Source: Candidatus Omnitrophota bacterium (lineage in GTDB: Bacteria > Omnitrophota > Gorgyraeia > B26-G9). Taken from it: a stretch of DNA of 64,000 bases. A model generated the notes under the pieces. It was not told the origin of the DNA, made no database searches, and worked only from the letters and a program-made list of their open reading frames with translations. The first letter of the stretch is position 1, and each line of letters starts with the position of its first letter. The position numbers were made by a program, and so were the translations under genes. This document shows, one piece after another, positions 1 to 64,000 of the stretch. The stretch covers positions 73,352 through 137,351 of the forward strand of contig JACQZH010000041.1 in NCBI GenBank assembly GCA_016213925.1, written 5' to 3'.

Positions 1-1
1 T

Positions 2-817
2 GAAGGGCTATGGCAAGTTAATGAAACACAGGATGTGTTATCAATAACCATTGATTGGAAAAAAATACCTCTGCGCCAGATCTGGCAAATTAGAAGGATA
101 GAAAACGGATTTAACTGGCTTGTTTATTCGGACGTTAAAGCGCCGCTGAAAATAGAAAAGATAATCGGCGGGATCATGCTTGCTCCGGAATATGAGGAGT
201 GGTTTAATACCGTAGAACAAGGCAGATTCCCGCAATTTAATGAATCGTGGGAGAGTATTTTTTTGCAGGATACTAAAAGTAAAATTATAGGGGTAAAAGC
301 CAATGGGATACTGCCGGCGCTTATTGTAGAGAATTTGCAGCATGGAGAGATATTACTGCAAAATGCTCCGCAGAGCTGCTTAAGCAGGGCTTTACGCGTT
401 GAACTTAAAACACATAATGAGTTATTTGCAGCTAATCGATATAAATCTTTTAACTTGAATTTATACCTGATTTTCGGAGCAAAGAAATGCGAAAATTTTG
501 TTAAGCAGAAAAGCAATCAGCTGCTTAAGTCAAAAGAGCTTGGCGAAGGCAGTTTGCGGCTTAAATTATCCGATTCTTCCGTGCATCTTTTTTGGAATGA
601 TCTGCAGCTAAGCGTAAATCAGGGGCTGCATTCAGCATTGTTGGTCAATAACGAATGGTTTGACTCAAGTAAATGCGATTGGAAAATTGAAAGAATTAAT
701 GATCAATGCATTTATATTGATATTGACTGGAGGCCTCTGCCCGTGAAGCAATCATGGCAGTTAAATATTATCGATGAAAATTCTTTCTCCTGGAAAGTAA
801 AAACGTATTTTAAATAG
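2..817 (+). CDS. Trp-rich repeat-domain protein, 5'-truncated by the window edge; ends at TAG 815-817 but is in frame with the next ORF (probably the same gene)
   Basis: The frame is open from position 2 (EGLWQVNETQDVLSITIDW...). It contains two or more copies of a roughly 110-aa repeat (motifs G-L-W-Y/F-D-S-S...W; IDW..P..Q.W; KAGI.L...Y..WF....G.FP) that recurs in ORFs 839..3409 and 5669..9433. Confidence 0.5.
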   Translation, partial: EGLWQVNETQDVLSITIDWKKIPLRQIWQIRRIENGFNWLVYSDVKAPLKIEKIIGGIMLAPEYEEWFNTVEQGRFPQFNESWESIFLQDTKSKIIGVKANGILPALIVENLQHGEILLQNAPQSCLSRALRVELKTHNELFAANRYKSFNLNLYLIFGAKKCENFVKQKSNQLLKSKELGEGSLRLKLSDSSVHLFWNDLQLSVNQGLHSALLVNNEWFDSSKCDWKIERINDQCIYIDIDWRPLPVKQSWQLNIIDENSFSWKVKTYFK

Positions 818-838
818 GGGAAAACTGATTTAATTAAA

Positions 839-3409
839 ATGCGCTCGCTTGGACTGATTCTAAATCCGCAATATGATAGATGGTTCGGCGGGTACGAATC
901 CGGATTTTTCCCGGCGGAGTTTAGCGGCTGGCGTGAGATGATAGAAGATAAGGAAAACGGCTCGGCTGTAGGAGTTGTCGGTAATGAAAACCTTCCGGCA
1001 GTATTTTTTAAAAATACCGCTGATAATCAGTCAGTGCTTATTGTTCAGAACTCGGATGAAAAGTCAAAAGCCCGGTTTATACAGTCGGTGCTTACAAATG
1101 GAGGAGATATTTCGGGAAAATCTAATAATGAGGCGGATTTTTCCATAGAAATCAGCATTGTTGAGGACAATAGCCGAGTTGCGCAATATCTGGCAAAAAG
1201 GATAGACGAAGAAATTATCAAGAATGGGATTAGTAAGGGAAGTTTGAAATTAATAGCAGACTCCGGGAAAATGCGCACTTTCTGGCAGGGCAGGGAGATA
1301 ACTGCGGATATCGGTTTGCATACGGCAATATGTTCAAGCGGGTATTGGTATGATTCCGGGAAAATGAAGTGGCAATTGGATAAAGTATCGACGGACAAGC
1401 TGCTGATAAAGGTTGATTTTAATCCATTCCCGGCTATACAGACCTGGGAATTATTTCTTGAAGACGAAAAAACTATTTATTGGAATGTTACGATGGAAAT
1501 TTCAAAGCAGGTAGAGATAAGCGAACGCAAAGCAGGGATTATCCTAAATGGCGAGTATAAAGAGTGGTTTAATTCTTTCGAGCAGGGGGAGTTTCCTGAA
1601 CGCTTTACTTTTTGGCATGACATAATCCGCAATCGGGATGGAGAGACTTTCGGGGTTTATCCCGAAAGCGGGCTGCCTGGCGTTATGTTTAGCATAGATG
1701 ATAATCACTTATCGCTAATCCAGAATACGGATGAAAATATTAAAGGGCGTGTTTTTCAAGGGCAGGTAGTGGAAATTGAGCAGACAAAGAAATATTTACC
1801 GCAAAAGTCGCTGGATTATTTTAAAGGGAAAATAAGGCTTGTTGCTGATAAAAAGGAGATAATAGAGCATAAAAAAATTGCGCAGCCGCTTTCTTATAGG
1901 ACAGAGTCAATCTATTTGTATGGAGATTCGAAGGTCTTGCATAACCGTATTGCCAGGTGCGATGAATTCGATGCTAAAATTAAAAAAATCAAAGATTTTA
2001 TTGATCAGGGCATGCCTGTGTCTGTAGTTGTAGGCATTAGCCGTTATAACTTTTTTAAAATTCATGAGATTCTGCAGTTTTTGGCAAATCATCTGGGTAA
2101 AAATGCTGATTTTCGTTCATTTAAGTTATCGGTTTTTCCGCTTAATAAATTACGCAGGAATTTCATTGAGTATCTGGAAGAGCTGAAAAAAATTGCCAAA
2201 AATATCCTTGGCGTGGAATTTGCTTTAGTTGATGAGGAGTTGTTTAATATTATTATTTCGATTGGTTCTCAAGCAGACCAGGGTAATGAACGCCAGCTGT
2301 TAAGGCTTTTGGGAATAATCTCTGAACATGCTTTTATCGGGCCTCAAATCGTCGTTATTGATCCTTACCATAGATGTAATGCCAATTGTATACACTGCTG
2401 GGTGCATACGCCCGGGGTGCATCATTCTAAAGAATATTATGATACAAAGCTTGATTTGAAAAAATTTAAAAGCATCGCGGATGATTTAGCAGAACTAATG
2501 ACTGATCTGATTATTTTCCAGGGCGACGGAGAACCATTGATGAATGATGAATTTTTTGACATGGTTCGTTATGCCAGAGGAAAAGGGATTAAAGCATCTT
2601 TCTTCACAAACGGTATTTTGCTTAATAAAGATATCGCTAAAGAAGTTATTGAGATGGGAGTTGATGAAATCTTTTGCAGTTTGCCGGCAGGTACTGCTGA
2701 TACGTTTGCTAAAATAAATACAAAACAAAAACCTGAAATATTCTTGAAAGTGCTTGATAATCTAAAATATCTTTGCCAATTGAAAAAGAAAATGCCGGTG
2801 AATAAGCCGCGGCTGATTATGACACATGTCATACACAACATGAACGCGCATGAGCTGATTGAGATGGCAAAGAATGATATTGCTATAGGTGCTGATATAA
2901 TGAGGTTTTACCTTATCAGGCTTGATGAGAATATTGAATTTTTAAGATTAAACGCGGAAAACGTTAAAGATGTGAAGCGTTCTTTGCCGCAAATAAAAGA
3001 GATGGCCAAGGGCAAAAGCATTCAACTGCTGGATACAACGGAATTTCAGCTTAGTAATTTTGAGGAAAATACCGGCGCGTGGTCAAAGGATGTCTTCCTG
3101 AATAATGGCTGCACCTTGGGCTGGAATTTTTCTTTAATTCCCGCTTCCGGAGAGGTGAGTTTCTGCTGTCATTTACGTACAGTTGGTTATCTTGAAAAAA
3201 TGTCATTTAAGCAGATTTGGGATTCTCAAGAGTACAGGCAGTTCCGTTATCAGGCAAAATTTTTGAAGAAAAATGCCAAGACTAAATTCTTAAATGGGAC
3301 AACGATGTTTGACGATTACTGCCAGCATTGCGATACGCACCAGGTTATCCGTGATGTCTGGGATCAGTTTAAATTATACAAACTGGAAAAATTTTTCAAT
3401 GAAACATAA
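839..3409 (+). CDS. repeat-domain / radical SAM-SPASM fusion protein (continuation of the preceding ORF, same frame)
   Basis: N-terminus carries about 3 copies of the Trp-rich repeat (GYWYDSGKMKWQL...FPAIQTWELF...KAGIILNGEYKEWF). Radical SAM cluster motif CNANCIHC (CxxxCxxC) and GDGEP glycine-rich motif. C-terminal Cys-rich SPASM/twitch-like region (GCTLGW...SFCCHL...CQHCD). Confidence 0.7.
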   Translation: MRSLGLILNPQYDRWFGGYESGFFPAEFSGWREMIEDKENGSAVGVVGNENLPAVFFKNTADNQSVLIVQNSDEKSKARFIQSVLTNGGDISGKSNNEADFSIEISIVEDNSRVAQYLAKRIDEEIIKNGISKGSLKLIADSGKMRTFWQGREITADIGLHTAICSSGYWYDSGKMKWQLDKVSTDKLLIKVDFNPFPAIQTWELFLEDEKTIYWNVTMEISKQVEISERKAGIILNGEYKEWFNSFEQGEFPERFTFWHDIIRNRDGETFGVYPESGLPGVMFSIDDNHLSLIQNTDENIKGRVFQGQVVEIEQTKKYLPQKSLDYFKGKIRLVADKKEIIEHKKIAQPLSYRTESIYLYGDSKVLHNRIARCDEFDAKIKKIKDFIDQGMPVSVVVGISRYNFFKIHEILQFLANHLGKNADFRSFKLSVFPLNKLRRNFIEYLEELKKIAKNILGVEFALVDEELFNIIISIGSQADQGNERQLLRLLGIISEHAFIGPQIVVIDPYHRCNANCIHCWVHTPGVHHSKEYYDTKLDLKKFKSIADDLAELMTDLIIFQGDGEPLMNDEFFDMVRYARGKGIKASFFTNGILLNKDIAKEVIEMGVDEIFCSLPAGTADTFAKINTKQKPEIFLKVLDNLKYLCQLKKKMPVNKPRLIMTHVIHNMNAHELIEMAKNDIAIGADIMRFYLIRLDENIEFLRLNAENVKDVKRSLPQIKEMAKGKSIQLLDTTEFQLSNFEENTGAWSKDVFLNNGCTLGWNFSLIPASGEVSFCCHLRTVGYLEKMSFKQIWDSQEYRQFRYQAKFLKKNAKTKFLNGTTMFDDYCQHCDTHQVIRDVWDQFKLYKLEKFFNET

Positions 3410-4376
3410 GAACATTACTTTTTTATTCCAAGGAAGAAGGTTTTCTTTAAGCTTGGGCGGAAAACTTTGTTTGCTTGTGATAAGTATTTGTTTTGCGTTA
3501 ATGATTGCTGAGCTTGCAGTACGGGTATTTGTTAAGGTTCCATTGAAGAAAGAGTATATGAGGTTTGCTAGTTTGAATTACGCTTTTATCCCTGAAGCAA
3601 TGCGGGATAAAGAACTGCTTTGGCTGCCGCGCAAGTATATTAGACAGACAAAATATCAAAAAGATAATAATAGTAGGATAATTTGCATAGGGGATTCTAA
3701 TACTGAAGGCCATAGCAGCCTAAGGATAGAGCAAACTTATCCTTATGCATTGGAGAAAATTTTTAAACAAGAAGGGCATAACAAAACGGTTGAAATTATA
3801 AATGCCGGTTCTTCAGGATATAGTTCTTTTCAGGGGCTGGCGTATTTACGCAAAGAAATTTATAAATATGAGCCTGATTTAGTGATTAGCTGGTTTGGAG
3901 TGCAGGATAGTTCCTGCGCCTGGTTTTATGAAGATAAAGCGCAGGATGCCTTAGAATATCCGGATGATAATAATAGTTTAATGAATTCCAGCAGGTTCTA
4001 TTTATTTATAAAAAATTTTTTCTTTTTAAGTGAAACCTTAAGGAAAAAAATTCCGCGTGTTTTGCCGCAAGATTACATGGCTAATTGCCGCGAAATGCTG
4101 AAGATTTCCAAAGAAAAAGGATTTAAAATGGCATTCATTGTGCCGTTTCACTTAGATTTAAAAAAAAATAAGGTTTTTTATTATGAAGAATATAAAGAAT
4201 TATTGTTGTCACTTGAAAAAGAAACAGATTGTTTGATTATAGATGTTGTCCCCTATTTGTTTGGAAAGAATATAAAAGAGTTATTTTTGGATAGTTGCCA
4301 TCCTAGCGGTAAAGGCAATGATTTTATTGCCGGTATTGTATTTAACGATTTGAAACATAAACAGTTGTTTAACTGA
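3399..4376 (+). CDS. membrane-anchored SGNH/GDSL family hydrolase
   Basis: N-terminal TM helix. Block I ICIGDSNTEG (GDS), block III NAGSSGYSS, block V DSCHPSGKGN (DxxH). Start trimmed to ATG 3399, in frame and overlapping the upstream stop by 11 nt. Confidence 0.65.
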   Translation: MKHKNITFLFQGRRFSLSLGGKLCLLVISICFALMIAELAVRVFVKVPLKKEYMRFASLNYAFIPEAMRDKELLWLPRKYIRQTKYQKDNNSRIICIGDSNTEGHSSLRIEQTYPYALEKIFKQEGHNKTVEIINAGSSGYSSFQGLAYLRKEIYKYEPDLVISWFGVQDSSCAWFYEDKAQDALEYPDDNNSLMNSSRFYLFIKNFFFLSETLRKKIPRVLPQDYMANCREMLKISKEKGFKMAFIVPFHLDLKKNKVFYYEEYKELLLSLEKETDCLIIDVVPYLFGKNIKELFLDSCHPSGKGNDFIAGIVFNDLKHKQLFN

Positions 4377-4406
4377 AAATAAGCGTTGAAAAATTAAAAA
4401 TTTCCG

Positions 4407-5396
4407 ATGAGATTGAGATTTGCTTTTGGCAGGCATAAATATAGAGTCAAAAAAATAACACTGGTTTTTTTGTTTGGCACAGCTTTATTAGCAGCGTTAT
4501 TTTTAAGCGAGATCTTGGTCAGGTGTTTGTTTTCTTTTCCCGAAAGGGGATTTTATTTTAAATTCCGCCATATTAAAAATTTTTATATACCGCAAAGATT
4601 ACTGGATGGGGAATTATTTTGGAAGCCAAAACCTGAATTCCTAGGCTTAAAGTACGCGGAAAAAAAAGGCGATGGCGTTTTTCGGATTATTTGTATCGGA
4701 GATTCGGTAACGCAAAGTTATGATATTTCAGGCAGGCCTCAACCGCTAAAACAGACTTATCCCTATCAGTTGCAGTCTTTGCTTGAACGAATTATCGGTA
4801 AAGGCAGGGTTGAGGTTTTAAATGCCGGGATTGGAGGGTACAGTTCTCTTCAGGGACTTAGGTATTTACAGCGCAGTTTATGGAAATATAATCCGGATTT
4901 AGTGATAAGCTGGTTTGGTGTAAATGACCATAGTTTGGCTTTATTCTATCCGGATAAGGAGCAGCGGCTGTTTGTGAGTGCTGATATTAGGAAAAAAAAA
5001 TTACTTGAAAACAGTGCGTTATTTCTTTTTTTGAGGAATGAATTTTTTATAAAAAAAAAGCAGCGCGTGTCACCTGCTGAATATTTTGCTAATTGCGAGC
5101 AAATGGTGTTATTGGGAAAGGAAAAAAAATTTAAAATAATTTTTATCGCGCCATTTGAATATGAAAAAAAAATAAAGCGGGCAAATTATTATGACGAGTA
5201 TAAGCATGTATTGGAACTTTTGGCGGTAAAATATAATATAAGGGCCTTCGATATTTTACCGGCAGTTTGCATGTCTACGGATGCGGGCAATGTTTTTATA
5301 GATAATTGCCATTTTAATCCGGATGGCAATGCTATTGTTGCCAAGGCGATTTTTAATTTTTTGAAAGATGAGGAGTTTATACAAAGGTTAAAATAG
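4407..5396 (+). CDS. membrane-anchored SGNH/GDSL family hydrolase (tandem paralog of 3399..4376)
   Basis: ICIGDSVTQS, NAGIGGYSS, DNCHFNPDGN; N-terminal TM helix. Contains three A9 homopolymer tracts. Confidence 0.65.
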   Translation: MRLRFAFGRHKYRVKKITLVFLFGTALLAALFLSEILVRCLFSFPERGFYFKFRHIKNFYIPQRLLDGELFWKPKPEFLGLKYAEKKGDGVFRIICIGDSVTQSYDISGRPQPLKQTYPYQLQSLLERIIGKGRVEVLNAGIGGYSSLQGLRYLQRSLWKYNPDLVISWFGVNDHSLALFYPDKEQRLFVSADIRKKKLLENSALFLFLRNEFFIKKKQRVSPAEYFANCEQMVLLGKEKKFKIIFIAPFEYEKKIKRANYYDEYKHVLELLAVKYNIRAFDILPAVCMSTDAGNVFIDNCHFNPDGNAIVAKAIFNFLKDEEFIQRLK

Positions 5397-5684
5397 ATGA
5401 AAATTTTACTTGTTAATTTACCTTGGAAAAATGCTGATAGATGGGGAGTGCGTGCCGGATCGCGCTGGCCGCATATAAAGGACGCGACCGAAGAAAATTA
5501 TCTGGCTTTTCCGTTTTATCTTGCGTATGCCGCGGCGCTATTAAGAAAAAATGGTTTTGATGCAGTGATTATTGACGCGATAGCGCAACGGCTTTCCTAT
5601 GGTGATTTTTTAAAAAAAACTGAAGAACTAAAGCCTGATTTGCTGGTTGCGGAGACGTCTACAGTACCTTGCTTGAGCTTGTAA
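5397..5684 (+). CDS. N-terminal half of a B12-binding domain; fragment of the disrupted fusion gene that continues in another frame at 5669
   Basis: MKILLVNLPW...LAYAAALLRKNGFDAVIIDA...KPDLLVAETST matches the start of B12-binding radical SAM proteins. It stops at TAA, and the downstream ORF continues the same family alignment in frame +2. Confidence 0.4.
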   Translation: MKILLVNLPWKNADRWGVRAGSRWPHIKDATEENYLAFPFYLAYAAALLRKNGFDAVIIDAIAQRLSYGDFLKKTEELKPDLLVAETSTVPCLSL

Positions 5685-8600
5685 AAGCGCTTGAAAATAA
5701 TAACCCGCTGGGAACAGTGCAAGGGCTTATTTACCGTAATAAATCAGATGTGGTAAAAAACTCGCCGCGTACTTTAATTGCCGATTTGGATCAATTGCCC
5801 TGGCCGCTTCGCGAAGGATTGCCGGTTAAGCGTTACAATGATGCTCCGGGGGATATTCCTATCCCTTGCGCTTCAATGTGGGCAAGCCGTGGATGCCCGT
5901 TTGGCTGTTCGTTCTGTCTTTGGCCGCAGGTAATGTACGGGGGTAATTCTTACCGCGTGCGCAGCGTAAAAAACGTAGTTGATGAAATGGAGTATCTTAT
6001 AAAAGAGTTGGGATTTAAATCCGTATATTTTGATGATGATACCTGGAATATCGGTTCTGAAAGGATTATTGCTTTTTGTGATGAACTGGAGCAAAGAAAA
6101 TTGAATGTGCCGTGGGCAATTATGGCAAGAGCAGAATTGATGAATGAGTATTTACTCGAAAGGATGCGCAAGGCAGGATTGTATGCGGTAAAATACGGGA
6201 TTGAATCATCTTCGCAAAAGATCGTTAATGATACCGGAAAGAGGCTTAATCTTGAAAAAGCGGAGGAGATGATAAGGTATACGAAGTATCTGGGGATAAA
6301 GACTCATTTAACGTTTACTTTTGGATTGCCCGGAGAAACGCAGCAAACAATTAATGAAACAATAGAATATGCTTGCAGGCTTAATCCTACTTCAGTGCAG
6401 TTTTCTCTGGCAACGCCTTTTCCCGGGACAAGATTTTACGATGAAATGGAGAAAAAAGGATATATAGTCTCAAAAGATTTAGAAAAGCTTGATGGTAATC
6501 ACAGCAGCGTGATCAGAACGCAAAGCCTTAGCGCCCGCGAACTGCAGCAAGCGAAGAAAAAAGCTTATATAACTTGGAATAGGCATTGCCGGTTTAAACG
6601 GCAAAGGCTAAAATTTCCTCAAAAAACTATAAAGGAAAAATTTGACGCTTCATTGCTGGAATACGGGTTATTTTATACAACAATGAAAATTTTGCGTTAT
6701 ATTTTGAGGCGTTTGCTGATTATCCCGTGGAAAATCCGCAGCTTTTTTAATGCAAATCTCTGGATTATAGAAGAAATTATAACTGCCGGGAATATTTCGA
6801 TTAAGTTCGGCGAAGGGCAAGTGCGCGTATACTATAATAATATAGAAATTTCAAAAGGGATCGGGATTACGGCTTCATTTTATTACGGAGAACGTTGGTT
6901 TGATTCTTCTCGGGCTAACTGGAAGCTTGAGAAAGATTCAGAGAAAAGCATAAGAGTTAAATTGACCTGGGATGATATCCCCATACGGCAATCATGGACA
7001 ATTTTGATTGGTGAAGAAGGGAAAATAAGCTGGAATAGCAAGCTTCAAGTACAAACTGCAGTACAGCTGCTTGAGTATAAGGCTGGAATCATGCTTCAGG
7101 AGCAATATACTAGATGGAAAGATGAACTTGGTGTTGGAAATTTCCCGAAAATAACTCAATGGGAAGAAATTGAATTATATAACGCTAATTCCCGCAGGCT
7201 TTTTGTTTTTAAAGAGGCTGCGGAAAGTAATAGCCAGATGCCGGAAGTCGAATTAGCGCTGAAAACAGCAAACAGGCCAAACATATATCCGCAGATACAA
7301 AATACTGATATAAAAACGAATGCTCGGATTATTCAGATGCGCAGTTTGCGAATTGAGCAGTTTGTCCCGGGAGAATATGCATATTTTGATCTGGAAATAT
7401 TTTTGCATAAAAAAAACTTGATAGCGCAGAATGTATCTGCGCTTAAGAAAAGAACTCCTTTAGGAATAATTAAGGCGCAGATTGCTCAAAATGGGGCTTC
7501 TACGGTGCTGCGTAAAATTATTAAAAACCTGCATCCGGTAAAACTTTCGGATTATTATACGGATATTGTCGGAGTTATGGACGGTTCCTATGCGTATAAG
7601 GGGCCTTATTGCGTGCAAATCGATCTGACCAACGATTGTAATAACGATTGTGTCGGCTGCTGGTGTAATTCACCGCTTTTGAAAGAGCGAAAAATCAGCA
7701 AGGAGATAAAGCAGCAGGCATTACCTTTGGATGTAGTGAAAAAAACAATTGATGATTTGGCGCTAATGGGAACTAAAGAGATATATTTTGCCGGAGGCGG
7801 AGAGCCGTTTATGCATGCGCATATTATGGAGATACTTGAATATGTCAAAGCTAAAGGATTAAAGTGTTATATAAATACAAACTTTACGTTGGTAACCGAA
7901 AATATGGTTAAACGGCTTGTGGAGATTGGAGTTGATCATTTGGTTGTAAGTGTATGGGCAGGAACTGCACAGACATATAAGCTTACGCATCCCAATAAGT
8001 CAGAAGAGATGTTTTATCAGATAAAAGGGATGTTAAAGCTGCTTAATTCTTTAAAGGACAATGTGCCGCAGGTTAATGTGTATAACATTATTTTTAACCG
8101 GAACTTTAAAGAATTGCCGCAGATGGTTGATTTCGCGCTTGAAGCCGGAGCCGATTCACTTGAATTTACGGTTATTGACACGATCCCTGAAGCGACGGAT
8201 ACACTGATTTTGGACGAAGGACAACGTTTACAGGTTTGCGGTGATTGTGAGAATATTCAAAAACGTTTGGAAGGTGAGCTTAAGGGAAAGATAAAAATTC
8301 TTCAGTTTGAGCAATTCTTGCGCCGCGTGAATAATAACGCCGCGCAAAAAGCTGAATATGATGATAATATTCTCGCGGAAATACCGTGTTATATCGGTTG
8401 GATTTTTGCCCGGATACTTGCTGACGGAAATGTTAACTTTTGCCTGAAAGCGCATCGTATTCCGGTGGGGAATATTTACGCGCATTCTTTTTCGCAAATC
8501 TGGAATAACCGCAAGCAACAGGAATTCCGTATAAGAGCACTGTGCCAGGAAAAAACCGATCCATTTTTTTCGTTTATTGGGAATGATCCGAATGTTCAGG

Positions 8601-9433
8601 TAGGTTGTTTTAAGGGCTGTGATGACCTTGCGAGGAATATCCGTATGCATGAAAAAATTCAATCGTTAACACGACCGGAATTTATTTTTTTGCGCATTGT
8701 GCTTATTTTAAAGAAAATGCTGCGTTTATATCGGACAAAAGCGCTTTCCAGCACGTTTAAAAAACGGTTACAAACAACTAAAAGGAAGCCTATACTTTCT
8801 TCCGGTAAACTTAGTATTGATTGCTGTGAAGACGGGATTAAACTTTACTGGGATGGTAAAGAGTTGACAGAAAGCGTGGGATTAAATACTTCAGTGTGCG
8901 TATATGGTTTATGGTATGACTCTTCAAGAGCTGAATGGGAAATAATGGGAAATTCTCATGCAAGATGCGTAATCCGTAATACTTGGAAAAATATTCCGGT
9001 TTCACAGCTATGGACGATTACAACGGATAATGATAATCTTATAAAATGGGATGTAAAGATGATTGTAGATACAAGAATTGATATAGAAGAAAGTAAAGCA
9101 AGCATAATCCTCAATTCCCGATATAAAAAGTGGATTGCCGGAGATGATCTTGGGTTCTTTCCCCGGGAAATGTCTTGGAATGAAGTTCAGATCCCCGGGA
9201 AAGCGGTTAAGAACATAGGAGTTCAATCAGTAAAAGATAAAGACTGGAAATTTCCTTCTGTGCAGATTATCTTTTTGGAAAAACAGGAAGGTGTTAAACC
9301 TCAATTGCAAAATGCCGGTAAAAAGATAAATGCGCGGTTATTGTCCGTACGCAAAGCTTCTGAAGATGGAGAAACAATATATCTGCCGGGAGAACATGAT
9401 ATCTTTTCACTGCAAATTAAAGTGATGGAATAA
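5669..9433 (+). CDS. giant multidomain fusion: (B12-)radical SAM + Trp-rich repeat + second radical SAM-SPASM + Trp-rich repeat
   Basis: First radical SAM: RGCPFGCSFC. Repeat: YYGERWFDSSRANWKLE...IPIRQSWTIL...KAGIMLQEQYTRW. Second radical SAM: CNNDCVGC, GGGEPF, then Cys-rich SPASM-like tail (NFCLKAH...CQEK...GCFKGCDD). C-terminal repeat: GLWYDSSRAEWEI...IPVSQLWTI...KASIILNSRYKKWI. The ORF-track start is TTG; the true start is uncertain. Confidence 0.7.
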   Translation: MLELVKALENNNPLGTVQGLIYRNKSDVVKNSPRTLIADLDQLPWPLREGLPVKRYNDAPGDIPIPCASMWASRGCPFGCSFCLWPQVMYGGNSYRVRSVKNVVDEMEYLIKELGFKSVYFDDDTWNIGSERIIAFCDELEQRKLNVPWAIMARAELMNEYLLERMRKAGLYAVKYGIESSSQKIVNDTGKRLNLEKAEEMIRYTKYLGIKTHLTFTFGLPGETQQTINETIEYACRLNPTSVQFSLATPFPGTRFYDEMEKKGYIVSKDLEKLDGNHSSVIRTQSLSARELQQAKKKAYITWNRHCRFKRQRLKFPQKTIKEKFDASLLEYGLFYTTMKILRYILRRLLIIPWKIRSFFNANLWIIEEIITAGNISIKFGEGQVRVYYNNIEISKGIGITASFYYGERWFDSSRANWKLEKDSEKSIRVKLTWDDIPIRQSWTILIGEEGKISWNSKLQVQTAVQLLEYKAGIMLQEQYTRWKDELGVGNFPKITQWEEIELYNANSRRLFVFKEAAESNSQMPEVELALKTANRPNIYPQIQNTDIKTNARIIQMRSLRIEQFVPGEYAYFDLEIFLHKKNLIAQNVSALKKRTPLGIIKAQIAQNGASTVLRKIIKNLHPVKLSDYYTDIVGVMDGSYAYKGPYCVQIDLTNDCNNDCVGCWCNSPLLKERKISKEIKQQALPLDVVKKTIDDLALMGTKEIYFAGGGEPFMHAHIMEILEYVKAKGLKCYINTNFTLVTENMVKRLVEIGVDHLVVSVWAGTAQTYKLTHPNKSEEMFYQIKGMLKLLNSLKDNVPQVNVYNIIFNRNFKELPQMVDFALEAGADSLEFTVIDTIPEATDTLILDEGQRLQVCGDCENIQKRLEGELKGKIKILQFEQFLRRVNNNAAQKAEYDDNILAEIPCYIGWIFARILADGNVNFCLKAHRIPVGNIYAHSFSQIWNNRKQQEFRIRALCQEKTDPFFSFIGNDPNVQVGCFKGCDDLARNIRMHEKIQSLTRPEFIFLRIVLILKKMLRLYRTKALSSTFKKRLQTTKRKPILSSGKLSIDCCEDGIKLYWDGKELTESVGLNTSVCVYGLWYDSSRAEWEIMGNSHARCVIRNTWKNIPVSQLWTITTDNDNLIKWDVKMIVDTRIDIEESKASIILNSRYKKWIAGDDLGFFPREMSWNEVQIPGKAVKNIGVQSVKDKDWKFPSVQIIFLEKQEGVKPQLQNAGKKINARLLSVRKASEDGETIYLPGEHDIFSLQIKVME

Positions 9434-9434
9434 A

Positions 9435-11084
9435 ATGCAAAAGATTATATTAGTTAACACTCCTCCATGGGGAACGGCAATGCCTCCATTAGGAGTGGCT
9501 TATTTAGCTACTTATTTAAAGTCAAAGGGAATAGATATTGATACTTTTGATTTGAACCTTGAATTATTTTTAAATTCCGGGGATAAGGAAAAAGTTTTTT
9601 GGGGGCTTGACGCAATAAATAAAATTCCGGTACAAACGATTGCAAATAATATATTTTCAAGTTTTATGCCGTATTTAGAAAAATTTTTTTCTTTTACGGC
9701 AAAATATGATCTTATCGGTTTTTCGGCAAATAATCTTATTAGCACGACTTTTGCCGGAATTCTGGCTGAACATATAAGAAAACGCTATCCTGAAAAAATA
9801 ATTATTCTTGGCGGGCCGGGATGTTTTCATAGTTGGGATAGGAGCGTAGTGCCACAGGGAAGCGTTGATTTTTTTGTTATAGGCGAAGGAGAAGAGACCT
9901 TGCATCAGCTTATTTGCGTTTTACGTTCCGGTATTGATAAAAATGGGGGTTCAGAACCTATTCCCGGAGTAATTGATAATAGAACAGGAAAAAAGCAGCG
10001 GTTTATTCCGCGAAGAGAGATTAGAGACATTAATAGTATCCCCCATCCGACATTTGAGGAATTTTCATTTACAAAGTACGAAAGTTTTCCTGGATATCAT
10101 CCTTTGCCTATGCTTATGAGCCGTGGCTGTATAAATGAGTGCAGTTTTTGTATTGACTGTTATATGAGTTCGCCGTTTCGTATGCGTGCTGCCGGCAATA
10201 TCGTTGAAGAAATAAAATATCATAAAAACCGTTATGGAATAACTCATGTGGAGTTTAATGACCTGCTTTGTAACGGCAACATATATCAATTGGAACAGTT
10301 TTGTGATTTGATGATCAGGGAATCTTTGGATATCCGCTGGATAAGTTATGCGGCAGTGCGCAAAAACATGAGTGAAGATTTACTTAAGAAGATGAGACAG
10401 GCTGGTTGTACTTCTTTATGCTACGGGCTTGAAAGCGGATCGGATAATGTGTTGAAAAAGATGAATAAACATTATGGCGCATCTGATGCGGCAGAACTGA
10501 TTAAAAAAACAGCAGCGGCGGGAATAGAAGTTAGAATTAATATTATAGTTGGTTTTCCCGGGGAAACTGAACGGGATTTTGCCCAGACACTTACTTTTAT
10601 CAGGGAAAATAAAGATTATATCAGGCAGGTGACCAATGTTTCTTCTTTTGTTTTAATGCCGTCAGCTCAGTTGGCAATTACTCCGCATCGTTATGGGATT
10701 AGTTATTTAGATTCGGATGATTTAGGCAAGTGGACAGACGATAACCGGCTAACGCAGGATGAACGCAATAACCGCGTAAAAAAAACATGCCGGTTACTAG
10801 CCGAATTGCAAATAGATAACCTTATTATTAATTTACAGGAACCTGTCTGCAAGGATGGTGATCGTGGCGTTTTGCACGCGGCAGGTGAAAAAAATAATAT
10901 TAGGGAAGAAACAAAAGAGAATATTTGCGCTAAAGCAGTGTTTAAGGAAAAAAAATACCGGCGGGAAAATAAACTTTTTAAATTTTTAGTATTAGCAGGC
11001 TTATTGCTTTTTAGTGTTATTGCTGACCTGTATTTATTCATCATAAAAAAAATTAGAGGGTCAATAATTTTTCCTGGAAGCTGA
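9435..11084 (+). CDS. B12-binding radical SAM protein with C-terminal TM helix
   Basis: N-terminal B12-binding-like domain (IILGGPGCF...FFVIGEGEETL); radical SAM SRGCINECSFC; C-terminal hydrophobic helix. Confidence 0.7.
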   Translation: MQKIILVNTPPWGTAMPPLGVAYLATYLKSKGIDIDTFDLNLELFLNSGDKEKVFWGLDAINKIPVQTIANNIFSSFMPYLEKFFSFTAKYDLIGFSANNLISTTFAGILAEHIRKRYPEKIIILGGPGCFHSWDRSVVPQGSVDFFVIGEGEETLHQLICVLRSGIDKNGGSEPIPGVIDNRTGKKQRFIPRREIRDINSIPHPTFEEFSFTKYESFPGYHPLPMLMSRGCINECSFCIDCYMSSPFRMRAAGNIVEEIKYHKNRYGITHVEFNDLLCNGNIYQLEQFCDLMIRESLDIRWISYAAVRKNMSEDLLKKMRQAGCTSLCYGLESGSDNVLKKMNKHYGASDAAELIKKTAAAGIEVRINIIVGFPGETERDFAQTLTFIRENKDYIRQVTNVSSFVLMPSAQLAITPHRYGISYLDSDDLGKWTDDNRLTQDERNNRVKKTCRLLAELQIDNLIINLQEPVCKDGDRGVLHAAGEKNNIREETKENICAKAVFKEKKYRRENKLFKFLVLAGLLLFSVIADLYLFIIKKIRGSIIFPGS

Positions 11085-11140
11085 AACAGCGTTTAGAGAT
11101 TAGCGGGCAGCGATTAGATAAAAACAAAAAGGATGTAAAA

Positions 11141-12316
11141 GTGAAGATATTGATGGTTCATCCGCATGATTTATTTTCTAAAAAAGAGCCGTGGACAACA
11201 CGTATAAGAAATATCGCGCTTGAGTTTAAGAAAAAAGGGCATGATGTTAAAGTTGTTTATTTTCCTTTGGAGTATAAGGGGTTCGAGAAAAGGTTCTTTT
11301 TGAATGATATTGAGTTTATCCCTTTGAGCCGCCGAGTTGGAATAATGCCGTTAGCGCAAAATATCCGTTTTCTTTTTAAAGAATCAAAATGGGCAGATGT
11401 AATCCATTTTCAAAAATGTTTTTACTATGCGGCGTTGCCGGCGCTTATTGGCGCGTTTTGCAGTGAAAAACCAGTGCATTACGACTGGGATGACTGGGAA
11501 ATAAAAATATTTCATTATAGCGCGAAGCAGCCATGGCTTATCGGGATTTTTTTAGCAGCATTGGAACGCTGGATTCCTTGCCTTTGTGATACGGTTTCTG
11601 TCTCCAGCATTCGTTTGAGGGAAGAATGTCTGCGTTATGGAATATCAGCCGAATCTATTGTCATGGCTCCGGTTGGTGCGGACCTTGATTTATTTAATCC
11701 GGCGGTTTCCGGAGTGCGTATCAGGGAAAGATTTAATATTAAAGGCCAGTTAGTAAGCTATCTTGGGCAATTGCATGGGGGCCAGTATGTGGAACAATTT
11801 ATTAGGGCTGCAAAAATAATACTTAATAAAATGCCCCAAACAATATTTATGATTATTGGCGGGGGATACCAGCTTGATGCTTTAAAGAAAATGGCGGATA
11901 GCTTGCAATTGAGTGAAAAATTAATATTTACTGATGCTGTTCCCCATAGGGAAACTGCTCAATATATCGCTGCTGCTGACGTAACAGTTGCTTGCTTTGA
12001 AGATAATGATATAACCCGTTGCAAGAGCCCGCTTAAGATTGCTGAATATCTTGCCAGCGGTAAACCGATTGTAGCTAGTGATGTCGGAGAGGTTAAACGG
12101 ATGCTTGCCGGCGCAGGGATTGTAACAGCTCCGGCAGACCCTGAAGATTTGGCTGCTGGAATTATAAAAATTCTGGAAGATGAGCCGTTAAGAAAAAAGA
12201 TTGCTTTGCATGCGCGAAAAAGAGCAGAGGACATTTATAATTGGAAGAATACTGCGGATAATCTGCTTTTCGCATATCAAAAGGTGTTTCAGTATAAAAA
12301 AGGTAAAGAGGAATAA
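11141..12316 (+). CDS. glycosyltransferase family 4 (GT-B)
   Basis: C-terminal EX7E-type motif KSPLKIAEYLASGKPIVASDVGE; GT4-like length and layout. GTG start per ORF track. Confidence 0.65.
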   Translation: MKILMVHPHDLFSKKEPWTTRIRNIALEFKKKGHDVKVVYFPLEYKGFEKRFFLNDIEFIPLSRRVGIMPLAQNIRFLFKESKWADVIHFQKCFYYAALPALIGAFCSEKPVHYDWDDWEIKIFHYSAKQPWLIGIFLAALERWIPCLCDTVSVSSIRLREECLRYGISAESIVMAPVGADLDLFNPAVSGVRIRERFNIKGQLVSYLGQLHGGQYVEQFIRAAKIILNKMPQTIFMIIGGGYQLDALKKMADSLQLSEKLIFTDAVPHRETAQYIAAADVTVACFEDNDITRCKSPLKIAEYLASGKPIVASDVGEVKRMLAGAGIVTAPADPEDLAAGIIKILEDEPLRKKIALHARKRAEDIYNWKNTADNLLFAYQKVFQYKKGKEE

Positions 12317-12350
12317 TCGGTTTTTTAGTTTAAAGAAAAAAAGGAGTAAA

Positions 12351-13301
12351 ATGATGAGTAGTTTATCAGTAATATTACCGGTTTATAATGAAGAAAAAAA
12401 CTTACCGATTATATTTCAAAAGTTAAAAGAGGTATTGGAGCAATTAGAAATCGATTGGGAAGTAATTTTTGTTAATGACGGCAGTAATGATGCCAGCGGA
12501 AAAGAATTGGAAAAAATCCTGCAGGATGATAATAAGGTGAAAGTGGTTAATTTAGCGAGAAATTACGGCCAGACGCAAGCGCTGGCTGCCGGTATAGATA
12601 ACGCGAAAGGAGAAATAATTGTTACTATTGATGCTGATTTGCAAAATGACCCTCAAGATATCCCGCGGCTGATTAAAAAACTTGATGAGGGTTATGACCT
12701 GGTAAGCGGTTGGCGCTTTGATCGTCAGGATGACCTTTTGTTAAAAAAAATCCCTTCTTTTATTGCCAATAGAATAAGCAGGGCTATTACCAAGATTGAT
12801 TTGCACGATTTAGGATGTTCTCTTAAGGCATACCGCAGGGAGGTTTTTGATAGTATAGAGTTTCATGGAGAAATACACCGGTTTTTACCTATTTGGGCGA
12901 TGATTAACGGAGCAAAGATATCAGAGATAAAAGTTAAACATTATAAGCGTAAATTTGGCAAATCAAAGTATGGTTTATCCCGGGTGGTTAATGTAGTATT
13001 GGATATGTTTGTGCTGATATTTATGTGGAAATTCATAAATAAGCCGATTTATGTTTTTGGCGGCGCTGGAATTGCCTTGTTGGGCGGTTCGGGCATGGTT
13101 GGAGGGTTTATAATTATCAGGAAGTTATTTTTCAATGGGGTATGGGTTAGCCCGCTTTTATTTATATTTGTTATTCTTAGCACAATGGGAATTCAGTTTA
13201 TTCTTATGGGGATTTTGGCTGACCTTATTATCAGGCTTTACTATGGGGCTAAGGCAAAAAAAAGATACTGTATTAAAACAGTTTTGAAAAAAAAAGATTA
13301 G
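12351..13301 (+). CDS. GT2 polyprenyl-phosphate sugar synthase (GtrB/ArnC/Dpm1-like) with C-terminal TM helices
   Basis: VILPVYNEE, VNDGSND, TIDADLQNDP (DxD) and two C-terminal hydrophobic helices. Start moved to ATG 12351, which is preceded by AAGGAG. Confidence 0.7.
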   Translation: MMSSLSVILPVYNEEKNLPIIFQKLKEVLEQLEIDWEVIFVNDGSNDASGKELEKILQDDNKVKVVNLARNYGQTQALAAGIDNAKGEIIVTIDADLQNDPQDIPRLIKKLDEGYDLVSGWRFDRQDDLLLKKIPSFIANRISRAITKIDLHDLGCSLKAYRREVFDSIEFHGEIHRFLPIWAMINGAKISEIKVKHYKRKFGKSKYGLSRVVNVVLDMFVLIFMWKFINKPIYVFGGAGIALLGGSGMVGGFIIIRKLFFNGVWVSPLLFIFVILSTMGIQFILMGILADLIIRLYYGAKAKKRYCIKTVLKKKD

Positions 13302-13493
13302 AATTGAATATTAATTAAATGTTAATAAATGATAAAAGTGCTATTGAATTATCGCAGTAATCGGTAAGTGTGATTATTTTAAGCAATTTTAATCTGTCTG
13401 TGCCGAAGTTTCAGCGGACGAGTTTTTCTGAATTGCCTATAGGCTTGTGGTGGAAAAAGTTCTACTATTCGAATTATTTGATTGAGGGTTGAA

Positions 13494-15182
13494 ATGAATA
13501 TATTAGGGATTTGCGACAGTCAGGATGCAGGCGCAGTATTGTTTGATACTGTTAATAATAGTTTTACTGCAGTGAACGAAGAAAGGCTTTGCCGGATAAA
13601 ACTTAAAGGCGGATTTCCTAAAGAATCAATTAGGGAAGTTCTTAAGTTAAAGAATCTAGAGGCCTCTGATATCGACGTAGTTGCGATAGCTTCTTATATG
13701 ACGCCGTCTTGTGTTTTTAGAGCAATTCCGGAAATTCATGAGAATCTTAGAAAAGGGAGAAAACAGTTTAGTCTCTTATTATCAATATATATCTTATACC
13801 AAGTTTTTGCGCACAAGACGAAAATTGCCGAATATTTGGAATCCTGGTTGTCAAAAATTATCATCAGATGGAAATTGAAAAAGATCGGGATAAAATCAAA
13901 GGTTGTTATTATCGAGCATCATAGCGCGCATGCGTATGCCGCGTATGCTACTTCAGGAACAAATAAAGCTCTAATTTTCACAATTGACGGGTTAGGTGAT
14001 GGGGTAGCTTTCACGGTTAATATCGGCGAAGGCGGAAAAGTTAAACGAATATATGAGCAGAGCGCTTTTTGTGGTATTACATTATATTATTCCAGATTAA
14101 CAGAATTTTTGGGATTCTTGCCTATTCAGGATGAGGGGAAAGTGATGGGTTTGGCTGGTTACAGCAGCGAATATCCTGTTTTAGCGCAAGCACGAAAGCT
14201 GCTTGGAATTACGGCAAAAGGGTTTAAATATAGAAATATATTTTTTAATTTTTCAAAGGATAAGAAGGTTTTTAACGGGCTTAAGAACAGGAAGAAAGAA
14301 GAAATCGCTGCTTCGTTCCAATTTTATCTTGAGCAGAAATTAGGCGAGATAGTGCGATATTGGGCGAGAAAGACGCAAATTTATGATGTAGTGCTTGGCG
14401 GCGGATTTTTCGCGAATATTAAAGTAAATCAAAAAATAGCTGAATTAGAAGAGGTTAAGAGTGTGTATGTGTATCCGCATATGGGAGACGGAGGGCTGGC
14501 GTTAGGTGCTGCGTGCGCTTTAAAAAAAATAAAGCCGTTTTTTTTAAAAAGTATTTTTTGGGGCCCGTCTTTTACAAATGAATATATCGGCAGTCTTTTG
14601 AAAAAATCCGCTTTTAAATACGAGTTTATAGAAGATATCGAAGCTCATACTGCTCTACTTTTGAGCAGAGGCTATATTGTTGGACGTTTATGCGGGGCTA
14701 TGGAGTATGGCCCCCGTGCTTTGGGGAACCGTTCGATTCTTTGTCAGGCGACAAATACTAAAATTCATGGATTACTTAATAATAAGCTTAAAAGAGATAC
14801 ATTCATGCCGTTTGCTCCGGCAATATTAGCTGAATTCGCACCGCTTTGCTGCGAAGGCGCAGAGAAAGCGGAATATTCTGCGAAGTTTATGAATATGAGC
14901 TTTAAATGCACGGAGTATTTTAAAAAAATTTGCCCCGCGGCTATTCATGTAGATGGGACAACTCGGCCGCAGTTTGTTTGTGAGGATAGCGGCAGTTTTT
15001 ACAAAATTCTTAGCGAATATAAAAAAATAACCGGCATTCCGGCATTAATTAATACTAGTTTTAATATCCATGAAGAACCGATTGTTTGCCGGCCTGAAGA
15101 GGCAATAAAAACATTTATCGAAGGTAATTTGGATTATCTGGTGTTAGAAAATTTTTTAATAAAAGGAGGAAATAATGAATAA
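13494..15182 (+). CDS. carbamoyltransferase (NodU/CmcH family)
   Basis: N-terminus MNILGICDSQDAGAVLFD...NEERLCRIK, HHSAHAYAAY and overall length are typical of O-carbamoyltransferases. ATG 13494 follows a GAGGG RBS. Confidence 0.65.
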   Translation: MNILGICDSQDAGAVLFDTVNNSFTAVNEERLCRIKLKGGFPKESIREVLKLKNLEASDIDVVAIASYMTPSCVFRAIPEIHENLRKGRKQFSLLLSIYILYQVFAHKTKIAEYLESWLSKIIIRWKLKKIGIKSKVVIIEHHSAHAYAAYATSGTNKALIFTIDGLGDGVAFTVNIGEGGKVKRIYEQSAFCGITLYYSRLTEFLGFLPIQDEGKVMGLAGYSSEYPVLAQARKLLGITAKGFKYRNIFFNFSKDKKVFNGLKNRKKEEIAASFQFYLEQKLGEIVRYWARKTQIYDVVLGGGFFANIKVNQKIAELEEVKSVYVYPHMGDGGLALGAACALKKIKPFFLKSIFWGPSFTNEYIGSLLKKSAFKYEFIEDIEAHTALLLSRGYIVGRLCGAMEYGPRALGNRSILCQATNTKIHGLLNNKLKRDTFMPFAPAILAEFAPLCCEGAEKAEYSAKFMNMSFKCTEYFKKICPAAIHVDGTTRPQFVCEDSGSFYKILSEYKKITGIPALINTSFNIHEEPIVCRPEEAIKTFIEGNLDYLVLENFLIKGGNNE

Positions 15183-15957
15183 AGAGCAAAAGCAAAGAAA
15201 ACGTAATTTTTTAGAATGGCTTTTTGAAGAGGTGGATGAAGATGAAAAAGATTCGGATAAAGAAGGTGAATATGAAATAGAGATATCTCTAGGGCAGATT
15301 ATCGCAATAATTGTTATTACTTTGCTCTTTGTTTTCTGGATTATTTTTAGTTACACGAAGAATCCTGGAGTTGGATGGGGAAAGATTTCATTTAGCCCTC
15401 AAGGGTATATAGAGCAAAAGATTGAAAAAAATTATTTTCAAGATGAGACGTGTTTAATAAACAGCAATTTTAGCGATGGATTAAAACACTGGGCTACTTC
15501 GGACGGAGGCAGTGTGTTTCCTGACTCAAAGAGTAAGGCAATTCTTGAGAAAAAAGATTTTTATTCTGCTCCATACGCTTTGAAGATTAAAACTATTGCT
15601 CCTGCTAACCGGTATTTTTATATAAAAAAAGATAAATCAGATGTTATAAATAATCCTTATAACTATCTAGAAACTGACCATTGGCTGGGAATTCTGCCTG
15701 GGGTAAAAGTAAGGGGAAGTTTCTGGTATAAGGGAGATATCGTGATGCTTGCGCTAGAAGGACTAACTCATGACGGAAATTGGCAACAAATAAAGGCATT
15801 TACAGGCCCAAAAACAGATGTTTGGAGTAAATTGGAAATTAAAACAGAGATACCTGAAATATGCAGAGCTGTGGCATTGAGTATAACGATAAACCAAGCA
15901 AAGGACATGCCGCTGCCTGAAGTTTTGATAGATGATGTAGAGCTATTTATTGAATGA
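15175..15957 (+). CDS. hypothetical membrane-anchored protein (acidic N-terminus, one TM helix, extracytoplasmic beta-rich domain)
   Basis: AAAGGAGG RBS upstream. Single TM helix (IIAIIVITLLFVFWIIF). I recognise no family. Confidence 0.4.
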   Translation: MNKEQKQRKRNFLEWLFEEVDEDEKDSDKEGEYEIEISLGQIIAIIVITLLFVFWIIFSYTKNPGVGWGKISFSPQGYIEQKIEKNYFQDETCLINSNFSDGLKHWATSDGGSVFPDSKSKAILEKKDFYSAPYALKIKTIAPANRYFYIKKDKSDVINNPYNYLETDHWLGILPGVKVRGSFWYKGDIVMLALEGLTHDGNWQQIKAFTGPKTDVWSKLEIKTEIPEICRAVALSITINQAKDMPLPEVLIDDVELFIE

Positions 15958-15975
15958 AAAAGGTAAATAAGCATA

Positions 15976-17655
15976 ATGAAGTTAATAAGTAAAAAAAATA
16001 TTTTATTTTGGCTTTTATTTCTTTTGATATGTTTTCATTTTTTTAACAATATTGCTTGGCTGATCAAGGATCCTTTAGCGACAGGAAAAGACAGTTACGC
16101 GCATTTGACATCTTTTTTGAATTTTAAGCAGATTATCAGTGACGGGAAAACACACCCTTTTTATGACCAAAATAAAAGTTTGTTTTATAACCTGGTTTTT
16201 GGCGTGATTGATTATCCGCCGTTTTTTAATTTTTTTGTTTTTTTGCTGGATTTTCTTTTTGGGCATTTTTACGCAAATGCCGCAATATTTACTTCAACAC
16301 TTGCGTTTTTGATGCTGATTTTTTTGGTTTATAAAATCGGCGAAGTTATTGAGCCAAAAACGGGATTGCTGGCAGCGTTTATCTGTTCTTTTTATCCGAT
16401 GATGTATTATATTTCCCGGCATTTTAATATTGAAATGACTTTGGCTGCGGTAGTTTGTGCGGCAGTTTTATGCTTATTAAAAACTGAATTTTTTGAAAAA
16501 CGCGGTTTTTCAATAGGCTTAGGCGTGATGTTTGGAATAGGCATGCTTACAAAAGAAACATTTATTGTTTATTTGGTCGGGCCATTATGCGTTACTATAT
16601 ACTTTTCTTTTAATAAAGCAGAGCGTTTATTTTGGAAAAAAAGGAGTGTTAATTTATTGCTGGCTTTTTTATGCGCTTTTTTTATCAGCCTGATTTTTTA
16701 TTACAATAAAGGAGTATATGCTAATTTATTTAACAGGTCGCAATTCATAGGCGCAGTGAATAATAGCAATGTTTTTAGTTTTGAACAATTAATTTATTAT
16801 CCAAGTTCATTTAGATTTACTGTAGGAGTATTCTTATCCTGTGTTTTTTGTTATGCTTTAATATTTTTGTCTAAAATTGATAGGTATATTAGAGGTTGTT
16901 TATTATCCTGGATAATTTTTCCGATATTGTTTTTGTCTTTATTTGTCCTTAAATATGCAGAATATATGATTGCTCTTTTGCCAGCGTTAGCTTTGGTAAC
17001 GGCTTTCGGATTGCTGAAATTAAAGAATAAAAAAAATCGCGCTTTAGCAATAATCGGGATGATTATAATAAGCTTTTTGAATTATTATAATTACGGGCGT
17101 CCGAGGTTTTTTTATGATGTGCGCCATTGCGACGAATATAGCTTATACTCATTTGATGGAAAAAAAGACAAAAGTAAATTTGATTCTAACTTATTTGTGA
17201 TTATTGAAAGCCTGGGCAGGCAGGCTGGGACTGTAGGAGTTTTTTACAACCATAGGAATCAATCTTTTAATCATTTTTTTCTGAAAAGGTTATTTGCTTA
17301 TAGCGATAAGAAGGCAAAATTGGTTGATGCATTGCCTTATCCGGTTATTTTCTTTAAGAATCTTGATGTATTTGATAAGTTAATTTTTGTTTCTGATAGC
17401 GAAAAACCATGGTTGGATGAGCAAGGCATTTTAGAATATAAGCAGCAGGTCAATCGTTGTAATTACACAAAATTTAAGATAATAAGCGCAAAGCCAGGGA
17501 AATTGCCTTATGGCGATATTAATACCAGTTGTATTCCGGAAAAATTAGTCAAAAAATTATTTGATTTAAAAGAAAAATATCAATTAGAGCATGTTCTTGA
17601 ATTTCTTGATTTAGGAAAAAGCTGGTATGCTTATTTTTACCGGAGGATTTATTGA
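15976..17655 (+). CDS. polytopic membrane protein, putative GT-C glycosyltransferase (PMT_2/ArnT-like)
   Basis: More than 10 predicted TM helices. The first loop has ...KDSYAHL...HPFYDQNKSLFYNL, resembling GT39/GT83 loop motifs. Weak assignment. Confidence 0.4.
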   Translation: MKLISKKNILFWLLFLLICFHFFNNIAWLIKDPLATGKDSYAHLTSFLNFKQIISDGKTHPFYDQNKSLFYNLVFGVIDYPPFFNFFVFLLDFLFGHFYANAAIFTSTLAFLMLIFLVYKIGEVIEPKTGLLAAFICSFYPMMYYISRHFNIEMTLAAVVCAAVLCLLKTEFFEKRGFSIGLGVMFGIGMLTKETFIVYLVGPLCVTIYFSFNKAERLFWKKRSVNLLLAFLCAFFISLIFYYNKGVYANLFNRSQFIGAVNNSNVFSFEQLIYYPSSFRFTVGVFLSCVFCYALIFLSKIDRYIRGCLLSWIIFPILFLSLFVLKYAEYMIALLPALALVTAFGLLKLKNKKNRALAIIGMIIISFLNYYNYGRPRFFYDVRHCDEYSLYSFDGKKDKSKFDSNLFVIIESLGRQAGTVGVFYNHRNQSFNHFFLKRLFAYSDKKAKLVDALPYPVIFFKNLDVFDKLIFVSDSEKPWLDEQGILEYKQQVNRCNYTKFKIISAKPGKLPYGDINTSCIPEKLVKKLFDLKEKYQLEHVLEFLDLGKSWYAYFYRRIY

Positions 17656-18716
17656 TGTGGACTGGGTTTTGTTCGCAGTTGAATAATTTTTTTGTTTTTA
17701 GAGATTTGTTCTCTTTTAGTCAAATACTGCAGGGTGGAAGGGATTTTCCGCTTACAATAAATTTTTTAATTACTTGCCGCTGTAATTTGCAATGCAATTT
17801 TTGCACGGCAAAAGAAATGGATGATGGTTCGCAGGAACTTTCGACTGCGGAGATCAATCATTTTTTGGGAAAAATAAAAAAATATAAACCGGCTTTATTT
17901 TTAGGCGGAGGTGAACCGTTTATTCGCAACGATATTTTTGATATTCTTGCAGCCATTAGGGATAACGGCTTAAAATACGGAATTGTTACAAACGGTACGC
18001 TTTTGAATAAGGAAAAAATTGAGGTTTTAATGCGATTTGCTCCGGAAATTCTTATATTTTCTGTTTATGGCGATAAATATTTATGTAAATCTAATGGAGC
18101 TAATACGCAAGGGATTGAGAAAGTAGGAGGAACAGTAAAAGATATTTTAAAGAAAAGAAAGAAGACCAGAGTTATTCTTAATTCGGTTATTAATGAGAAT
18201 AATTATGATAAGCTTGAGCAAACTATCCTTTTGGCTAAAGATTGGGGTGTTGACCGTATGCGGTTTGAACATCTTATCTTTATGACTTTGCAAGAAAGAG
18301 CAATGCATAACAGTTTTTGTAAAAGCTTTCCCGCGGGAGATAGTTTTAAAATGACGACAAATATACAGGAAGCGCCAAAGGAAGATGTCGGCAGAAATTT
18401 GCAATGTTTGATTCCGCGGATTAAAAAAAAATACGGGCGTTTTGTTTTGTTTAAACCATATCTTATGGATAAAGAAATCGCCGGTTGGTATAAAAATGAT
18501 TTTAAATTTAGCAGAAAATGTTTTTTTATAAATCATTCGTTATTTATTAAACATAATGGTGATATTGTTCCCTGTCAGTTTTTTTTGAATTATGTACTTG
18601 GAAATGCTAAAAAGGATAATTTGGAAGTAATTTGGCGTTCTCGGAAGCAAAAAATATTTAGAGAAGTGCTTAAGAAAGGATTACTGCCCGGATGTAAGCG
18701 GTGCTGTAAATTATGA
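17655..18716 (+). CDS. radical SAM protein with SPASM/twitch-like C-terminal Cys cluster
   Basis: CRCNLQCNFC (CxxxCxxC) near the N-terminus, GGGEPF; C-terminus VPCQFF...GCKRCC. ATG overlaps the upstream TGA. Confidence 0.65.
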   Translation: MWTGFCSQLNNFFVFRDLFSFSQILQGGRDFPLTINFLITCRCNLQCNFCTAKEMDDGSQELSTAEINHFLGKIKKYKPALFLGGGEPFIRNDIFDILAAIRDNGLKYGIVTNGTLLNKEKIEVLMRFAPEILIFSVYGDKYLCKSNGANTQGIEKVGGTVKDILKKRKKTRVILNSVINENNYDKLEQTILLAKDWGVDRMRFEHLIFMTLQERAMHNSFCKSFPAGDSFKMTTNIQEAPKEDVGRNLQCLIPRIKKKYGRFVLFKPYLMDKEIAGWYKNDFKFSRKCFFINHSLFIKHNGDIVPCQFFLNYVLGNAKKDNLEVIWRSRKQKIFREVLKKGLLPGCKRCCKL

Positions 18717-19261
18717 ATAATTTACTTAAAAAAAGTTATGAGCGGATTAGCAAAGTATTTTTGGAGAATATTAAGATTGGCGAAAATGCCAAAGTCCTTG
18801 ATATAGGCTGCGGATTAAAAGGAAATTTCATTAAAATACCGGGTGCTAATTATGTGGGCATCGATTTAAATAAATATATGATTGAGAATAACAGCTGTAA
18901 AGGTGACGGCTATTATATGGTTATGGATGCAAAACATATGGCTTTTAAGGATAACTCATTTGATTATATTATTTCCACCAGTTTTTTTCATCATTTTAAT
19001 GACGAGGAATGCGTAGCTATTTTAAGAGAGACAAACAGAATTCTCAAGAAAAAGGGAAAATTGATTGTTGCAGACGGAGTGTTCCCTTCCTCTTTATTTA
19101 ATTTTTTTGGCTGGGCTATCCGTATTTTTGACAGGGGCAGGTATGTGCGAAGTATTCAGGGGCTGCTAAAAATTTTTAATAAAACTTTTAGCATTATAAA
19201 AAAAGATTATTTTGCGGATAATATATTTACGTACGGGGTTTTTGTAATGGAGAAAGAATAA
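18713..19261 (+). CDS. class I SAM-dependent methyltransferase
   Basis: Motif I VLDIGCGLKGN; small Rossmann-like methyltransferase architecture. ATGA overlap with the upstream gene. Confidence 0.5.
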   Translation: MNNLLKKSYERISKVFLENIKIGENAKVLDIGCGLKGNFIKIPGANYVGIDLNKYMIENNSCKGDGYYMVMDAKHMAFKDNSFDYIISTSFFHHFNDEECVAILRETNRILKKKGKLIVADGVFPSSLFNFFGWAIRIFDRGRYVRSIQGLLKIFNKTFSIIKKDYFADNIFTYGVFVMEKE

Positions 19262-19268
19262 AGGTATT

Positions 19269-20687
19269 ATGCAAGCTTTAACCCATAAGAGCAAAGATGC
19301 TAATAAGATAGTGTTTATGATTATTCTCGGCTGCGCGGTTTTCATAAGGATTATCGCGTTTTTGAACTCGGACAATTACCATGGGATAGCGGCGGGTAAG
19401 GTTGTCGAGGCTATGCGGCTTGTAAAGCATCCTGATGTTCTGGGTGCATGGATAGATACGGCACATGGCCCGATACATATGTATTTAATTGCTTTGGCAA
19501 TAAAATTATTCGGCAATCATGTTTTAGTTTCCCAGCTGATGAGCTTTTTTATGGGAATAGCATTTTTTATTCCGTATTTTAGCTTCTTAAAATTATGGAT
19601 AGGAAAAGAGAAAGCGCTTATCAGCAGTTTTATTGTTGCTTTTTTTTCACCGCATATTTTATATAGTATTTTATCTACGGCAGAAAGTTCGTTTTTGTTT
19701 TTTTTATTTTGCGGGATATTTTTTTACCATAAATATCACATATATTTTAAAAACAAAGAATTAATATGGTCGGCACTGTTCATGGGCTTTGCGACAATGT
19801 GCCGTTTTGAAGGAGGGATATTTATTGTGCTGCTTGCAATCCCCTTGTTAAAAAAGATTAGGAGTTTTGTTTTGTTTTTATCTGTTGCTTCAATTTTGCC
19901 AGTATTTTGGATGTATGGTAATTATATGGTTAGCGGAAATTTTATGCAATTTCTTTTCGGCAGCAACACAGTTGTTAAGATAGAGTTTCAAATAATAATA
20001 AAAATGCTTGGGGTAAAGTATACTTTTTGGGACAAGTTAATTTATTGGCCGATGCAGTTAAGAAATTTTTTTGGCTGGCCGTTATTTATATTCGGGATAA
20101 TTGGAATTTTGAAATATGGATTCCAAAGGAACTTTAGATATATCACCTTTTTATTTTTGTCGGCACTTTCGTTTTTTGTTTATAAAACTTCTTGCGAAGA
20201 ATTGGCAATGCAGGAGCGGTATGGAATGAGTTTAGGGTTGTTGTTTCTTCCCTATTCGGTGTTGTTTTTTTGTTATTTAAAAGAAAAATTGAATAAAAGA
20301 TTAAAAGAATTACTTGTTCTAATACTGCTTATGTTTTCTATGGTAAGAGGATCTTATTTAACTTTGGTTTGCTTGCCGCATACTCCTTATTGGGCTAAAC
20401 AGGCGGCACTGTTTTTAAAAGAAAATGTAAAAATAGGTGAACTTGTATATATCGAAAGCGTTGACGATAATGATAAAGATCCGTTGAAGCTTTTAAGCGG
20501 CTTGGATTTGGATTGCTTTATTGATTATGTGCCTTGGTTTCAAAAAACAACTGTAATGTCTCCTGAAGATATAGGCAATCTAAGATTTTTCGTTTATGTT
20601 TCTAAAAACGAGCTTAAAAACTTAAATGAGGTTTACAGAATTAGAGATTGTAAAATATATAAAATAACAAGGAATAATGCCAGATGA
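19269..20687 (+). CDS. polytopic membrane protein, putative GT-C family glycosyltransferase (paralog 1 of 3)
   Basis: Multi-TM. Shared N-terminal block DNYHGIAAGKVVEAMRL...HGPIHMYL with the next two ORFs. Confidence 0.4.
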   Translation: MQALTHKSKDANKIVFMIILGCAVFIRIIAFLNSDNYHGIAAGKVVEAMRLVKHPDVLGAWIDTAHGPIHMYLIALAIKLFGNHVLVSQLMSFFMGIAFFIPYFSFLKLWIGKEKALISSFIVAFFSPHILYSILSTAESSFLFFLFCGIFFYHKYHIYFKNKELIWSALFMGFATMCRFEGGIFIVLLAIPLLKKIRSFVLFLSVASILPVFWMYGNYMVSGNFMQFLFGSNTVVKIEFQIIIKMLGVKYTFWDKLIYWPMQLRNFFGWPLFIFGIIGILKYGFQRNFRYITFLFLSALSFFVYKTSCEELAMQERYGMSLGLLFLPYSVLFFCYLKEKLNKRLKELLVLILLMFSMVRGSYLTLVCLPHTPYWAKQAALFLKENVKIGELVYIESVDDNDKDPLKLLSGLDLDCFIDYVPWFQKTTVMSPEDIGNLRFFVYVSKNELKNLNEVYRIRDCKIYKITRNNAR

Positions 20688-22192
20688 AGCCTGATAGTTT
20701 TCGCGTGTTTAAGAAATATAAGGAAAAATTTTTAATTTTTTTAATTATCTGTTTTGCTTTGGGAATAAGGTTTTATTTACTTATTAATACAGTTGATTTT
20801 CATGGAATTTCGGCAGGGAAAATAATGGCAGCGGAATTGATACTTAGGAACAAGCTTCAGAATGGAGCATGGTTTTTTCCGGTTCATCCGCCGGCACATT
20901 TATTGATGCTGATTGTAGGCCTGAAAATTTTTAATAATCCGGCTGTTACTCCAAGATTGATTAGTTTATTCTTTGGAACTATAACTTTGTTGCCGTTACT
21001 TTATTATACTAAAGAATTTTTTGGCAGAGCGGTCGCGTTGCTTACTTTGGCAGCAGCTGCTTTGTATTCTGAACATATTATATATAGCGTTATCGCTACA
21101 AGTGAGGCATCGTATCTTTTTTTTGTTTTTCTTGGACTCTTGATTTTTTCTCATTTTGGGAAGCAAAATAGCCATAAGTTAATTTGTTTTAGCGCAGTAT
21201 TGTTTAGCCTTGCCAGTTTGTGCCGCTATGAAGGGATGATCTTTATCCCAATATTAGCATTCGTTCTGTTATTAAAGCGGAAAATGGCTCAAGTATTTTT
21301 ATTTTTAGGGATATCTCTGGTGTTTCCTTTTGTCTGGATGATGATTAATTTTAGTTTTGGAGGGAATCCGTTACTGTTTTTGACTACTAATAATATTACA
21401 GTGCCGCTTCAATTTGAATGGATCAGGTCGCAGGGATTAATAATAGATAGTGTTTTTAAAATCTTATTTTGGCCAAAAGTTTTAATTGATTCGCTTGGTT
21501 GTCCTGTTTTTAGTTTTGGAATTATCGGGGTGCTTTGGTGCATAGTTAAAAAGGAAAAAATATTTCCAGCAATAATTTTTGTGTTTTTATTTTTGCTTTT
21601 TATAATTGGGACATTTAGAGAACAGCTTTATTTGCAATCCCGTTACTCGATTATACTGGGGCTTATGTTGATACCTTTTAGCATATTCGCTTTTTTAAAA
21701 TTAATTCAAAGAATATTTCAAAAAATACCTAAATGGATTGGGTTATGCCTGGTATGGTCGATGATTCCGCCAATTGGAACGCAGGTTTTAAACGCGCCTT
21801 TGTATGCTCCGTATTTTGCTAGGCAAACCGCAAAGTATTTGCAAAAAAACGTAAATCCTGAAGATAATATTATAATGGATCACTGCGGAGATGAAAAATA
21901 TAGGGAGCCAATTAAAGTTTTGAGCGCATTTAATCCAGCCCAGTTTATTTTAAGGCCTTATCTGGTGGTGAAAGATAATCGGTGGGTCGCGGACAAAGGC
22001 AAATTTTTTGAGGTTTTGGAAGTGGAAAAGATATCTGTTTTGGTTTACTCTCCAATGGGGGATTTAGGCCCGGTGCTCGAGCTTGAAAAAAAAGGTTCTC
22101 TGGTAGAAATTTCCGGGTTTTGTTTTAAGCTGCTTGATAAAGAAATGCCGTATATGATTTATCGTGTTGAGAAGAAGAGGTTTGTTATTTAA
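20684..22192 (+). CDS. polytopic membrane protein, putative GT-C family glycosyltransferase (paralog 2 of 3)
   Basis: DFHGISAGKIMAAELIL...HPPAHLLML; same architecture as 19269..20687. ATGA overlap. Confidence 0.4.
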   Translation: MKPDSFRVFKKYKEKFLIFLIICFALGIRFYLLINTVDFHGISAGKIMAAELILRNKLQNGAWFFPVHPPAHLLMLIVGLKIFNNPAVTPRLISLFFGTITLLPLLYYTKEFFGRAVALLTLAAAALYSEHIIYSVIATSEASYLFFVFLGLLIFSHFGKQNSHKLICFSAVLFSLASLCRYEGMIFIPILAFVLLLKRKMAQVFLFLGISLVFPFVWMMINFSFGGNPLLFLTTNNITVPLQFEWIRSQGLIIDSVFKILFWPKVLIDSLGCPVFSFGIIGVLWCIVKKEKIFPAIIFVFLFLLFIIGTFREQLYLQSRYSIILGLMLIPFSIFAFLKLIQRIFQKIPKWIGLCLVWSMIPPIGTQVLNAPLYAPYFARQTAKYLQKNVNPEDNIIMDHCGDEKYREPIKVLSAFNPAQFILRPYLVVKDNRWVADKGKFFEVLEVEKISVLVYSPMGDLGPVLELEKKGSLVEISGFCFKLLDKEMPYMIYRVEKKRFVI

Positions 22193-22216
22193 AAGGATTA
22201 AGTCTGGTGGCTGAAA

Positions 22217-23701
22217 ATGGCTAAAAAAACTATTTTTTTCAGAAAAATTCAATTTAAAAATAATTGGGATCTTTTGAGCGTGCTTTTTTTTGCCGCTTTT
22301 TTTATAAGGCTGGCTTTTTTGGCTGCGTGTGATAATTTACAAGGTGCTGGCCCGATGCTAAATATTATTACGGCACTGCATGTTTTTAAATCGCCTTCTT
22401 TATTGGAAAATATTTATTATGGACTGTTACCGTTATACCTATATTCATTAGCGCTTGCTGTTAATCTTGGGACGGAACAGATTTTATCCGCGCAATTTTT
22501 AAGCTTATTTTTCGGCAGTTTTTCCGCGGTGCCGTTTTATTTGCTTATCCGCCGCTTTAGCGATAAAAAAATTGCGTTTTATGCCGCAATGTTTTTTTGC
22601 TGTTACCCCGCGCATATAAATGCGAGTATTTTGAGTATGCCGGAGGCAGTTACACTATGCCTTCTCTTATGGGCAACATATTATATTCTTAATTATAGTG
22701 CGAGTTTAGCTGCGCTGTTTTTAGCTTTGGCGTGTGGTTTTTCGTATCTTGCTTGGCTATTTATCCCGATTTTTATAACTATTTATTTATCCTGCAGCCA
22801 GAAGGCCGAGTATAAATGGCCCTCGGGAAGGATTCGCACTACAGGCGAAAGGAATTTAATGGCCCGAAGGACTTCATTTGAAAGGCATCATACAATTGCT
22901 TTAAGGATCGAAGAAGCGATACTGATATTTTTTATTTGCACGATTTTCCCGCTGATATGGGTTAAGTTAGTTGCGGCTAAATACAATGGCTGCGGGATTT
23001 TTTACAAAAACTTTTATGAAGCTAGATCATTCCTGGAATTTATTTTTGCTTTTACAGATACTGTGCGAATGTTAATGTCTAAGTTGTTTAATGCGCCTTT
23101 GCCGTTATTTTTTGTATTTGGACTTGCTGGGCTTTATCAGAGCGCACGCTTAAAAAAATTTTATCCCTTTATCTTTATTGTCGGAATGCTTGTTCTTTTA
23201 TCCAGTATTAATATTTTTAGGGAAGATATTTTTTTACTGGATGGAATCATTTTAATTGCGGGCGTGTTTTATATACCTTTTATAATTGAAGGTATAATGT
23301 TCATCATGAAGACATTATTTTTGAAAATTAATTTTTTTAGTAAAACATTGATTTTGTTAAGCGTGTTATTATTGTTAGGCATTGGGATGTACGATAGGCC
23401 TTATTTGCCGAAAAGAGTGAAGGTTCTTAGTTCGTGGATCAAGGATAACATTGGAACGCAGGATATTATTTTTATAAATAAGGACAGCAATGGATATTAT
23501 ACTTCGGTGATTATGCTTAGTGGTTTACCTCAAGGGAATTTTTTTGCACGAGAGAAGGAGCAAAGTTTAGAAATAAAGAGACTTGATTCTACTCGTAGTT
23601 ATTTTGTTATTTTAGATAGGCGGGAAAAAGAAATAAATTTTACTGAAAGTTGGGAAAAGGTTTATTCTCAAGATGCATATGCAATTTATAGGATATTATA
23701 A
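22217..23701 (+). CDS. polytopic membrane protein, putative GT-C family glycosyltransferase (paralog 3 of 3)
   Basis: Same architecture (DNLQGAGPMLNIITALHVF...). Multi-TM. Confidence 0.4.
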   Translation: MAKKTIFFRKIQFKNNWDLLSVLFFAAFFIRLAFLAACDNLQGAGPMLNIITALHVFKSPSLLENIYYGLLPLYLYSLALAVNLGTEQILSAQFLSLFFGSFSAVPFYLLIRRFSDKKIAFYAAMFFCCYPAHINASILSMPEAVTLCLLLWATYYILNYSASLAALFLALACGFSYLAWLFIPIFITIYLSCSQKAEYKWPSGRIRTTGERNLMARRTSFERHHTIALRIEEAILIFFICTIFPLIWVKLVAAKYNGCGIFYKNFYEARSFLEFIFAFTDTVRMLMSKLFNAPLPLFFVFGLAGLYQSARLKKFYPFIFIVGMLVLLSSINIFREDIFLLDGIILIAGVFYIPFIIEGIMFIMKTLFLKINFFSKTLILLSVLLLLGIGMYDRPYLPKRVKVLSSWIKDNIGTQDIIFINKDSNGYYTSVIMLSGLPQGNFFAREKEQSLEIKRLDSTRSYFVILDRREKEINFTESWEKVYSQDAYAIYRIL

Positions 23702-23704
23702 ATT

Positions 23705-24796
23705 ATGAAAGTAATATTTATCAGCCGGGAGAATATTGATATGCCTGCTGTGCGGGTACGCTGTTTTGGTTTTGCGCGTTTTCTGGAAAAAGCAGGAATA
23801 GATACACAGGTATTTTCTTTTGCTCAAAGCGTGGGAGCGAAAAGCGGTAAAGAAGAAGCAAAAATGAATTTTTTTGAAAAGCTCAAATATAATTTTGAGG
23901 CATACTTACGGTTAGCCCCGGAAGATGCAGTCCTTATTCTGCAGCGTTGCAATTATCATTCTCTTGCGCCTTTGCTCTTGAAATTTTTTAAGAAAAAAAA
24001 GCTTGTGCTTGATCTTGATGATTGGGAGGCGCGGGAAAATACGCAGTATTACTTTAATAAATTGCCTAATTCAAAAGCTGAAATTGCAATGCAATTAATT
24101 GCTAAATCAAGTATTTTTTGCATAGGCGCAAGTAAATTTCTGGTTGATTATTTGGCCAATTATAACCGCAAAGTTGTGTATATCTCGACAGCTGTTGATA
24201 CTGATTTTTTTAAACCGGGTAATAACATAGGTAAGCACAACGGCATTACGGTATCATGGCTGGGAACGATATACCGCAAAGATAATATAGAGAATATAAA
24301 TTTTTTAATGGAATGTTTTGAGGAAATCTCGGATTCTTCTAATGATGTTAGCCTTGAGATCGCAGGGGATGGATTATACGTGCAGGATGTGTTAGATTTG
24401 GTAACGAGGAAAAAAAAACGGAATATCCGCTTTAAAAGCTGGATCACTCCGGATGAGGTGCCGGCATATCTTGATGGTATTGACATTGGGGTAATGCCTT
24501 TGATTCAGGATACTAAGTTCAATAAGGCCAAAAGCCCGACACGTTTGTTTGAATATATGGCAATGGGAAAACCGGTTCTTGCCAGCCGCATCGGAGAAGC
24601 GTCTTTAATAATCAATGATTCAGAGAACGGTTTTTTAGCGGGCAGTAAAAAAGAGTTTAAGGACAAGCTGAAAATTTTGATAAAAGAAAAGAAACTTAGA
24701 CATGATTTGGGCGTGTGCGGCCGTAATACTGTATTAGAAAACTATTCGTTAGAAAAAAATGCTAATAAGCTTGTTGAGGCGCTTAAGATGTTATGA
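23705..24796 (+). CDS. glycosyltransferase family 4 (GT-B)
   Basis: KSPTRLFEYMAMGKPVLASRIGE (EX7E-like motif). Confidence 0.65.
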   Translation: MKVIFISRENIDMPAVRVRCFGFARFLEKAGIDTQVFSFAQSVGAKSGKEEAKMNFFEKLKYNFEAYLRLAPEDAVLILQRCNYHSLAPLLLKFFKKKKLVLDLDDWEARENTQYYFNKLPNSKAEIAMQLIAKSSIFCIGASKFLVDYLANYNRKVVYISTAVDTDFFKPGNNIGKHNGITVSWLGTIYRKDNIENINFLMECFEEISDSSNDVSLEIAGDGLYVQDVLDLVTRKKKRNIRFKSWITPDEVPAYLDGIDIGVMPLIQDTKFNKAKSPTRLFEYMAMGKPVLASRIGEASLIINDSENGFLAGSKKEFKDKLKILIKEKKLRHDLGVCGRNTVLENYSLEKNANKLVEALKML

Positions 24797-26259
24797 AAAT
24801 TGTTATAGCTAATTCTATCGGAATCGATAAAAACCGTAATTACATAATCCATTCACCAAGCCGCTGGTCGGAAGGGGTAAGGAATAAGTATCACTGGTTT
24901 GCCTATTATCCTTGGGAATTAGCATATTTGTCCAGCCTGCTTAAAGAACGCATAAAAGCAGATATATGCTTTTTGGATGGGTGTTTAATGCGGCTTGATA
25001 AACAAGCTTATTATAATCTTATATTAAAAGAAAAACCGGAAATTCTAATAATGGAAAGTTCTACAAGGATGATCGATGAGAATACCGAACTCGCTTTGGA
25101 CATAAAAAAAATAATTGGAACAAAGCTGATTTTTGTTGGCCAGCATGCGAGCGCTTTTCCTGATGAGATGCTTGAAAAAGGGATTGACCATCTATGTATC
25201 GGAGAGTATGAATATACGGTTTTAGAACTGATCCAGGGAAAAGCGCTCAAGGATATCTCCGGGTTGTTTCCTAATGCGCGCCGTCCGCTGTTAGATATTA
25301 ATAGCCTGCCTTGGCCGGAAGATACAGATGTGAGCAGGTTTGCTTACGCGATGCCGGGAGAGCCGAGTTCCGAATATCATGAAATCCAGATGTATACGTC
25401 AAGGGGGTGCCCGGGTGGGTGTAATTTTTGTGTTGCCAGGCATATTTATTATGCCCAGCCTAATTGGAGAGCCAGAAATATAAAAAATGTGATCAATGAG
25501 ATTATTTATTTAAAAGATAAATATCCGCGAATGCAGGGAGTATTTTTTGATGAAGAAGCGCATAACGTAAAAAAAGAATTTATTATGGAATTGACGCAGG
25601 CGATAATTGATTCCGGGCTGGATAAGTTAAAGTTTGAAGCTATGTGCGACCTGCGTTTTCTTTCGGAAGAAATGCTTGAAGCAATGAAAAAGGCTGGATA
25701 TTATAAGATCAGAGTTGGTATTGAAACGGCAAGTGAAAAAGTAATGGATGCTGTTGGCAAACGGATAGATATTGAGCTAATGAAGAAAAAACTTCGTTTT
25801 GCTAAAAAGATCGGAATTAAGACTTATGGTACTTTTACATTTGGAGCGGCTGGGTCAGACGAAAAAGAAGACCAGAAAACAATAGATTTGATGCGGAATC
25901 TGCTTAAGGAAAATATTCTGGATAATCTGCAGCTTTCGATTTGTACTCCGCAGCCTGGAACTCCGTTTTACAATTATGTAAAAGAAAATAATTTTTTGCG
26001 CAACGGATTATGTTATAAAGACTTTGACGGCGGAAATATTGCTGCCGTCAGTTATCACGATTATGATTATAAAAAAATAGAATCAATGAAACAAAAGGCA
26101 TTGGTAATACGGGATCACATCTTTTTGGAGTCAAAAATTAAAAATCAGAACTTTATGCGTTGGTGTGTTAGCGTGTTTCGCAAACATGGAATTTTAGGAT
26201 TTATAGCAAAAGCATTTAACAGATTTATTGGAGAACTTAAGTTTCAGTTCAAACGCTGA
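24793..26259 (+). CDS. B12-binding radical SAM protein
   Basis: B12-binding-like N-domain (...IFVGQHAS...HLCIGEYEYTVLEL); radical SAM SRGCPGGCNFC. Confidence 0.7.
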   Translation: MKIVIANSIGIDKNRNYIIHSPSRWSEGVRNKYHWFAYYPWELAYLSSLLKERIKADICFLDGCLMRLDKQAYYNLILKEKPEILIMESSTRMIDENTELALDIKKIIGTKLIFVGQHASAFPDEMLEKGIDHLCIGEYEYTVLELIQGKALKDISGLFPNARRPLLDINSLPWPEDTDVSRFAYAMPGEPSSEYHEIQMYTSRGCPGGCNFCVARHIYYAQPNWRARNIKNVINEIIYLKDKYPRMQGVFFDEEAHNVKKEFIMELTQAIIDSGLDKLKFEAMCDLRFLSEEMLEAMKKAGYYKIRVGIETASEKVMDAVGKRIDIELMKKKLRFAKKIGIKTYGTFTFGAAGSDEKEDQKTIDLMRNLLKENILDNLQLSICTPQPGTPFYNYVKENNFLRNGLCYKDFDGGNIAAVSYHDYDYKKIESMKQKALVIRDHIFLESKIKNQNFMRWCVSVFRKHGILGFIAKAFNRFIGELKFQFKR

Positions 26260-27155
26260 TGGAAGTAAGTATAATAATTGTAACTTGGAATGCTGAAAAG
26301 TTTATTAATAAATGCCTTGATTCGGTTTTTAGTCAGGATTTTAGTTGTTTTGAAGTAATCGTTGTTGATAACAGTTCTACAGATAAGACAATAGGAATTT
26401 TACAGTCGTATGAGCCGCGGATAAAACTGATGCGAAATGATGAAAACAAAGGGTTTTGTTTTGCGAATAACCAGGCTATCGGGAAAGCAAAGGGCAAGTA
26501 TATATTTACTTTAAATAGCGATATTATTTTGGAAAAAAATTATTTATCTGTTTTGGTGCAGTGTTTATCCGAACATCACGAAATAGGGATGGCCCAGGGT
26601 AAATTCTTACGGATGAACGGTAGAATAATAGACGGAACCGGGTTGAAGCTTGGTTTGGCTTTCAGATTTCTGAATTTCAATGAAGGCAAAACTGATAGCA
26701 TGCGGGAATTTTCTCCAAAAATGATATTCGGGCCGTGCGCTGCGGCGGCTGTGTATAAAAGAAAATTGTTTGAAGATATAAAATATGAGAACGAATATTT
26801 TGATAATAGTTTTTTCTTTCTTGTTGATGATTTTGATGTTGCCTGGAGAGCGCACAAGAAAGGGTGGAAAGCAATGTATGTTCCGCAGGCAATATGTTAT
26901 CATTACCGCGCTAGTTCCGCTCATAAAAGCAGTTTTAAACAGTTTTTGACTTTTCGAAACAGATATTTTTTATTACTGAAAAACGCGACATGGAAAGATT
27001 TTTTAAAACTAATGTTTTTTTTTCCGATTTATGATTTACCGCGGTTGATTTTTATGCTGATCTTCAATCCGTATGCAATAAAGGCAATAGCGCAGATAAT
27101 TAAAAACATACCGCTGCTTATGAAAAAAAGAAGGTATTTAGAAAGAAAAATATGA
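26259..27155 (+). CDS. glycosyltransferase family 2
   Basis: SIIIVTWN...VVDNSSTD...DxD region. TGATG overlap with the upstream gene. Confidence 0.6.
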   Translation: MEVSIIIVTWNAEKFINKCLDSVFSQDFSCFEVIVVDNSSTDKTIGILQSYEPRIKLMRNDENKGFCFANNQAIGKAKGKYIFTLNSDIILEKNYLSVLVQCLSEHHEIGMAQGKFLRMNGRIIDGTGLKLGLAFRFLNFNEGKTDSMREFSPKMIFGPCAAAAVYKRKLFEDIKYENEYFDNSFFFLVDDFDVAWRAHKKGWKAMYVPQAICYHYRASSAHKSSFKQFLTFRNRYFLLLKNATWKDFLKLMFFFPIYDLPRLIFMLIFNPYAIKAIAQIIKNIPLLMKKRRYLERKI

Positions 27156-28264
27156 AAAAAGTTTCAAGGAGAGACTTTTTAAAAAGCGGAATTTGTTTTG
27201 GCGCTTCTTTGGTTTGCGCTGACCTTATGGCAGGCAGTGTATTTGCCGAAAAGCCTATGATCGGGCCGAGTCTTATCGGAATCGGAAGAGGCATGGATAT
27301 AAATAAGATCACAAAGGATGCAATAAGCCTTATCGGCGGAATGGAAAAAGTTGTAAAGCCAGGGCAAAAGGTTTTCATTAAACCAAACTATATAGCCGGA
27401 GGTTTTATGGGGCATGACCCTGTAACCAGCGGAGAGATCCCTCATCCTGAAGTAATTCAGGCAGTTGTAAATGAATGTTTAAAGGCCGGAGCAAAAGAAG
27501 TAGTTATTGGAGAATGGTTCGAACGGCCGCTTGATATTTTGTGGCAGGGAAAAGAAGGCAAAGAAGGAGCGCAGATAAAAGAGCGTGTAGATTTACTCAA
27601 TAAAAAATTTGGGCAAAGGGTGTTTTTAGTTAATCTTCGTAATCATACAAAACATTTCAAATATATTCCTTCGCTTACTAAACTTGGTAAACTTGCTATC
27701 CCAAATCTTGTTGCTGAAGCTGATGCGGTGATTTCTATTGCTGTTTTAAAAACACATCACCGGCCGATTTCCGTAACCTTGGGGATGAAAAATTTTATCG
27801 GAATAATGCCGTCTGTTTTGTATGGAGAGCCGAGAATGAAGCTGCATGAAGCAGGGATTAATCAGGTAATCATAGATATTAATAAGGCAATAAGGCCTAA
27901 ATTGACTGTTATTAGCGGTGTTTACGGCATGGAAGGTGAGGGTGTAGTAACTTCTTTTGGCGGAATTTCTGTTGATGTAAGTAAAAAAATAGGCAGTTAT
28001 CTGGTGATTGCTGGCATGGATTCTTTGGCTACTGATGCGACTGCTGCGCGTATTATTACTGATAATTGGCAGCCGCAGCCGTTTAATAATAACCTGGGCG
28101 TGCCTTGGTATATCGAACATCTTCGCTGCGGTTTTCAGCAGGGGCTTGGACAGATAGAAAAATCAAAGATTATTGTTAAGGGTTGTAATTTAACTGATAT
28201 CTCAATGTCATGGGAAATGCCTAAGCAAAAAGTATATCCGGAGCTGCCGAATCATGTTAAGTAA
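27152..28264 (+). CDS. Tat-signal exported DUF362-like protein
   Basis: Twin-arginine motif SRRDFLKSG followed by a hydrophobic h-region. VFIKPN and ISIAVLKTHH blocks resemble DUF362. Confidence 0.5.
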   Translation: MKKVSRRDFLKSGICFGASLVCADLMAGSVFAEKPMIGPSLIGIGRGMDINKITKDAISLIGGMEKVVKPGQKVFIKPNYIAGGFMGHDPVTSGEIPHPEVIQAVVNECLKAGAKEVVIGEWFERPLDILWQGKEGKEGAQIKERVDLLNKKFGQRVFLVNLRNHTKHFKYIPSLTKLGKLAIPNLVAEADAVISIAVLKTHHRPISVTLGMKNFIGIMPSVLYGEPRMKLHEAGINQVIIDINKAIRPKLTVISGVYGMEGEGVVTSFGGISVDVSKKIGSYLVIAGMDSLATDATAARIITDNWQPQPFNNNLGVPWYIEHLRCGFQQGLGQIEKSKIIVKGCNLTDISMSWEMPKQKVYPELPNHVK

Positions 28265-28814
28265 GTTAAAGTATATTAGTTTAGTTTTTATTGCTGGATT
28301 GGTCTTTAATAATTGTATTGTTTATGCCCAAGAGACAAATTTTAGATTCCCGGCCAATGTTGCTACGGGGAGCTGGCAGGTGTCTGAAATAGAAGGGAAA
28401 GAAGTTATTACTACAGCGGAATCAGATGCTTTTGAACAAATTAATATAATGGTACCGAAGGAGGGGAATTATCAGCTGTATGTAAGTTTATATCATCGCT
28501 GGATAGAGTTCGCTCCTTTTTTATATGCAAGAATAGTAGACAGCAAGGGAAAGGTTCATCATAGCTATGTATTTTCAGAGCCGCGCTGGTATTTAGAAAA
28601 AGGCCAGGGCCGCTGGGAATACCGCTGTTTTAGCGCTGAACCGTATTGGCATTTGCCAAAAGGCAGGTTAAAAATTAAATTTTGGGTAAAAGCAAAAAGA
28701 TCGAGCTGGAAACAAGATGATGTGCCTATGCCGGCGGATATTTCAATAGGTGATTTTGTGCTTGTGCCGGTTAATGAACAAACTAATGAACAGTTGAATT
28801 TGACATTACCGTAA
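28254..28814 (+). CDS. secreted hypothetical protein
   Basis: Sec-type signal peptide (ISLVFIAGLVFNNCIVYAQE). Confidence 0.4.
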   Translation: MLSKLKYISLVFIAGLVFNNCIVYAQETNFRFPANVATGSWQVSEIEGKEVITTAESDAFEQINIMVPKEGNYQLYVSLYHRWIEFAPFLYARIVDSKGKVHHSYVFSEPRWYLEKGQGRWEYRCFSAEPYWHLPKGRLKIKFWVKAKRSSWKQDDVPMPADISIGDFVLVPVNEQTNEQLNLTLP

Positions 28815-28829
28815 AATTCTAAGGATGAA

Positions 28830-29831
28830 ATGACAATTTCTTATAAAATTGCTACTGCTTTGCAGTTTGCGAAAGCGAAATTATTGAAGCGGAAAATTCC
28901 TTTGATTGTCAGCTGGGCGATTACTTATCGGTGTAATCAGGCCTGCCTATATTGCCAATGGCCAAAAGTTAATTCCTTGGAAGTTTCTACGAAAGAAGCA
29001 TGCTTAATTATTGATAAGCTTGGTTTCTTGGGAACAAAAAGGATTAATTTTACCGGAGGAGAACCGCTTTTACGGAAAGATATTTCGGAATTGGTAGATT
29101 ACATAAAAAACCGCAAGATGTTTGTGTGTATAAACTCTAATGGGGTTTTAATCCCAACTAAAATTACCCGCTTAAAACGGCTTGATCTGCTTAATTTGAG
29201 TTTGGAAGGTCCTGTAGAAATTCATGACTGTATTAGAGGTGCCGGAGGATATGCTGCGGTTATGGCGGCGGCAGAATCAGCGCGCTTAGCTGGTGTGAAC
29301 GTAAAACTTACAGCAACAATAAACAATTTAAATGCTTGTGTCCTAGAGTATATCATAAAAATAGCCTGGAAATTGAACCTGGAAGTTACTTTTCAAGTGG
29401 TGGATGATTATAAACTCGGTTGTTTGTCGGAAAACCCGCTTAAGTTAAAATCAGGAGAATTGCAAAAAGCACTTAGCTTAATTATCGCGTACAAGAAACA
29501 ATCTAAGTATAAGGCGGTCATCGGTAATTCTTTGGCGTTACTGGAATATCTTTTGCAGTGGCCTAATCTGGTACCGCTTAAATGTGCGTCCGGAAATATT
29601 GTTTTCCGGATTACCCCTGACGCAAAACTTTTTACCTGTGCTGCGGCTACATTTAAGGAGTTGGCGGTTAGTAATAATTGGATTGATCTTAAAGATAATA
29701 ATGTTAAGGAGATAAAAGCAGTACTTAAGGGTTTTGATTTTTTAAATATTAAATGTGTTTGTTCCTGCAGCAACAGATTGGCAGTTAGTTTGCTCTGGGA
29801 CATGAGTTTGCGGCTAAAAAAAAAGTTTTGA
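28830..29831 (+). CDS. radical SAM-SPASM/twitch protein (paralog of 33596..34606)
   Basis: SWAITYRCNQACLYC, TGGEPLLRKD, C-terminal Cys cluster (LKCASG...FTCAAA...CVCSC). Confidence 0.65.
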   Translation: MTISYKIATALQFAKAKLLKRKIPLIVSWAITYRCNQACLYCQWPKVNSLEVSTKEACLIIDKLGFLGTKRINFTGGEPLLRKDISELVDYIKNRKMFVCINSNGVLIPTKITRLKRLDLLNLSLEGPVEIHDCIRGAGGYAAVMAAAESARLAGVNVKLTATINNLNACVLEYIIKIAWKLNLEVTFQVVDDYKLGCLSENPLKLKSGELQKALSLIIAYKKQSKYKAVIGNSLALLEYLLQWPNLVPLKCASGNIVFRITPDAKLFTCAAATFKELAVSNNWIDLKDNNVKEIKAVLKGFDFLNIKCVCSCSNRLAVSLLWDMSLRLKKKF

Positions 29832-29847
29832 AAATATACGAGGTCGG

Positions 29848-31434
29848 ATGGGAATAAAAAAAATCGACAAACAGGTATGGCTTTTAGCGGTTATCCTTTT
29901 GGGGCTGCTAGTACGGCTTTTTAATCTAGGATCCCAAAGTCTATGGATTACAGAAGCAAGGATTGTATGTTTCTCCCAAAAACCAATTAATGAACTTTTT
30001 GATTTTAGCGGCGCATATAGACCGTTGTATTTGATTCTGGCAAAACTCTGGATAACCTTGTTTGGGACAAGCGAGGTATCAGTGCGTTTTTTACCGGTGA
30101 TTTTCGGGGTAATATCTTTATTTTTTATTTATAAAACAGGGGAGCTATTGTTTAATAAGCGAACCGGATTGTTGAGTGCTTTTATTCTTTCTCTTTCACC
30201 GTTTCATGTATATTTTTCTCGGCAAGGCAAAGGAGTTTATTCTTTGCTTGTTTTGTTGACATTGCTTTCTTTTTTGACCATGCTTAAAATTATACGGGAA
30301 AATAAGTGGAAATATTATATTATGAATATATTATTACATATATTGATATTGCTGACTCATCCCTTGAGTTTATTTTGGCTTTTTACACAGAATGCGTGCT
30401 ATTTTTTTTCCGGTAGCGCCAAGAATACAAGGCGTTGGTTGGTATCAATGTTAATCATAGTATTTATTTTAATCCCGTGGTATTTTTTTATTATTGCTTA
30501 TAAACCAGATCGGTATGCAGCTAATTTTTTTAGGCCTGGTCTGGATATTTTTCCGCAAATTATCGAAATTTTCAGCTGCGGAGGGTCAAGGATTACAGGA
30601 GCTGGAGAAGGGTATTATGTTTCTTTTGCTAATATGATTTCCCCCTGGATACTGACCGGAGTTTATGTTTTTATATTTTTATCTGCAGTATTCATCAAGA
30701 GCGGACAAGTGCCATCCCAAAATGATCAGCAAAAAACTAAAGGTATAGTAAGATATAAACTTGTACTTATGATTTGGTTACTATTACCTTTAATTCTGAT
30801 ATATTTATATTCAATAATTGTCCGGCCGGTTTATTGGCCGCGTTATGTAATTTATTCTGCGCCGGCTTATTATTTGCTTTTAGGGTATTTTATATCCAAA
30901 CAGAGCATCAAACAACGGACAATTATCTTGAGTTTGATCGTGATTTTATCGGTATTTTCATTAAGGAATATTTATGTGCCGGGTAGAACTGGAGACTACA
31001 GGCAGGCGATTAATTTTTTGAAAGAGAATTTAGGTGATAACGACACTTTTATAATTTCGCCTGGAGAAATGATGGAAGTGTTATGGTACTATCTGGAGTA
31101 TGATCACCACAAGATTTTAGGTTGTATTGATGATCAGCGTGGAATGAAAATCAATGATAATTGGGAAAACGACTTTGAATATAATGGGCATAGGGTCATA
31201 AGTTTGCGCTTTGACCAGATATCGCAGTTTTCCGAACAATTCAATTTTGAAAGGTTTAATCTAGGAGAAAATAAGATTTGGTTTTTTTATAGTCCGTGGT
31301 GGGCGCTTAACTCTAATTCTAAATTTCTGGATAACTTTTTAAACAAAAAATATTATTTAAAGTTTGAAAAACTTTTTGCGCACGATGGGTTTTATATAAA
31401 ATGCTTTGTACCGCGCAATAAAAATACAGAATAG
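29848..31434 (+). CDS. ArnT/PMT-like GT-C glycosyltransferase (GT39/GT83 family)
   Basis: SLWITEARIV (compare the ArnT LWxDEA motif) and YRPLYLILAKLWITLFG; more than 10 TM helices. Confidence 0.5.
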   Translation: MGIKKIDKQVWLLAVILLGLLVRLFNLGSQSLWITEARIVCFSQKPINELFDFSGAYRPLYLILAKLWITLFGTSEVSVRFLPVIFGVISLFFIYKTGELLFNKRTGLLSAFILSLSPFHVYFSRQGKGVYSLLVLLTLLSFLTMLKIIRENKWKYYIMNILLHILILLTHPLSLFWLFTQNACYFFSGSAKNTRRWLVSMLIIVFILIPWYFFIIAYKPDRYAANFFRPGLDIFPQIIEIFSCGGSRITGAGEGYYVSFANMISPWILTGVYVFIFLSAVFIKSGQVPSQNDQQKTKGIVRYKLVLMIWLLLPLILIYLYSIIVRPVYWPRYVIYSAPAYYLLLGYFISKQSIKQRTIILSLIVILSVFSLRNIYVPGRTGDYRQAINFLKENLGDNDTFIISPGEMMEVLWYYLEYDHHKILGCIDDQRGMKINDNWENDFEYNGHRVISLRFDQISQFSEQFNFERFNLGENKIWFFYSPWWALNSNSKFLDNFLNKKYYLKFEKLFAHDGFYIKCFVPRNKNTE

Positions 31435-31452
31435 CATAAATAGGTAAAATAA

Positions 31453-33357
31453 ATGTCAGGGATTTGCGGCCAATATTTTTTTCAGTCAGGTAAGCGGGTA
31501 AGCAAGGAGTTAATCGCAAAAATGAGTGCACGCTTGTATGGCTGTGCACTTGATGAAGCTAGGGGGTGGGTTCAAGATAATATCGGGTTAGGCATTGAAA
31601 TGTGGCATATCAAAGATTATGAGAACGCTCGTCAGCCGTTTTGTAATGAGGACGGAAGTATTTTTGTGTCTTTTAACGGAAAAATATATAACTATTATGA
31701 AATTAAAGCATTTCTAATTAAAAAAGGACACACCCTGATTAATCATTGCGATGCGGAAATTATCAGCCATATGTATGAAGAATTCGGTTTGGAATTTGCG
31801 GAACGCATAAACGGGATGTTTACCATTGCCCTCTTTGATAAAAAAAAGAGTTTTTTTTTATTGGTACGGGACAGGCTTGGCATTAAACCTCTTTATTACA
31901 GCATGGGTGAAGGTGGGATAACATTTTCCTCTACGCTTCGTTCACTTTTGCAAGCGAAGCATGTTCCGGATGCTTTAGATGAAATGGGAATTAATTTTTA
32001 TTTTACGTTTAATTATTTCCCTTGCGAGTATACTCCGTTTAAAAAAATAAATAAACTTTTGCCTGGGCATTATTTGATTGCCGAAGAGGAAAAGATAGAA
32101 ATTAGAAGCTATTGGCAGTTTAATTTTCAGCGGCAAAAGCATAGAAGCGAACATGATTATATCGATGAATTTAAATCGATATTTAATGATGCCGTAACTA
32201 GGCAATCTGTACCAGATGCACCGGTAGGAATTTTCCTAAGCGGAGGAATTGATTCTGCTGGACTGGCGTATTATGCGAATATAGGCAATCCTAGTCTCAA
32301 GACTTTTAGTGTTGGATTCCGAGAGAAAACTTTTGATGAGCGTCCGTATTCCCGCTATTTGAAACGCTTTCTTAAAACACAGCATTATGAAATGGAATTG
32401 CCGGAAGATCTAGGTTCATTAATGAACGTGATTTCTACTTCTCTTGATATGCCTGTGGGAGAGGGCTCTTATGTCCCGCTTTTTGTATTATCGGACTTTG
32501 CTAAAAGGCATGTAGGGGTAGTTCTTTCTGGGGAAGGTGCAGACGCATTATTTGGCGGATGCCAGACGTATATCGCCGATATCGCGGCAAAGTATTGTTT
32601 TTGGCTCCCCTGCTTGATTAGAATACATTTATCAAAAATATTGTTGCATATGCTGCCAAGACAAGAGACATGGATGAATATTCGTTTTATGCTGGAATTG
32701 TTTTTAAAAGGGATAAAAGACAAGCGGTTTATTCCGCATTATTTTTGGAGAGAAATATTTACGGAAGAAGAAAAAGAATTATTATATGCTCCTGATTTTC
32801 TTAAGATAAATAATAAAAATCAATTTATGGGGCAGGCATATTCATTGTTTGAAAAAAACTTTTTTGCGGCAAAGTCAGACAATTTTTTGGAACAGGCACT
32901 ATTTTTCGATACTGCCGTTTGCTTGCCGGATGGGATGCTGCAGCGGGTTGATATGGCAAGTATGCATAGTTCTTTAGAAGTAAGAGTTCCTTTTTTAGAT
33001 AACAACCTAGTTGATTTTGCCTCAGGCCTGCCGTTGCATCAGAAGATAAGGTTTCTGGAAGGAAAGCACCTAATGCATAAGGCACTCAAGGGGGTTTTAC
33101 CAGAAAAAATAATATCTCGGAGCAAACATGGTATGAGTGCCCCAGTGAGCAAATGGCTTCGGTCAGACCTAAAAGTATTCGCACATGAAAGATTCCGGTA
33201 TGCCGCTAAAGATCTAGAAAAGATTATAAACAGGGAATATCTTCTAAAGCTTTTTAACCGGCATTGCGAAGGCAAATTCGATTATGGAAGAAAACTTTGG
33301 AATATGTTAATTTTTTTTCTTTGGGCGGATGATATCAAGAGGGAAAACGTTGAATGA
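31453..33357 (+). CDS. asparagine synthetase-like amidotransferase (AsnB family)
   Basis: Class II glutamine-amidotransferase-like N-domain plus PP-loop SGGIDS. The N-terminus reads MSGICG, so the usual Cys2 nucleophile is displaced. Confidence 0.7.
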   Translation: MSGICGQYFFQSGKRVSKELIAKMSARLYGCALDEARGWVQDNIGLGIEMWHIKDYENARQPFCNEDGSIFVSFNGKIYNYYEIKAFLIKKGHTLINHCDAEIISHMYEEFGLEFAERINGMFTIALFDKKKSFFLLVRDRLGIKPLYYSMGEGGITFSSTLRSLLQAKHVPDALDEMGINFYFTFNYFPCEYTPFKKINKLLPGHYLIAEEEKIEIRSYWQFNFQRQKHRSEHDYIDEFKSIFNDAVTRQSVPDAPVGIFLSGGIDSAGLAYYANIGNPSLKTFSVGFREKTFDERPYSRYLKRFLKTQHYEMELPEDLGSLMNVISTSLDMPVGEGSYVPLFVLSDFAKRHVGVVLSGEGADALFGGCQTYIADIAAKYCFWLPCLIRIHLSKILLHMLPRQETWMNIRFMLELFLKGIKDKRFIPHYFWREIFTEEEKELLYAPDFLKINNKNQFMGQAYSLFEKNFFAAKSDNFLEQALFFDTAVCLPDGMLQRVDMASMHSSLEVRVPFLDNNLVDFASGLPLHQKIRFLEGKHLMHKALKGVLPEKIISRSKHGMSAPVSKWLRSDLKVFAHERFRYAAKDLEKIINREYLLKLFNRHCEGKFDYGRKLWNMLIFFLWADDIKRENVE

Positions 33358-33367
33358 AATCGCGATT

Positions 33368-33586
33368 ATGCAGCCTGGCTACCTGCCATGACTGGGATTT
33401 TTAAAGCTTATGAGCAAGTCGGATTTATTGGTATTCCTTGATGATGAAGGAATACCAATAGAATTTCATGATTATAAACATCCGGAATATATGCAGGTTT
33501 ATAAGCCGTTTATTCCGTATGTGTCAGCTTTAGATTTGTGGTTTAATTGTGGTAAAGATAGTTTGAGGATTATTAATGGAGAATAG
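33368..33586 (+). pseudogene. WbqC-like protein remnant (internal deletion plus in-frame TGA)
   Basis: MQPGYLP*LGFLKLMSKSDLLVFLDDE ... YMQVYKPFIPYVSALDLWFNCG matches the N- and C-terminal ends of the WbqC-like family. Only 72 codons remain, with TGA at 33389-33391 where the family has a conserved aromatic residue. Confidence 0.4.
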
Positions 33587-33595
33587 AATGATGTT

Positions 33596-34606
33596 ATGAA
33601 TGTAAAACAGGTACAAATGTTTGCCCGGTTTATGATGGCTAGGATTACAAAAAAGAGTATTCCGTTATTTATCAGCTGGGCGTTGACTAATCGCTGTAAT
33701 TGCCGATGTTATTATTGCTGGGGATTGGAAAGGGAAGAAGCGGAACTGGGAACGGAGCAGATATTTGCGTTTATCGATGCTTTAAAAGACTTAGGGACAA
33801 TGCGAATCCATTTTACAGGAGGAGAACCTTTGCTTCGGGATGATTTTAGCCGCATTGTCGCACATGCAAATTTCAGAGGGGTTTCCGTTGGTCTTGCGAC
33901 TAACGGTATCTTGTTGCCGCAAAAATTAGATTTGCTTAAAAAAAATATTGATCGAGTAGCCATAAGTTTTGATGGCCCAAAAGAGGTTCATGAAAGAGTA
34001 AAAGGTAAGGGTGCGTACGCTAATGTTTTAGCAGCTTTAGAAAAGCTCAAGGATACGGATATTGAGGTGATATTGATGATGACGTTACATAGAGATAATA
34101 CAACTATTTCCTGCGTGAAATATGCTTTAGAGACAGCGCATAAATATAGTGCCAGAATAGTATTTCAGCCTGCGGTTGATTATGAGCATTTAGATGAAGG
34201 CTCGGCTTTTTTTTCACCGGCAACGGCTGATTATCAGCAGGTAATGGACTATATTATCAAAAGAAAAGTATCGGATAAAGGAAATATTATATTCAACAGC
34301 CCGAAAGTATTGTATTTTTTGAAAAGTTGGCCACAAGGGGAAATGATAAAGGACTGTCCTTGCGGTAAAATATATTGGAGAATAAGGGCAGATGGTTTAA
34401 TTTGTCCCTGTGGATGGAGAAGAGCAGATATAATAGAACGGAAAAATACAAATGAGCCGATTTTAAAGGATGAATTTCAGGAGTTAAAGAAACTAAATAG
34501 TAGGAGTTGTCATAAGTGTTGGTGTGCGCCGAGACTAGAATTGACATATATCTGGAATCTTGACCTACGGACTATTATTAATGCTTGTTGTGGTAGTAAA
34601 CGATAA
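33596..34606 (+). CDS. radical SAM-SPASM/twitch protein
   Basis: SWALTNRCNCRCYYC, TGGEPLLRDD, C-terminus CPCG...CPCGW...CHKCWC. Confidence 0.65.
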   Translation: MNVKQVQMFARFMMARITKKSIPLFISWALTNRCNCRCYYCWGLEREEAELGTEQIFAFIDALKDLGTMRIHFTGGEPLLRDDFSRIVAHANFRGVSVGLATNGILLPQKLDLLKKNIDRVAISFDGPKEVHERVKGKGAYANVLAALEKLKDTDIEVILMMTLHRDNTTISCVKYALETAHKYSARIVFQPAVDYEHLDEGSAFFSPATADYQQVMDYIIKRKVSDKGNIIFNSPKVLYFLKSWPQGEMIKDCPCGKIYWRIRADGLICPCGWRRADIIERKNTNEPILKDEFQELKKLNSRSCHKCWCAPRLELTYIWNLDLRTIINACCGSKR

Positions 34607-34649
34607 ATTTTCATGCTTCAATTATTGTAATTATGGGATATAAAGAGTA

Positions 34650-35519
34650 ATGTGGGACAAATTAATCACTAATTTTTTTATAAAGTTGTTTACTTTTTTA
34701 ATCTATCTTTTGTGTATTTTTTCAACGGATGTATTTGCTGTTGAAGAAGGTTGTTTTAAGCTTTGTCCGTGGAAGGTTGGACAATTTGTTGAATATCAGA
34801 TAATTAGTTTCGAGAATGTGGGAAAGGAACATAGATATTTAATCTCCATAATAGGTAAGGAGAATATTGATGATAGGGATTATTTTTGGATCAGGCTTGA
34901 TATTTATGAACAGGAAAGACAGATTTCCTTTGAAGCGCTGGTTGAGCCTTTTAATGAGGTCTATTTTTCTGAAGAGCCTGAAATCTATATATCGAAAGGC
35001 ATAATGTTTTTGTTTAAAAATGCACATAGGTTTTTTATCGAGTTGCCGGACAATTCTCGTTATGGGATTCATCTCCGTGATATTTCTAATCCGCCGGATA
35101 TCCTAAACGGTACATTTTATAAGGAAGTTCCTGATGAAAAAAATCGAGTGGACTATTCAAAGCTTAATTTTACGCAAGAAAAAGATAAAGTTTCCGTTCC
35201 GGCGGGGAAGTTTGATTGTTACCGTTTTTGGGTTGATACCAAGGAAGACGATGATTATACGGATGAAGGATTTATAATGTGGAGAAGTCCTGATGTCCCA
35301 TTTTTGGGGGTGGTAAAAATGGAATTTTCTATAACTGAATTTAGCAAAAAGCTTAACTACAGATATCGCAGACAAATAGCGCATGGAAACTGGTTCGTAC
35401 GCCTATATGCATGGTTTTTAGTAAGAACAGTTCCAGAGCAAGAGCGAAAGGATAATTGTGCAGTTAAACTTTTGTCATATGGGTATAAAGAAAACATTAG
35501 CAGGGAGGATCTTTTTTGA
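34650..35519 (+). CDS. secreted hypothetical protein (distant paralog of 44270..44974)
   Basis: Signal peptide. Shares the block VSVPAGKFDCY with VTTPAGNYKDC in 44270..44974. Confidence 0.4.
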   Translation: MWDKLITNFFIKLFTFLIYLLCIFSTDVFAVEEGCFKLCPWKVGQFVEYQIISFENVGKEHRYLISIIGKENIDDRDYFWIRLDIYEQERQISFEALVEPFNEVYFSEEPEIYISKGIMFLFKNAHRFFIELPDNSRYGIHLRDISNPPDILNGTFYKEVPDEKNRVDYSKLNFTQEKDKVSVPAGKFDCYRFWVDTKEDDDYTDEGFIMWRSPDVPFLGVVKMEFSITEFSKKLNYRYRRQIAHGNWFVRLYAWFLVRTVPEQERKDNCAVKLLSYGYKENISREDLF

Positions 35520-37327
35520 TAAATAATTTTAAAACAAAAAAGAATGATTTATTCGCAGTGCTTACCGTGATTAGCGCTGTTTTTTTGTATACTTTACCGT
35601 TATTGTTGCGTTTAGGTAAGGCAGCGACATTAACCCATAAAAATTGTATTACTGCCTGGTATCGCGCTTATTTTTTTGGACTTTATCCTTATGTTAGTAT
35701 GTTTTTAGAACGGCAATTCCCTTTATGGTGTCCTTTTCGCGAAGGAGGATTTCCTTGGATTGTATTTCCAGTAGAATTATCATGCAATTTATTCTCATTG
35801 TTTATGCTGCCGATGGGAGTAGTGCGCGGCCTTAATTTTGGCTGGTATATTCTATATTTTGTTGGTGCTCTATCGATGTTTTATTTAACAAGAAAAGTTT
35901 TAAAATATAATGTTTATGGAGCTACTTATTCTTCTATCGTTTTTTCAATGTGCGGATTTTTTTCTTTTATGCAGACGTTGAGGCTTAATACCAGAGAAAC
36001 ACTGTTATTGCCGCTTTTGGTTGTATTTTTGTTAAAGTCAAAACAAGATAATAGATTTATCATATTTACATCTCTAGTATTAAGCTTATTCGTAAATTCC
36101 TTATTTTTTTTCCCGGTAGTTGTTTTGTTCCTCTTTCTGGTTGCTGTTTTAAATACATTTAAGAAAGATAATTTTTTGTTAATTATAGAAAAAAGATATC
36201 TGGTCATATTTACGGTCAGTTTAATAGTAGCCCTATTTTTATCGGCATACAAATTACTGCCTATAATGGAACTCTTAAAAGTAGATAGAAGAGTTTATGA
36301 GTTAGCATACAATAAGGCTATTGTAGGAGCAAATACGTTTTCTTTGCTGGCTAGGCATATGTTTATTCCAGAAAATTCAAATGTCGGGACAATGTATCTA
36401 GGATTTTTACCGGTATTGTTGTGTCTATTTTCTGTTATATTGTACTTCAAACATGTAAAAAAATGGTTCATTATTCTAGTTATTTTTATTATTATTACTT
36501 TTGGGCCGAACTCTTTTTTTGACTTGAATTATTTGCTTTGGCATTTACCGATTTTAAAATCAATCCGCGAAATTTCAAAATACTATTCGCTTATAACAGT
36601 ATTTCTTATAAGCTTGATTTGTGGTAGATTTTTCCCTGTTATCTCAAGGTTGAAAAAAGGAAAGTCCCGGAGCGTTTTGCCAGTGATTATAATCCTCATT
36701 ACGTTTATCGATCTTTTGTCATCCAATATCGGGTATTTTAATATTTATAATACTGATCTAATATTGCGAAAACCTAGAAATTATGTTGCTCATGTTAAAG
36801 CAATTAATGTGCATAAAGGGGACGAAGGCGGGATCGAACCATTACGTCTTTCATTATACTTAAATGGTTTTGGTTTGATCAATGCGCAGTATCATAACAG
36901 CATAAAATATTTTAAGGACACCTTTGTTACTCCTAAATATTTTGTTATGCCAGAGTATGTGTTTATTGCGCCCAGCACAAAAGTATTTGTGCTTTTAAAT
37001 CCAGCTTACAGAGCGGAGGCTTACTTTTTTAATGAGAAAAACCGGGTGGATTATTTTTCGATTACACCCGGATCTATTGATATAAAAGCAAATATTTCCG
37101 AGCCGGACACGATAATTATAAATCAAAAATATTCAAAAGGCTGGAAATCAGAATATGGGGAAACGTTCAATTCCAACGGACTTTTGGCAGTGAAAATGGC
37201 AAAAATAGGAGAGCAGAGCATTCGTTTGAAATATATACCGGGATTCTTTTATAGGGGGATAGTGATCTCCGTGTTAACATTATTGGCTATTTGCTGCGCA
37301 TTTTTTTATCTGGTAAAGAGGATTTGA
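35516..37327 (+). CDS. polytopic membrane protein (unknown family)
   Basis: More than 10 hydrophobic helices; TTG start per ORF track; no motif recognised. Confidence 0.4.
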   Translation: MINNFKTKKNDLFAVLTVISAVFLYTLPLLLRLGKAATLTHKNCITAWYRAYFFGLYPYVSMFLERQFPLWCPFREGGFPWIVFPVELSCNLFSLFMLPMGVVRGLNFGWYILYFVGALSMFYLTRKVLKYNVYGATYSSIVFSMCGFFSFMQTLRLNTRETLLLPLLVVFLLKSKQDNRFIIFTSLVLSLFVNSLFFFPVVVLFLFLVAVLNTFKKDNFLLIIEKRYLVIFTVSLIVALFLSAYKLLPIMELLKVDRRVYELAYNKAIVGANTFSLLARHMFIPENSNVGTMYLGFLPVLLCLFSVILYFKHVKKWFIILVIFIIITFGPNSFFDLNYLLWHLPILKSIREISKYYSLITVFLISLICGRFFPVISRLKKGKSRSVLPVIIILITFIDLLSSNIGYFNIYNTDLILRKPRNYVAHVKAINVHKGDEGGIEPLRLSLYLNGFGLINAQYHNSIKYFKDTFVTPKYFVMPEYVFIAPSTKVFVLLNPAYRAEAYFFNEKNRVDYFSITPGSIDIKANISEPDTIIINQKYSKGWKSEYGETFNSNGLLAVKMAKIGEQSIRLKYIPGFFYRGIVISVLTLLAICCAFFYLVKRI

Positions 37328-37417
37328 TATTTAATAATAATTTTCCGGAAAAGGGTTGTAGATTTATAAATTTTCTCTGTTAGGAAAATTATAAATTAGT
37401 AGAATAAGGGCATAAGC

Positions 37418-39007
37418 ATGGACTTTTTAACTTCGGGTAATTGGAAGAAAAACAAGAGGATATATTTTTTATTATTATGGTGTTGTATAATTGTAGGGTT
37501 CATTCTTAGTGTGCTGTTATTAACGAAAGATTATTTTATTTATAATGATGGAGCCTGTTATGCTATTTCGGGAAAGAACTTATTTAGTGGGAATGGGTAT
37601 GAATGTTTTGGCAAGCCGCAACTATGGTTTCCGCCGTTATACCCGATACTTATTGGGGTGGCTGATTTAATAGTAAAGGACTTAGAGTTTGCGGTTCATT
37701 TGGTGTCGATTATGGCATTTTTAATATCGATACCTTTATTTTTTATGGCAGCGGAATTGATGTTTAATGCTCGGGTTGCATGTTTTGCAAGTGTAATTTT
37801 TGTTGTCAATAAGTTGATGTTAGAAATTTCTTATAGTGGGTTTCCCCATGCGCTAGATGTTTTGCTTGCAATTATAATTATTTATTATGGAGTGCATATA
37901 CTCAAAAATACTATTTTAGATATTAAAAAATTTTTTATTCTTGGCTGTTTGTTTGGCTTTTCGATGCTGAACCGAGCAGAAAATATTATCACGTTTTTTT
38001 CTGTGTCCATGGTGCTTGCTATATATAAAAAAGGATGGCAGTTTAAGAGGCTGAAATATTTTATGATAACGTTACTTGTTGCGGCATCGATAATAGCACC
38101 ATATGTAAAGTTTTTACATGTTTATACGGGTAAGTGGACTCTTACTACTAAGTTAATAAATTTAAAGTATTATGAGTATGTGACATCAAATGATGACTTG
38201 GCGCGGGAAAAGAATTCAATGGCAAATTATCATTTCTTGAACATAGGCAAGGGGGATTTTGATATTCTTGAATATGTAAGAAAGAATAAAACAGCGTTAA
38301 TTAAAAGATATGTCCAGGGGGTGATAAAATTGATTAGCCAATTAAATAATATTTTATATGGTTCTGTGTTTGTATGGCTAATTGTATTACTTAGCTTATT
38401 TGGTAAAAATAGAATTGAAAATAGAATAAAAGCTTTGCTTTTTTCAATGCTTGCGATATTTTTAATAATACCTTTTGGTAATGTCCTTAGCAGATATTTT
38501 GCTGCCGGATTGCCAGTATTTTTTTTATTTATGGCTAAAGGGTTGGATAATATGTTTAAAGTTCGGATACGGCTTTTTAGTAGCAAAGCAAATGCTTTAC
38601 TGCGCATTATGATAATAATTGTATTCTTGCTGCCAATGTTTATGGGGGCTTCTGATGTTATGCTAAAAAATAAGGATATACCGATAGAACATAAAAGACT
38701 GGGCATTTGGATGAAGAATAACATACCAGACATATTTGGAAAAAAAATAATAGCTCAGAAAATTTGGAGCACTTTTTATGCAGGAGCTCAATTTTCAGGC
38801 AAAGTGCCTTACCTTGATGATATTGATGAAATTATGCAATTTCTAAAGGAAAGCGAGGCGGATTTTTTAATAGTCGATGAAAGAAGCGTAAAAAAACAGT
38901 TGCATGTACTTGAGCCGCTACTGGATAATGGCGGATATGTTAGTTTAAGCATGATCCATAGTATTAAGAATCCGAAGAGGATTGTACTGTATGAAATCAA
39001 CAGATGA
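37418..39007 (+). CDS. ArnT/PMT_2-like GT-C glycosyltransferase
   Basis: NDGACYAISGKNLFSGNGYE...WFPPLYPILIG is typical of the PMT_2 first-loop region; multi-TM. Confidence 0.45.
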   Translation: MDFLTSGNWKKNKRIYFLLLWCCIIVGFILSVLLLTKDYFIYNDGACYAISGKNLFSGNGYECFGKPQLWFPPLYPILIGVADLIVKDLEFAVHLVSIMAFLISIPLFFMAAELMFNARVACFASVIFVVNKLMLEISYSGFPHALDVLLAIIIIYYGVHILKNTILDIKKFFILGCLFGFSMLNRAENIITFFSVSMVLAIYKKGWQFKRLKYFMITLLVAASIIAPYVKFLHVYTGKWTLTTKLINLKYYEYVTSNDDLAREKNSMANYHFLNIGKGDFDILEYVRKNKTALIKRYVQGVIKLISQLNNILYGSVFVWLIVLLSLFGKNRIENRIKALLFSMLAIFLIIPFGNVLSRYFAAGLPVFFLFMAKGLDNMFKVRIRLFSSKANALLRIMIIIVFLLPMFMGASDVMLKNKDIPIEHKRLGIWMKNNIPDIFGKKIIAQKIWSTFYAGAQFSGKVPYLDDIDEIMQFLKESEADFLIVDERSVKKQLHVLEPLLDNGGYVSLSMIHSIKNPKRIVLYEINR

Positions 39008-39846
39008 TTTTGAAGTTTAATTTTAGATATACATGGGAAATAGATTTTTTGCTTATGAATAATATATTAACAATTGATTTAGAGGATTGGTATCAGACCC
39101 AGGCTTTGCGGTCAAGAATAAAAGTAACAGACTGGGATAAGAAAGATGATAGATTACCATTGCTTACCTTAGAGATTTTGCGTGTTTTAAGAAGCGCTCA
39201 GGTAAAAGCAACTTTTTTTGTCGTTGCATATAATGCTAAACGTAATCTCTCGTTGCTTAAAATGATTTTAAAAGATGGCCATGAATTAGGGTTGCACGGA
39301 TATTACCATACGTTAGTTTACAAACAGACACCGGAAGAATTTAGAAAGGAAATGAAATATTCAAAGGAATTAATTGAGGATGCTTGCCAAACAAGAGTGA
39401 TCGGATTTAGGGCGCCTAATTGGTCTATAAATAGGAATAATTTATGGGCATTGGAAATCTTGTCTGAACTTGGATTTTTATATGATTCTAGTTTGATGGT
39501 AAAGTTGCTGACTAAGCATATAAGAAATATACCAATTGATATGCTGGAGATCCCTAGGTCGACATTTAGCTTGTTAAATTTTGAAATTCCTTTTGGTGGA
39601 GGAGTTTTTTTTAGGGCATATCCTTATTTTATAACAAAGCGCTTTATATCTGATGCGAATAGAAATGGCAAGAAGGTTATGGTATATATTCATCCATGGG
39701 AATTTGATTTAGATCAACATTCGGATTATTCTTTTGGTATTAGAAAAGTGATAAATAATTTTAATCGTTCTAAAATGGATTTAAGGTTTAAGTCTTTGTT
39801 GGCAGATTTTAAATTTAGCTCAGTTAGAGATATTTTTTTTGATTAG
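39004..39846 (+). CDS. polysaccharide deacetylase (CE4; resembles the PEP-CTERM-locus subfamily)
   Basis: ILTIDLEDWYQ N-terminal motif and HGYYH metal-binding block. The true start may be the internal ATG near 39058. Confidence 0.6.
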   Translation: MILKFNFRYTWEIDFLLMNNILTIDLEDWYQTQALRSRIKVTDWDKKDDRLPLLTLEILRVLRSAQVKATFFVVAYNAKRNLSLLKMILKDGHELGLHGYYHTLVYKQTPEEFRKEMKYSKELIEDACQTRVIGFRAPNWSINRNNLWALEILSELGFLYDSSLMVKLLTKHIRNIPIDMLEIPRSTFSLLNFEIPFGGGVFFRAYPYFITKRFISDANRNGKKVMVYIHPWEFDLDQHSDYSFGIRKVINNFNRSKMDLRFKSLLADFKFSSVRDIFFD

Positions 39847-39861
39847 GAAGGTAAGACTAAA

Positions 39862-40563
39862 ATGAAAGCTGACATAGCAATAATAATACCGGTTTTTAAC
39901 GAGGTAGAAACAATAAGGGAAGTTGTTTTAGATATAATAAAGAATTATAAAGGCGTAGAAATAATTGTTGTTAATGATGGGTCTACTGATGGTTCTCTCG
40001 ATAGAATTAAAGATATTGATGTTAAAGTGCTGAACAGTAAAAAAAATAGAGGGTATGGTGCAGCCTTAAAAACAGGGATCAGTTATACAGATAAAGAGCT
40101 TATTGTAACTATTGATGCTGACGGAGAACATTCAGTTAAGCATATAGAACGGCTAATATCCGAAGCTGATTGCTGCGATATGGTAGTTGGGGCTAGGGCT
40201 GCTGAATCAGTATCCACTTTTCCTTTATTGCAGAAAATAGCTAAAGGAATAGTGTATGCTTTATTTTTGTCGATTTTGAAGGTGAAAATTTTAGATGTTA
40301 ATTCTGGGTTAAGGTTAATTAAAAAAACTATTATAGAAAAATATTTCGATTTACTTCCTGATGGGTTTTCATTTACTTCAACTCTTACTTTAACTATGGT
40401 TTTAGAAAAAAAGAAAGTGAAGTATGTCCCGGTAACTGATTTTAAAAGAAGACGCGGTTCAAAGGTGCATATATTTTCTTACACAATGAATTTCATTAAG
40501 TCTTATTGCAAGGTTTTGTTTTACTTTAAACTAAAAAAAGGAGTTTTTAGCAAAATAGCTTAA
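39862..40563 (+). CDS. GT2 Dpm1-like polyprenyl-phosphate sugar synthase
   Basis: IIIPVFNEVETI, VNDGSTDGS, TIDADGEH; short, soluble Dpm1-like length. Confidence 0.65.
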   Translation: MKADIAIIIPVFNEVETIREVVLDIIKNYKGVEIIVVNDGSTDGSLDRIKDIDVKVLNSKKNRGYGAALKTGISYTDKELIVTIDADGEHSVKHIERLISEADCCDMVVGARAAESVSTFPLLQKIAKGIVYALFLSILKVKILDVNSGLRLIKKTIIEKYFDLLPDGFSFTSTLTLTMVLEKKKVKYVPVTDFKRRRGSKVHIFSYTMNFIKSYCKVLFYFKLKKGVFSKIA

Positions 40564-40588
40564 TTTATTTAAGAAAAGGGAAGATTAA

Positions 40589-41488
40589 ATGAGTTTTTTA
40601 TTGTTCGGGTTAAAAAGAAAAAAAATTCGTTCTTTAGCTAAAAAGTTAATACGTTCCAGTATAGGGACAATAGATGGCAAAGCAGGCAATTATAAGGTAA
40701 TAGAGCTATTGCATAGAGGTTTAATTTTGTCTAACGCATATAAAAAAGATGACCTATTCTCTAGCATACAAATACAAACAAAAACCGGATGTAATTATAG
40801 CTGTAGATTTTGTCCGGCTAATAAAGATTTAGTAAACTTATATGGTGGGGAGTCTAATTATGCAAAGATGTCGATTGAGCTTTTTGAGGATATTATTTGC
40901 CAGTTATCTAAAATGAAATTTTCGGGGAGGATTTCTCCGTATCTTATGAACGAGCCTTTACTTGATGGGCGACTTCCAAGATTTGTCGCAATTACAAAAA
41001 ATAAGTGCCCGAATGCATTTATATTTATCCAGACAAATGGAAAATTACTTAATAAAAAGATGTTAGTGGAATTAGTTGATGCGGGCATTGATGAGATATA
41101 TGTAAACGATTATACGGAAAATGGTATTATTTTAAAACTTCTTATAAATATGGATATCCCAAGAAGGTATAGAGAAAGACTTACCCTGGAAAAAAGGTCA
41201 TTAGATGAGAAATTGACAAATCGAGCGGGTAATATTTTTGTTAGTAATAAAATATATAATGTTCCTTGTCTTAAACCTTTTAAACAAATGTTTATAACCT
41301 TCAATGGGATTGCAGTGCTTTGTTGTCAGGATTGGCAATTTTTACAACAAATGGGAGATGTTAAGAAAGGCTCTTTAATGAGTATTTGGAACAATCATGC
41401 CTATAAGATGATTAGAAATAATTTGGGAAAATCACAAAGGGCTTTTAATGTTCTTTGTAGCAGATGCGATAGCAGTGGATTGTGGTAA
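40589..41488 (+). CDS. radical SAM protein with C-terminal Cys-rich (SPASM/twitch-like) region
   Basis: TGCNYSCRFC; C-terminus AVLCCQDW...LCSRCDSSG. Confidence 0.6.
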   Translation: MSFLLFGLKRKKIRSLAKKLIRSSIGTIDGKAGNYKVIELLHRGLILSNAYKKDDLFSSIQIQTKTGCNYSCRFCPANKDLVNLYGGESNYAKMSIELFEDIICQLSKMKFSGRISPYLMNEPLLDGRLPRFVAITKNKCPNAFIFIQTNGKLLNKKMLVELVDAGIDEIYVNDYTENGIILKLLINMDIPRRYRERLTLEKRSLDEKLTNRAGNIFVSNKIYNVPCLKPFKQMFITFNGIAVLCCQDWQFLQQMGDVKKGSLMSIWNNHAYKMIRNNLGKSQRAFNVLCSRCDSSGLW

Positions 41489-41623
41489 AGAGCAGGTTTA
41501 TTCCGCAGTCATGTTTAATTTGGTGTCCTTTAATTTTTGTGGTAAAATAAGCAATAGGTTGAGTTAATGCTGCTATCGTGAGCAGAAATAGCATAAAGAA
41601 AATATCTTAATTTAATTATTTTA

Positions 41624-44098
41624 ATGGATAAAAATTACTTAGAAATTGATGATAGCCATTCCAACCTCAATGGCTTACCAGAGATAGCAATTATCGGACT
41701 TGGCAGGTGGGGTGGAGGGCCATTGTTAAACACATTAAAACAATTTCCTGTCACCATACATGCCGTAGCAAAGTCTAATTATAAAAACTGGAAGGAGAAA
41801 AAAGATACAAAAGAACTTCCTGAAAATATTTTGGTTTATAGCTCTGAAAAATACGACGAAGAAATTTTGAAAAACAAGAATATTAGGGCAGTAGTTATCT
41901 CCACTCAATTTAGTACTCATTTTGAATTATCTAAGCAGGCACTTTTATCAGGGAAAGATGTTTTTGTAGAAAAACCATTCACAAGGACATTTCGACAAGC
42001 GAAAGAATTGCTGGAGATTGCGGAAAAGAACGGTTGTATATTAACAATAGGTTATGAGTATAGGTATTCTTCTAATATAAGATGGCTTGGAGAGGTGATT
42101 AGACGGGATGAGTTGGGTAAAATTACCGAGATTGAACTCAACATGTTAAATCCGCTTGACAACAGGAAGTTGGATATGAGTTCTAATGTTTGCGAAGATT
42201 TAGCTTCGCATATGTTAAGCTTGCTACATTCACTGTTCGGGGAGCGAGATATATCTGAACTTAGAGTGGATACAGATATCCCCTGTGATATGGCAAAAAT
42301 TTCTTTTAAATATTGTAAGGGATATAACCAGGATATAAAAGTATGTATTAATGTAGATCGTAACTATAAGGGGAATAATAGAAATAGGACGATTATTTTA
42401 AAGACAACTAAGTTAGTTTTAATCTTGGACTATCAAAAAAGCGAGGTTGAAGTTCTCGATATAAATGGGAGTATTATAAGTGATCTAGCTAACGGTCTTT
42501 CCAGAGAATTATTGCAGGAAGTTGAAGATAAAAGTAACTTGGAATTAGAATTTGAAGATTTTTTACAAGCTGTAAAATCACGTCAAGCTGGTATAAATTC
42601 TGCTCAATCGCTTTTGTGTATATCTGAAACTATAGAGTGGATAAATGAATTAATGGTGTCTTGTCAGAATGGGTGGCAAGACAAAGAATTAAAGTGGATA
42701 TTAAGACATCGTCCGAATATAGTAGAAGAAGTATATCATAAACTTTTATATGAACCATGGTTATCTTTTTCCGTTATAGCTAGCCAACTTAACCTGAGTC
42801 TTAGTTCATTGCAAAAAATTTTGGAAAAGATATTAGAGGATCCTTTGTGGTGTGAAAAGGGAAAAGAAGAAATCAGGAACGGGAGATTCGCTACAGCGTC
42901 TTATTTTAGTAATACTGAAAGATTTGCCGATGTTGAAAGAATTTATAAGGTTATTAGAGGGGAAAAATATCTTTATCCCAAAAAGGTTGAATTCCATGTA
43001 GGTGTAGAATGTCCTGCTAATTGCGTTTTTTGCTATAGGAATATTAATGGGCAGAGACAGGCATATGAATTGGAGATTAAAGATGGTTTTAGTAAATTAA
43101 CTCCGGATGATTATGTGAGGTTACTCAAAGAGCTCGCTGATAATGGCACTTCGGAGATCTATGTTTCCGGAGGTTTGGAGCCATTGACTGATTTTGATAG
43201 CACAGGTACGATTATTAATTATGCGATTTCAAGAGGTTTGTTTGTTTTTTTATATTCAAATGCGATTCCTGATACATGGGATAAAGCTGTTCCGTTGATT
43301 TTAAAAACTAGCCAGGCTAGAATCAGTTTAGGCGCGGCAAACCATGAAACATATCACAAAGTTTATCGTGTTAGTAATGATCCTGCTCGGTCGAAAATGA
43401 TATTTTACAAAGTATTAGGCAGAGTGAAAAATTTAGTTAAGGAAAAGAGAAAACTTGGTTCTAAAACCCAAATAGGGATTCAAATCCTGCTTACTTTAAC
43501 TAATTTTCAAGAAATAATTCAGTTAGCAAAACTTTCAGATAGTATCGGAGTTGATTTTTTAGATATCCGTTCAGATTATATGGGTATTGTTCGTTTCAGC
43601 CATGAAGAGAAGGCAGAGCTTGCAAGACTTCTTTATTTAACAAAAGAAAAACAGGAAAAGGGAGAGTTTGGTAGTCTTAGGATATCCGTTCCGGATAATT
43701 TTAAACTAATCGGGGATAACGGTATTATAGGAACTTCAATATATGTTTTTCCTGAGGAGAATTATTCTAAACGCGGAATTTTCTTTTTTGAATTAACGAT
43801 AGATCCTTTTGGGATTGTATTCGGTACAACTACTTCAGCAAACCCAGGTATACGCAGAGATTGGGGGAAAAAACAAATTTTGGGAAAACTTGGACCGGGG
43901 GTGAATATTAGAAATATATTGGAGACGGCTATGGAAAGAGAATTTAAATTAGCTGCAAATACAACCAATGTATTTACTAAACAGATATTGCTTGAAATAA
44001 AACGAGTTGAGGACAATATTGCTTTAGCTATTCCGTTAGATTTAATTAAAAATCCGTTTGCTTCAAGTAAAACTGTAAGCAGGCTCATTAAACGTTAA
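41624..44098 (+). CDS. Gfo/Idh/MocA-family oxidoreductase fused to a radical SAM domain
   Basis: N-terminus IAIIGLGRWGGGPLL...GKDVFVEKPFT (Rossmann NAD(P) plus EKP motif). C-terminal half ECPANCVFC (CxxxCxxC) and YVSGGLEPL. No further Cys cluster. Confidence 0.65.
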   Translation: MDKNYLEIDDSHSNLNGLPEIAIIGLGRWGGGPLLNTLKQFPVTIHAVAKSNYKNWKEKKDTKELPENILVYSSEKYDEEILKNKNIRAVVISTQFSTHFELSKQALLSGKDVFVEKPFTRTFRQAKELLEIAEKNGCILTIGYEYRYSSNIRWLGEVIRRDELGKITEIELNMLNPLDNRKLDMSSNVCEDLASHMLSLLHSLFGERDISELRVDTDIPCDMAKISFKYCKGYNQDIKVCINVDRNYKGNNRNRTIILKTTKLVLILDYQKSEVEVLDINGSIISDLANGLSRELLQEVEDKSNLELEFEDFLQAVKSRQAGINSAQSLLCISETIEWINELMVSCQNGWQDKELKWILRHRPNIVEEVYHKLLYEPWLSFSVIASQLNLSLSSLQKILEKILEDPLWCEKGKEEIRNGRFATASYFSNTERFADVERIYKVIRGEKYLYPKKVEFHVGVECPANCVFCYRNINGQRQAYELEIKDGFSKLTPDDYVRLLKELADNGTSEIYVSGGLEPLTDFDSTGTIINYAISRGLFVFLYSNAIPDTWDKAVPLILKTSQARISLGAANHETYHKVYRVSNDPARSKMIFYKVLGRVKNLVKEKRKLGSKTQIGIQILLTLTNFQEIIQLAKLSDSIGVDFLDIRSDYMGIVRFSHEEKAELARLLYLTKEKQEKGEFGSLRISVPDNFKLIGDNGIIGTSIYVFPEENYSKRGIFFFELTIDPFGIVFGTTTSANPGIRRDWGKKQILGKLGPGVNIRNILETAMEREFKLAANTTNVFTKQILLEIKRVEDNIALAIPLDLIKNPFASSKTVSRLIKR

Positions 44099-44191
44099 GA
44101 TTTATGAGTTTCACAGAGTTCTGAAAAGATATGCGATTAACGTGACATCTTATGCAATAAAGTTCGCTTTGTAGCATTCGCCCTATTTCAA

Positions 44192-44220
44192 TTGACAAAG
44201 TTAAGTTAATTTGATAGTAT
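44192..44220 (+). promoter_or_regulatory. sigma70-like promoter (TTGACA - 17 nt - TAGTAT) for 44270..44974
   Basis: TTGACA at 44192-44197 and TAGTAT at 44215-44220 with a 17-nt spacer, in the 171-bp gap after 44098. AAGGAGG at 44257-44263, then ATG 44270. Confidence 0.4.
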
Positions 44221-44269
44221 TCAAAAAAAGAAACATTATAGTAGCTTGCTATAAAAAAGGAGGATATAG

Positions 44270-44974
44270 ATGCAAAAAATGAAAGCTTTGTTAGTTTTTC
44301 CAGGGATATTATTTTTAGGATTGATTCTAAATGTACAATTGCCGGTTCTTTCTTTTGCCGAGGATTTAAATTACGATATGTATGAGTATAGACCGTTGAC
44401 TGTTGGTACTAGTTGGAATTATACTGCGAAAGGATTGATGTCTTTTGATGAAGTATTTGCTGAAAAGGTGGTGCGGGAAGAAGATTATAGTGGAGTGAAA
44501 GTTGTATTAGTTAGACATGGTTCAGGGTGGATTGATTATTTAGAAAAGACTGACGAGGGAATAAAAAGGTATAAACATGTTGGTCCAGATAGTGAGAGTT
44601 ATGGAGTTTATTATCCGCCGGCCATACAATATCCCAGATATATAAAAATTAATGATATCTATAGTAGAGAGAATATATTAAAGGATTTTTCGATTAAAGA
44701 TGATTCTTTAATTGGTGAAGTTAAGGAAGTTTTTACTTTTCAGCTTTTAGGAATAGAAGATGTTACAACCCCTGCAGGAAATTATAAAGATTGTTTAAAA
44801 ACACTATCTAAATGGAAGATTTATAATCAAAATGGAGAGCAAGTTAGAGATAAGGTATTGCTTACTTGGAGTGCAAAGGGTATCGGAAATGTAAAGGCAA
44901 TTTATTCTAAACACAGAAATGGCGAACTTGTTGACTTCTCCGAGGGGTATTTAACCAATTTTGATATTAAGTAA
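44270..44974 (+). CDS. secreted hypothetical protein with its own strong promoter and RBS
   Basis: Signal peptide LLVFPGILFLGLILNVQLPVLSFA; beta-rich composition; paralogous block shared with 34650..35519. Confidence 0.5.
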   Translation: MQKMKALLVFPGILFLGLILNVQLPVLSFAEDLNYDMYEYRPLTVGTSWNYTAKGLMSFDEVFAEKVVREEDYSGVKVVLVRHGSGWIDYLEKTDEGIKRYKHVGPDSESYGVYYPPAIQYPRYIKINDIYSRENILKDFSIKDDSLIGEVKEVFTFQLLGIEDVTTPAGNYKDCLKTLSKWKIYNQNGEQVRDKVLLTWSAKGIGNVKAIYSKHRNGELVDFSEGYLTNFDIK

Positions 44975-45063
44975 AATGAATGTAGATTTATAATTTTGCT
45001 GTAATATATAAATGCTTCGGCAATAAATAAAAAAATATAGTATTTCAGTTTTAGAAGGGTAAT

Positions 45064-46023
45064 GTGTGGAATTTCTATAAAAACCAGCATGGAAATTTCA
45101 AGCTTCGGATGATGGTTGTAGTGTATATAATTTTTCTTTTATTTTTAGAGTTAGGGTTGCGTCGCAGTGTTCCTTATAAAAATAGCCTTCCGGATATTAT
45201 TCAAGCTAGTGATGTTTCTGGGATGGAGTATGAATTGAAGCCTAACACAACCAGCATATTTGAAGGATGTGGTTTCCGTCTCAAACCGACACAAGTAGTG
45301 ATTAATTCCTATGGTATCCGTAATGATGAATTTAACCTGCGTAAACAAGCTAATAAATTTCGTATTTTAGCTGTTGGAGATTCGGTAGTATTTGGCTGGG
45401 GAGTTGAGAAAAAAGAAAGTTTTGTATATCTCCTGGAACAAATGTTAAATAATCGTTCTTCCTTGCATCGTTTTGAAGTGCTTAATTTTGGGGTTCCGGG
45501 TTATAATTTAACACAAGAAGTTGAATTAGTCGGTGCTAAGGGTATCATCTTGGAACCGGATTTAATAATTTTTTATATTACTGATAATGACTTGCGGGAA
45601 GCGATTGATTATAATAATATAAATCCAATACATCGATATTTACCAACTATAATAAAATCAACAGCGATTTACAATTTTTTATATACAAGATTAATTAGGA
45701 TAGTAGAGTTGTTTGCAAGAGATAAAAGCCATTCCGAAGGGGTGTTTAGTCAGGCAAAAGAGAAATTGCTTAGTTTGCCACAAAGTATCCGTGATAGGAT
45801 TATTTTTTTTGCTGAAAATGAAGGAATATTATCAGGCATGATAAGAGAAAACGGTTTTTTTATAACTGTGGCAGAAATAAACTTGTATAAAAATGATTTA
45901 GTTTTTAAGAATGATTGGCATCCGAATCAGGATGGCCATAGAGCTATTACATGTGAATTGTATGATACTGTAATGCATTTTTTTGAAGAAAATAAATTAG
46001 AAAATGCATATAATTTTTATTGA
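45064..46023 (+). CDS. membrane-anchored SGNH/GDSL family hydrolase
   Basis: ILAVGDSVVFGWG, NFGVPGYN, DWHPNQDGH; N-terminal TM. GTG start per ORF track; start uncertain. Confidence 0.6.
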   Translation: MWNFYKNQHGNFKLRMMVVVYIIFLLFLELGLRRSVPYKNSLPDIIQASDVSGMEYELKPNTTSIFEGCGFRLKPTQVVINSYGIRNDEFNLRKQANKFRILAVGDSVVFGWGVEKKESFVYLLEQMLNNRSSLHRFEVLNFGVPGYNLTQEVELVGAKGIILEPDLIIFYITDNDLREAIDYNNINPIHRYLPTIIKSTAIYNFLYTRLIRIVELFARDKSHSEGVFSQAKEKLLSLPQSIRDRIIFFAENEGILSGMIRENGFFITVAEINLYKNDLVFKNDWHPNQDGHRAITCELYDTVMHFFEENKLENAYNFY

Positions 46024-47446
46024 AGACTTATTTAGTGAAGATCAGCTTCGCGGTGAACCGCTGAATATACTTCAGCTTTCAGCAATTTTAAAACAGGCCG
46101 GACATGTAGTAAGTCTTTTTGACTTACGTGAAGCTGCGCGTATAAGAGATGCAATAAAAAAAAGCGATAGAGTTATTCTCGCTTATTCATTGCGCACGGG
46201 ATTTCATGTTAGCAAAATTAGTTTTAATGCACGGATAAAGAAAGAATTTCCCTTTGTATTTTCTGTTGTGGGAGGTCACCATGCGACTTTTTCTCCGGAA
46301 TGCATTAATGAAGAGGGAATTGATGCCGTTTGTCTTGGTGAAGCAGACGAAGCCCTGTTGGAGTTATGTGATAAATATGAGACGCGACAGGATGTATTCA
46401 ACACACAGAATTTTTGGCTAAAAAAAAATGAACAAATAATTAAAAACAAGTTGAGGCCGCCAGTAGAAAATTTAGACATACTGCCGCTTTTTGATAGAGA
46501 ACTATTATATCAATATGGAATAAAGAAAGACCAGCCAATAAAAACCCATATTACTTCCCGGGGGTGCCCATTTAGCTGTACATACTGTTATGCGCCAGCT
46601 TGGAAAGCATTATATCCTGGTAATTTTAATTTCTTTCGTCAACAATCGCCACAGCGGGTTATTCAAGAGATCGAACATATTAAAAAACAAGCAGTCTTAA
46701 AATTTTTGATTTTTGAGGATGATATATTTACATACTCAAAAAAATGGTTGCGTGTATTTGGCGAACTATATAAAAAGCATGTAAAAATCCCATATTGGGT
46801 ATATACGCATGTTAAAGTAATTGATGCTGAAGTAGCAGATATATTGGCAGAAAGTAATTGCCGAATCGTAGGGATGGGGATAGAATCCGCATCTTTTCAT
46901 ATCAGGTCAAAAATTTTAAATCGGGATATGAGTAATGATGAGATTATCCAAGCATGTAATTTGCTAAAAAAGAAAAAAATAAAGATTTGTCTCGGCAATA
47001 TCATGGGTATCCCAGGAACACAATTATCCGATGATATCAATACATTACGTTTTAATATAATAATTAATCCTGATTTGCCAGTGGCCTCAATTCTTTATCC
47101 GTTCCCGGGGATGGATATCTTAAAATTAGTTAAGAAAAATGGGATTGGTTTAACAGATTTTAATCAGTATTCTTCCATGAGATATCCGAAAATGATTTTA
47201 AAATGCAAACAACATAAGAAAATTGAACGGCTTGTTAGCCTTTTTTATATTATTGTTAAAGTTCCTTTGCTGATGCCGTTTGTAGAACTGTTGTTGTTAG
47301 TTCCGAATAAATTTATTGGATATTTTATATCTAAAATACTAAAAGCTATAACGTTACAGAGGGTATTCAATTTTAAGTTTTCTGTAAAAGATTATTTTTG
47401 TTTTATTAGGCTGTTTATTCTTTTTCTAAAGAGGAAGGAAGTATGA
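46004..47446 (+). CDS. B12-binding radical SAM protein
   Basis: N-terminal B12-binding-like region (VVGGHHATFSPE...AVCLGEADEALLEL); radical SAM SRGCPFSCTYC. Confidence 0.65.
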   Translation: MHIIFIEDLFSEDQLRGEPLNILQLSAILKQAGHVVSLFDLREAARIRDAIKKSDRVILAYSLRTGFHVSKISFNARIKKEFPFVFSVVGGHHATFSPECINEEGIDAVCLGEADEALLELCDKYETRQDVFNTQNFWLKKNEQIIKNKLRPPVENLDILPLFDRELLYQYGIKKDQPIKTHITSRGCPFSCTYCYAPAWKALYPGNFNFFRQQSPQRVIQEIEHIKKQAVLKFLIFEDDIFTYSKKWLRVFGELYKKHVKIPYWVYTHVKVIDAEVADILAESNCRIVGMGIESASFHIRSKILNRDMSNDEIIQACNLLKKKKIKICLGNIMGIPGTQLSDDINTLRFNIIINPDLPVASILYPFPGMDILKLVKKNGIGLTDFNQYSSMRYPKMILKCKQHKKIERLVSLFYIIVKVPLLMPFVELLLLVPNKFIGYFISKILKAITLQRVFNFKFSVKDYFCFIRLFILFLKRKEV

Positions 47447-49059
47447 CGCTAAAAATAAAAAATAAAATACAGCTTAAAAAGCCTTTGCCTGTAATTCTGT
47501 GGGTGCTAGCAATTAATTTTTTCGTACATAGATTTGAATTGTTAAATCAGTATTGCGTATATCCAGATGTCTGGCCTCACTTTATAATTTACGGATTAAA
47601 AGATAAAACATTATTCGCACAAGATGTTATTATGCAAAGTATCAGAGCTAATATTAATATAAGCGAAGCAATATTTCCTGTGAATAAACTTTTTCTCCCA
47701 GGGGCTCTTTTCTTTAGTTCTTATTTCAATTTAAATGCGATTTTAACTTTGCATTCAATTATATATTCATTGGTATTTGCTGTTTTTATCTATTACATTG
47801 GCTGTATATGGTTTCAAAATGGAAAAGCTCAGTTGTTTTCTCTATCAATAATGTTGTATTCTCTAACGATGGATACCTTTTTTGGCGGAGGGATTCGGGG
47901 AATAGGCATGCTTATTAGCGCGGGTATTTTACTGGCAATGCTAAAAGAGCAGTGGATAATGGTATGTATCTTGATGCCGGCCACGTATTTTTTTTATTTG
48001 CCGTTACTGCCTTTCATTTGCTGCTGTGCTTTTATTAATATTTTTGTTGAAATAAAAGCCGGGAAACCTTTTTATAAAGAAAAAATGAGCACTTTTTTTT
48101 TAATTGCAGGAATAATGGGGATAATACTTGCGAATAATAACCGAGTATTATTTACAAACTTACCGGAGGTATTTGTTTGGAAATCAAAAATTGGGCAAGC
48201 AGATCACAACCCGATTTTTTTATTTATAATGAATTATTTGCTTAATGCTCATGAGCATAGTAGGTTGTATGGGCCGATCACTTTATTTATCATAGCAGGT
48301 GTGGTAGGGTTATTTATCGCAAAAAAATTATGTTATAAGGACATATTGTTTGCTGAAAAGCAGTTTTTTTATGCGATGGTACTTTCTTTTTTATTTTGCA
48401 ATTTTATCGATGTTGGCGCGGCGTCGCGCCAGCTTATTTTTACGGTACCGGTAATTATTTCTGTTATTTTTTGCCGGTATTTGCTAACCAAACAGGTTGG
48501 TGCGTTTATCCTTCAGTATTTTTGCGTCTTTTTTTTGGTGATCAATCTTGTGCGTCCTGATATAACAAACGATTTGGTTAATGAAAAATCGAATAAGCTA
48601 TTATACGAACGTATATCCGGTTTGGATAGAAATGTATTAATATTATCTCATCCTCAGTACGCTTTACCGATTAGTTTTTTTACAAAACGCACTGTTTTCA
48701 ATAATTGGCGTCTTTTGAGATCAGGATGCATACGACCTTTTATTGAAAAACGTTTCTTTGAAGAGACTAAAAGAAGGATGGAACTCTCATTGCAGACGTT
48801 ATATGCAAATTCCGAAGACGCGATTAAGCAGTCTATACGAGAAAACGGCATAACTCATATAATGGTAGATACCTACTATTATTCTAATAATTACTTGGGA
48901 TTAGAAGCAGGCGGGGATGACCGCTTTAAAAAACATATAAATAATATACTAAAGCAGAAGAATCCGCAACATGTGTTTATGTTAGAGAAAATGGCCGTTA
49001 CACACGGGCAGGAGGTGTTGCCTGGTAAATATCTTATTGAAGCCAAGAGTTTATATTGA
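47443..49059 (+). CDS. polytopic membrane protein (unknown family)
   Basis: More than 10 TM helices; ATGA overlap upstream. Confidence 0.4.
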   Translation: MTLKIKNKIQLKKPLPVILWVLAINFFVHRFELLNQYCVYPDVWPHFIIYGLKDKTLFAQDVIMQSIRANINISEAIFPVNKLFLPGALFFSSYFNLNAILTLHSIIYSLVFAVFIYYIGCIWFQNGKAQLFSLSIMLYSLTMDTFFGGGIRGIGMLISAGILLAMLKEQWIMVCILMPATYFFYLPLLPFICCCAFINIFVEIKAGKPFYKEKMSTFFLIAGIMGIILANNNRVLFTNLPEVFVWKSKIGQADHNPIFLFIMNYLLNAHEHSRLYGPITLFIIAGVVGLFIAKKLCYKDILFAEKQFFYAMVLSFLFCNFIDVGAASRQLIFTVPVIISVIFCRYLLTKQVGAFILQYFCVFFLVINLVRPDITNDLVNEKSNKLLYERISGLDRNVLILSHPQYALPISFFTKRTVFNNWRLLRSGCIRPFIEKRFFEETKRRMELSLQTLYANSEDAIKQSIRENGITHIMVDTYYYSNNYLGLEAGGDDRFKKHINNILKQKNPQHVFMLEKMAVTHGQEVLPGKYLIEAKSLY

Positions 49060-50075
49060 TGATGAGAATTGAAACGAGATTAGTAATTAAGCGGTTTATG
49101 TTAGCTGTTTTTTTTGCGCTGCGTTATGGTGGATTGAGGAAACTTATTAACCTTATCTATAATGAATACGAGCGTAGAAGAATGGTTCCCAGCTTAAAAA
49201 GCAGGCCATATTTTATAAAGCTGCAGGTATCAAATTATTGTGAAGCAGGCTGTAAGTATTGCATTCGTAATTATGCTCAAGCACCTTTTCAAATGCTTTC
49301 TTATGAGAAAGCTATGGCAATTATTGATCAGGTTTGTGAAAATACTTATCTGATGGCTTTTCATTATTCGGGAGAGTCTCTTATGAATAAAGATATTTTT
49401 AAGATTGTGCAATATGCGCATAACTGCAATATTGCTACATATTTAAGTACTAATTTATTGCACCTTTCTGATTTTAAAATTTCCGAAATTTTTGAAAGTG
49501 GACTGGATCTACTGACAATTTCAATAGATGGGATTTCGCAGGAAACATATGGAGTATATCGTGAGCAAAAAAATATAAAACTTATTTTAAATAACATGCA
49601 GAAAATTATAGCAGAAAAGAAGCGAATGAGGCGTAGATTTCCTCTTGTAAATTTACAATACCTGGTTATGAATCATAATGTATATGAGATTGAACTAGTA
49701 AAAAAGCTTGGTCGTGAATATGGAGTTGACATGATTGACTTTAAGCCTATTGGGACAAAAGATAAAGCTTTTTTGCCGAAAAACAAAGAATATGTGCGTG
49801 CATCTATTGTTGGCTTAGTAAAAAAACGGATGCCATGTTGGTGGCTTTGGGGGGCGGCAGTCGTGTTAAATAGTGGGAGTATTGTCCCTTGTTGTATGGC
49901 TACGGTCAGAGAAGATGATTATTTGGCAGATTCAAAAGAATTACTTTATATCCAGTATAATAATGAACAGATGCGGAAATTAAGAGAAAAACATTCTCAA
50001 AATAATTTACATAATATAAAATATTGCGTGGATTGTCCAATTCCTTATGGGGCAATGTTAAACCAGACCATTTAA
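49059..50075 (+). CDS. radical SAM-SPASM/twitch protein
   Basis: YCEAGCKYC; C-terminus MPCWW...VPCCMA...CVDCP. Start set to the ATG overlapping the upstream TGA (TGATG). Confidence 0.6.
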   Translation: MMRIETRLVIKRFMLAVFFALRYGGLRKLINLIYNEYERRRMVPSLKSRPYFIKLQVSNYCEAGCKYCIRNYAQAPFQMLSYEKAMAIIDQVCENTYLMAFHYSGESLMNKDIFKIVQYAHNCNIATYLSTNLLHLSDFKISEIFESGLDLLTISIDGISQETYGVYREQKNIKLILNNMQKIIAEKKRMRRRFPLVNLQYLVMNHNVYEIELVKKLGREYGVDMIDFKPIGTKDKAFLPKNKEYVRASIVGLVKKRMPCWWLWGAAVVLNSGSIVPCCMATVREDDYLADSKELLYIQYNNEQMRKLREKHSQNNLHNIKYCVDCPIPYGAMLNQTI

Positions 50076-50079
50076 AAAA

Positions 50080-51123
50080 ATGAAGAAAAATATACTTATT
50101 ATTGGAAGTGCCGGTTTTTTAGGCGAAGCATTATTGAGGCATCTCTCACAAAAGGATTATAAACTAACAGGTTTTGATAGAACTAATCCGTTCCCGTTGA
50201 CGTTAAATGCTGAATATATAAAGGGGGATATCCTTGATTATCAATCAGTGCATAAAGCGATAAAAGCAAAAGATGTGGTGATTAATTGTTCTGGAGTTAT
50301 GCCGAATGCTTCAAAAAAGGAAATGTTTTCTTTACACTCTAATGGCATGGAAAATATTTTAAAAAGTGCGCTAGAAAATACGGTTGATAGAATAATTCAT
50401 ATTTCATCTCCTGCGGTGTATGGTTCTAATGATACGATCCCTTGGGGTGAAGATGCTCCATTGAGAGGGGCTAATGTGCATGCGCAGGCAAAAATTATAG
50501 CCGAACAGGTTTGTCAGAAATACAGGATTAAAGGATTATCAGTAACAATTTTAAGGCCAATGCCTCTTACGGGGCATGGAAGATTAGGAGTTTTTTACTT
50601 GTTTTATCAATTAATTGAAAAAGGAATTACTATCCCATTGCTGGGGGATGGGAAGAATATAATTCAATTGCTTGATATCGGAGATTTGTGCAATGTAATC
50701 ACTTTACTTATTCAGCAAGATAAATCACTAATTAATGATGTGTTTAATGTTGGAGCAGAACGATTTTCTACTTTACGTGAAGATATCCAGAACTTGATCA
50801 ATACTGTTAACAGTAAATCACGATTATGTTTGTTCCCAGCTTTTCCCATAAAGATCATACTTAATATACTTACGAAAATTGGGATATCGGACATTTATTA
50901 CCCAATGATTGCTATTTTAGATAAGTCAATTATACTTTCAAACGAAAAAATTAAAAAACTTGGTTGGAAAGCAGTCAAGAGTAATACAGAGTCATTAATA
51001 ACAGGCTACTATTGGTATTTAAAAAATAAAGAGAATATTATTGAAACAAAAACTAATCGCGGAAAATCTTCAAATAAAGCGTCTCGTTTATTAAATATCC
51101 TTTTTAAAAAGGCTTCGAAGTAA
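50080..51123 (+). CDS. NAD-dependent epimerase/dehydratase (extended SDR)
   Basis: ILIIGSAGFLGEAL glycine-rich NAD motif; length typical of the family. Confidence 0.55.
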   Translation: MKKNILIIGSAGFLGEALLRHLSQKDYKLTGFDRTNPFPLTLNAEYIKGDILDYQSVHKAIKAKDVVINCSGVMPNASKKEMFSLHSNGMENILKSALENTVDRIIHISSPAVYGSNDTIPWGEDAPLRGANVHAQAKIIAEQVCQKYRIKGLSVTILRPMPLTGHGRLGVFYLFYQLIEKGITIPLLGDGKNIIQLLDIGDLCNVITLLIQQDKSLINDVFNVGAERFSTLREDIQNLINTVNSKSRLCLFPAFPIKIILNILTKIGISDIYYPMIAILDKSIILSNEKIKKLGWKAVKSNTESLITGYYWYLKNKENIIETKTNRGKSSNKASRLLNILFKKASK

Positions 51124-52548
51124 TAGCAGAAGCCAAAGTCTTACGGTATTAAATTGGCGTAATATAATGAGAATAGTAAAGTTGCAAAAAATCATGCGTC
51201 GTAAATATGAAGCAGATGCATAAAAAGCAAGGTATGCTTTGCTTGCCCATGCATTTAAATCCTTTCTGCTTAATATTACGTCAGGATTTTCCCATAATCG
51301 TGTTTCTATCGTGTTGTTTAGATAAGATTCAAGCCAGGGGTCTTTATTGAATTTTTTTAATATTTTATTATAGATATCTGTGTAAGGCAATGGTACAGTA
51401 ACTATAAACTGCGCAAAATGTAATGGCAATTTTTTTGCAAACTGAATGGTGTCAGAAATGCTATTTATTGTATCACCGCTATTCCCAATCATAAAAAAGC
51501 CTAAAGTTATAAAATTACGTTTTACGGTTGCAGCTATAATGTGTTCTATATTGTTTAGAGACGTTGGACGTTTCAGTGTCTTTAGTATATCGCTACTTCC
51601 TGATTCAATCCCATAATGAATGCTAATGCATCCAGCTTTTTTCAGCTCATCTAATAAATCAGGGTCCATGTAATCAGTACGGGTACGGATTGCCCATTTT
51701 ATATCTATTTTATGTTTTCGCAGTTGGCTGCAAAATGATATTGTCCTTTCGCGATCTATGGTAAAAGTCGAATCCAAGAAAGTGATTTCTCTGATTCCGA
51801 ATCGATAACGGCATTCTTCGATTTCTTCTATAGTTTTTGATAGTGTTCTTTTTTGGTACGGGATCTGTCTGTCGGTGCAATAGGTACATTTGAAAGGACA
51901 TCCGATACTGGTTATCATTGTTGTAAATTTACTATGGATGGAAAGAGCTGAACCATATAGGCCGTTATTAATAAGTTCCCGAGCTGGAAAAGGGAGTTCA
52001 TCAAGCACATAGGCATCTTCTGGAGGATTTTGAATGATTTTATTATCCTCTTGATAAACGATGCCATTAATGTGCTTAAAACTTTTTTTGCGTGCTATTG
52101 TTTCGATAATAGATGGCAGGGAGGAGAACCCTTTACCAGAGAGAACGATATCTATTTGCTTGTTTTTAGCGACTATTTCAGGATAAAGCTGGGGGAAATG
52201 TCCTCGAGCAATAATTACAGCGGATGATATTTTTCTGATCAACTTTAAACAATCGATTTCATAACGGGGATTGAAAATGTTGATGGATGAACAGACAATA
52301 TCCGGCTGGTTATTTTTTATATATAAAATAATGTCTTGTAGTGAAAAATAGTCTAATTCACAATCAAAAATTTTTATGTTATGCCCATTTTTTTTAAGTA
52401 ATGCTGCTGAATAAAGCAGCCCCAAGGGGGGATAACGGACAAGCCATTTGCAATACAGCGTTGAAGAAAGACACCCTCCGGGATTAATGATACTCGATGC
52501 TGAGGAAGTCCCGGCTTTAAGAGGGAAACGAATAAATAGGATATTCAT
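51091..52548 (-). CDS. B12-binding radical SAM protein (only minus-strand gene in the window)
   Basis: N-terminal B12-binding-like domain and SIGCPFKCTYC. Convergent 33-nt overlap with 50080..51123. Confidence 0.7.
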   Translation of the reverse strand: MNILFIRFPLKAGTSSASSIINPGGCLSSTLYCKWLVRYPPLGLLYSAALLKKNGHNIKIFDCELDYFSLQDIILYIKNNQPDIVCSSINIFNPRYEIDCLKLIRKISSAVIIARGHFPQLYPEIVAKNKQIDIVLSGKGFSSLPSIIETIARKKSFKHINGIVYQEDNKIIQNPPEDAYVLDELPFPARELINNGLYGSALSIHSKFTTMITSIGCPFKCTYCTDRQIPYQKRTLSKTIEEIEECRYRFGIREITFLDSTFTIDRERTISFCSQLRKHKIDIKWAIRTRTDYMDPDLLDELKKAGCISIHYGIESGSSDILKTLKRPTSLNNIEHIIAATVKRNFITLGFFMIGNSGDTINSISDTIQFAKKLPLHFAQFIVTVPLPYTDIYNKILKKFNKDPWLESYLNNTIETRLWENPDVILSRKDLNAWASKAYLAFYASASYLRRMIFCNFTILIILRQFNTVRLWLLLLLRSLFKKDI

Positions 52549-52944
52549 AAACGAATAATTTTAGTTGCAAATAATTTATATAGAATAATCACGTCAATTA
52601 GAGTTATCAACCTAATTTCACTTTACAAAACATATTTAATATGTTACATTAAAGTTAAATAAAATCAAGGTTATTAATTACATTTATCATAAAAAAAGGA
52701 AAATATGATTTATTGGAGACCTGTTCCCAGGGGAAAACCACGTCCCCAAAAATAACTGTTCTTAAAGTATAGAGTATATAGAGAGTATTGGTAATATTAA
52801 GTAAAATGCTAATATTGTGCTATATAAAAATTCTGGGTTTATGCTAAGCGTAGTTGATATTTTCCCCGGATTATAATGTCTTCGGTTTATTTCTTAAGCT
52901 TATAGACATATAACATATTGTTTTAATAGGAAAAGCTTTTTAAT

Positions 52945-54468
52945 GTGAAAATTTTGCTTTTATCCCCTCCCAGACAGTATTGGCCATTCATAGGTGAATA
53001 TGATAATTTTATTCTGCCGCAGCATTTGGCTTGTTTAGCAAGTGTATTAGAAAAAGATGGTTTTGAGGTTAATGTATTGGATTGCATGGCTAGTAAATGC
53101 GGCTGGAAAACTCTTGCTGAATATATAAAAAAGAATCAGCCAGAAGTTGTTGCCTGCGGAGAGAATCATGCGTTGTATAGCCATGAGGTTGTTAAAGTAT
53201 TTTCTCTAGTAAAAACTATTAATTCAGCTATAATTACGATTGCTGGGGGAACTCATTTTTCTGTTTTAGCTGATGATTATGCAAAAAATCGGGATATCGA
53301 TTTTATTGTGATTGGTGAAGGAGAAATTACATTGCTTGAATTAATGCGTGAATTACGCTCAGGCAGGAGTAATTTTAAAAAAATACCAGGTATCGCGTAT
53401 TTTTTTGATAATGAAATTGTTTACACTCCACACCGTAGATTAATTGAAAATCTTGATGAATTGCCTCATCCGGCATACCATTTAATGCCGATGGATGCTT
53501 ATGGGAAATCGCGTTTTTTATTTTCTCCGGGGGGGATAACAATTCATCACAGCAGGGGGTGTACTGGTAGTTGTAAATTCTGTGCTTGGTGGCTACAAAT
53601 GGCAGATCGTAGAGAAAAAGACGGAAAAATTGAGCTTAGACCGCGTTGGCGTACAAAAGGAGTTGCTAAAACAATAGAAGAAATAAAAATTTTATACCAT
53701 GAATACGGAAAAAAATGCTTTATTTTCGTCGATGAATCCTGGAATATAGACAGTTTATGGAATAATGATTTTGCTGAACAAGTATTGAAGGAAAAATTAA
53801 AAATAAATTATTTTGCTTTTATGCGCGCTGATTGTATTATTCGGGACCAGAAAAAGGGGATATTCAGAAAATTGGTCAGTTCAGGTCTTGCGCATATTTG
53901 TGTTGGTATTGAACGCTGCGAATCGGATATCAATGCGCGGTTTAATAAGAGTTTTGGCACCAGTGAAATAACCAGGGAGTGTTTTTCAATATTAGAACAG
54001 TATCCGCAAGTTTTTCGCCAAGGAACTTTTATTGTCGGGCTCGAGAATGACTCGAAAGAAAGCATGATGCGGCAGGTAAAGTTTGCACGGGAATTAAAAG
54101 CGGATTACCCCGCTTTTCATCCGATAACTGTTTTGCCCGGGACCGCGTTGTGGAATGAAATGAAAGAAAAAGGCAAGTTGGAACATGTGAATTTTGGCAA
54201 ATACGATTGGGCTACGCCGCATTTTTCGACAAAATATTTATCAATTGAAGAAGTTGATTTTTTGATCTATGAGATGAATAAGGCATTTGCCACTTTGTCG
54301 TGGCTATTGCGGGGATTATTCTCGCCATACCGGTATAAACGGGATTTATATATTTGGTGGCTACTTGTTAGCGTTAAAATTGCGCTGGAATCATTGGCGG
54401 CCTTTATTAATCCTTTTCGGAGAAATGTCTTTTCAGCTTTAGTAACGCCAAAATGGTACGATAATTAG
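52945..54468 (+). CDS. B12-binding radical SAM protein
   Basis: IAGGTHFS...FIVIGEGEITLLEL; SRGCTGSCKFC. GTG start. Confidence 0.65.
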   Translation: MKILLLSPPRQYWPFIGEYDNFILPQHLACLASVLEKDGFEVNVLDCMASKCGWKTLAEYIKKNQPEVVACGENHALYSHEVVKVFSLVKTINSAIITIAGGTHFSVLADDYAKNRDIDFIVIGEGEITLLELMRELRSGRSNFKKIPGIAYFFDNEIVYTPHRRLIENLDELPHPAYHLMPMDAYGKSRFLFSPGGITIHHSRGCTGSCKFCAWWLQMADRREKDGKIELRPRWRTKGVAKTIEEIKILYHEYGKKCFIFVDESWNIDSLWNNDFAEQVLKEKLKINYFAFMRADCIIRDQKKGIFRKLVSSGLAHICVGIERCESDINARFNKSFGTSEITRECFSILEQYPQVFRQGTFIVGLENDSKESMMRQVKFARELKADYPAFHPITVLPGTALWNEMKEKGKLEHVNFGKYDWATPHFSTKYLSIEEVDFLIYEMNKAFATLSWLLRGLFSPYRYKRDLYIWWLLVSVKIALESLAAFINPFRRNVFSALVTPKWYDN

Positions 54469-54469
54469 T

Positions 54470-55543
54470 ATGAAAAAAATAATTTGCAAAGGAAAACAAT
54501 TTTTATTGGCATTGAATATTTCATATCGTACTTTTTCATTTTTAAACGGAGTCCAAATCGTGAAATTTATTTTTAAAAGGTTTGTTTTAAGACAACATGT
54601 TCCTATGCTTGGAATTTTTTCTGTTACGTACCGTTGCCAATGTTCCTGCGTACACTGTGGAGTCTCGGAGTATATCAATAAAAAAATGACAAAAGAATGT
54701 ACAGAAGAAACAAAAAGGGTTATTGATGTATTTGTTAGGTATGGAATGCTTAAAGTTAATTTTTTTGGTGGAGAACCCTTATTACGTAATGATATCGTGT
54801 TGCTGGTAGCATATGCAGTTCGGAAGGGGTTGCGTACTTCTCTATCCACTAATGGGATTTTATTGACTGAACCGCGTATTTTAGAATTGAAAAAGGCAGG
54901 GATTGGGAATATAACGGTCAGCATTGATAGCGCTGAGCATAAAACGCATGATCGGTTGAGGGGCTATGAAGGGTGTTTTAATGCTGCAGTTAATGCATTA
55001 CGCTTATGTGTGAAGCACAAAATTCCTGCGGCGATATCATGCTATGCATCAAAACAATCAATAGCGGACAATAATTTATCTAAAATCATTTCCCTCGGAG
55101 AGAAAATAGGTGTTGATGCGGTTAAAATACGTATGCCGATTCTTGCGGGTAAATTGAAAAATTCGCAGGAACAGCGATTAAACGAACATGAAATAGAATA
55201 TCTTAAGGGGCTGTTGAAGGATCATTCCCGGGTCTACATAGAAGAAGCTTTTTATTATGTGGCATTTAAGGAAAAATGTTGTTCTGCGTTGAAAAAACAG
55301 CTGATTTATGTTTCTCCTAATGGAGAAGTTCAGCCATGCCCGGCTATTGCCGTATCATTAGGAAATATTTTATCTGAAGGTAAATTGGGAAGAATTTTTA
55401 ATAAACCGATAGTGAAACAGTTTTATAGTAAATACTCTGGTATAGATTCATGTTTGGTGAATACTGAGCAATTTCGCAGGAGTTATTATCCGATTAACGA
55501 TGAAGCGGTATTGCCTTTAGCAATAGAAGAACTCCTTCCGTAA
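54470..55543 (+). CDS. radical SAM-SPASM/twitch protein
   Basis: VTYRCQCSCVHC, FGGEPLLRND; C-terminal Cys pairs (KCCSAL...QPCPA). Confidence 0.65.
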   Translation: MKKIICKGKQFLLALNISYRTFSFLNGVQIVKFIFKRFVLRQHVPMLGIFSVTYRCQCSCVHCGVSEYINKKMTKECTEETKRVIDVFVRYGMLKVNFFGGEPLLRNDIVLLVAYAVRKGLRTSLSTNGILLTEPRILELKKAGIGNITVSIDSAEHKTHDRLRGYEGCFNAAVNALRLCVKHKIPAAISCYASKQSIADNNLSKIISLGEKIGVDAVKIRMPILAGKLKNSQEQRLNEHEIEYLKGLLKDHSRVYIEEAFYYVAFKEKCCSALKKQLIYVSPNGEVQPCPAIAVSLGNILSEGKLGRIFNKPIVKQFYSKYSGIDSCLVNTEQFRRSYYPINDEAVLPLAIEELLP

Positions 55544-55619
55544 TTTTTTTTCTCCAAGCGAATAGCAGATATCGCTGGAGACGCGGTTAAAAATAAGCAG
55601 GGCCAAGGACCAATATTAT

Positions 55620-57068
55620 ATGCGAATACTTCTTATTAATCCGAATAATCCGCTTAATTGTAATGATGCAATGATAAATATTTTTGTCGGGGTGGCTGCG
55701 CCGATGGGGCTTTTGAAGATCGCTGCGGTGCTTTTGCAAAAAAAACATGAAGTTAAATTTTTTGATCAATATGTAGAATATAAAAGTAAGAATCAAATAT
55801 TTGAGTTTATGCGTAATGAGCATCCGGATGTTGTGGGCATATCAGTCATTGCGCCCACGTTTTCGTGGGTTAAAGAATTGTGTTATTTTATAAGAAAGGA
55901 ATTACTGCAAACGAAAATTGTCCTAGGGAACAGTTTTGCTTCATTATACGCTCAAGAGATACTGCGTGACGAAGTGGCGGACGTTGTAGTTTTCGGTGAA
56001 GGTGAATATAGTATGCCGGAGGTTGTCGAGTCGCTTCAAGAAAACAGGCCATTAACATGGATAGCCGGGATTGCTTTTAGACAGGGAGAAGAGGTTGTTA
56101 TCACAAAACAGCGTGCTCCAATATCCGACTTGGATGCGCTTCCATATCCGGCGTGGAATTTGATTAATATCAATAACTATAATCGGGTGCCCATGCTGGG
56201 ACTATACGGACCATCTGCGATGATTCAAGGGTCGCGAGGATGCGCATATCATTGTTTTTATTGTTCGCAGGATGCAACATTTCGAAAATTCCGGAAACGA
56301 TCCATTGTATCGATTGTGGATGAAATGGAATATTTATATGAACACTATCATGTGCCCAATATTATTTTTCTTGATGCGTATTTTCCGTTTTCTATACAGT
56401 CAGGTTTTGAGTTTTGTGATGAGGTTATCCGGCGCGGATTACATGAGAAGGTGAGATGGGTTACCGAGACAAAGGTTGATCAAGTAAACGAAGCGCTTTT
56501 GAAGAGAATGAAGGAAGCGGGGTTGTATTTGATTATGTATGGCTTTGAAACAGGCAGTGAGCGCATCCTTGCCATGATTAATAAAAATACTTGCCTTGAG
56601 CAGGCACACGAAGCCATGAAATATACGAAGAAATACGCTATAAAAACACTCGGCTTGTTTATGATTGGTTTCCCGGAAGAAACAGAAGAGGAGGTTAAGA
56701 AAACAATCAGATTCTCTCAGGAACTTGATTGTGATCTGGTAAAATATAATTTACTGATACCGTATCCTGGCACCGGACTGTACGAGCGCTATTTTAGCGA
56801 TCGGCTTTTTGCGTATAAAAATCCGGATTTGTTTAACAGCTGGTATGATATGGTAATCCAAAAGCATGATGTGTTTAATTGCAGTGTGATATCCGTCCGG
56901 CGGTTACGGCAACTACGTATTTTTGCAATTTTGAGTTATTATTTACGTCTACGTGTTCTTTTGCGGCTTTTTATAAAAAGAACGTTGCGCGTAGGTATGT
57001 GTTATAAAGTGGTTTGTTTTTTGCTTTATATTTCTTTACGAGGGAAGAAACAAAGAAAAATATTATAA
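55620..57068 (+). CDS. B12-binding radical SAM protein
   Basis: HPDVVGISVIAP...VVFGEGEYSMPEV; SRGCAYHCFYC. Confidence 0.7.
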   Translation: MRILLINPNNPLNCNDAMINIFVGVAAPMGLLKIAAVLLQKKHEVKFFDQYVEYKSKNQIFEFMRNEHPDVVGISVIAPTFSWVKELCYFIRKELLQTKIVLGNSFASLYAQEILRDEVADVVVFGEGEYSMPEVVESLQENRPLTWIAGIAFRQGEEVVITKQRAPISDLDALPYPAWNLININNYNRVPMLGLYGPSAMIQGSRGCAYHCFYCSQDATFRKFRKRSIVSIVDEMEYLYEHYHVPNIIFLDAYFPFSIQSGFEFCDEVIRRGLHEKVRWVTETKVDQVNEALLKRMKEAGLYLIMYGFETGSERILAMINKNTCLEQAHEAMKYTKKYAIKTLGLFMIGFPEETEEEVKKTIRFSQELDCDLVKYNLLIPYPGTGLYERYFSDRLFAYKNPDLFNSWYDMVIQKHDVFNCSVISVRRLRQLRIFAILSYYLRLRVLLRLFIKRTLRVGMCYKVVCFLLYISLRGKKQRKIL

Positions 57069-57098
57069 TGGTAAGCATGGGAACAAGAGGAGTATAGG

Positions 57099-58157
57099 AT
57101 GAAGTCATTACATAAAAGCAATATTGACGCGATGTTCAATATCTGGAATGACATGTATTCTCTTATCGAGTTTCGACGCTGCACGCGTTGCCTTCTGCCT
57201 GAAACAATGCCGGGTATTGTTTTTGATACTCAGGGAGTATGTAATTATTGTAATTTATATAAGAAACGAGTAATGCCAGAAGATATCTTGTTGGATGAAA
57301 TTTTAGCTCCGTATCGGAAAAAAGGTACTGATCCGGATTGTATTGTTGCCTTAAGTGGGGGAAGGGATAGTTCTTTTGGGTTGCACTATGTTAAAAAAGT
57401 TCTTGGGTTAAAACCGGTTGCGTATACCCATGACTGGGGATTAATCCCGGACATAGCAAAACGAAATCAAAAAAAAATGTGTGATTCTTTAGGTGTTAAG
57501 CATGTTATTACCTATGAAAATGCGAAAAAAATCCGAAAAAATCTTTTGAAGAATATCAAGGCATGGCTTAAAAAGCCTGCGTTGGGAATGCTTCCGTTGC
57601 TGATTTCTGCAGATAAAAAACCGTATTATTATGCGCATAAGATTAAGAAGAGTACAGGGATAAAATTAATGGTTGCTTGTTTGGGGCATAATTATGAGGT
57701 GCCGGCTCTTAAAATGGGGTTTTGCAATATTTTCAACAAATATCCGAGGCTGACTCATGAAATCTCGTCGCCTGATAAATTAAGGCTTGGGTTATATTAT
57801 TTTAAACAGTGTTTAGCGAATCCCTTATATATCAATAGTTCGTTATTAGATACTTTGCATGGATATGCGTCTATGTTTTTCTTACCGATTCAAACGAATG
57901 GCGATGTTTTATTGTTTAAGTATATAAAGTGGGATGAGCAGGAGATTACAAAAACATTAATTAATAATTATGGGTGGGAATGCCCTTCTAATACTAAGCT
58001 CATCTGGAGGATGAGTGATGTGGCTTCATTTTTTCATAGTTATATTTATTTAGCTGTTGCCGGATTTACCGAAAATGATACTTTTCGCAGTGCTCAAGTC
58101 CGCGATGGCGTTATGGATAGGGAAGAAGATCGGAAGAGCGTCTGTAGGGAAAGATAA
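57099..58157 (+). CDS. N-acetyl sugar amidotransferase (WbuX/PseA-like PP-loop ATPase)
   Basis: N-terminal zinc-ribbon-like CTRC...CNYC followed by PP-loop IVALSGGRDSSF. AGAGGA RBS upstream. Confidence 0.6.
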   Translation: MKSLHKSNIDAMFNIWNDMYSLIEFRRCTRCLLPETMPGIVFDTQGVCNYCNLYKKRVMPEDILLDEILAPYRKKGTDPDCIVALSGGRDSSFGLHYVKKVLGLKPVAYTHDWGLIPDIAKRNQKKMCDSLGVKHVITYENAKKIRKNLLKNIKAWLKKPALGMLPLLISADKKPYYYAHKIKKSTGIKLMVACLGHNYEVPALKMGFCNIFNKYPRLTHEISSPDKLRLGLYYFKQCLANPLYINSSLLDTLHGYASMFFLPIQTNGDVLLFKYIKWDEQEITKTLINNYGWECPSNTKLIWRMSDVASFFHSYIYLAVAGFTENDTFRSAQVRDGVMDREEDRKSVCRER

Positions 58158-58167
58158 TAGGTGATTT

Positions 58168-59595
58168 ATGAAGGTTGTATTTGTTCAGGCTCCTGCAACA
58201 CGGATACGTTATAATGTGGGGGGGGCTTTTTCTATTCTTCCTCTAGGTATTGCCTATCTGGCAAGACAGTTGAAAAATAATAATATTGATTTTGAGTTTT
58301 TTTATCCGCGAAGACAGGGGGATTTTTTTTCTGAATTCCAAAAATACATGAACGGGTTTTCCGGGCAACAGATCCTTGTGGGAATTTATACAACATTATT
58401 TAGTGCCCGAGAAGCTTTTTGTTTGGCACAGGTCGCTAAGAATAGTAATAAAAAAAACGTTACCCTGTTAGGCGGTCCTGTAACTTCCTTTTCTCCGGAT
58501 TCGATTTTCAGATTTTCCGATTGGATTGACTTTATTATATCAGGAGACGCTGAAGATACGCTTATGCCGCTTATTTTTTCATTACCGCAGAGCAAATTTG
58601 ATTCTGTCTCAAATATTTCTTACAGGCATAATGGCAGGGTTATCTCTAATAACTGTAAGGAGATTGGGGATTTAGACGCCCTTGGTTTTGCCATGAGAGA
58701 AGCATTTCCGATGCATTTGCATAAATTATATCCGCCAATGGGCAGGTACGCTCCAGCGTATCTGGTAGAAACAATGCGAGGATGCGGTTTTTCTTGTGGA
58801 TTTTGCTCTTTACCTAAGATAGCAAGAGTTCGTTCTGTAGATATTGTTATTAATGAATTGAACTTGCTTAAAAAGGAGTTTAAGGCCAGGGAGGGACATT
58901 TTATTGACCCTACTTTTACTTTTCGAAAAGAAAGAACTATGGAATTATGCCAGAGAATTGTCGAAAGAAAGATAGATATAGCTTGGTCATGTAAAACGAG
59001 GGTGGATTGTTTAGATGAGGAGTTGATTCAACAAATGAAGAAAGCAGGGTGTTATATGATTCATTTCGGGGTAGAGTCTCCAAATGAACATATTCTTAGT
59101 AAAATTAATAAAGGACATTCCAGGGATCAGATTTGCGCCGCATTTCTAATGTGTAATAAATACAAGATCAAAACTGGAGCTTTTATGATTATGGGAGCGA
59201 CTCGATTTGAGAATAAAAAAACAGTAAATGAGGCGATAAGTTTTATTAGAAAAATTAAACCCACATTTGTTTTGTATGACCAGATAAGGCCGATTCCTGG
59301 TAGCGCCTTAACTGTTAATGCCCAAAGAGACGGGATAATAACCCAGAATGATATAGAACAGTTTTATCTTGGAGATAAAACTCAAAGTAAGTTGCATAAG
59401 ATTACGGTAACGGGTATTACTAAAACACAAGTAGAGCAATGGGTATCCAGGGCTTCAAGGGCTTTTTATTTATCTGGGCAATTGTTATGGCGTATGCTCT
59501 GTAGCCTTAAAACCGTGAATGACTGGATAAATGCTTTTAGGGCAGGAATATTTTATTTTTCTGATATGACATGGGGTGGAAATGCAAAAGTTTGA
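58168..59595 (+). CDS. B12-binding radical SAM protein
   Basis: LLGGPVTSFSPD...FIISGDAEDTLMPL; MRGCGFSCGFC. Confidence 0.7.
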   Translation: MKVVFVQAPATRIRYNVGGAFSILPLGIAYLARQLKNNNIDFEFFYPRRQGDFFSEFQKYMNGFSGQQILVGIYTTLFSAREAFCLAQVAKNSNKKNVTLLGGPVTSFSPDSIFRFSDWIDFIISGDAEDTLMPLIFSLPQSKFDSVSNISYRHNGRVISNNCKEIGDLDALGFAMREAFPMHLHKLYPPMGRYAPAYLVETMRGCGFSCGFCSLPKIARVRSVDIVINELNLLKKEFKAREGHFIDPTFTFRKERTMELCQRIVERKIDIAWSCKTRVDCLDEELIQQMKKAGCYMIHFGVESPNEHILSKINKGHSRDQICAAFLMCNKYKIKTGAFMIMGATRFENKKTVNEAISFIRKIKPTFVLYDQIRPIPGSALTVNAQRDGIITQNDIEQFYLGDKTQSKLHKITVTGITKTQVEQWVSRASRAFYLSGQLLWRMLCSLKTVNDWINAFRAGIFYFSDMTWGGNAKV

Positions 59596-61132
59596 TGTTG
59601 TGCTTATTCATCAACCATTAGAAACGTATAAGGGGATTACGTATAATATGCAACCAATCGGGTTGTTCAGTATCGCTGACTTTCTTGAACGTCATGGCAT
59701 TAGAGTAAGAATTATTAATATTGGAGTTGAAAAAAGATTGAATCAAAGTTTTTCCATCATTGATTATATTTTATCTACAGAGGCTAAGATCGTAGGAATA
59801 AGTATTCATTGGTATGTAACATTATATAATGCTCTTGTTATTGCTAAGGAAATTAAAATAAAAAGCAATGTGAAAATTGTTTTGGGTGGGTATACTGCTT
59901 CAATTTTTGCTAAAGAAATTATAAAGAAGTATGATTTTATTGATGCGGTTATTAATGGGGAGGGGGAAACTCCTTTTTTGATATACTCACAGTCAGTATT
60001 AGGCCAAGGGCCTTCTTTTAGCCAAATTCCCAATCTTGTTTTTCGTAATCATAATAGAGAGGCGCAAAGCAATTGTTGTTATTATGCAACGGCATTAGAA
60101 CTGGATAGTTTTGATTTTTCCAACATACAGCTTTTAAATAATTATGATACCTATTTTCACATGGCTTCTTTGAGTCCGATTGCTACCAGTCATCCAATGT
60201 CATTGAAAGTAACTTCTGATGTTTTGTTATGTGTGGGGAGAGGATGTGATAATACTTGTTATAATTGTGGGGCAAGTAGAACAGCGCTTAAAAAAACAAA
60301 TTTTTCATCAAAGGTGCGTTATCGTAATCATTCAATTGTAATTAAAGAAATAAAAAAATTCCTTGAATTGGGATATGATAACTTTTCTATCGTGTATAAT
60401 CCGGATGATGATTTTAGCTACTATTTAGGTTTATTCCAATTAATGCGAGATGAAAATATTAAAATAGGAATGAGTTTTGACTGTTGGTTTTTTCCACCGC
60501 AAAAGTTTATTGATGCATTTGCGGAAACATTCGATTTAGATCGAAGTAAACTGGGGATAACTATTGAAAGCGGATTGGAACGTACCCGCAAGAAGTATAC
60601 TAAGGTGCAAGCATCAAACGCCCAAATCATGCAGTTATTAGATTTTATTAGGGGCAAAGGGATATATGTACATACTTTTTTTACTGTTTGCATACCTGGT
60701 GAAACCGAAAATGATATAAAGGAAATGGTCTCTTTTATGCAGAGAGTTATAGATAAAAGTGATTGGTTTACTATTAATGCAATACCTATAGAACCGGCAG
60801 CAGAAATTGAACAAAATGCGCAACAATATGGAGTAAAAGTATATAGGAAGACATTAGAAGATTATTTAAGCTTTGCAAATGAGATGGCTGATTGTAAATA
60901 TCCGCTACATCCTCTGGGATATGCTACTAATGATATGACGGAAGAGGGATTGGAAAAGATTAAACTAAAACTATTTTTCTACTGTTATACGAATTGGCGC
61001 TATATCAGCAAGTTCTGTTGCGCTAACGCAAAAAATAGACGGCTGATAGCAACTAGTTTGGCTTGGTTGGGGTTGCTTTTTAATTCGCCTCGGATGTTTC
61101 ATCGTTATGCTCCTCCGGCCTTAGGCGCGTAA
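59582..61132 (+). CDS. B12-binding radical SAM protein
   Basis: VLGGYTASIF...AVINGEGETPFLI; GRGCDNTCYNC. Start set to the ATG 6 nt inside the ORF-track GTG. Confidence 0.6.
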   Translation: MQKFDVVLIHQPLETYKGITYNMQPIGLFSIADFLERHGIRVRIINIGVEKRLNQSFSIIDYILSTEAKIVGISIHWYVTLYNALVIAKEIKIKSNVKIVLGGYTASIFAKEIIKKYDFIDAVINGEGETPFLIYSQSVLGQGPSFSQIPNLVFRNHNREAQSNCCYYATALELDSFDFSNIQLLNNYDTYFHMASLSPIATSHPMSLKVTSDVLLCVGRGCDNTCYNCGASRTALKKTNFSSKVRYRNHSIVIKEIKKFLELGYDNFSIVYNPDDDFSYYLGLFQLMRDENIKIGMSFDCWFFPPQKFIDAFAETFDLDRSKLGITIESGLERTRKKYTKVQASNAQIMQLLDFIRGKGIYVHTFFTVCIPGETENDIKEMVSFMQRVIDKSDWFTINAIPIEPAAEIEQNAQQYGVKVYRKTLEDYLSFANEMADCKYPLHPLGYATNDMTEEGLEKIKLKLFFYCYTNWRYISKFCCANAKNRRLIATSLAWLGLLFNSPRMFHRYAPPALGA

Positions 61133-61222
61133 CATGGTAATTAAGGCAAATAGTATAAAATCCTTGCTAGTTGACGCGTAAAATAATATATGGCTTTATT
61201 GTTCGATGTTAAGATTTAAATT

Positions 61223-61909
61223 ATGAAATTATCAATTATAATTCCCGTTTATAATGAAGAGAAAACACTTGAGGTGTTATTATCGAAGCTAAATAAATTA
61301 CAACTCAATGGAGTTGAGAAAGAAACCATTATTGTTGATGATGGCTCTATAGATAAGACAAAAGAGATTATAAAGAAGTTTACCCAGGGAAAGATAGTAA
61401 AGTTGTGCCACGAAAATAATCTAGGGAAAGGTTCAGCTGTACGGACAGGGTTAAAGCGTGCGACTGGTGATTATGTTATAATTCAGGACGCTGATCTAGA
61501 GTATAATTCTGATGATTACGAGAAACTTGTTGAGCTTGCAAGGGAAAAAAATGCTGATGCAGTTTATGGATCGCGGTTTATTTTAAAGAATAATTATTTC
61601 GATCCATTATATTACCTGGCTAATAAATTGCTTACTGTTTTGACAAATATTCTTTATAACAGCAATTTAACAGATATGGAAACTTGCTATAAACTTTTTA
61701 AGCGTGATGTGTTTATAAGCTTGAGCTTGGAATCAAACGGTTTTGAGTTTGAGCCTGAAGTGACCGCAAAAGTTTTACTAAAAAGTATAAAAATACATGA
61801 AGTACCGATCACCTATCGTGCGCGGGAAGTGAATTCGGGGAAAAAAGTTAAGTTTATGGATGGAGTGAAGGCTGTTTATGTGCTTATAAAGTATAGATTT
61901 TTTTATTAA
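61223..61909 (+). CDS. GT2 Dpm1-like polyprenyl-phosphate sugar synthase
   Basis: LSIIIPVYNEEKTLE, VDDGSIDKT, IQDADLEY. Confidence 0.65.
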   Translation: MKLSIIIPVYNEEKTLEVLLSKLNKLQLNGVEKETIIVDDGSIDKTKEIIKKFTQGKIVKLCHENNLGKGSAVRTGLKRATGDYVIIQDADLEYNSDDYEKLVELAREKNADAVYGSRFILKNNYFDPLYYLANKLLTVLTNILYNSNLTDMETCYKLFKRDVFISLSLESNGFEFEPEVTAKVLLKSIKIHEVPITYRAREVNSGKKVKFMDGVKAVYVLIKYRFFY

Positions 61910-61974
61910 AAAAGCGGATATGTAGGTATTGCTTTTTTATTATGATAATGGCTGTTGATTCTATTAGGAGAAAA

Positions 61975-63441
61975 ATGAAAGTCGCTTTTGTAAATAATGG
62001 AACTGAGAGTTTAGGAGTAGGGTATTTAGCCGCATTTTTAAAGAAACAAGGGCATACAGTTAAAGTTTTTAACGATCCGCAATTATTCAGCGATGAATAT
62101 ATTAATAATAAGCATCTAAATAGAATTTTTAGTTTTCAAAAACAATTAATAAATGATGTAATTAATTTTTCTCCGGATTTAATTGGGTTCTCTGTTCTTA
62201 CGGATTACTATGAATGGGCTTGTTATTTAGCAGCGGAATTAAAAAAAAGATTGGCCAGGCCGATTATATTTGGGGGGATTCATCCGACATCTGTACCGGA
62301 AGAAGTATTGAAGAATAATTTTGTAGATATGGTTTGCATCGGAGAAGGGGAATTGGCGCTTTTGGATGTTGTGGAAAAATTGGAAAAAAGTTCTTGGCCG
62401 TATAATGTGTTAAACATTTGGACGAAAGATGGGCAGAAGATAATAAAAAATAAAATCAGGCCGTTGATAGACGACTTGGGTAAATTACCTTATCCGGACA
62501 AAACAGTATTTTATGAGGTTAGTCCATACTTCAAAACAGCATATTTTACAATAGCAAGCCGAGGATGCTTATATAAGTGTTCTTATTGTTGCCATTCTTA
62601 TTTGCGAGAAATATATCCAGAAACATGTTATTATCGTATTAGAAGTGTTGAAAATTTAATTGGTGAATTAGAGTGTTATCGGGTTAAAGATAAATATAAA
62701 GTTATTCGTTTTGTTGATGACATATTCCCTTCCGATAAAAAATGGTTAAGTGAATTTTCTAAGGTGTATTCAAAACGCATAGGAGTGCCTTTTATTTGTT
62801 ATATTCATCCCAGCGTTGCCAGGGAGGAACAAATATTATTATTAAAAAAAAGCGGGGCTTGTGAGATCGTGATCGGCGTGCAGACTTTATTTGAGAATAC
62901 CCAGAAAGAAGTATTAAACAGGCAAATTAATATTGATAATTGGGAGAGGACAATTTTATGTTTAAAGGAACATAAAATTTTTGTTACCGCAGAGAATATG
63001 ATAGGTATTCCGGGACAATGCATAGACGAGATAAAAGAGTTAGTGAAATTTTATTGTCGGAATAAGGTTGGCCGGATACATGTTAATTGGTTGCGTTATT
63101 ATCCAAAAACAAAGATAACCGATAAGTTTGGCCAAGGTATGCAGGGAATTAGGAAAAGAGATATAAAACCATTTACTCTTGGGGGTGATGTTTTTAATGA
63201 AGAACTAAATAAAATGAGGGTTATTTTTGCGCTCATAAATTTTTTGCCTAACAAACTGATATGTTTTATATTGCGAAGTAATGTTTATAAATATCTGCCT
63301 TCTTTCCCCTTGGTTTTTATTAATATTTTTTCTAATCTTAAAAGTGGCGCTGCTTCTAATAAAATTACGCGGAAAAGGGAATTTCTTAGATATTATACAT
63401 ATATAAAAAAGAAGAAGATTATTGACTCGGTTCTTTTTTGA
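61975..63441 (+). CDS. B12-binding radical SAM protein
   Basis: IFGGIHPTSVPEE...MVCIGEGELALLDV; SRGCLYKCSYC. Start set to ATG 61975, which follows AGGAGA. Confidence 0.65.
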   Translation: MKVAFVNNGTESLGVGYLAAFLKKQGHTVKVFNDPQLFSDEYINNKHLNRIFSFQKQLINDVINFSPDLIGFSVLTDYYEWACYLAAELKKRLARPIIFGGIHPTSVPEEVLKNNFVDMVCIGEGELALLDVVEKLEKSSWPYNVLNIWTKDGQKIIKNKIRPLIDDLGKLPYPDKTVFYEVSPYFKTAYFTIASRGCLYKCSYCCHSYLREIYPETCYYRIRSVENLIGELECYRVKDKYKVIRFVDDIFPSDKKWLSEFSKVYSKRIGVPFICYIHPSVAREEQILLLKKSGACEIVIGVQTLFENTQKEVLNRQINIDNWERTILCLKEHKIFVTAENMIGIPGQCIDEIKELVKFYCRNKVGRIHVNWLRYYPKTKITDKFGQGMQGIRKRDIKPFTLGGDVFNEELNKMRVIFALINFLPNKLICFILRSNVYKYLPSFPLVFINIFSNLKSGAASNKITRKREFLRYYTYIKKKKIIDSVLF

Positions 63442-63466
63442 ATTCTTATTGGGGGAAAGAATTTGC

Positions 63467-63634
63467 ATGATTAAAACTGAAAGAAATAATAAAAGTAAAT
63501 ATGTCCTGAAAGTATATCTTGAGAAATTTAAAGACAAGCGATATCCCAAATGGGAAAAAGTATTTATTTTCTTAATGCTTCTACTTGTTTTTTATTGTGA
63601 AATATTCTTTCGCATGACAATACCAAAATTTTAG
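63467..63634 (+). CDS. possible small single-pass membrane protein (55 aa)
   Basis: GGGGGAAAG RBS-like run 8 nt upstream; basic N-terminus then a hydrophobic helix FIFLMLLLVFYCEIFF. Could be spurious. Confidence 0.25.
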   Translation: MIKTERNNKSKYVLKVYLEKFKDKRYPKWEKVFIFLMLLLVFYCEIFFRMTIPKF

Positions 63635-63705
63635 GTTATGTTTTAAATAAGCATCGTTAGGTGTAGTAAAAGGATTGAATTTTAACAAAATATTTTTGTG
63701 AGCAA

Positions 63706-64000
63706 ATGGGTATTATTTCGTTTAAAATAAGTCAAACTAGAATTGAGTTTTCATTTAAAGCTTTAGCAGTTTTTCTAAAAGCTTTTTATAGTGATAAAAA
63801 AAAGAAAAAAAATTTAATCGAAGAGTTTGAAAAAGCTTTTGCCAAATATGTTGGAGTGAAAAATAGTATTTCTGTTTCTTCCGGGAAAATTGCTTTATGG
63901 TTAAGCCTGCGCGGTTTAAATGCTATAAAAGGCGATGAGATAATAGTTCCGGCTTACACAGTGCCGGAAGTTATTGAAGTGATTTTATTATGCGGACTGC
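63706..64000 (+). CDS. DegT/DnrJ/EryC1-family sugar aminotransferase (3' end beyond the window)
   Basis: LIEEFEKAFAKYVGVKNSISVSSGKIALWLSL...GDEIIVPAYT matches the N-terminal region of PLP-dependent sugar aminotransferases. Confidence 0.55.
   Translation, partial: MGIISFKISQTRIEFSFKALAVFLKAFYSDKKKKKNLIEEFEKAFAKYVGVKNSISVSSGKIALWLSLRGLNAIKGDEIIVPAYTVPEVIEVILLCGL

What the first reader, a model, noticed from the sequence alone, without database searches (positions are those of the whole stretch)
41624..44098. Gfo/Idh/MocA dehydrogenase fused to a radical SAM domain
A single 824-aa ORF carries an N-terminal Rossmann/EKP sugar-dehydrogenase fold (IAIIGLGRWG...GKDVFVEKPFT) and a C-terminal radical SAM core (ECPANCVFC, SGGLEPL) with no SPASM extension. 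Pairing an NAD(P)-dependent sugar C-oxidation with radical chemistry in one polypeptide would suggest a coupled oxidation/radical rearrangement (deoxygenation, epimerisation or C-C formation) on a nucleotide- or lipid-linked sugar. I do not know of a characterised enzyme with this architecture.
Basis: partly seen in the sequence, partly recalled or inferred. Interest (0 to 1): 0.6.

Follow-up and report, generated by a model that had tools for sequence, protein, structure and literature searches.

The report
Sugar dehydrogenase fused to DesII-like radical enzyme
One intact gene in an uncultured Omnitrophota bacterium joins an NAD(P)-dependent sugar oxidoreductase to a DesII-type radical SAM enzyme; the same pairing recurs in other uncultured microbes in both domain orders, so it is probably an uncharacterised two-step sugar-tailoring enzyme, most likely a deoxygenase.

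Summary
Window 41624-44098 (+) is one uninterrupted 824-aa ORF, identical to NCBI MBI4846226.1, which is annotated only as "Gfo/Idh/MocA family oxidoreductase" from an Omnitrophota MAG.

- **N-terminal half (aa 1-345):** a complete two-domain Gfo/Idh/MocA fold with GxGxxG, EKP and D-x3-H motifs.
- **C-terminal half (aa ~352-824):** a complete three-domain DesII-type radical SAM enzyme. The AF2 model has pLDDT 90 and matches DesII 8HZV at TM 0.75-0.77, against ≤0.48 for the next fold.
- **Clusters:** it has one CX3CX2C cluster. Its C-terminal domain is a cysteine-less version of the twitch/SPASM-like domain found in about 85% of relatives.

The fusion is not an artefact. A second assembly carries it, and 14 of the 150 best family representatives fuse the same Gfo subfamily to this rSAM family. 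Both domain orders occur, at four separate positions in the rSAM tree. Two of these proteins also carry a nucleotidyltransferase domain. Outside such fusions I found only one possible stand-alone copy of this Gfo subfamily.

Genomic contexts are often glycan-assembly clusters. Here the gene follows a GT-C / deacetylase / polyprenyl-phosphate-sugar synthase trio.

The most likely mechanism, which is inferred, is radical β-elimination to a keto-deoxy sugar followed by NAD(P)H reduction, as in DesII and AprD4/AprD3. It is not a DesII orthologue. No paper found describes this architecture.

The parts
41624..44098 (+). Whole bifunctional gene, 824 aa plus stop. Identical to NCBI MBI4846226.1.
41684..42055 (+). 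Gfo/Idh/MocA Rossmann NAD(P)-binding domain, aa 21-144. Carries G25-x-G27-x-x-G30, A49-K50-S51 at the β2 end, and E116-K117-P118.
   Evidence: PF01408, 65.4 bits; invariant columns
42086..42658 (+). Gfo/Idh/MocA C-terminal α/β substrate domain, aa 155-345, with D192...H196. It is weak by Pfam but clear by fold.
   Evidence: 17.9 and 14.4 bits, below cutoffs; two-domain Gfo fold; target-normalised TM up to 0.83 with GnnA 7bvj
42677..42958 (+). DesII-type N-terminal helical domain of the rSAM module, aa ~352-445. It follows the last Gfo helix with no long linker.
   Evidence: helices; DesII domain description
42971..43693 (+). Radical SAM core, aa ~450-690. Carries GGLE at 515-518, the ribose motif R565/S567, and the β6 motif 'IRSDY' with D650-Y651.
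43007..43030 (+). CX3CX2C cluster motif: C462, C466, C469.
43721..44068 (+). C-terminal β-hairpin plus helices domain, aa ~700-815. This is a cysteine-less counterpart of the twitch/SPASM-like domain of relatives: R716, T734 and T780 replace the family Cys triad.
43256..43351 (+). 96-nt in-frame segment (aa 545-576, including the ribose motif) that is missing from the otherwise near-identical allele P0001 / MBI4651996.1 (one other A-to-V change).
37418..39007 (+). Neighbour: PMT_2 (ArnT-like GT-C) glycosyltransferase.
39004..39846 (+). Neighbour: polysaccharide deacetylase plus DUF3473, resembling the XrtA-system deacetylase.
39862..40563 (+). Neighbour: small GT2. Best matches are polyprenyl-phosphate sugar synthases (PpgS, AglJ, ArnC).
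40589..41488 (+). Neighbour: radical SAM / SPASM protein directly upstream.

Best explanation
The gene encodes a real bifunctional enzyme that carries out two consecutive steps on one sugar. The substrate is most likely a nucleotide-linked hexose or amino-hexose, or possibly a polyprenyl-phosphate-linked one, destined for an envelope glycan.

**Shown:**
- An intact ORF.
- A complete Gfo/Idh/MocA oxidoreductase module.
- A complete DesII-type radical SAM module with one [4Fe-4S]/SAM site and no auxiliary-cluster cysteines.
- Recurrent fusion of these same two subfamilies in both orders.

**Inferred mechanism:**
1. The radical SAM module makes 5'-deoxyadenosyl radical and abstracts the hydrogen from a carbinol carbon.
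2. The α-hydroxyalkyl radical expels the neighbouring OH or NH3+ group.
3. One-electron reduction gives a keto-deoxy sugar, which is DesII / AprD4 chemistry.
4. The fused Gfo module reduces that ketone with NAD(P)H.

The net result is deoxygenation or deamination of the sugar, following the two-enzyme logic of AprD4/AprD3. The product would then feed the adjacent polyprenyl-phosphate-sugar synthase / deacetylase / GT-C module.
For: **The fusion is real.**
- The ORF is uninterrupted and composition is uniform across the junction.
- The same protein occurs in two NCBI assemblies.

**The modules are complete.**
- Both Pfam domains pass.
- The AF2 model of the rSAM half has pLDDT 90 and pTM 0.91. 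It matches DesII 8HZV over about 470 columns at TM 0.75-0.77, while the next folds reach ≤0.48.
- A family profile hits DesII at E = 4e-50 across residues 52-479.
- The SAM-binding motifs named for DesII (PMC11434129) are present: GGLE, R-x-S and 'IR-x-DY'.
- The full-length model has pLDDT 88.5 with no long linker. The Gfo half matches sugar dehydrogenases, with the best target-normalised TM of 0.83 to the UDP-GlcNAc 3-dehydrogenase GnnA.

**The two modules are coupled.**
- 14 of the 150 best representatives of the rSAM family carry this Gfo subfamily, scoring 172-561 bits against ≤106 bits for generic Gfo proteins.
- Both domain orders occur. The fused members sit at four separate positions in an NJ tree of the rSAM domain.
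- The window's Gfo half is 53% identical to those of the reversed-order fusions. Its rSAM half is closest (41%) to P0029, which has no Gfo domain.
- A profile search for the Gfo subfamily alone found only P0157, which is a fusion split by one in-frame TAA, and P0158.

**The substrate class is a sugar.**
- UDPGP and ATP_transf nucleotidyltransferase domains occur in the same polypeptide in P0010 and P0015.
- Glycan-cluster contexts are seen for the window, P0002, P0013 and the stand-alone P0014.

**The Gfo half as a reductase.**
- The residues after β2 are A-K-S, and A-[R/K/G]-S in most fused relatives, rather than an acidic residue. I read this as an NADP(H)-type signature; this is inference.
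- Gfo-family sugar 3-ketoreductases exist, for example 3rbv.
- AprD4 (rSAM diol dehydratase) plus AprD3 (NADPH reductase) is the precedent (PMC5461906).

**Against a direct radical epimerase.** The only non-cluster Cys in the rSAM half is C409, in the N-terminal helical domain, and it is not among the family's conserved columns.
Against: - No substrate, product or activity is known for any member of this fusion family.
- The acid pair proposed for DesII catalysis (E408, D456; D456A is inactive) aligns with T736 and N781 here. The elimination chemistry may therefore differ, although the alignment in that region is divergent.
- The reversed-order fusions keep a three-Cys, presumably auxiliary, cluster. 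That feature is typical of rSAM dehydrogenases such as BtrN and anSME, and this protein lacks it. The shared Gfo partner could therefore serve a dehydrogenation-linked role rather than an elimination-linked one.
- The NADP(H) call rests on a single sequence feature.
- Full-length pTM is only 0.69, so no fixed inter-domain geometry or channelling can be claimed.
- Several fusions (P0133, P0155, P0010) lie among housekeeping genes rather than in glycan clusters.
Confidence: 0.45

Rival explanations
1. Two-step epimerisation. The radical SAM module oxidises a secondary alcohol to a ketone, which is the DesII side-reaction on TDP-quinovose and the BtrN-type reaction. The Gfo module then re-reduces the ketone from the opposite face, inverting one stereocentre.
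For: - DesII dehydrogenates TDP-D-quinovose (PMC11434129).
- Most relatives, including the reversed-order Gfo fusions, keep a three-Cys twitch/SPASM-like site. Auxiliary clusters of this kind are known from rSAM dehydrogenases.
- The Gfo fold matches sugar keto/hydroxyl oxidoreductases.
Against: - A Gfo dehydrogenase in the same chain could oxidise an ordinary carbinol itself, so spending SAM on that step seems unnecessary.
- The window protein has lost the auxiliary-cluster cysteines.
Confidence: 0.2
2. Oxidation first. The Gfo module uses NAD+ to make a 3-keto (or other keto) sugar, as GnnA and WbpB do. That keto sugar is the substrate for a radical SAM rearrangement, such as C-C bond formation, ring contraction or branching.
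For: - The best target-normalised structural match of the Gfo half is the UDP-GlcNAc 3-dehydrogenase GnnA.
- NCBIfam hits include UDP-GlcNAc 3-dehydrogenase and IolG.
- The nearest non-fused relatives are WbpB-like Gfo proteins fused to acetyltransferases.
- The island is full of other radical SAM tailoring enzymes.
Against: - There is no acidic residue at the β2 end, which I read as an NADP(H)-type, reductive signature.
- GnnA/WbpB-type oxidation is normally paired with an aminotransferase, and none is present among the 47 window ORFs scanned.
- The closest characterised rSAM, DesII, is a lyase and dehydrogenase, not a C-C-forming enzyme.
Confidence: 0.15
3. The substrate is not a glycan sugar but a cyclitol or sugar phosphate, for example an inositol derivative. 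The enzyme would then belong to small-molecule or lipid head-group metabolism.
For: - IolG-like and scyllo-inositol dehydrogenase similarity.
- A stand-alone family member, P0009, sits next to an inositol-monophosphatase-family gene.
- A histidine phosphatase is fused in P0086.
- Several fusions lie outside glycan clusters.
Against: - The window copy, P0002 and P0013 all sit within glycosyltransferase clusters.
- Nucleotidyltransferase fusions point to nucleotide sugars.
Confidence: 0.1
4. The fusion is an artefact: an assembly chimera, or a frameshift merging two adjacent genes.
For: In one metagenome contig (L050) the homologous reversed-order fusion is split by a single in-frame TAA. Split forms or sequencing errors therefore do occur in this family.
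Against: - The ORF is uninterrupted and composition is uniform.
- The identical junction is seen in two assemblies.
- Fourteen fused representatives come from unrelated samples.
- The AF2 model runs from the last Gfo helix into the rSAM N-terminal domain with no long linker.
Confidence: 0.02

Closest known systems
DesII (TDP-4-amino-4,6-dideoxy-D-glucose deaminase, Streptomyces venezuelae; PDB 8HZV/8HZY)
   Same: - The same three-domain architecture: an N-terminal helical domain (six helices in DesII; a comparable helical bundle here), the rSAM core, and a β-hairpin plus helices C-terminal domain.
- A single CX3CX2C cluster with no auxiliary cysteines.
- Shared GGLE, R-x-S and IR-x-DY motifs.
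- It is the best sequence and structure match by a wide margin.
   Different: - Only about 17% identity, and 62 bits against the 450-bit TIGR04426 cutoff.
- The DesII acid pair E408/D456 aligns with T736/N781.
- There is no desosamine-pathway context and no aminotransferase nearby.
- DesII is a stand-alone protein, whereas this module is fused to a Gfo oxidoreductase.
AprD4 / AprD3 (radical SAM 1,2-diol dehydratase plus NADPH-dependent reductase; C3' deoxygenation in apramycin biosynthesis)
   Same: The functional logic matches: a radical SAM enzyme makes a keto-deoxy sugar and a nicotinamide-dependent partner reduces it (PMC5461906, PMC7941887).
   Different: - They are two separate proteins acting on a pseudodisaccharide antibiotic intermediate.
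- Homology of AprD4 or AprD3 to the two halves here was not tested. No structure named AprD4 appeared among the listed PDB matches.
- The resemblance is one of mechanism, not of membership.
Gfo/Idh/MocA sugar C3 oxidoreductases: GnnA and WbpB/WlbA (UDP-sugar 3-dehydrogenases) and KijD10-type NDP-sugar 3-ketoreductases
   Same: - The two-domain fold and the GxGxxG, EKP and D-x3-H motifs.
- Target-normalised TM of 0.83 to GnnA, and a sugar 3-ketoreductase (3rbv) among the sequence hits.
- The nearest non-fused relatives are WbpB-like.
   Different: - A separate subfamily: fused members score 172-561 bits on its profile against ≤106 bits for generic Gfo proteins.
- It occurs almost only fused to the DesII-like rSAM.
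- The C-terminal domain is divergent and falls below Pfam thresholds.
Twitch/SPASM radical SAM dehydrogenases (BtrN, anSME)
   Same: - Second-tier structural matches are SPASM/twitch enzymes.
- Most relatives of this rSAM keep three C-terminal Cys, and two of them hit Pfam SPASM.
   Different: The window protein has no C-terminal cysteines at all, so it cannot bind an auxiliary cluster at that site.

Membership tests
Gfo/Idh/MocA oxidoreductase family | PF01408 Rossmann domain above the gathering score | tested here: met
   65.4 bits against a cutoff of 24, aa 21-144
Gfo/Idh/MocA oxidoreductase family | GxGxxG dinucleotide-binding loop, the EKP motif with its lysine, and Asp/His in the C-terminal domain | tested here: met
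   G25-L-G27-R-W-G30, E116-K117-P118 and D192...H196. G25, G27, E116, K117 and H196 are invariant in 12 fused homologues.
Gfo/Idh/MocA oxidoreductase family | C-terminal α/β substrate-binding domain | tested here: met
   Pfam is below threshold (17.9 of 27; 14.4 of 22.9). The AF2 model nevertheless shows the full two-domain fold, with target-normalised TM of 0.66-0.83 to solved Gfo enzymes.
Gfo/Idh/MocA oxidoreductase family | NAD(P)-dependent oxidoreductase activity on a sugar | not testable with these tools
   Needs an enzyme assay.
Radical SAM superfamily | PF04055 above the gathering score, a CX3CX2C motif, and a GGE SAM-binding motif | tested here: met
   39.4 bits against a cutoff of 29.5. 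C462/C466/C469 and G515-G516-L517-E518 are present, conserved in 98-100% of about 100 relatives.
DesII-like radical SAM fold family | Three-domain DesII architecture over the full length | tested here: met
   Foldseek TM 0.75-0.77 over about 470 columns to 8HZV, with the next fold at ≤0.48. The family profile hits DesII at E = 4e-50 across residues 52-479.
DesII equivalog (TIGR04426, dTDP-4-amino-4,6-dideoxy-D-glucose ammonia-lyase) | Score above the curated equivalog cutoff | tested here: not met
   62.4 bits against a cutoff of 450
DesII equivalog (TIGR04426, dTDP-4-amino-4,6-dideoxy-D-glucose ammonia-lyase) | Active-site acid pair E408 / D456 (D456A is inactive) | tested here: not met
   By profile alignment E408 corresponds to T736 and D456 to N781. 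The alignment in this region is divergent, so the mapping carries moderate confidence.
DesII equivalog (TIGR04426, dTDP-4-amino-4,6-dideoxy-D-glucose ammonia-lyase) | Desosamine-type pathway context, with an aminotransferase supplying the 4-amino sugar | tested here: not met
   No aminotransferase family was found among the 47 ORFs of the window that were scanned.
SPASM/twitch radical SAM enzymes | Cys-rich C-terminal domain binding one or more auxiliary Fe-S clusters | tested here: not met
   No PF13186 hit and no Cys after C469. The family triad is replaced by R716/T734/T780. The domain itself is homologous to the one in relatives that do hit SPASM.
AprD4/AprD3-type radical deoxygenation pair | Sequence homology of the two halves to AprD4 and AprD3 | not tested
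The resemblance is mechanistic only.
AprD4/AprD3-type radical deoxygenation pair | Radical dehydration to a ketone followed by NADPH reduction | not testable with these tools
   Needs an anaerobic in-vitro reconstitution.

The most novel reading that the evidence does not exclude
The Gfo-DesII-like fusion defines a previously unrecognised, self-contained radical route for deoxygenating or deaminating nucleotide-linked or polyprenyl-phosphate-linked sugars. The route would be independent of the classical SDR/PMP deoxysugar machinery. It would be used by Omnitrophota, Zixibacteria-labelled MAGs and at least one probable archaeon to make unusual deoxy sugars for envelope glycans. The module appears to have been assembled independently several times, and it also occurs embedded in much larger multi-enzyme proteins of 2,940 and 3,426 aa.
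Probability: 0.35. Interest if true: 0.65.

Novelty: new variant of a known kind. Interest (0 to 1): 0.55.

Why it matters
Radical SAM sugar-tailoring enzymes with known chemistry are few: DesII, AprD4, BtrN and a handful of epimerases and methylases. All come from antibiotic pathways of cultured actinomycetes.

This gene shows that a DesII-type enzyme has been permanently coupled to a dedicated nicotinamide oxidoreductase, repeatedly and in both orientations, in uncultured anaerobic lineages. There it probably serves cell-envelope glycan synthesis.

The fusion makes the second step of the pathway explicit. It provides a single expressible protein for discovering the reaction, and it offers a handle on what the extraordinarily radical-SAM-rich glycan islands of Omnitrophota build.

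Public annotation currently hides the radical SAM half, calling the protein only "Gfo/Idh/MocA family oxidoreductase".

Tried and rejected
1. **Artefactual fusion.** Rejected on the uninterrupted ORF, the uniform composition, the second assembly and the 14 fused representatives.
2. **DesII orthologue.** Rejected: 62 of 450 bits, the acid pair is not conserved, and no aminotransferase is present.
3. **True SPASM enzyme.** Rejected for this protein because it has no C-terminal Cys, although the domain is homologous to the one in relatives.
4. **Split (adjacent-gene) versions.**
   - The genome-contig scan with the rSAM profile returned 41 loci, none with the specific Gfo subfamily. Only generic Gfo genes (104-109 bits) lay 5-9 kb away in some Dehalococcoidia.
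   - The Gfo-profile search found only P0157, which is a fusion broken by one in-frame TAA, and P0158, on a 1.3-kb contig too short to show neighbours.
5. **Literature.** Searches for radical SAM together with Gfo/MocA found no paper on the architecture. The primary AprD4/AprD3 paper is not held.
6. **Word-index search with the rSAM half alone.** It found only one distant relative. The exhaustive profile search was needed.
7. **Inter-domain geometry.** Full-length pTM of 0.69 does not allow any claim of a fixed interface or channelling.
8. **Paralogues in the window.** There is no second Gfo gene. The other rSAM genes match only the generic core, at ≤80 bits.
9. **Gfo domain as electron donor to the Fe-S cluster.** Considered and rejected on chemical grounds. 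A flavin-free hydride-transfer enzyme cannot deliver single electrons.
Full report
**1. Observation**

Window 41624-44098 (+) is a single ATG-initiated ORF of 824 codons with no internal stop. The quoted motifs are all present: IAIIGLGRWG, GKDVFVEKPFT, ECPANCVFC and SGGLEPL.

Pfam places GFO_IDH_MocA (PF01408) at aa 21-144, with 65.4 bits against a cutoff of 24. It places Radical_SAM (PF04055) at aa 461-587, with 39.4 bits against a cutoff of 29.5. There are sub-threshold hits to the Gfo C-terminal domains and no SPASM hit.

GC content and skew are uniform across the junction. The exact protein is NCBI MBI4846226.1, [quoted passage not shown], on a 143.9-kb contig. A near-identical copy, MBI4651996.1, is labelled Desantisbacteria and lies on an 8.3-kb contig. 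It has the same junction but lacks 96 nt in frame, corresponding to window 43256-43351 or aa 545-576.

**2. Anatomy of the two halves**

*Gfo half (aa 1-345).*
- It carries the G25-x-G27-x-x-G30 loop, E116-K117-P118 and D192...H196. G25, G27, W29, H99, E116, K117, Y144, N176 and H196 are invariant in 12 fused homologues.
- In the full-length AF2 model (pLDDT 88.5) it adopts the complete two-domain Gfo fold.
- Foldseek matches it to sugar dehydrogenases. The best target-normalised TM is 0.83, to the UDP-GlcNAc 3-dehydrogenase GnnA. Other matches are DgpA, levoglucosan dehydrogenase, scyllo-inositol dehydrogenase and GFOR.
- The residues after β2 are A49-K50-S51, and A-[R/K/G]-S in most fused relatives, rather than an acidic residue. 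I read this as an NADP(H)-type signature. This is inference.

*rSAM half (aa ~352-824).*
- NCBIfam's best rSAM model is TIGR04426 (DesII), but only at 62 bits against a cutoff of 450.
- DesII is the only PDB sequence hit for this half (E = 2e-8). It is the top hit of family profiles at E = 4e-18 with 5 sequences and E = 4e-50 over DesII residues 52-479 with 55 sequences.
- An AF2 model built on 55 homologues has pLDDT 90 and pTM 0.91. It shows six N-terminal helices, the rSAM core, and a C-terminal β-hairpin plus helices. This is the three-domain layout described for DesII (PMC11434129).
- Foldseek gives TM 0.75-0.77 over about 470 columns to 8HZV. The next folds (SuiB, SkfB, CteB, anSME) reach only 0.43-0.48.
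- The DesII SAM-binding motifs are matched: GGLE at 515-518, R565-x-S567, and 'IRSDY' against DesII's 'IREDY'.
- The last Gfo helix (aa 331-349) is followed almost immediately by the first rSAM helix (aa 352-), so there is no long linker. Full-length pTM is 0.69, so the relative orientation of the two modules is not confidently predicted.

**3. The C-terminal domain and the 'no SPASM' statement**

Among about 100 full-length relatives, three C-terminal cysteines are conserved in 84-87%. In P0066 and P0053 this region hits Pfam SPASM. The family is therefore basically a twitch/SPASM-type family.

The window protein has R716, T734 and T780 at those three positions and no cysteine after C469. DesII has Y406 and M455 at two of them. 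The domain itself is still present in a cysteine-less form.

The acid pair proposed for DesII catalysis is E408 and D456, and D456A is inactive. These align with T736 and N781. Together with the low TIGR04426 score, and the absence of any aminotransferase among the 47 window ORFs scanned, this rules out calling the protein a DesII orthologue.

**4. The fusion is recurrent, and this is the key evidence**

- The word-index search with the whole protein found three further clusters with both Pfam domains (P0002, P0003, P0004). Alignment showed they are in the reverse order, rSAM then Gfo.
- Their Gfo halves are 42-53% identical to the window's. Their rSAM halves are 27-29% identical over more than 300 aa.
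- An exhaustive profile search of 1.84 billion representatives with the rSAM halves gave 218 hits at E < 1e-30.
- Among the best 150, fourteen carry the same Gfo subfamily. They score 172-561 bits on a subfamily HMM, against ≤106 bits for generic Gfo proteins (confirmed by Pfam).
- The rSAM→Gfo order is seen in P0002, P0003, P0004, P0010, P0011, P0012, P0013, P0015, P0016 and P0019.
- The Gfo→rSAM order is seen in the window protein (represented by P0001), P0133, P0155 and P0072. P0072 is a fragment of a larger protein that fills its whole contig.
- In a neighbour-joining tree of the rSAM domain, the fused members fall in four separate places.
- The window's rSAM half is closest (41% identity) to P0029, which has no Gfo domain. 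Its Gfo half is closest to those of the reversed-order clade, and only 28-30% identical to those of P0133 and P0155. The partnership therefore appears to have been rebuilt several times.
- The Gfo subfamily is almost never alone. A profile search found only P0157 and P0158 before scores dropped to generic levels. P0157 turns out to be a reversed-order fusion interrupted by one in-frame TAA, reading 'CQSH*YAM' where P0003 has 'CQSHEYAM'. P0158 sits on a 1.3-kb contig.
- The genome-contig scan with the rSAM profile found no true split pair.

**5. What the partners and neighbours say about the substrate**

- P0010 is 1,674 aa, on a contig with GatD/GatE-type genes and therefore probably archaeal. 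It adds a UDPGP nucleotidyltransferase domain.
- P0015 (3,426 aa) adds an ATP_transf/HIT-type nucleotidyltransferase domain.
- Other members of the rSAM family are fused to SAM methyltransferases or a histidine phosphatase.
- In the window, the gene follows a PMT_2 GT-C transferase (37418), a polysaccharide deacetylase (39004), a small GT2 (39862) and an rSAM/SPASM gene (40589). The GT2's best matches are the polyprenyl-phosphate-sugar synthases PpgS, AglJ and ArnC. The arrangement resembles the Arn pathway and the PpgS system, in which a sugar is loaded on polyprenyl phosphate, de-acylated and transferred outside the membrane. This comparison rests on established knowledge of those pathways.
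- P0002 sits between a PMT_2 gene and two SDR sugar epimerase/dehydratase genes.
- P0013 sits among GT2, AsnB-like, methyltransferase, rSAM, GT4 and GT9 genes.
- The stand-alone P0014 sits among GT8, Wzx, GT4 and PMT_2 genes.
- Not all contexts are glycan clusters. P0133, P0155 and P0010 lie among housekeeping genes.

**6. Mechanism**

*Shown:* both catalytic modules look competent, and they are evolutionarily locked together.

*Inferred:* the DesII-type module abstracts H from a carbinol carbon. The radical eliminates the vicinal OH or NH3+. One-electron reduction yields a keto-deoxy sugar. The Gfo module reduces it with NAD(P)H, giving net deoxygenation or deamination.

*Precedents:*
- DesII chemistry (PMC11434129).
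- AprD4 (rSAM diol dehydratase) with its NADPH reductase partner AprD3 (PMC5461906, PMC7941887).
- Gfo-family NDP-sugar 3-ketoreductases that follow dehydratases in deoxysugar pathways. This is established knowledge, and a 'sugar 3-ketoreductase' structure (3rbv) is among the hits.

A speculative local variant is that the neighbouring deacetylase supplies a vicinal amino-alcohol (HexN), which the enzyme deaminates and reduces.

*Rivals:*
- rSAM dehydrogenation followed by stereo-inverting reduction, giving epimerisation.
- Gfo oxidation first, then a radical rearrangement.
- A cyclitol or sugar-phosphate substrate.

A direct radical epimerase seems unlikely. The rSAM half has no conserved non-cluster cysteine to return the hydrogen atom: the only one is C409, which is not among the family's conserved columns.

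**7. Comparison with known systems, and novelty**

The two halves belong to known superfamilies. The rSAM half belongs to the DesII fold family but is not a DesII orthologue. The architecture is present in public databases, annotated only as a Gfo oxidoreductase. Full-text searches found no paper describing it.

I class it as a new variant of a known kind: a fused, recurrent, DesII-like rSAM plus dedicated nicotinamide oxidoreductase module.

Interest is moderate to high for radical SAM and glycobiology specialists, because it offers a single-protein entry point to new sugar chemistry in uncultured phyla. It does not overturn any concept, and the function remains unproven.

**8. Confidence**

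| Claim | Confidence |
|---|---|
| Real fusion of two functional, co-operating modules acting on a sugar-type substrate | about 0.85 |
| The specific elimination-then-reduction (deoxygenation/deamination) mechanism | about 0.4 |
| Combined figure reported for the best explanation | 0.45 |

Noticed in passing
window 1-64000: The whole 64-kb window is one almost entirely co-directional glycan-type island carrying 18 radical SAM genes.
- Nine are B12-binding class B genes, starting at 9435, 24793, 46004, 51091(-), 52945, 55620, 58168, 59576 and 61942.
- Six are rSAM/SPASM genes, at 839, 5669, 17652, 40589, 49056 and 54470.
- Two are plain rSAM genes, at 28830 and 33596. The last is the fusion itself.
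- The island also holds five PMT_2 GT-C genes (15976, 19269, 20684, 29848, 37418), a YfhO (35516), GT2 and GT4 genes, a carbamoyltransferase (13482), an AsnB-type amidotransferase (31453) and three GDSL hydrolases.

This density of radical SAM tailoring enzymes around glycosyltransferases is unusual.
   Followed up: partly
window 5669-9433 and 839-3409: Two unusually long rSAM/SPASM proteins. One is 1,254 aa with two Radical_SAM stretches. The other is 856 aa with a roughly 500-aa N-terminal region that has no Pfam match.
   Followed up: no
window 43256-43351: The otherwise near-identical allele in a second MAG (MBI4651996.1; one other A-to-V change) lacks exactly these 96 nt in frame (aa 545-576). 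This removes the β4 'ribose' SAM-binding motif R565/S567. The junctions share a short imperfect repeat, ATATTCAAA and ATATCACAAA. It could be an inactive allele, population variation or an assembly collapse.
   Followed up: partly
L050:592-594 (ENA ERZ18623297): A reversed-order rSAM-Gfo fusion closely related to P0003 is interrupted by a single in-frame TAA (GAA to TAA, E to stop). Gene callers therefore report a 'stand-alone' Gfo protein, P0157. It may be a pseudogene, a sequencing error or a read-through site; this is undetermined.
   Followed up: partly
L009, L010, L012, L020, L027 (Omnitrophota and Clostridia MAGs): The same DesII-like rSAM domain is embedded in giant ORFs of 2,769 to more than 6,900 aa. 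The representative library holds members up to 7,840 aa. A 2026 preprint (10.64898/2026.06.07.730766) lists radical SAM within a 'sugar metabolism' module of Omnitrophota giant proteins.
   Followed up: partly
L025, L026, L033, L037, L040, L041, L043: Omnitrophota and Planctomycetes MAGs encode proteins of about 1,440 aa that contain three tandem radical SAM cores distantly related to this family.
   Followed up: no
window 51091-52548 (-): This B12-binding rSAM gene is the only substantial gene on the minus strand in the window. It converges on the SDR epimerase/dehydratase gene at 50080-51123 and overlaps its 3' end by about 30 nt.
   Followed up: no
L005:10001-12363: A stand-alone family member that keeps the Cys triad (P0009) lies directly upstream of an inositol-monophosphatase-family gene in an otherwise housekeeping neighbourhood. 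This hints that some family members act on cyclitols or sugar phosphates.
   Followed up: no
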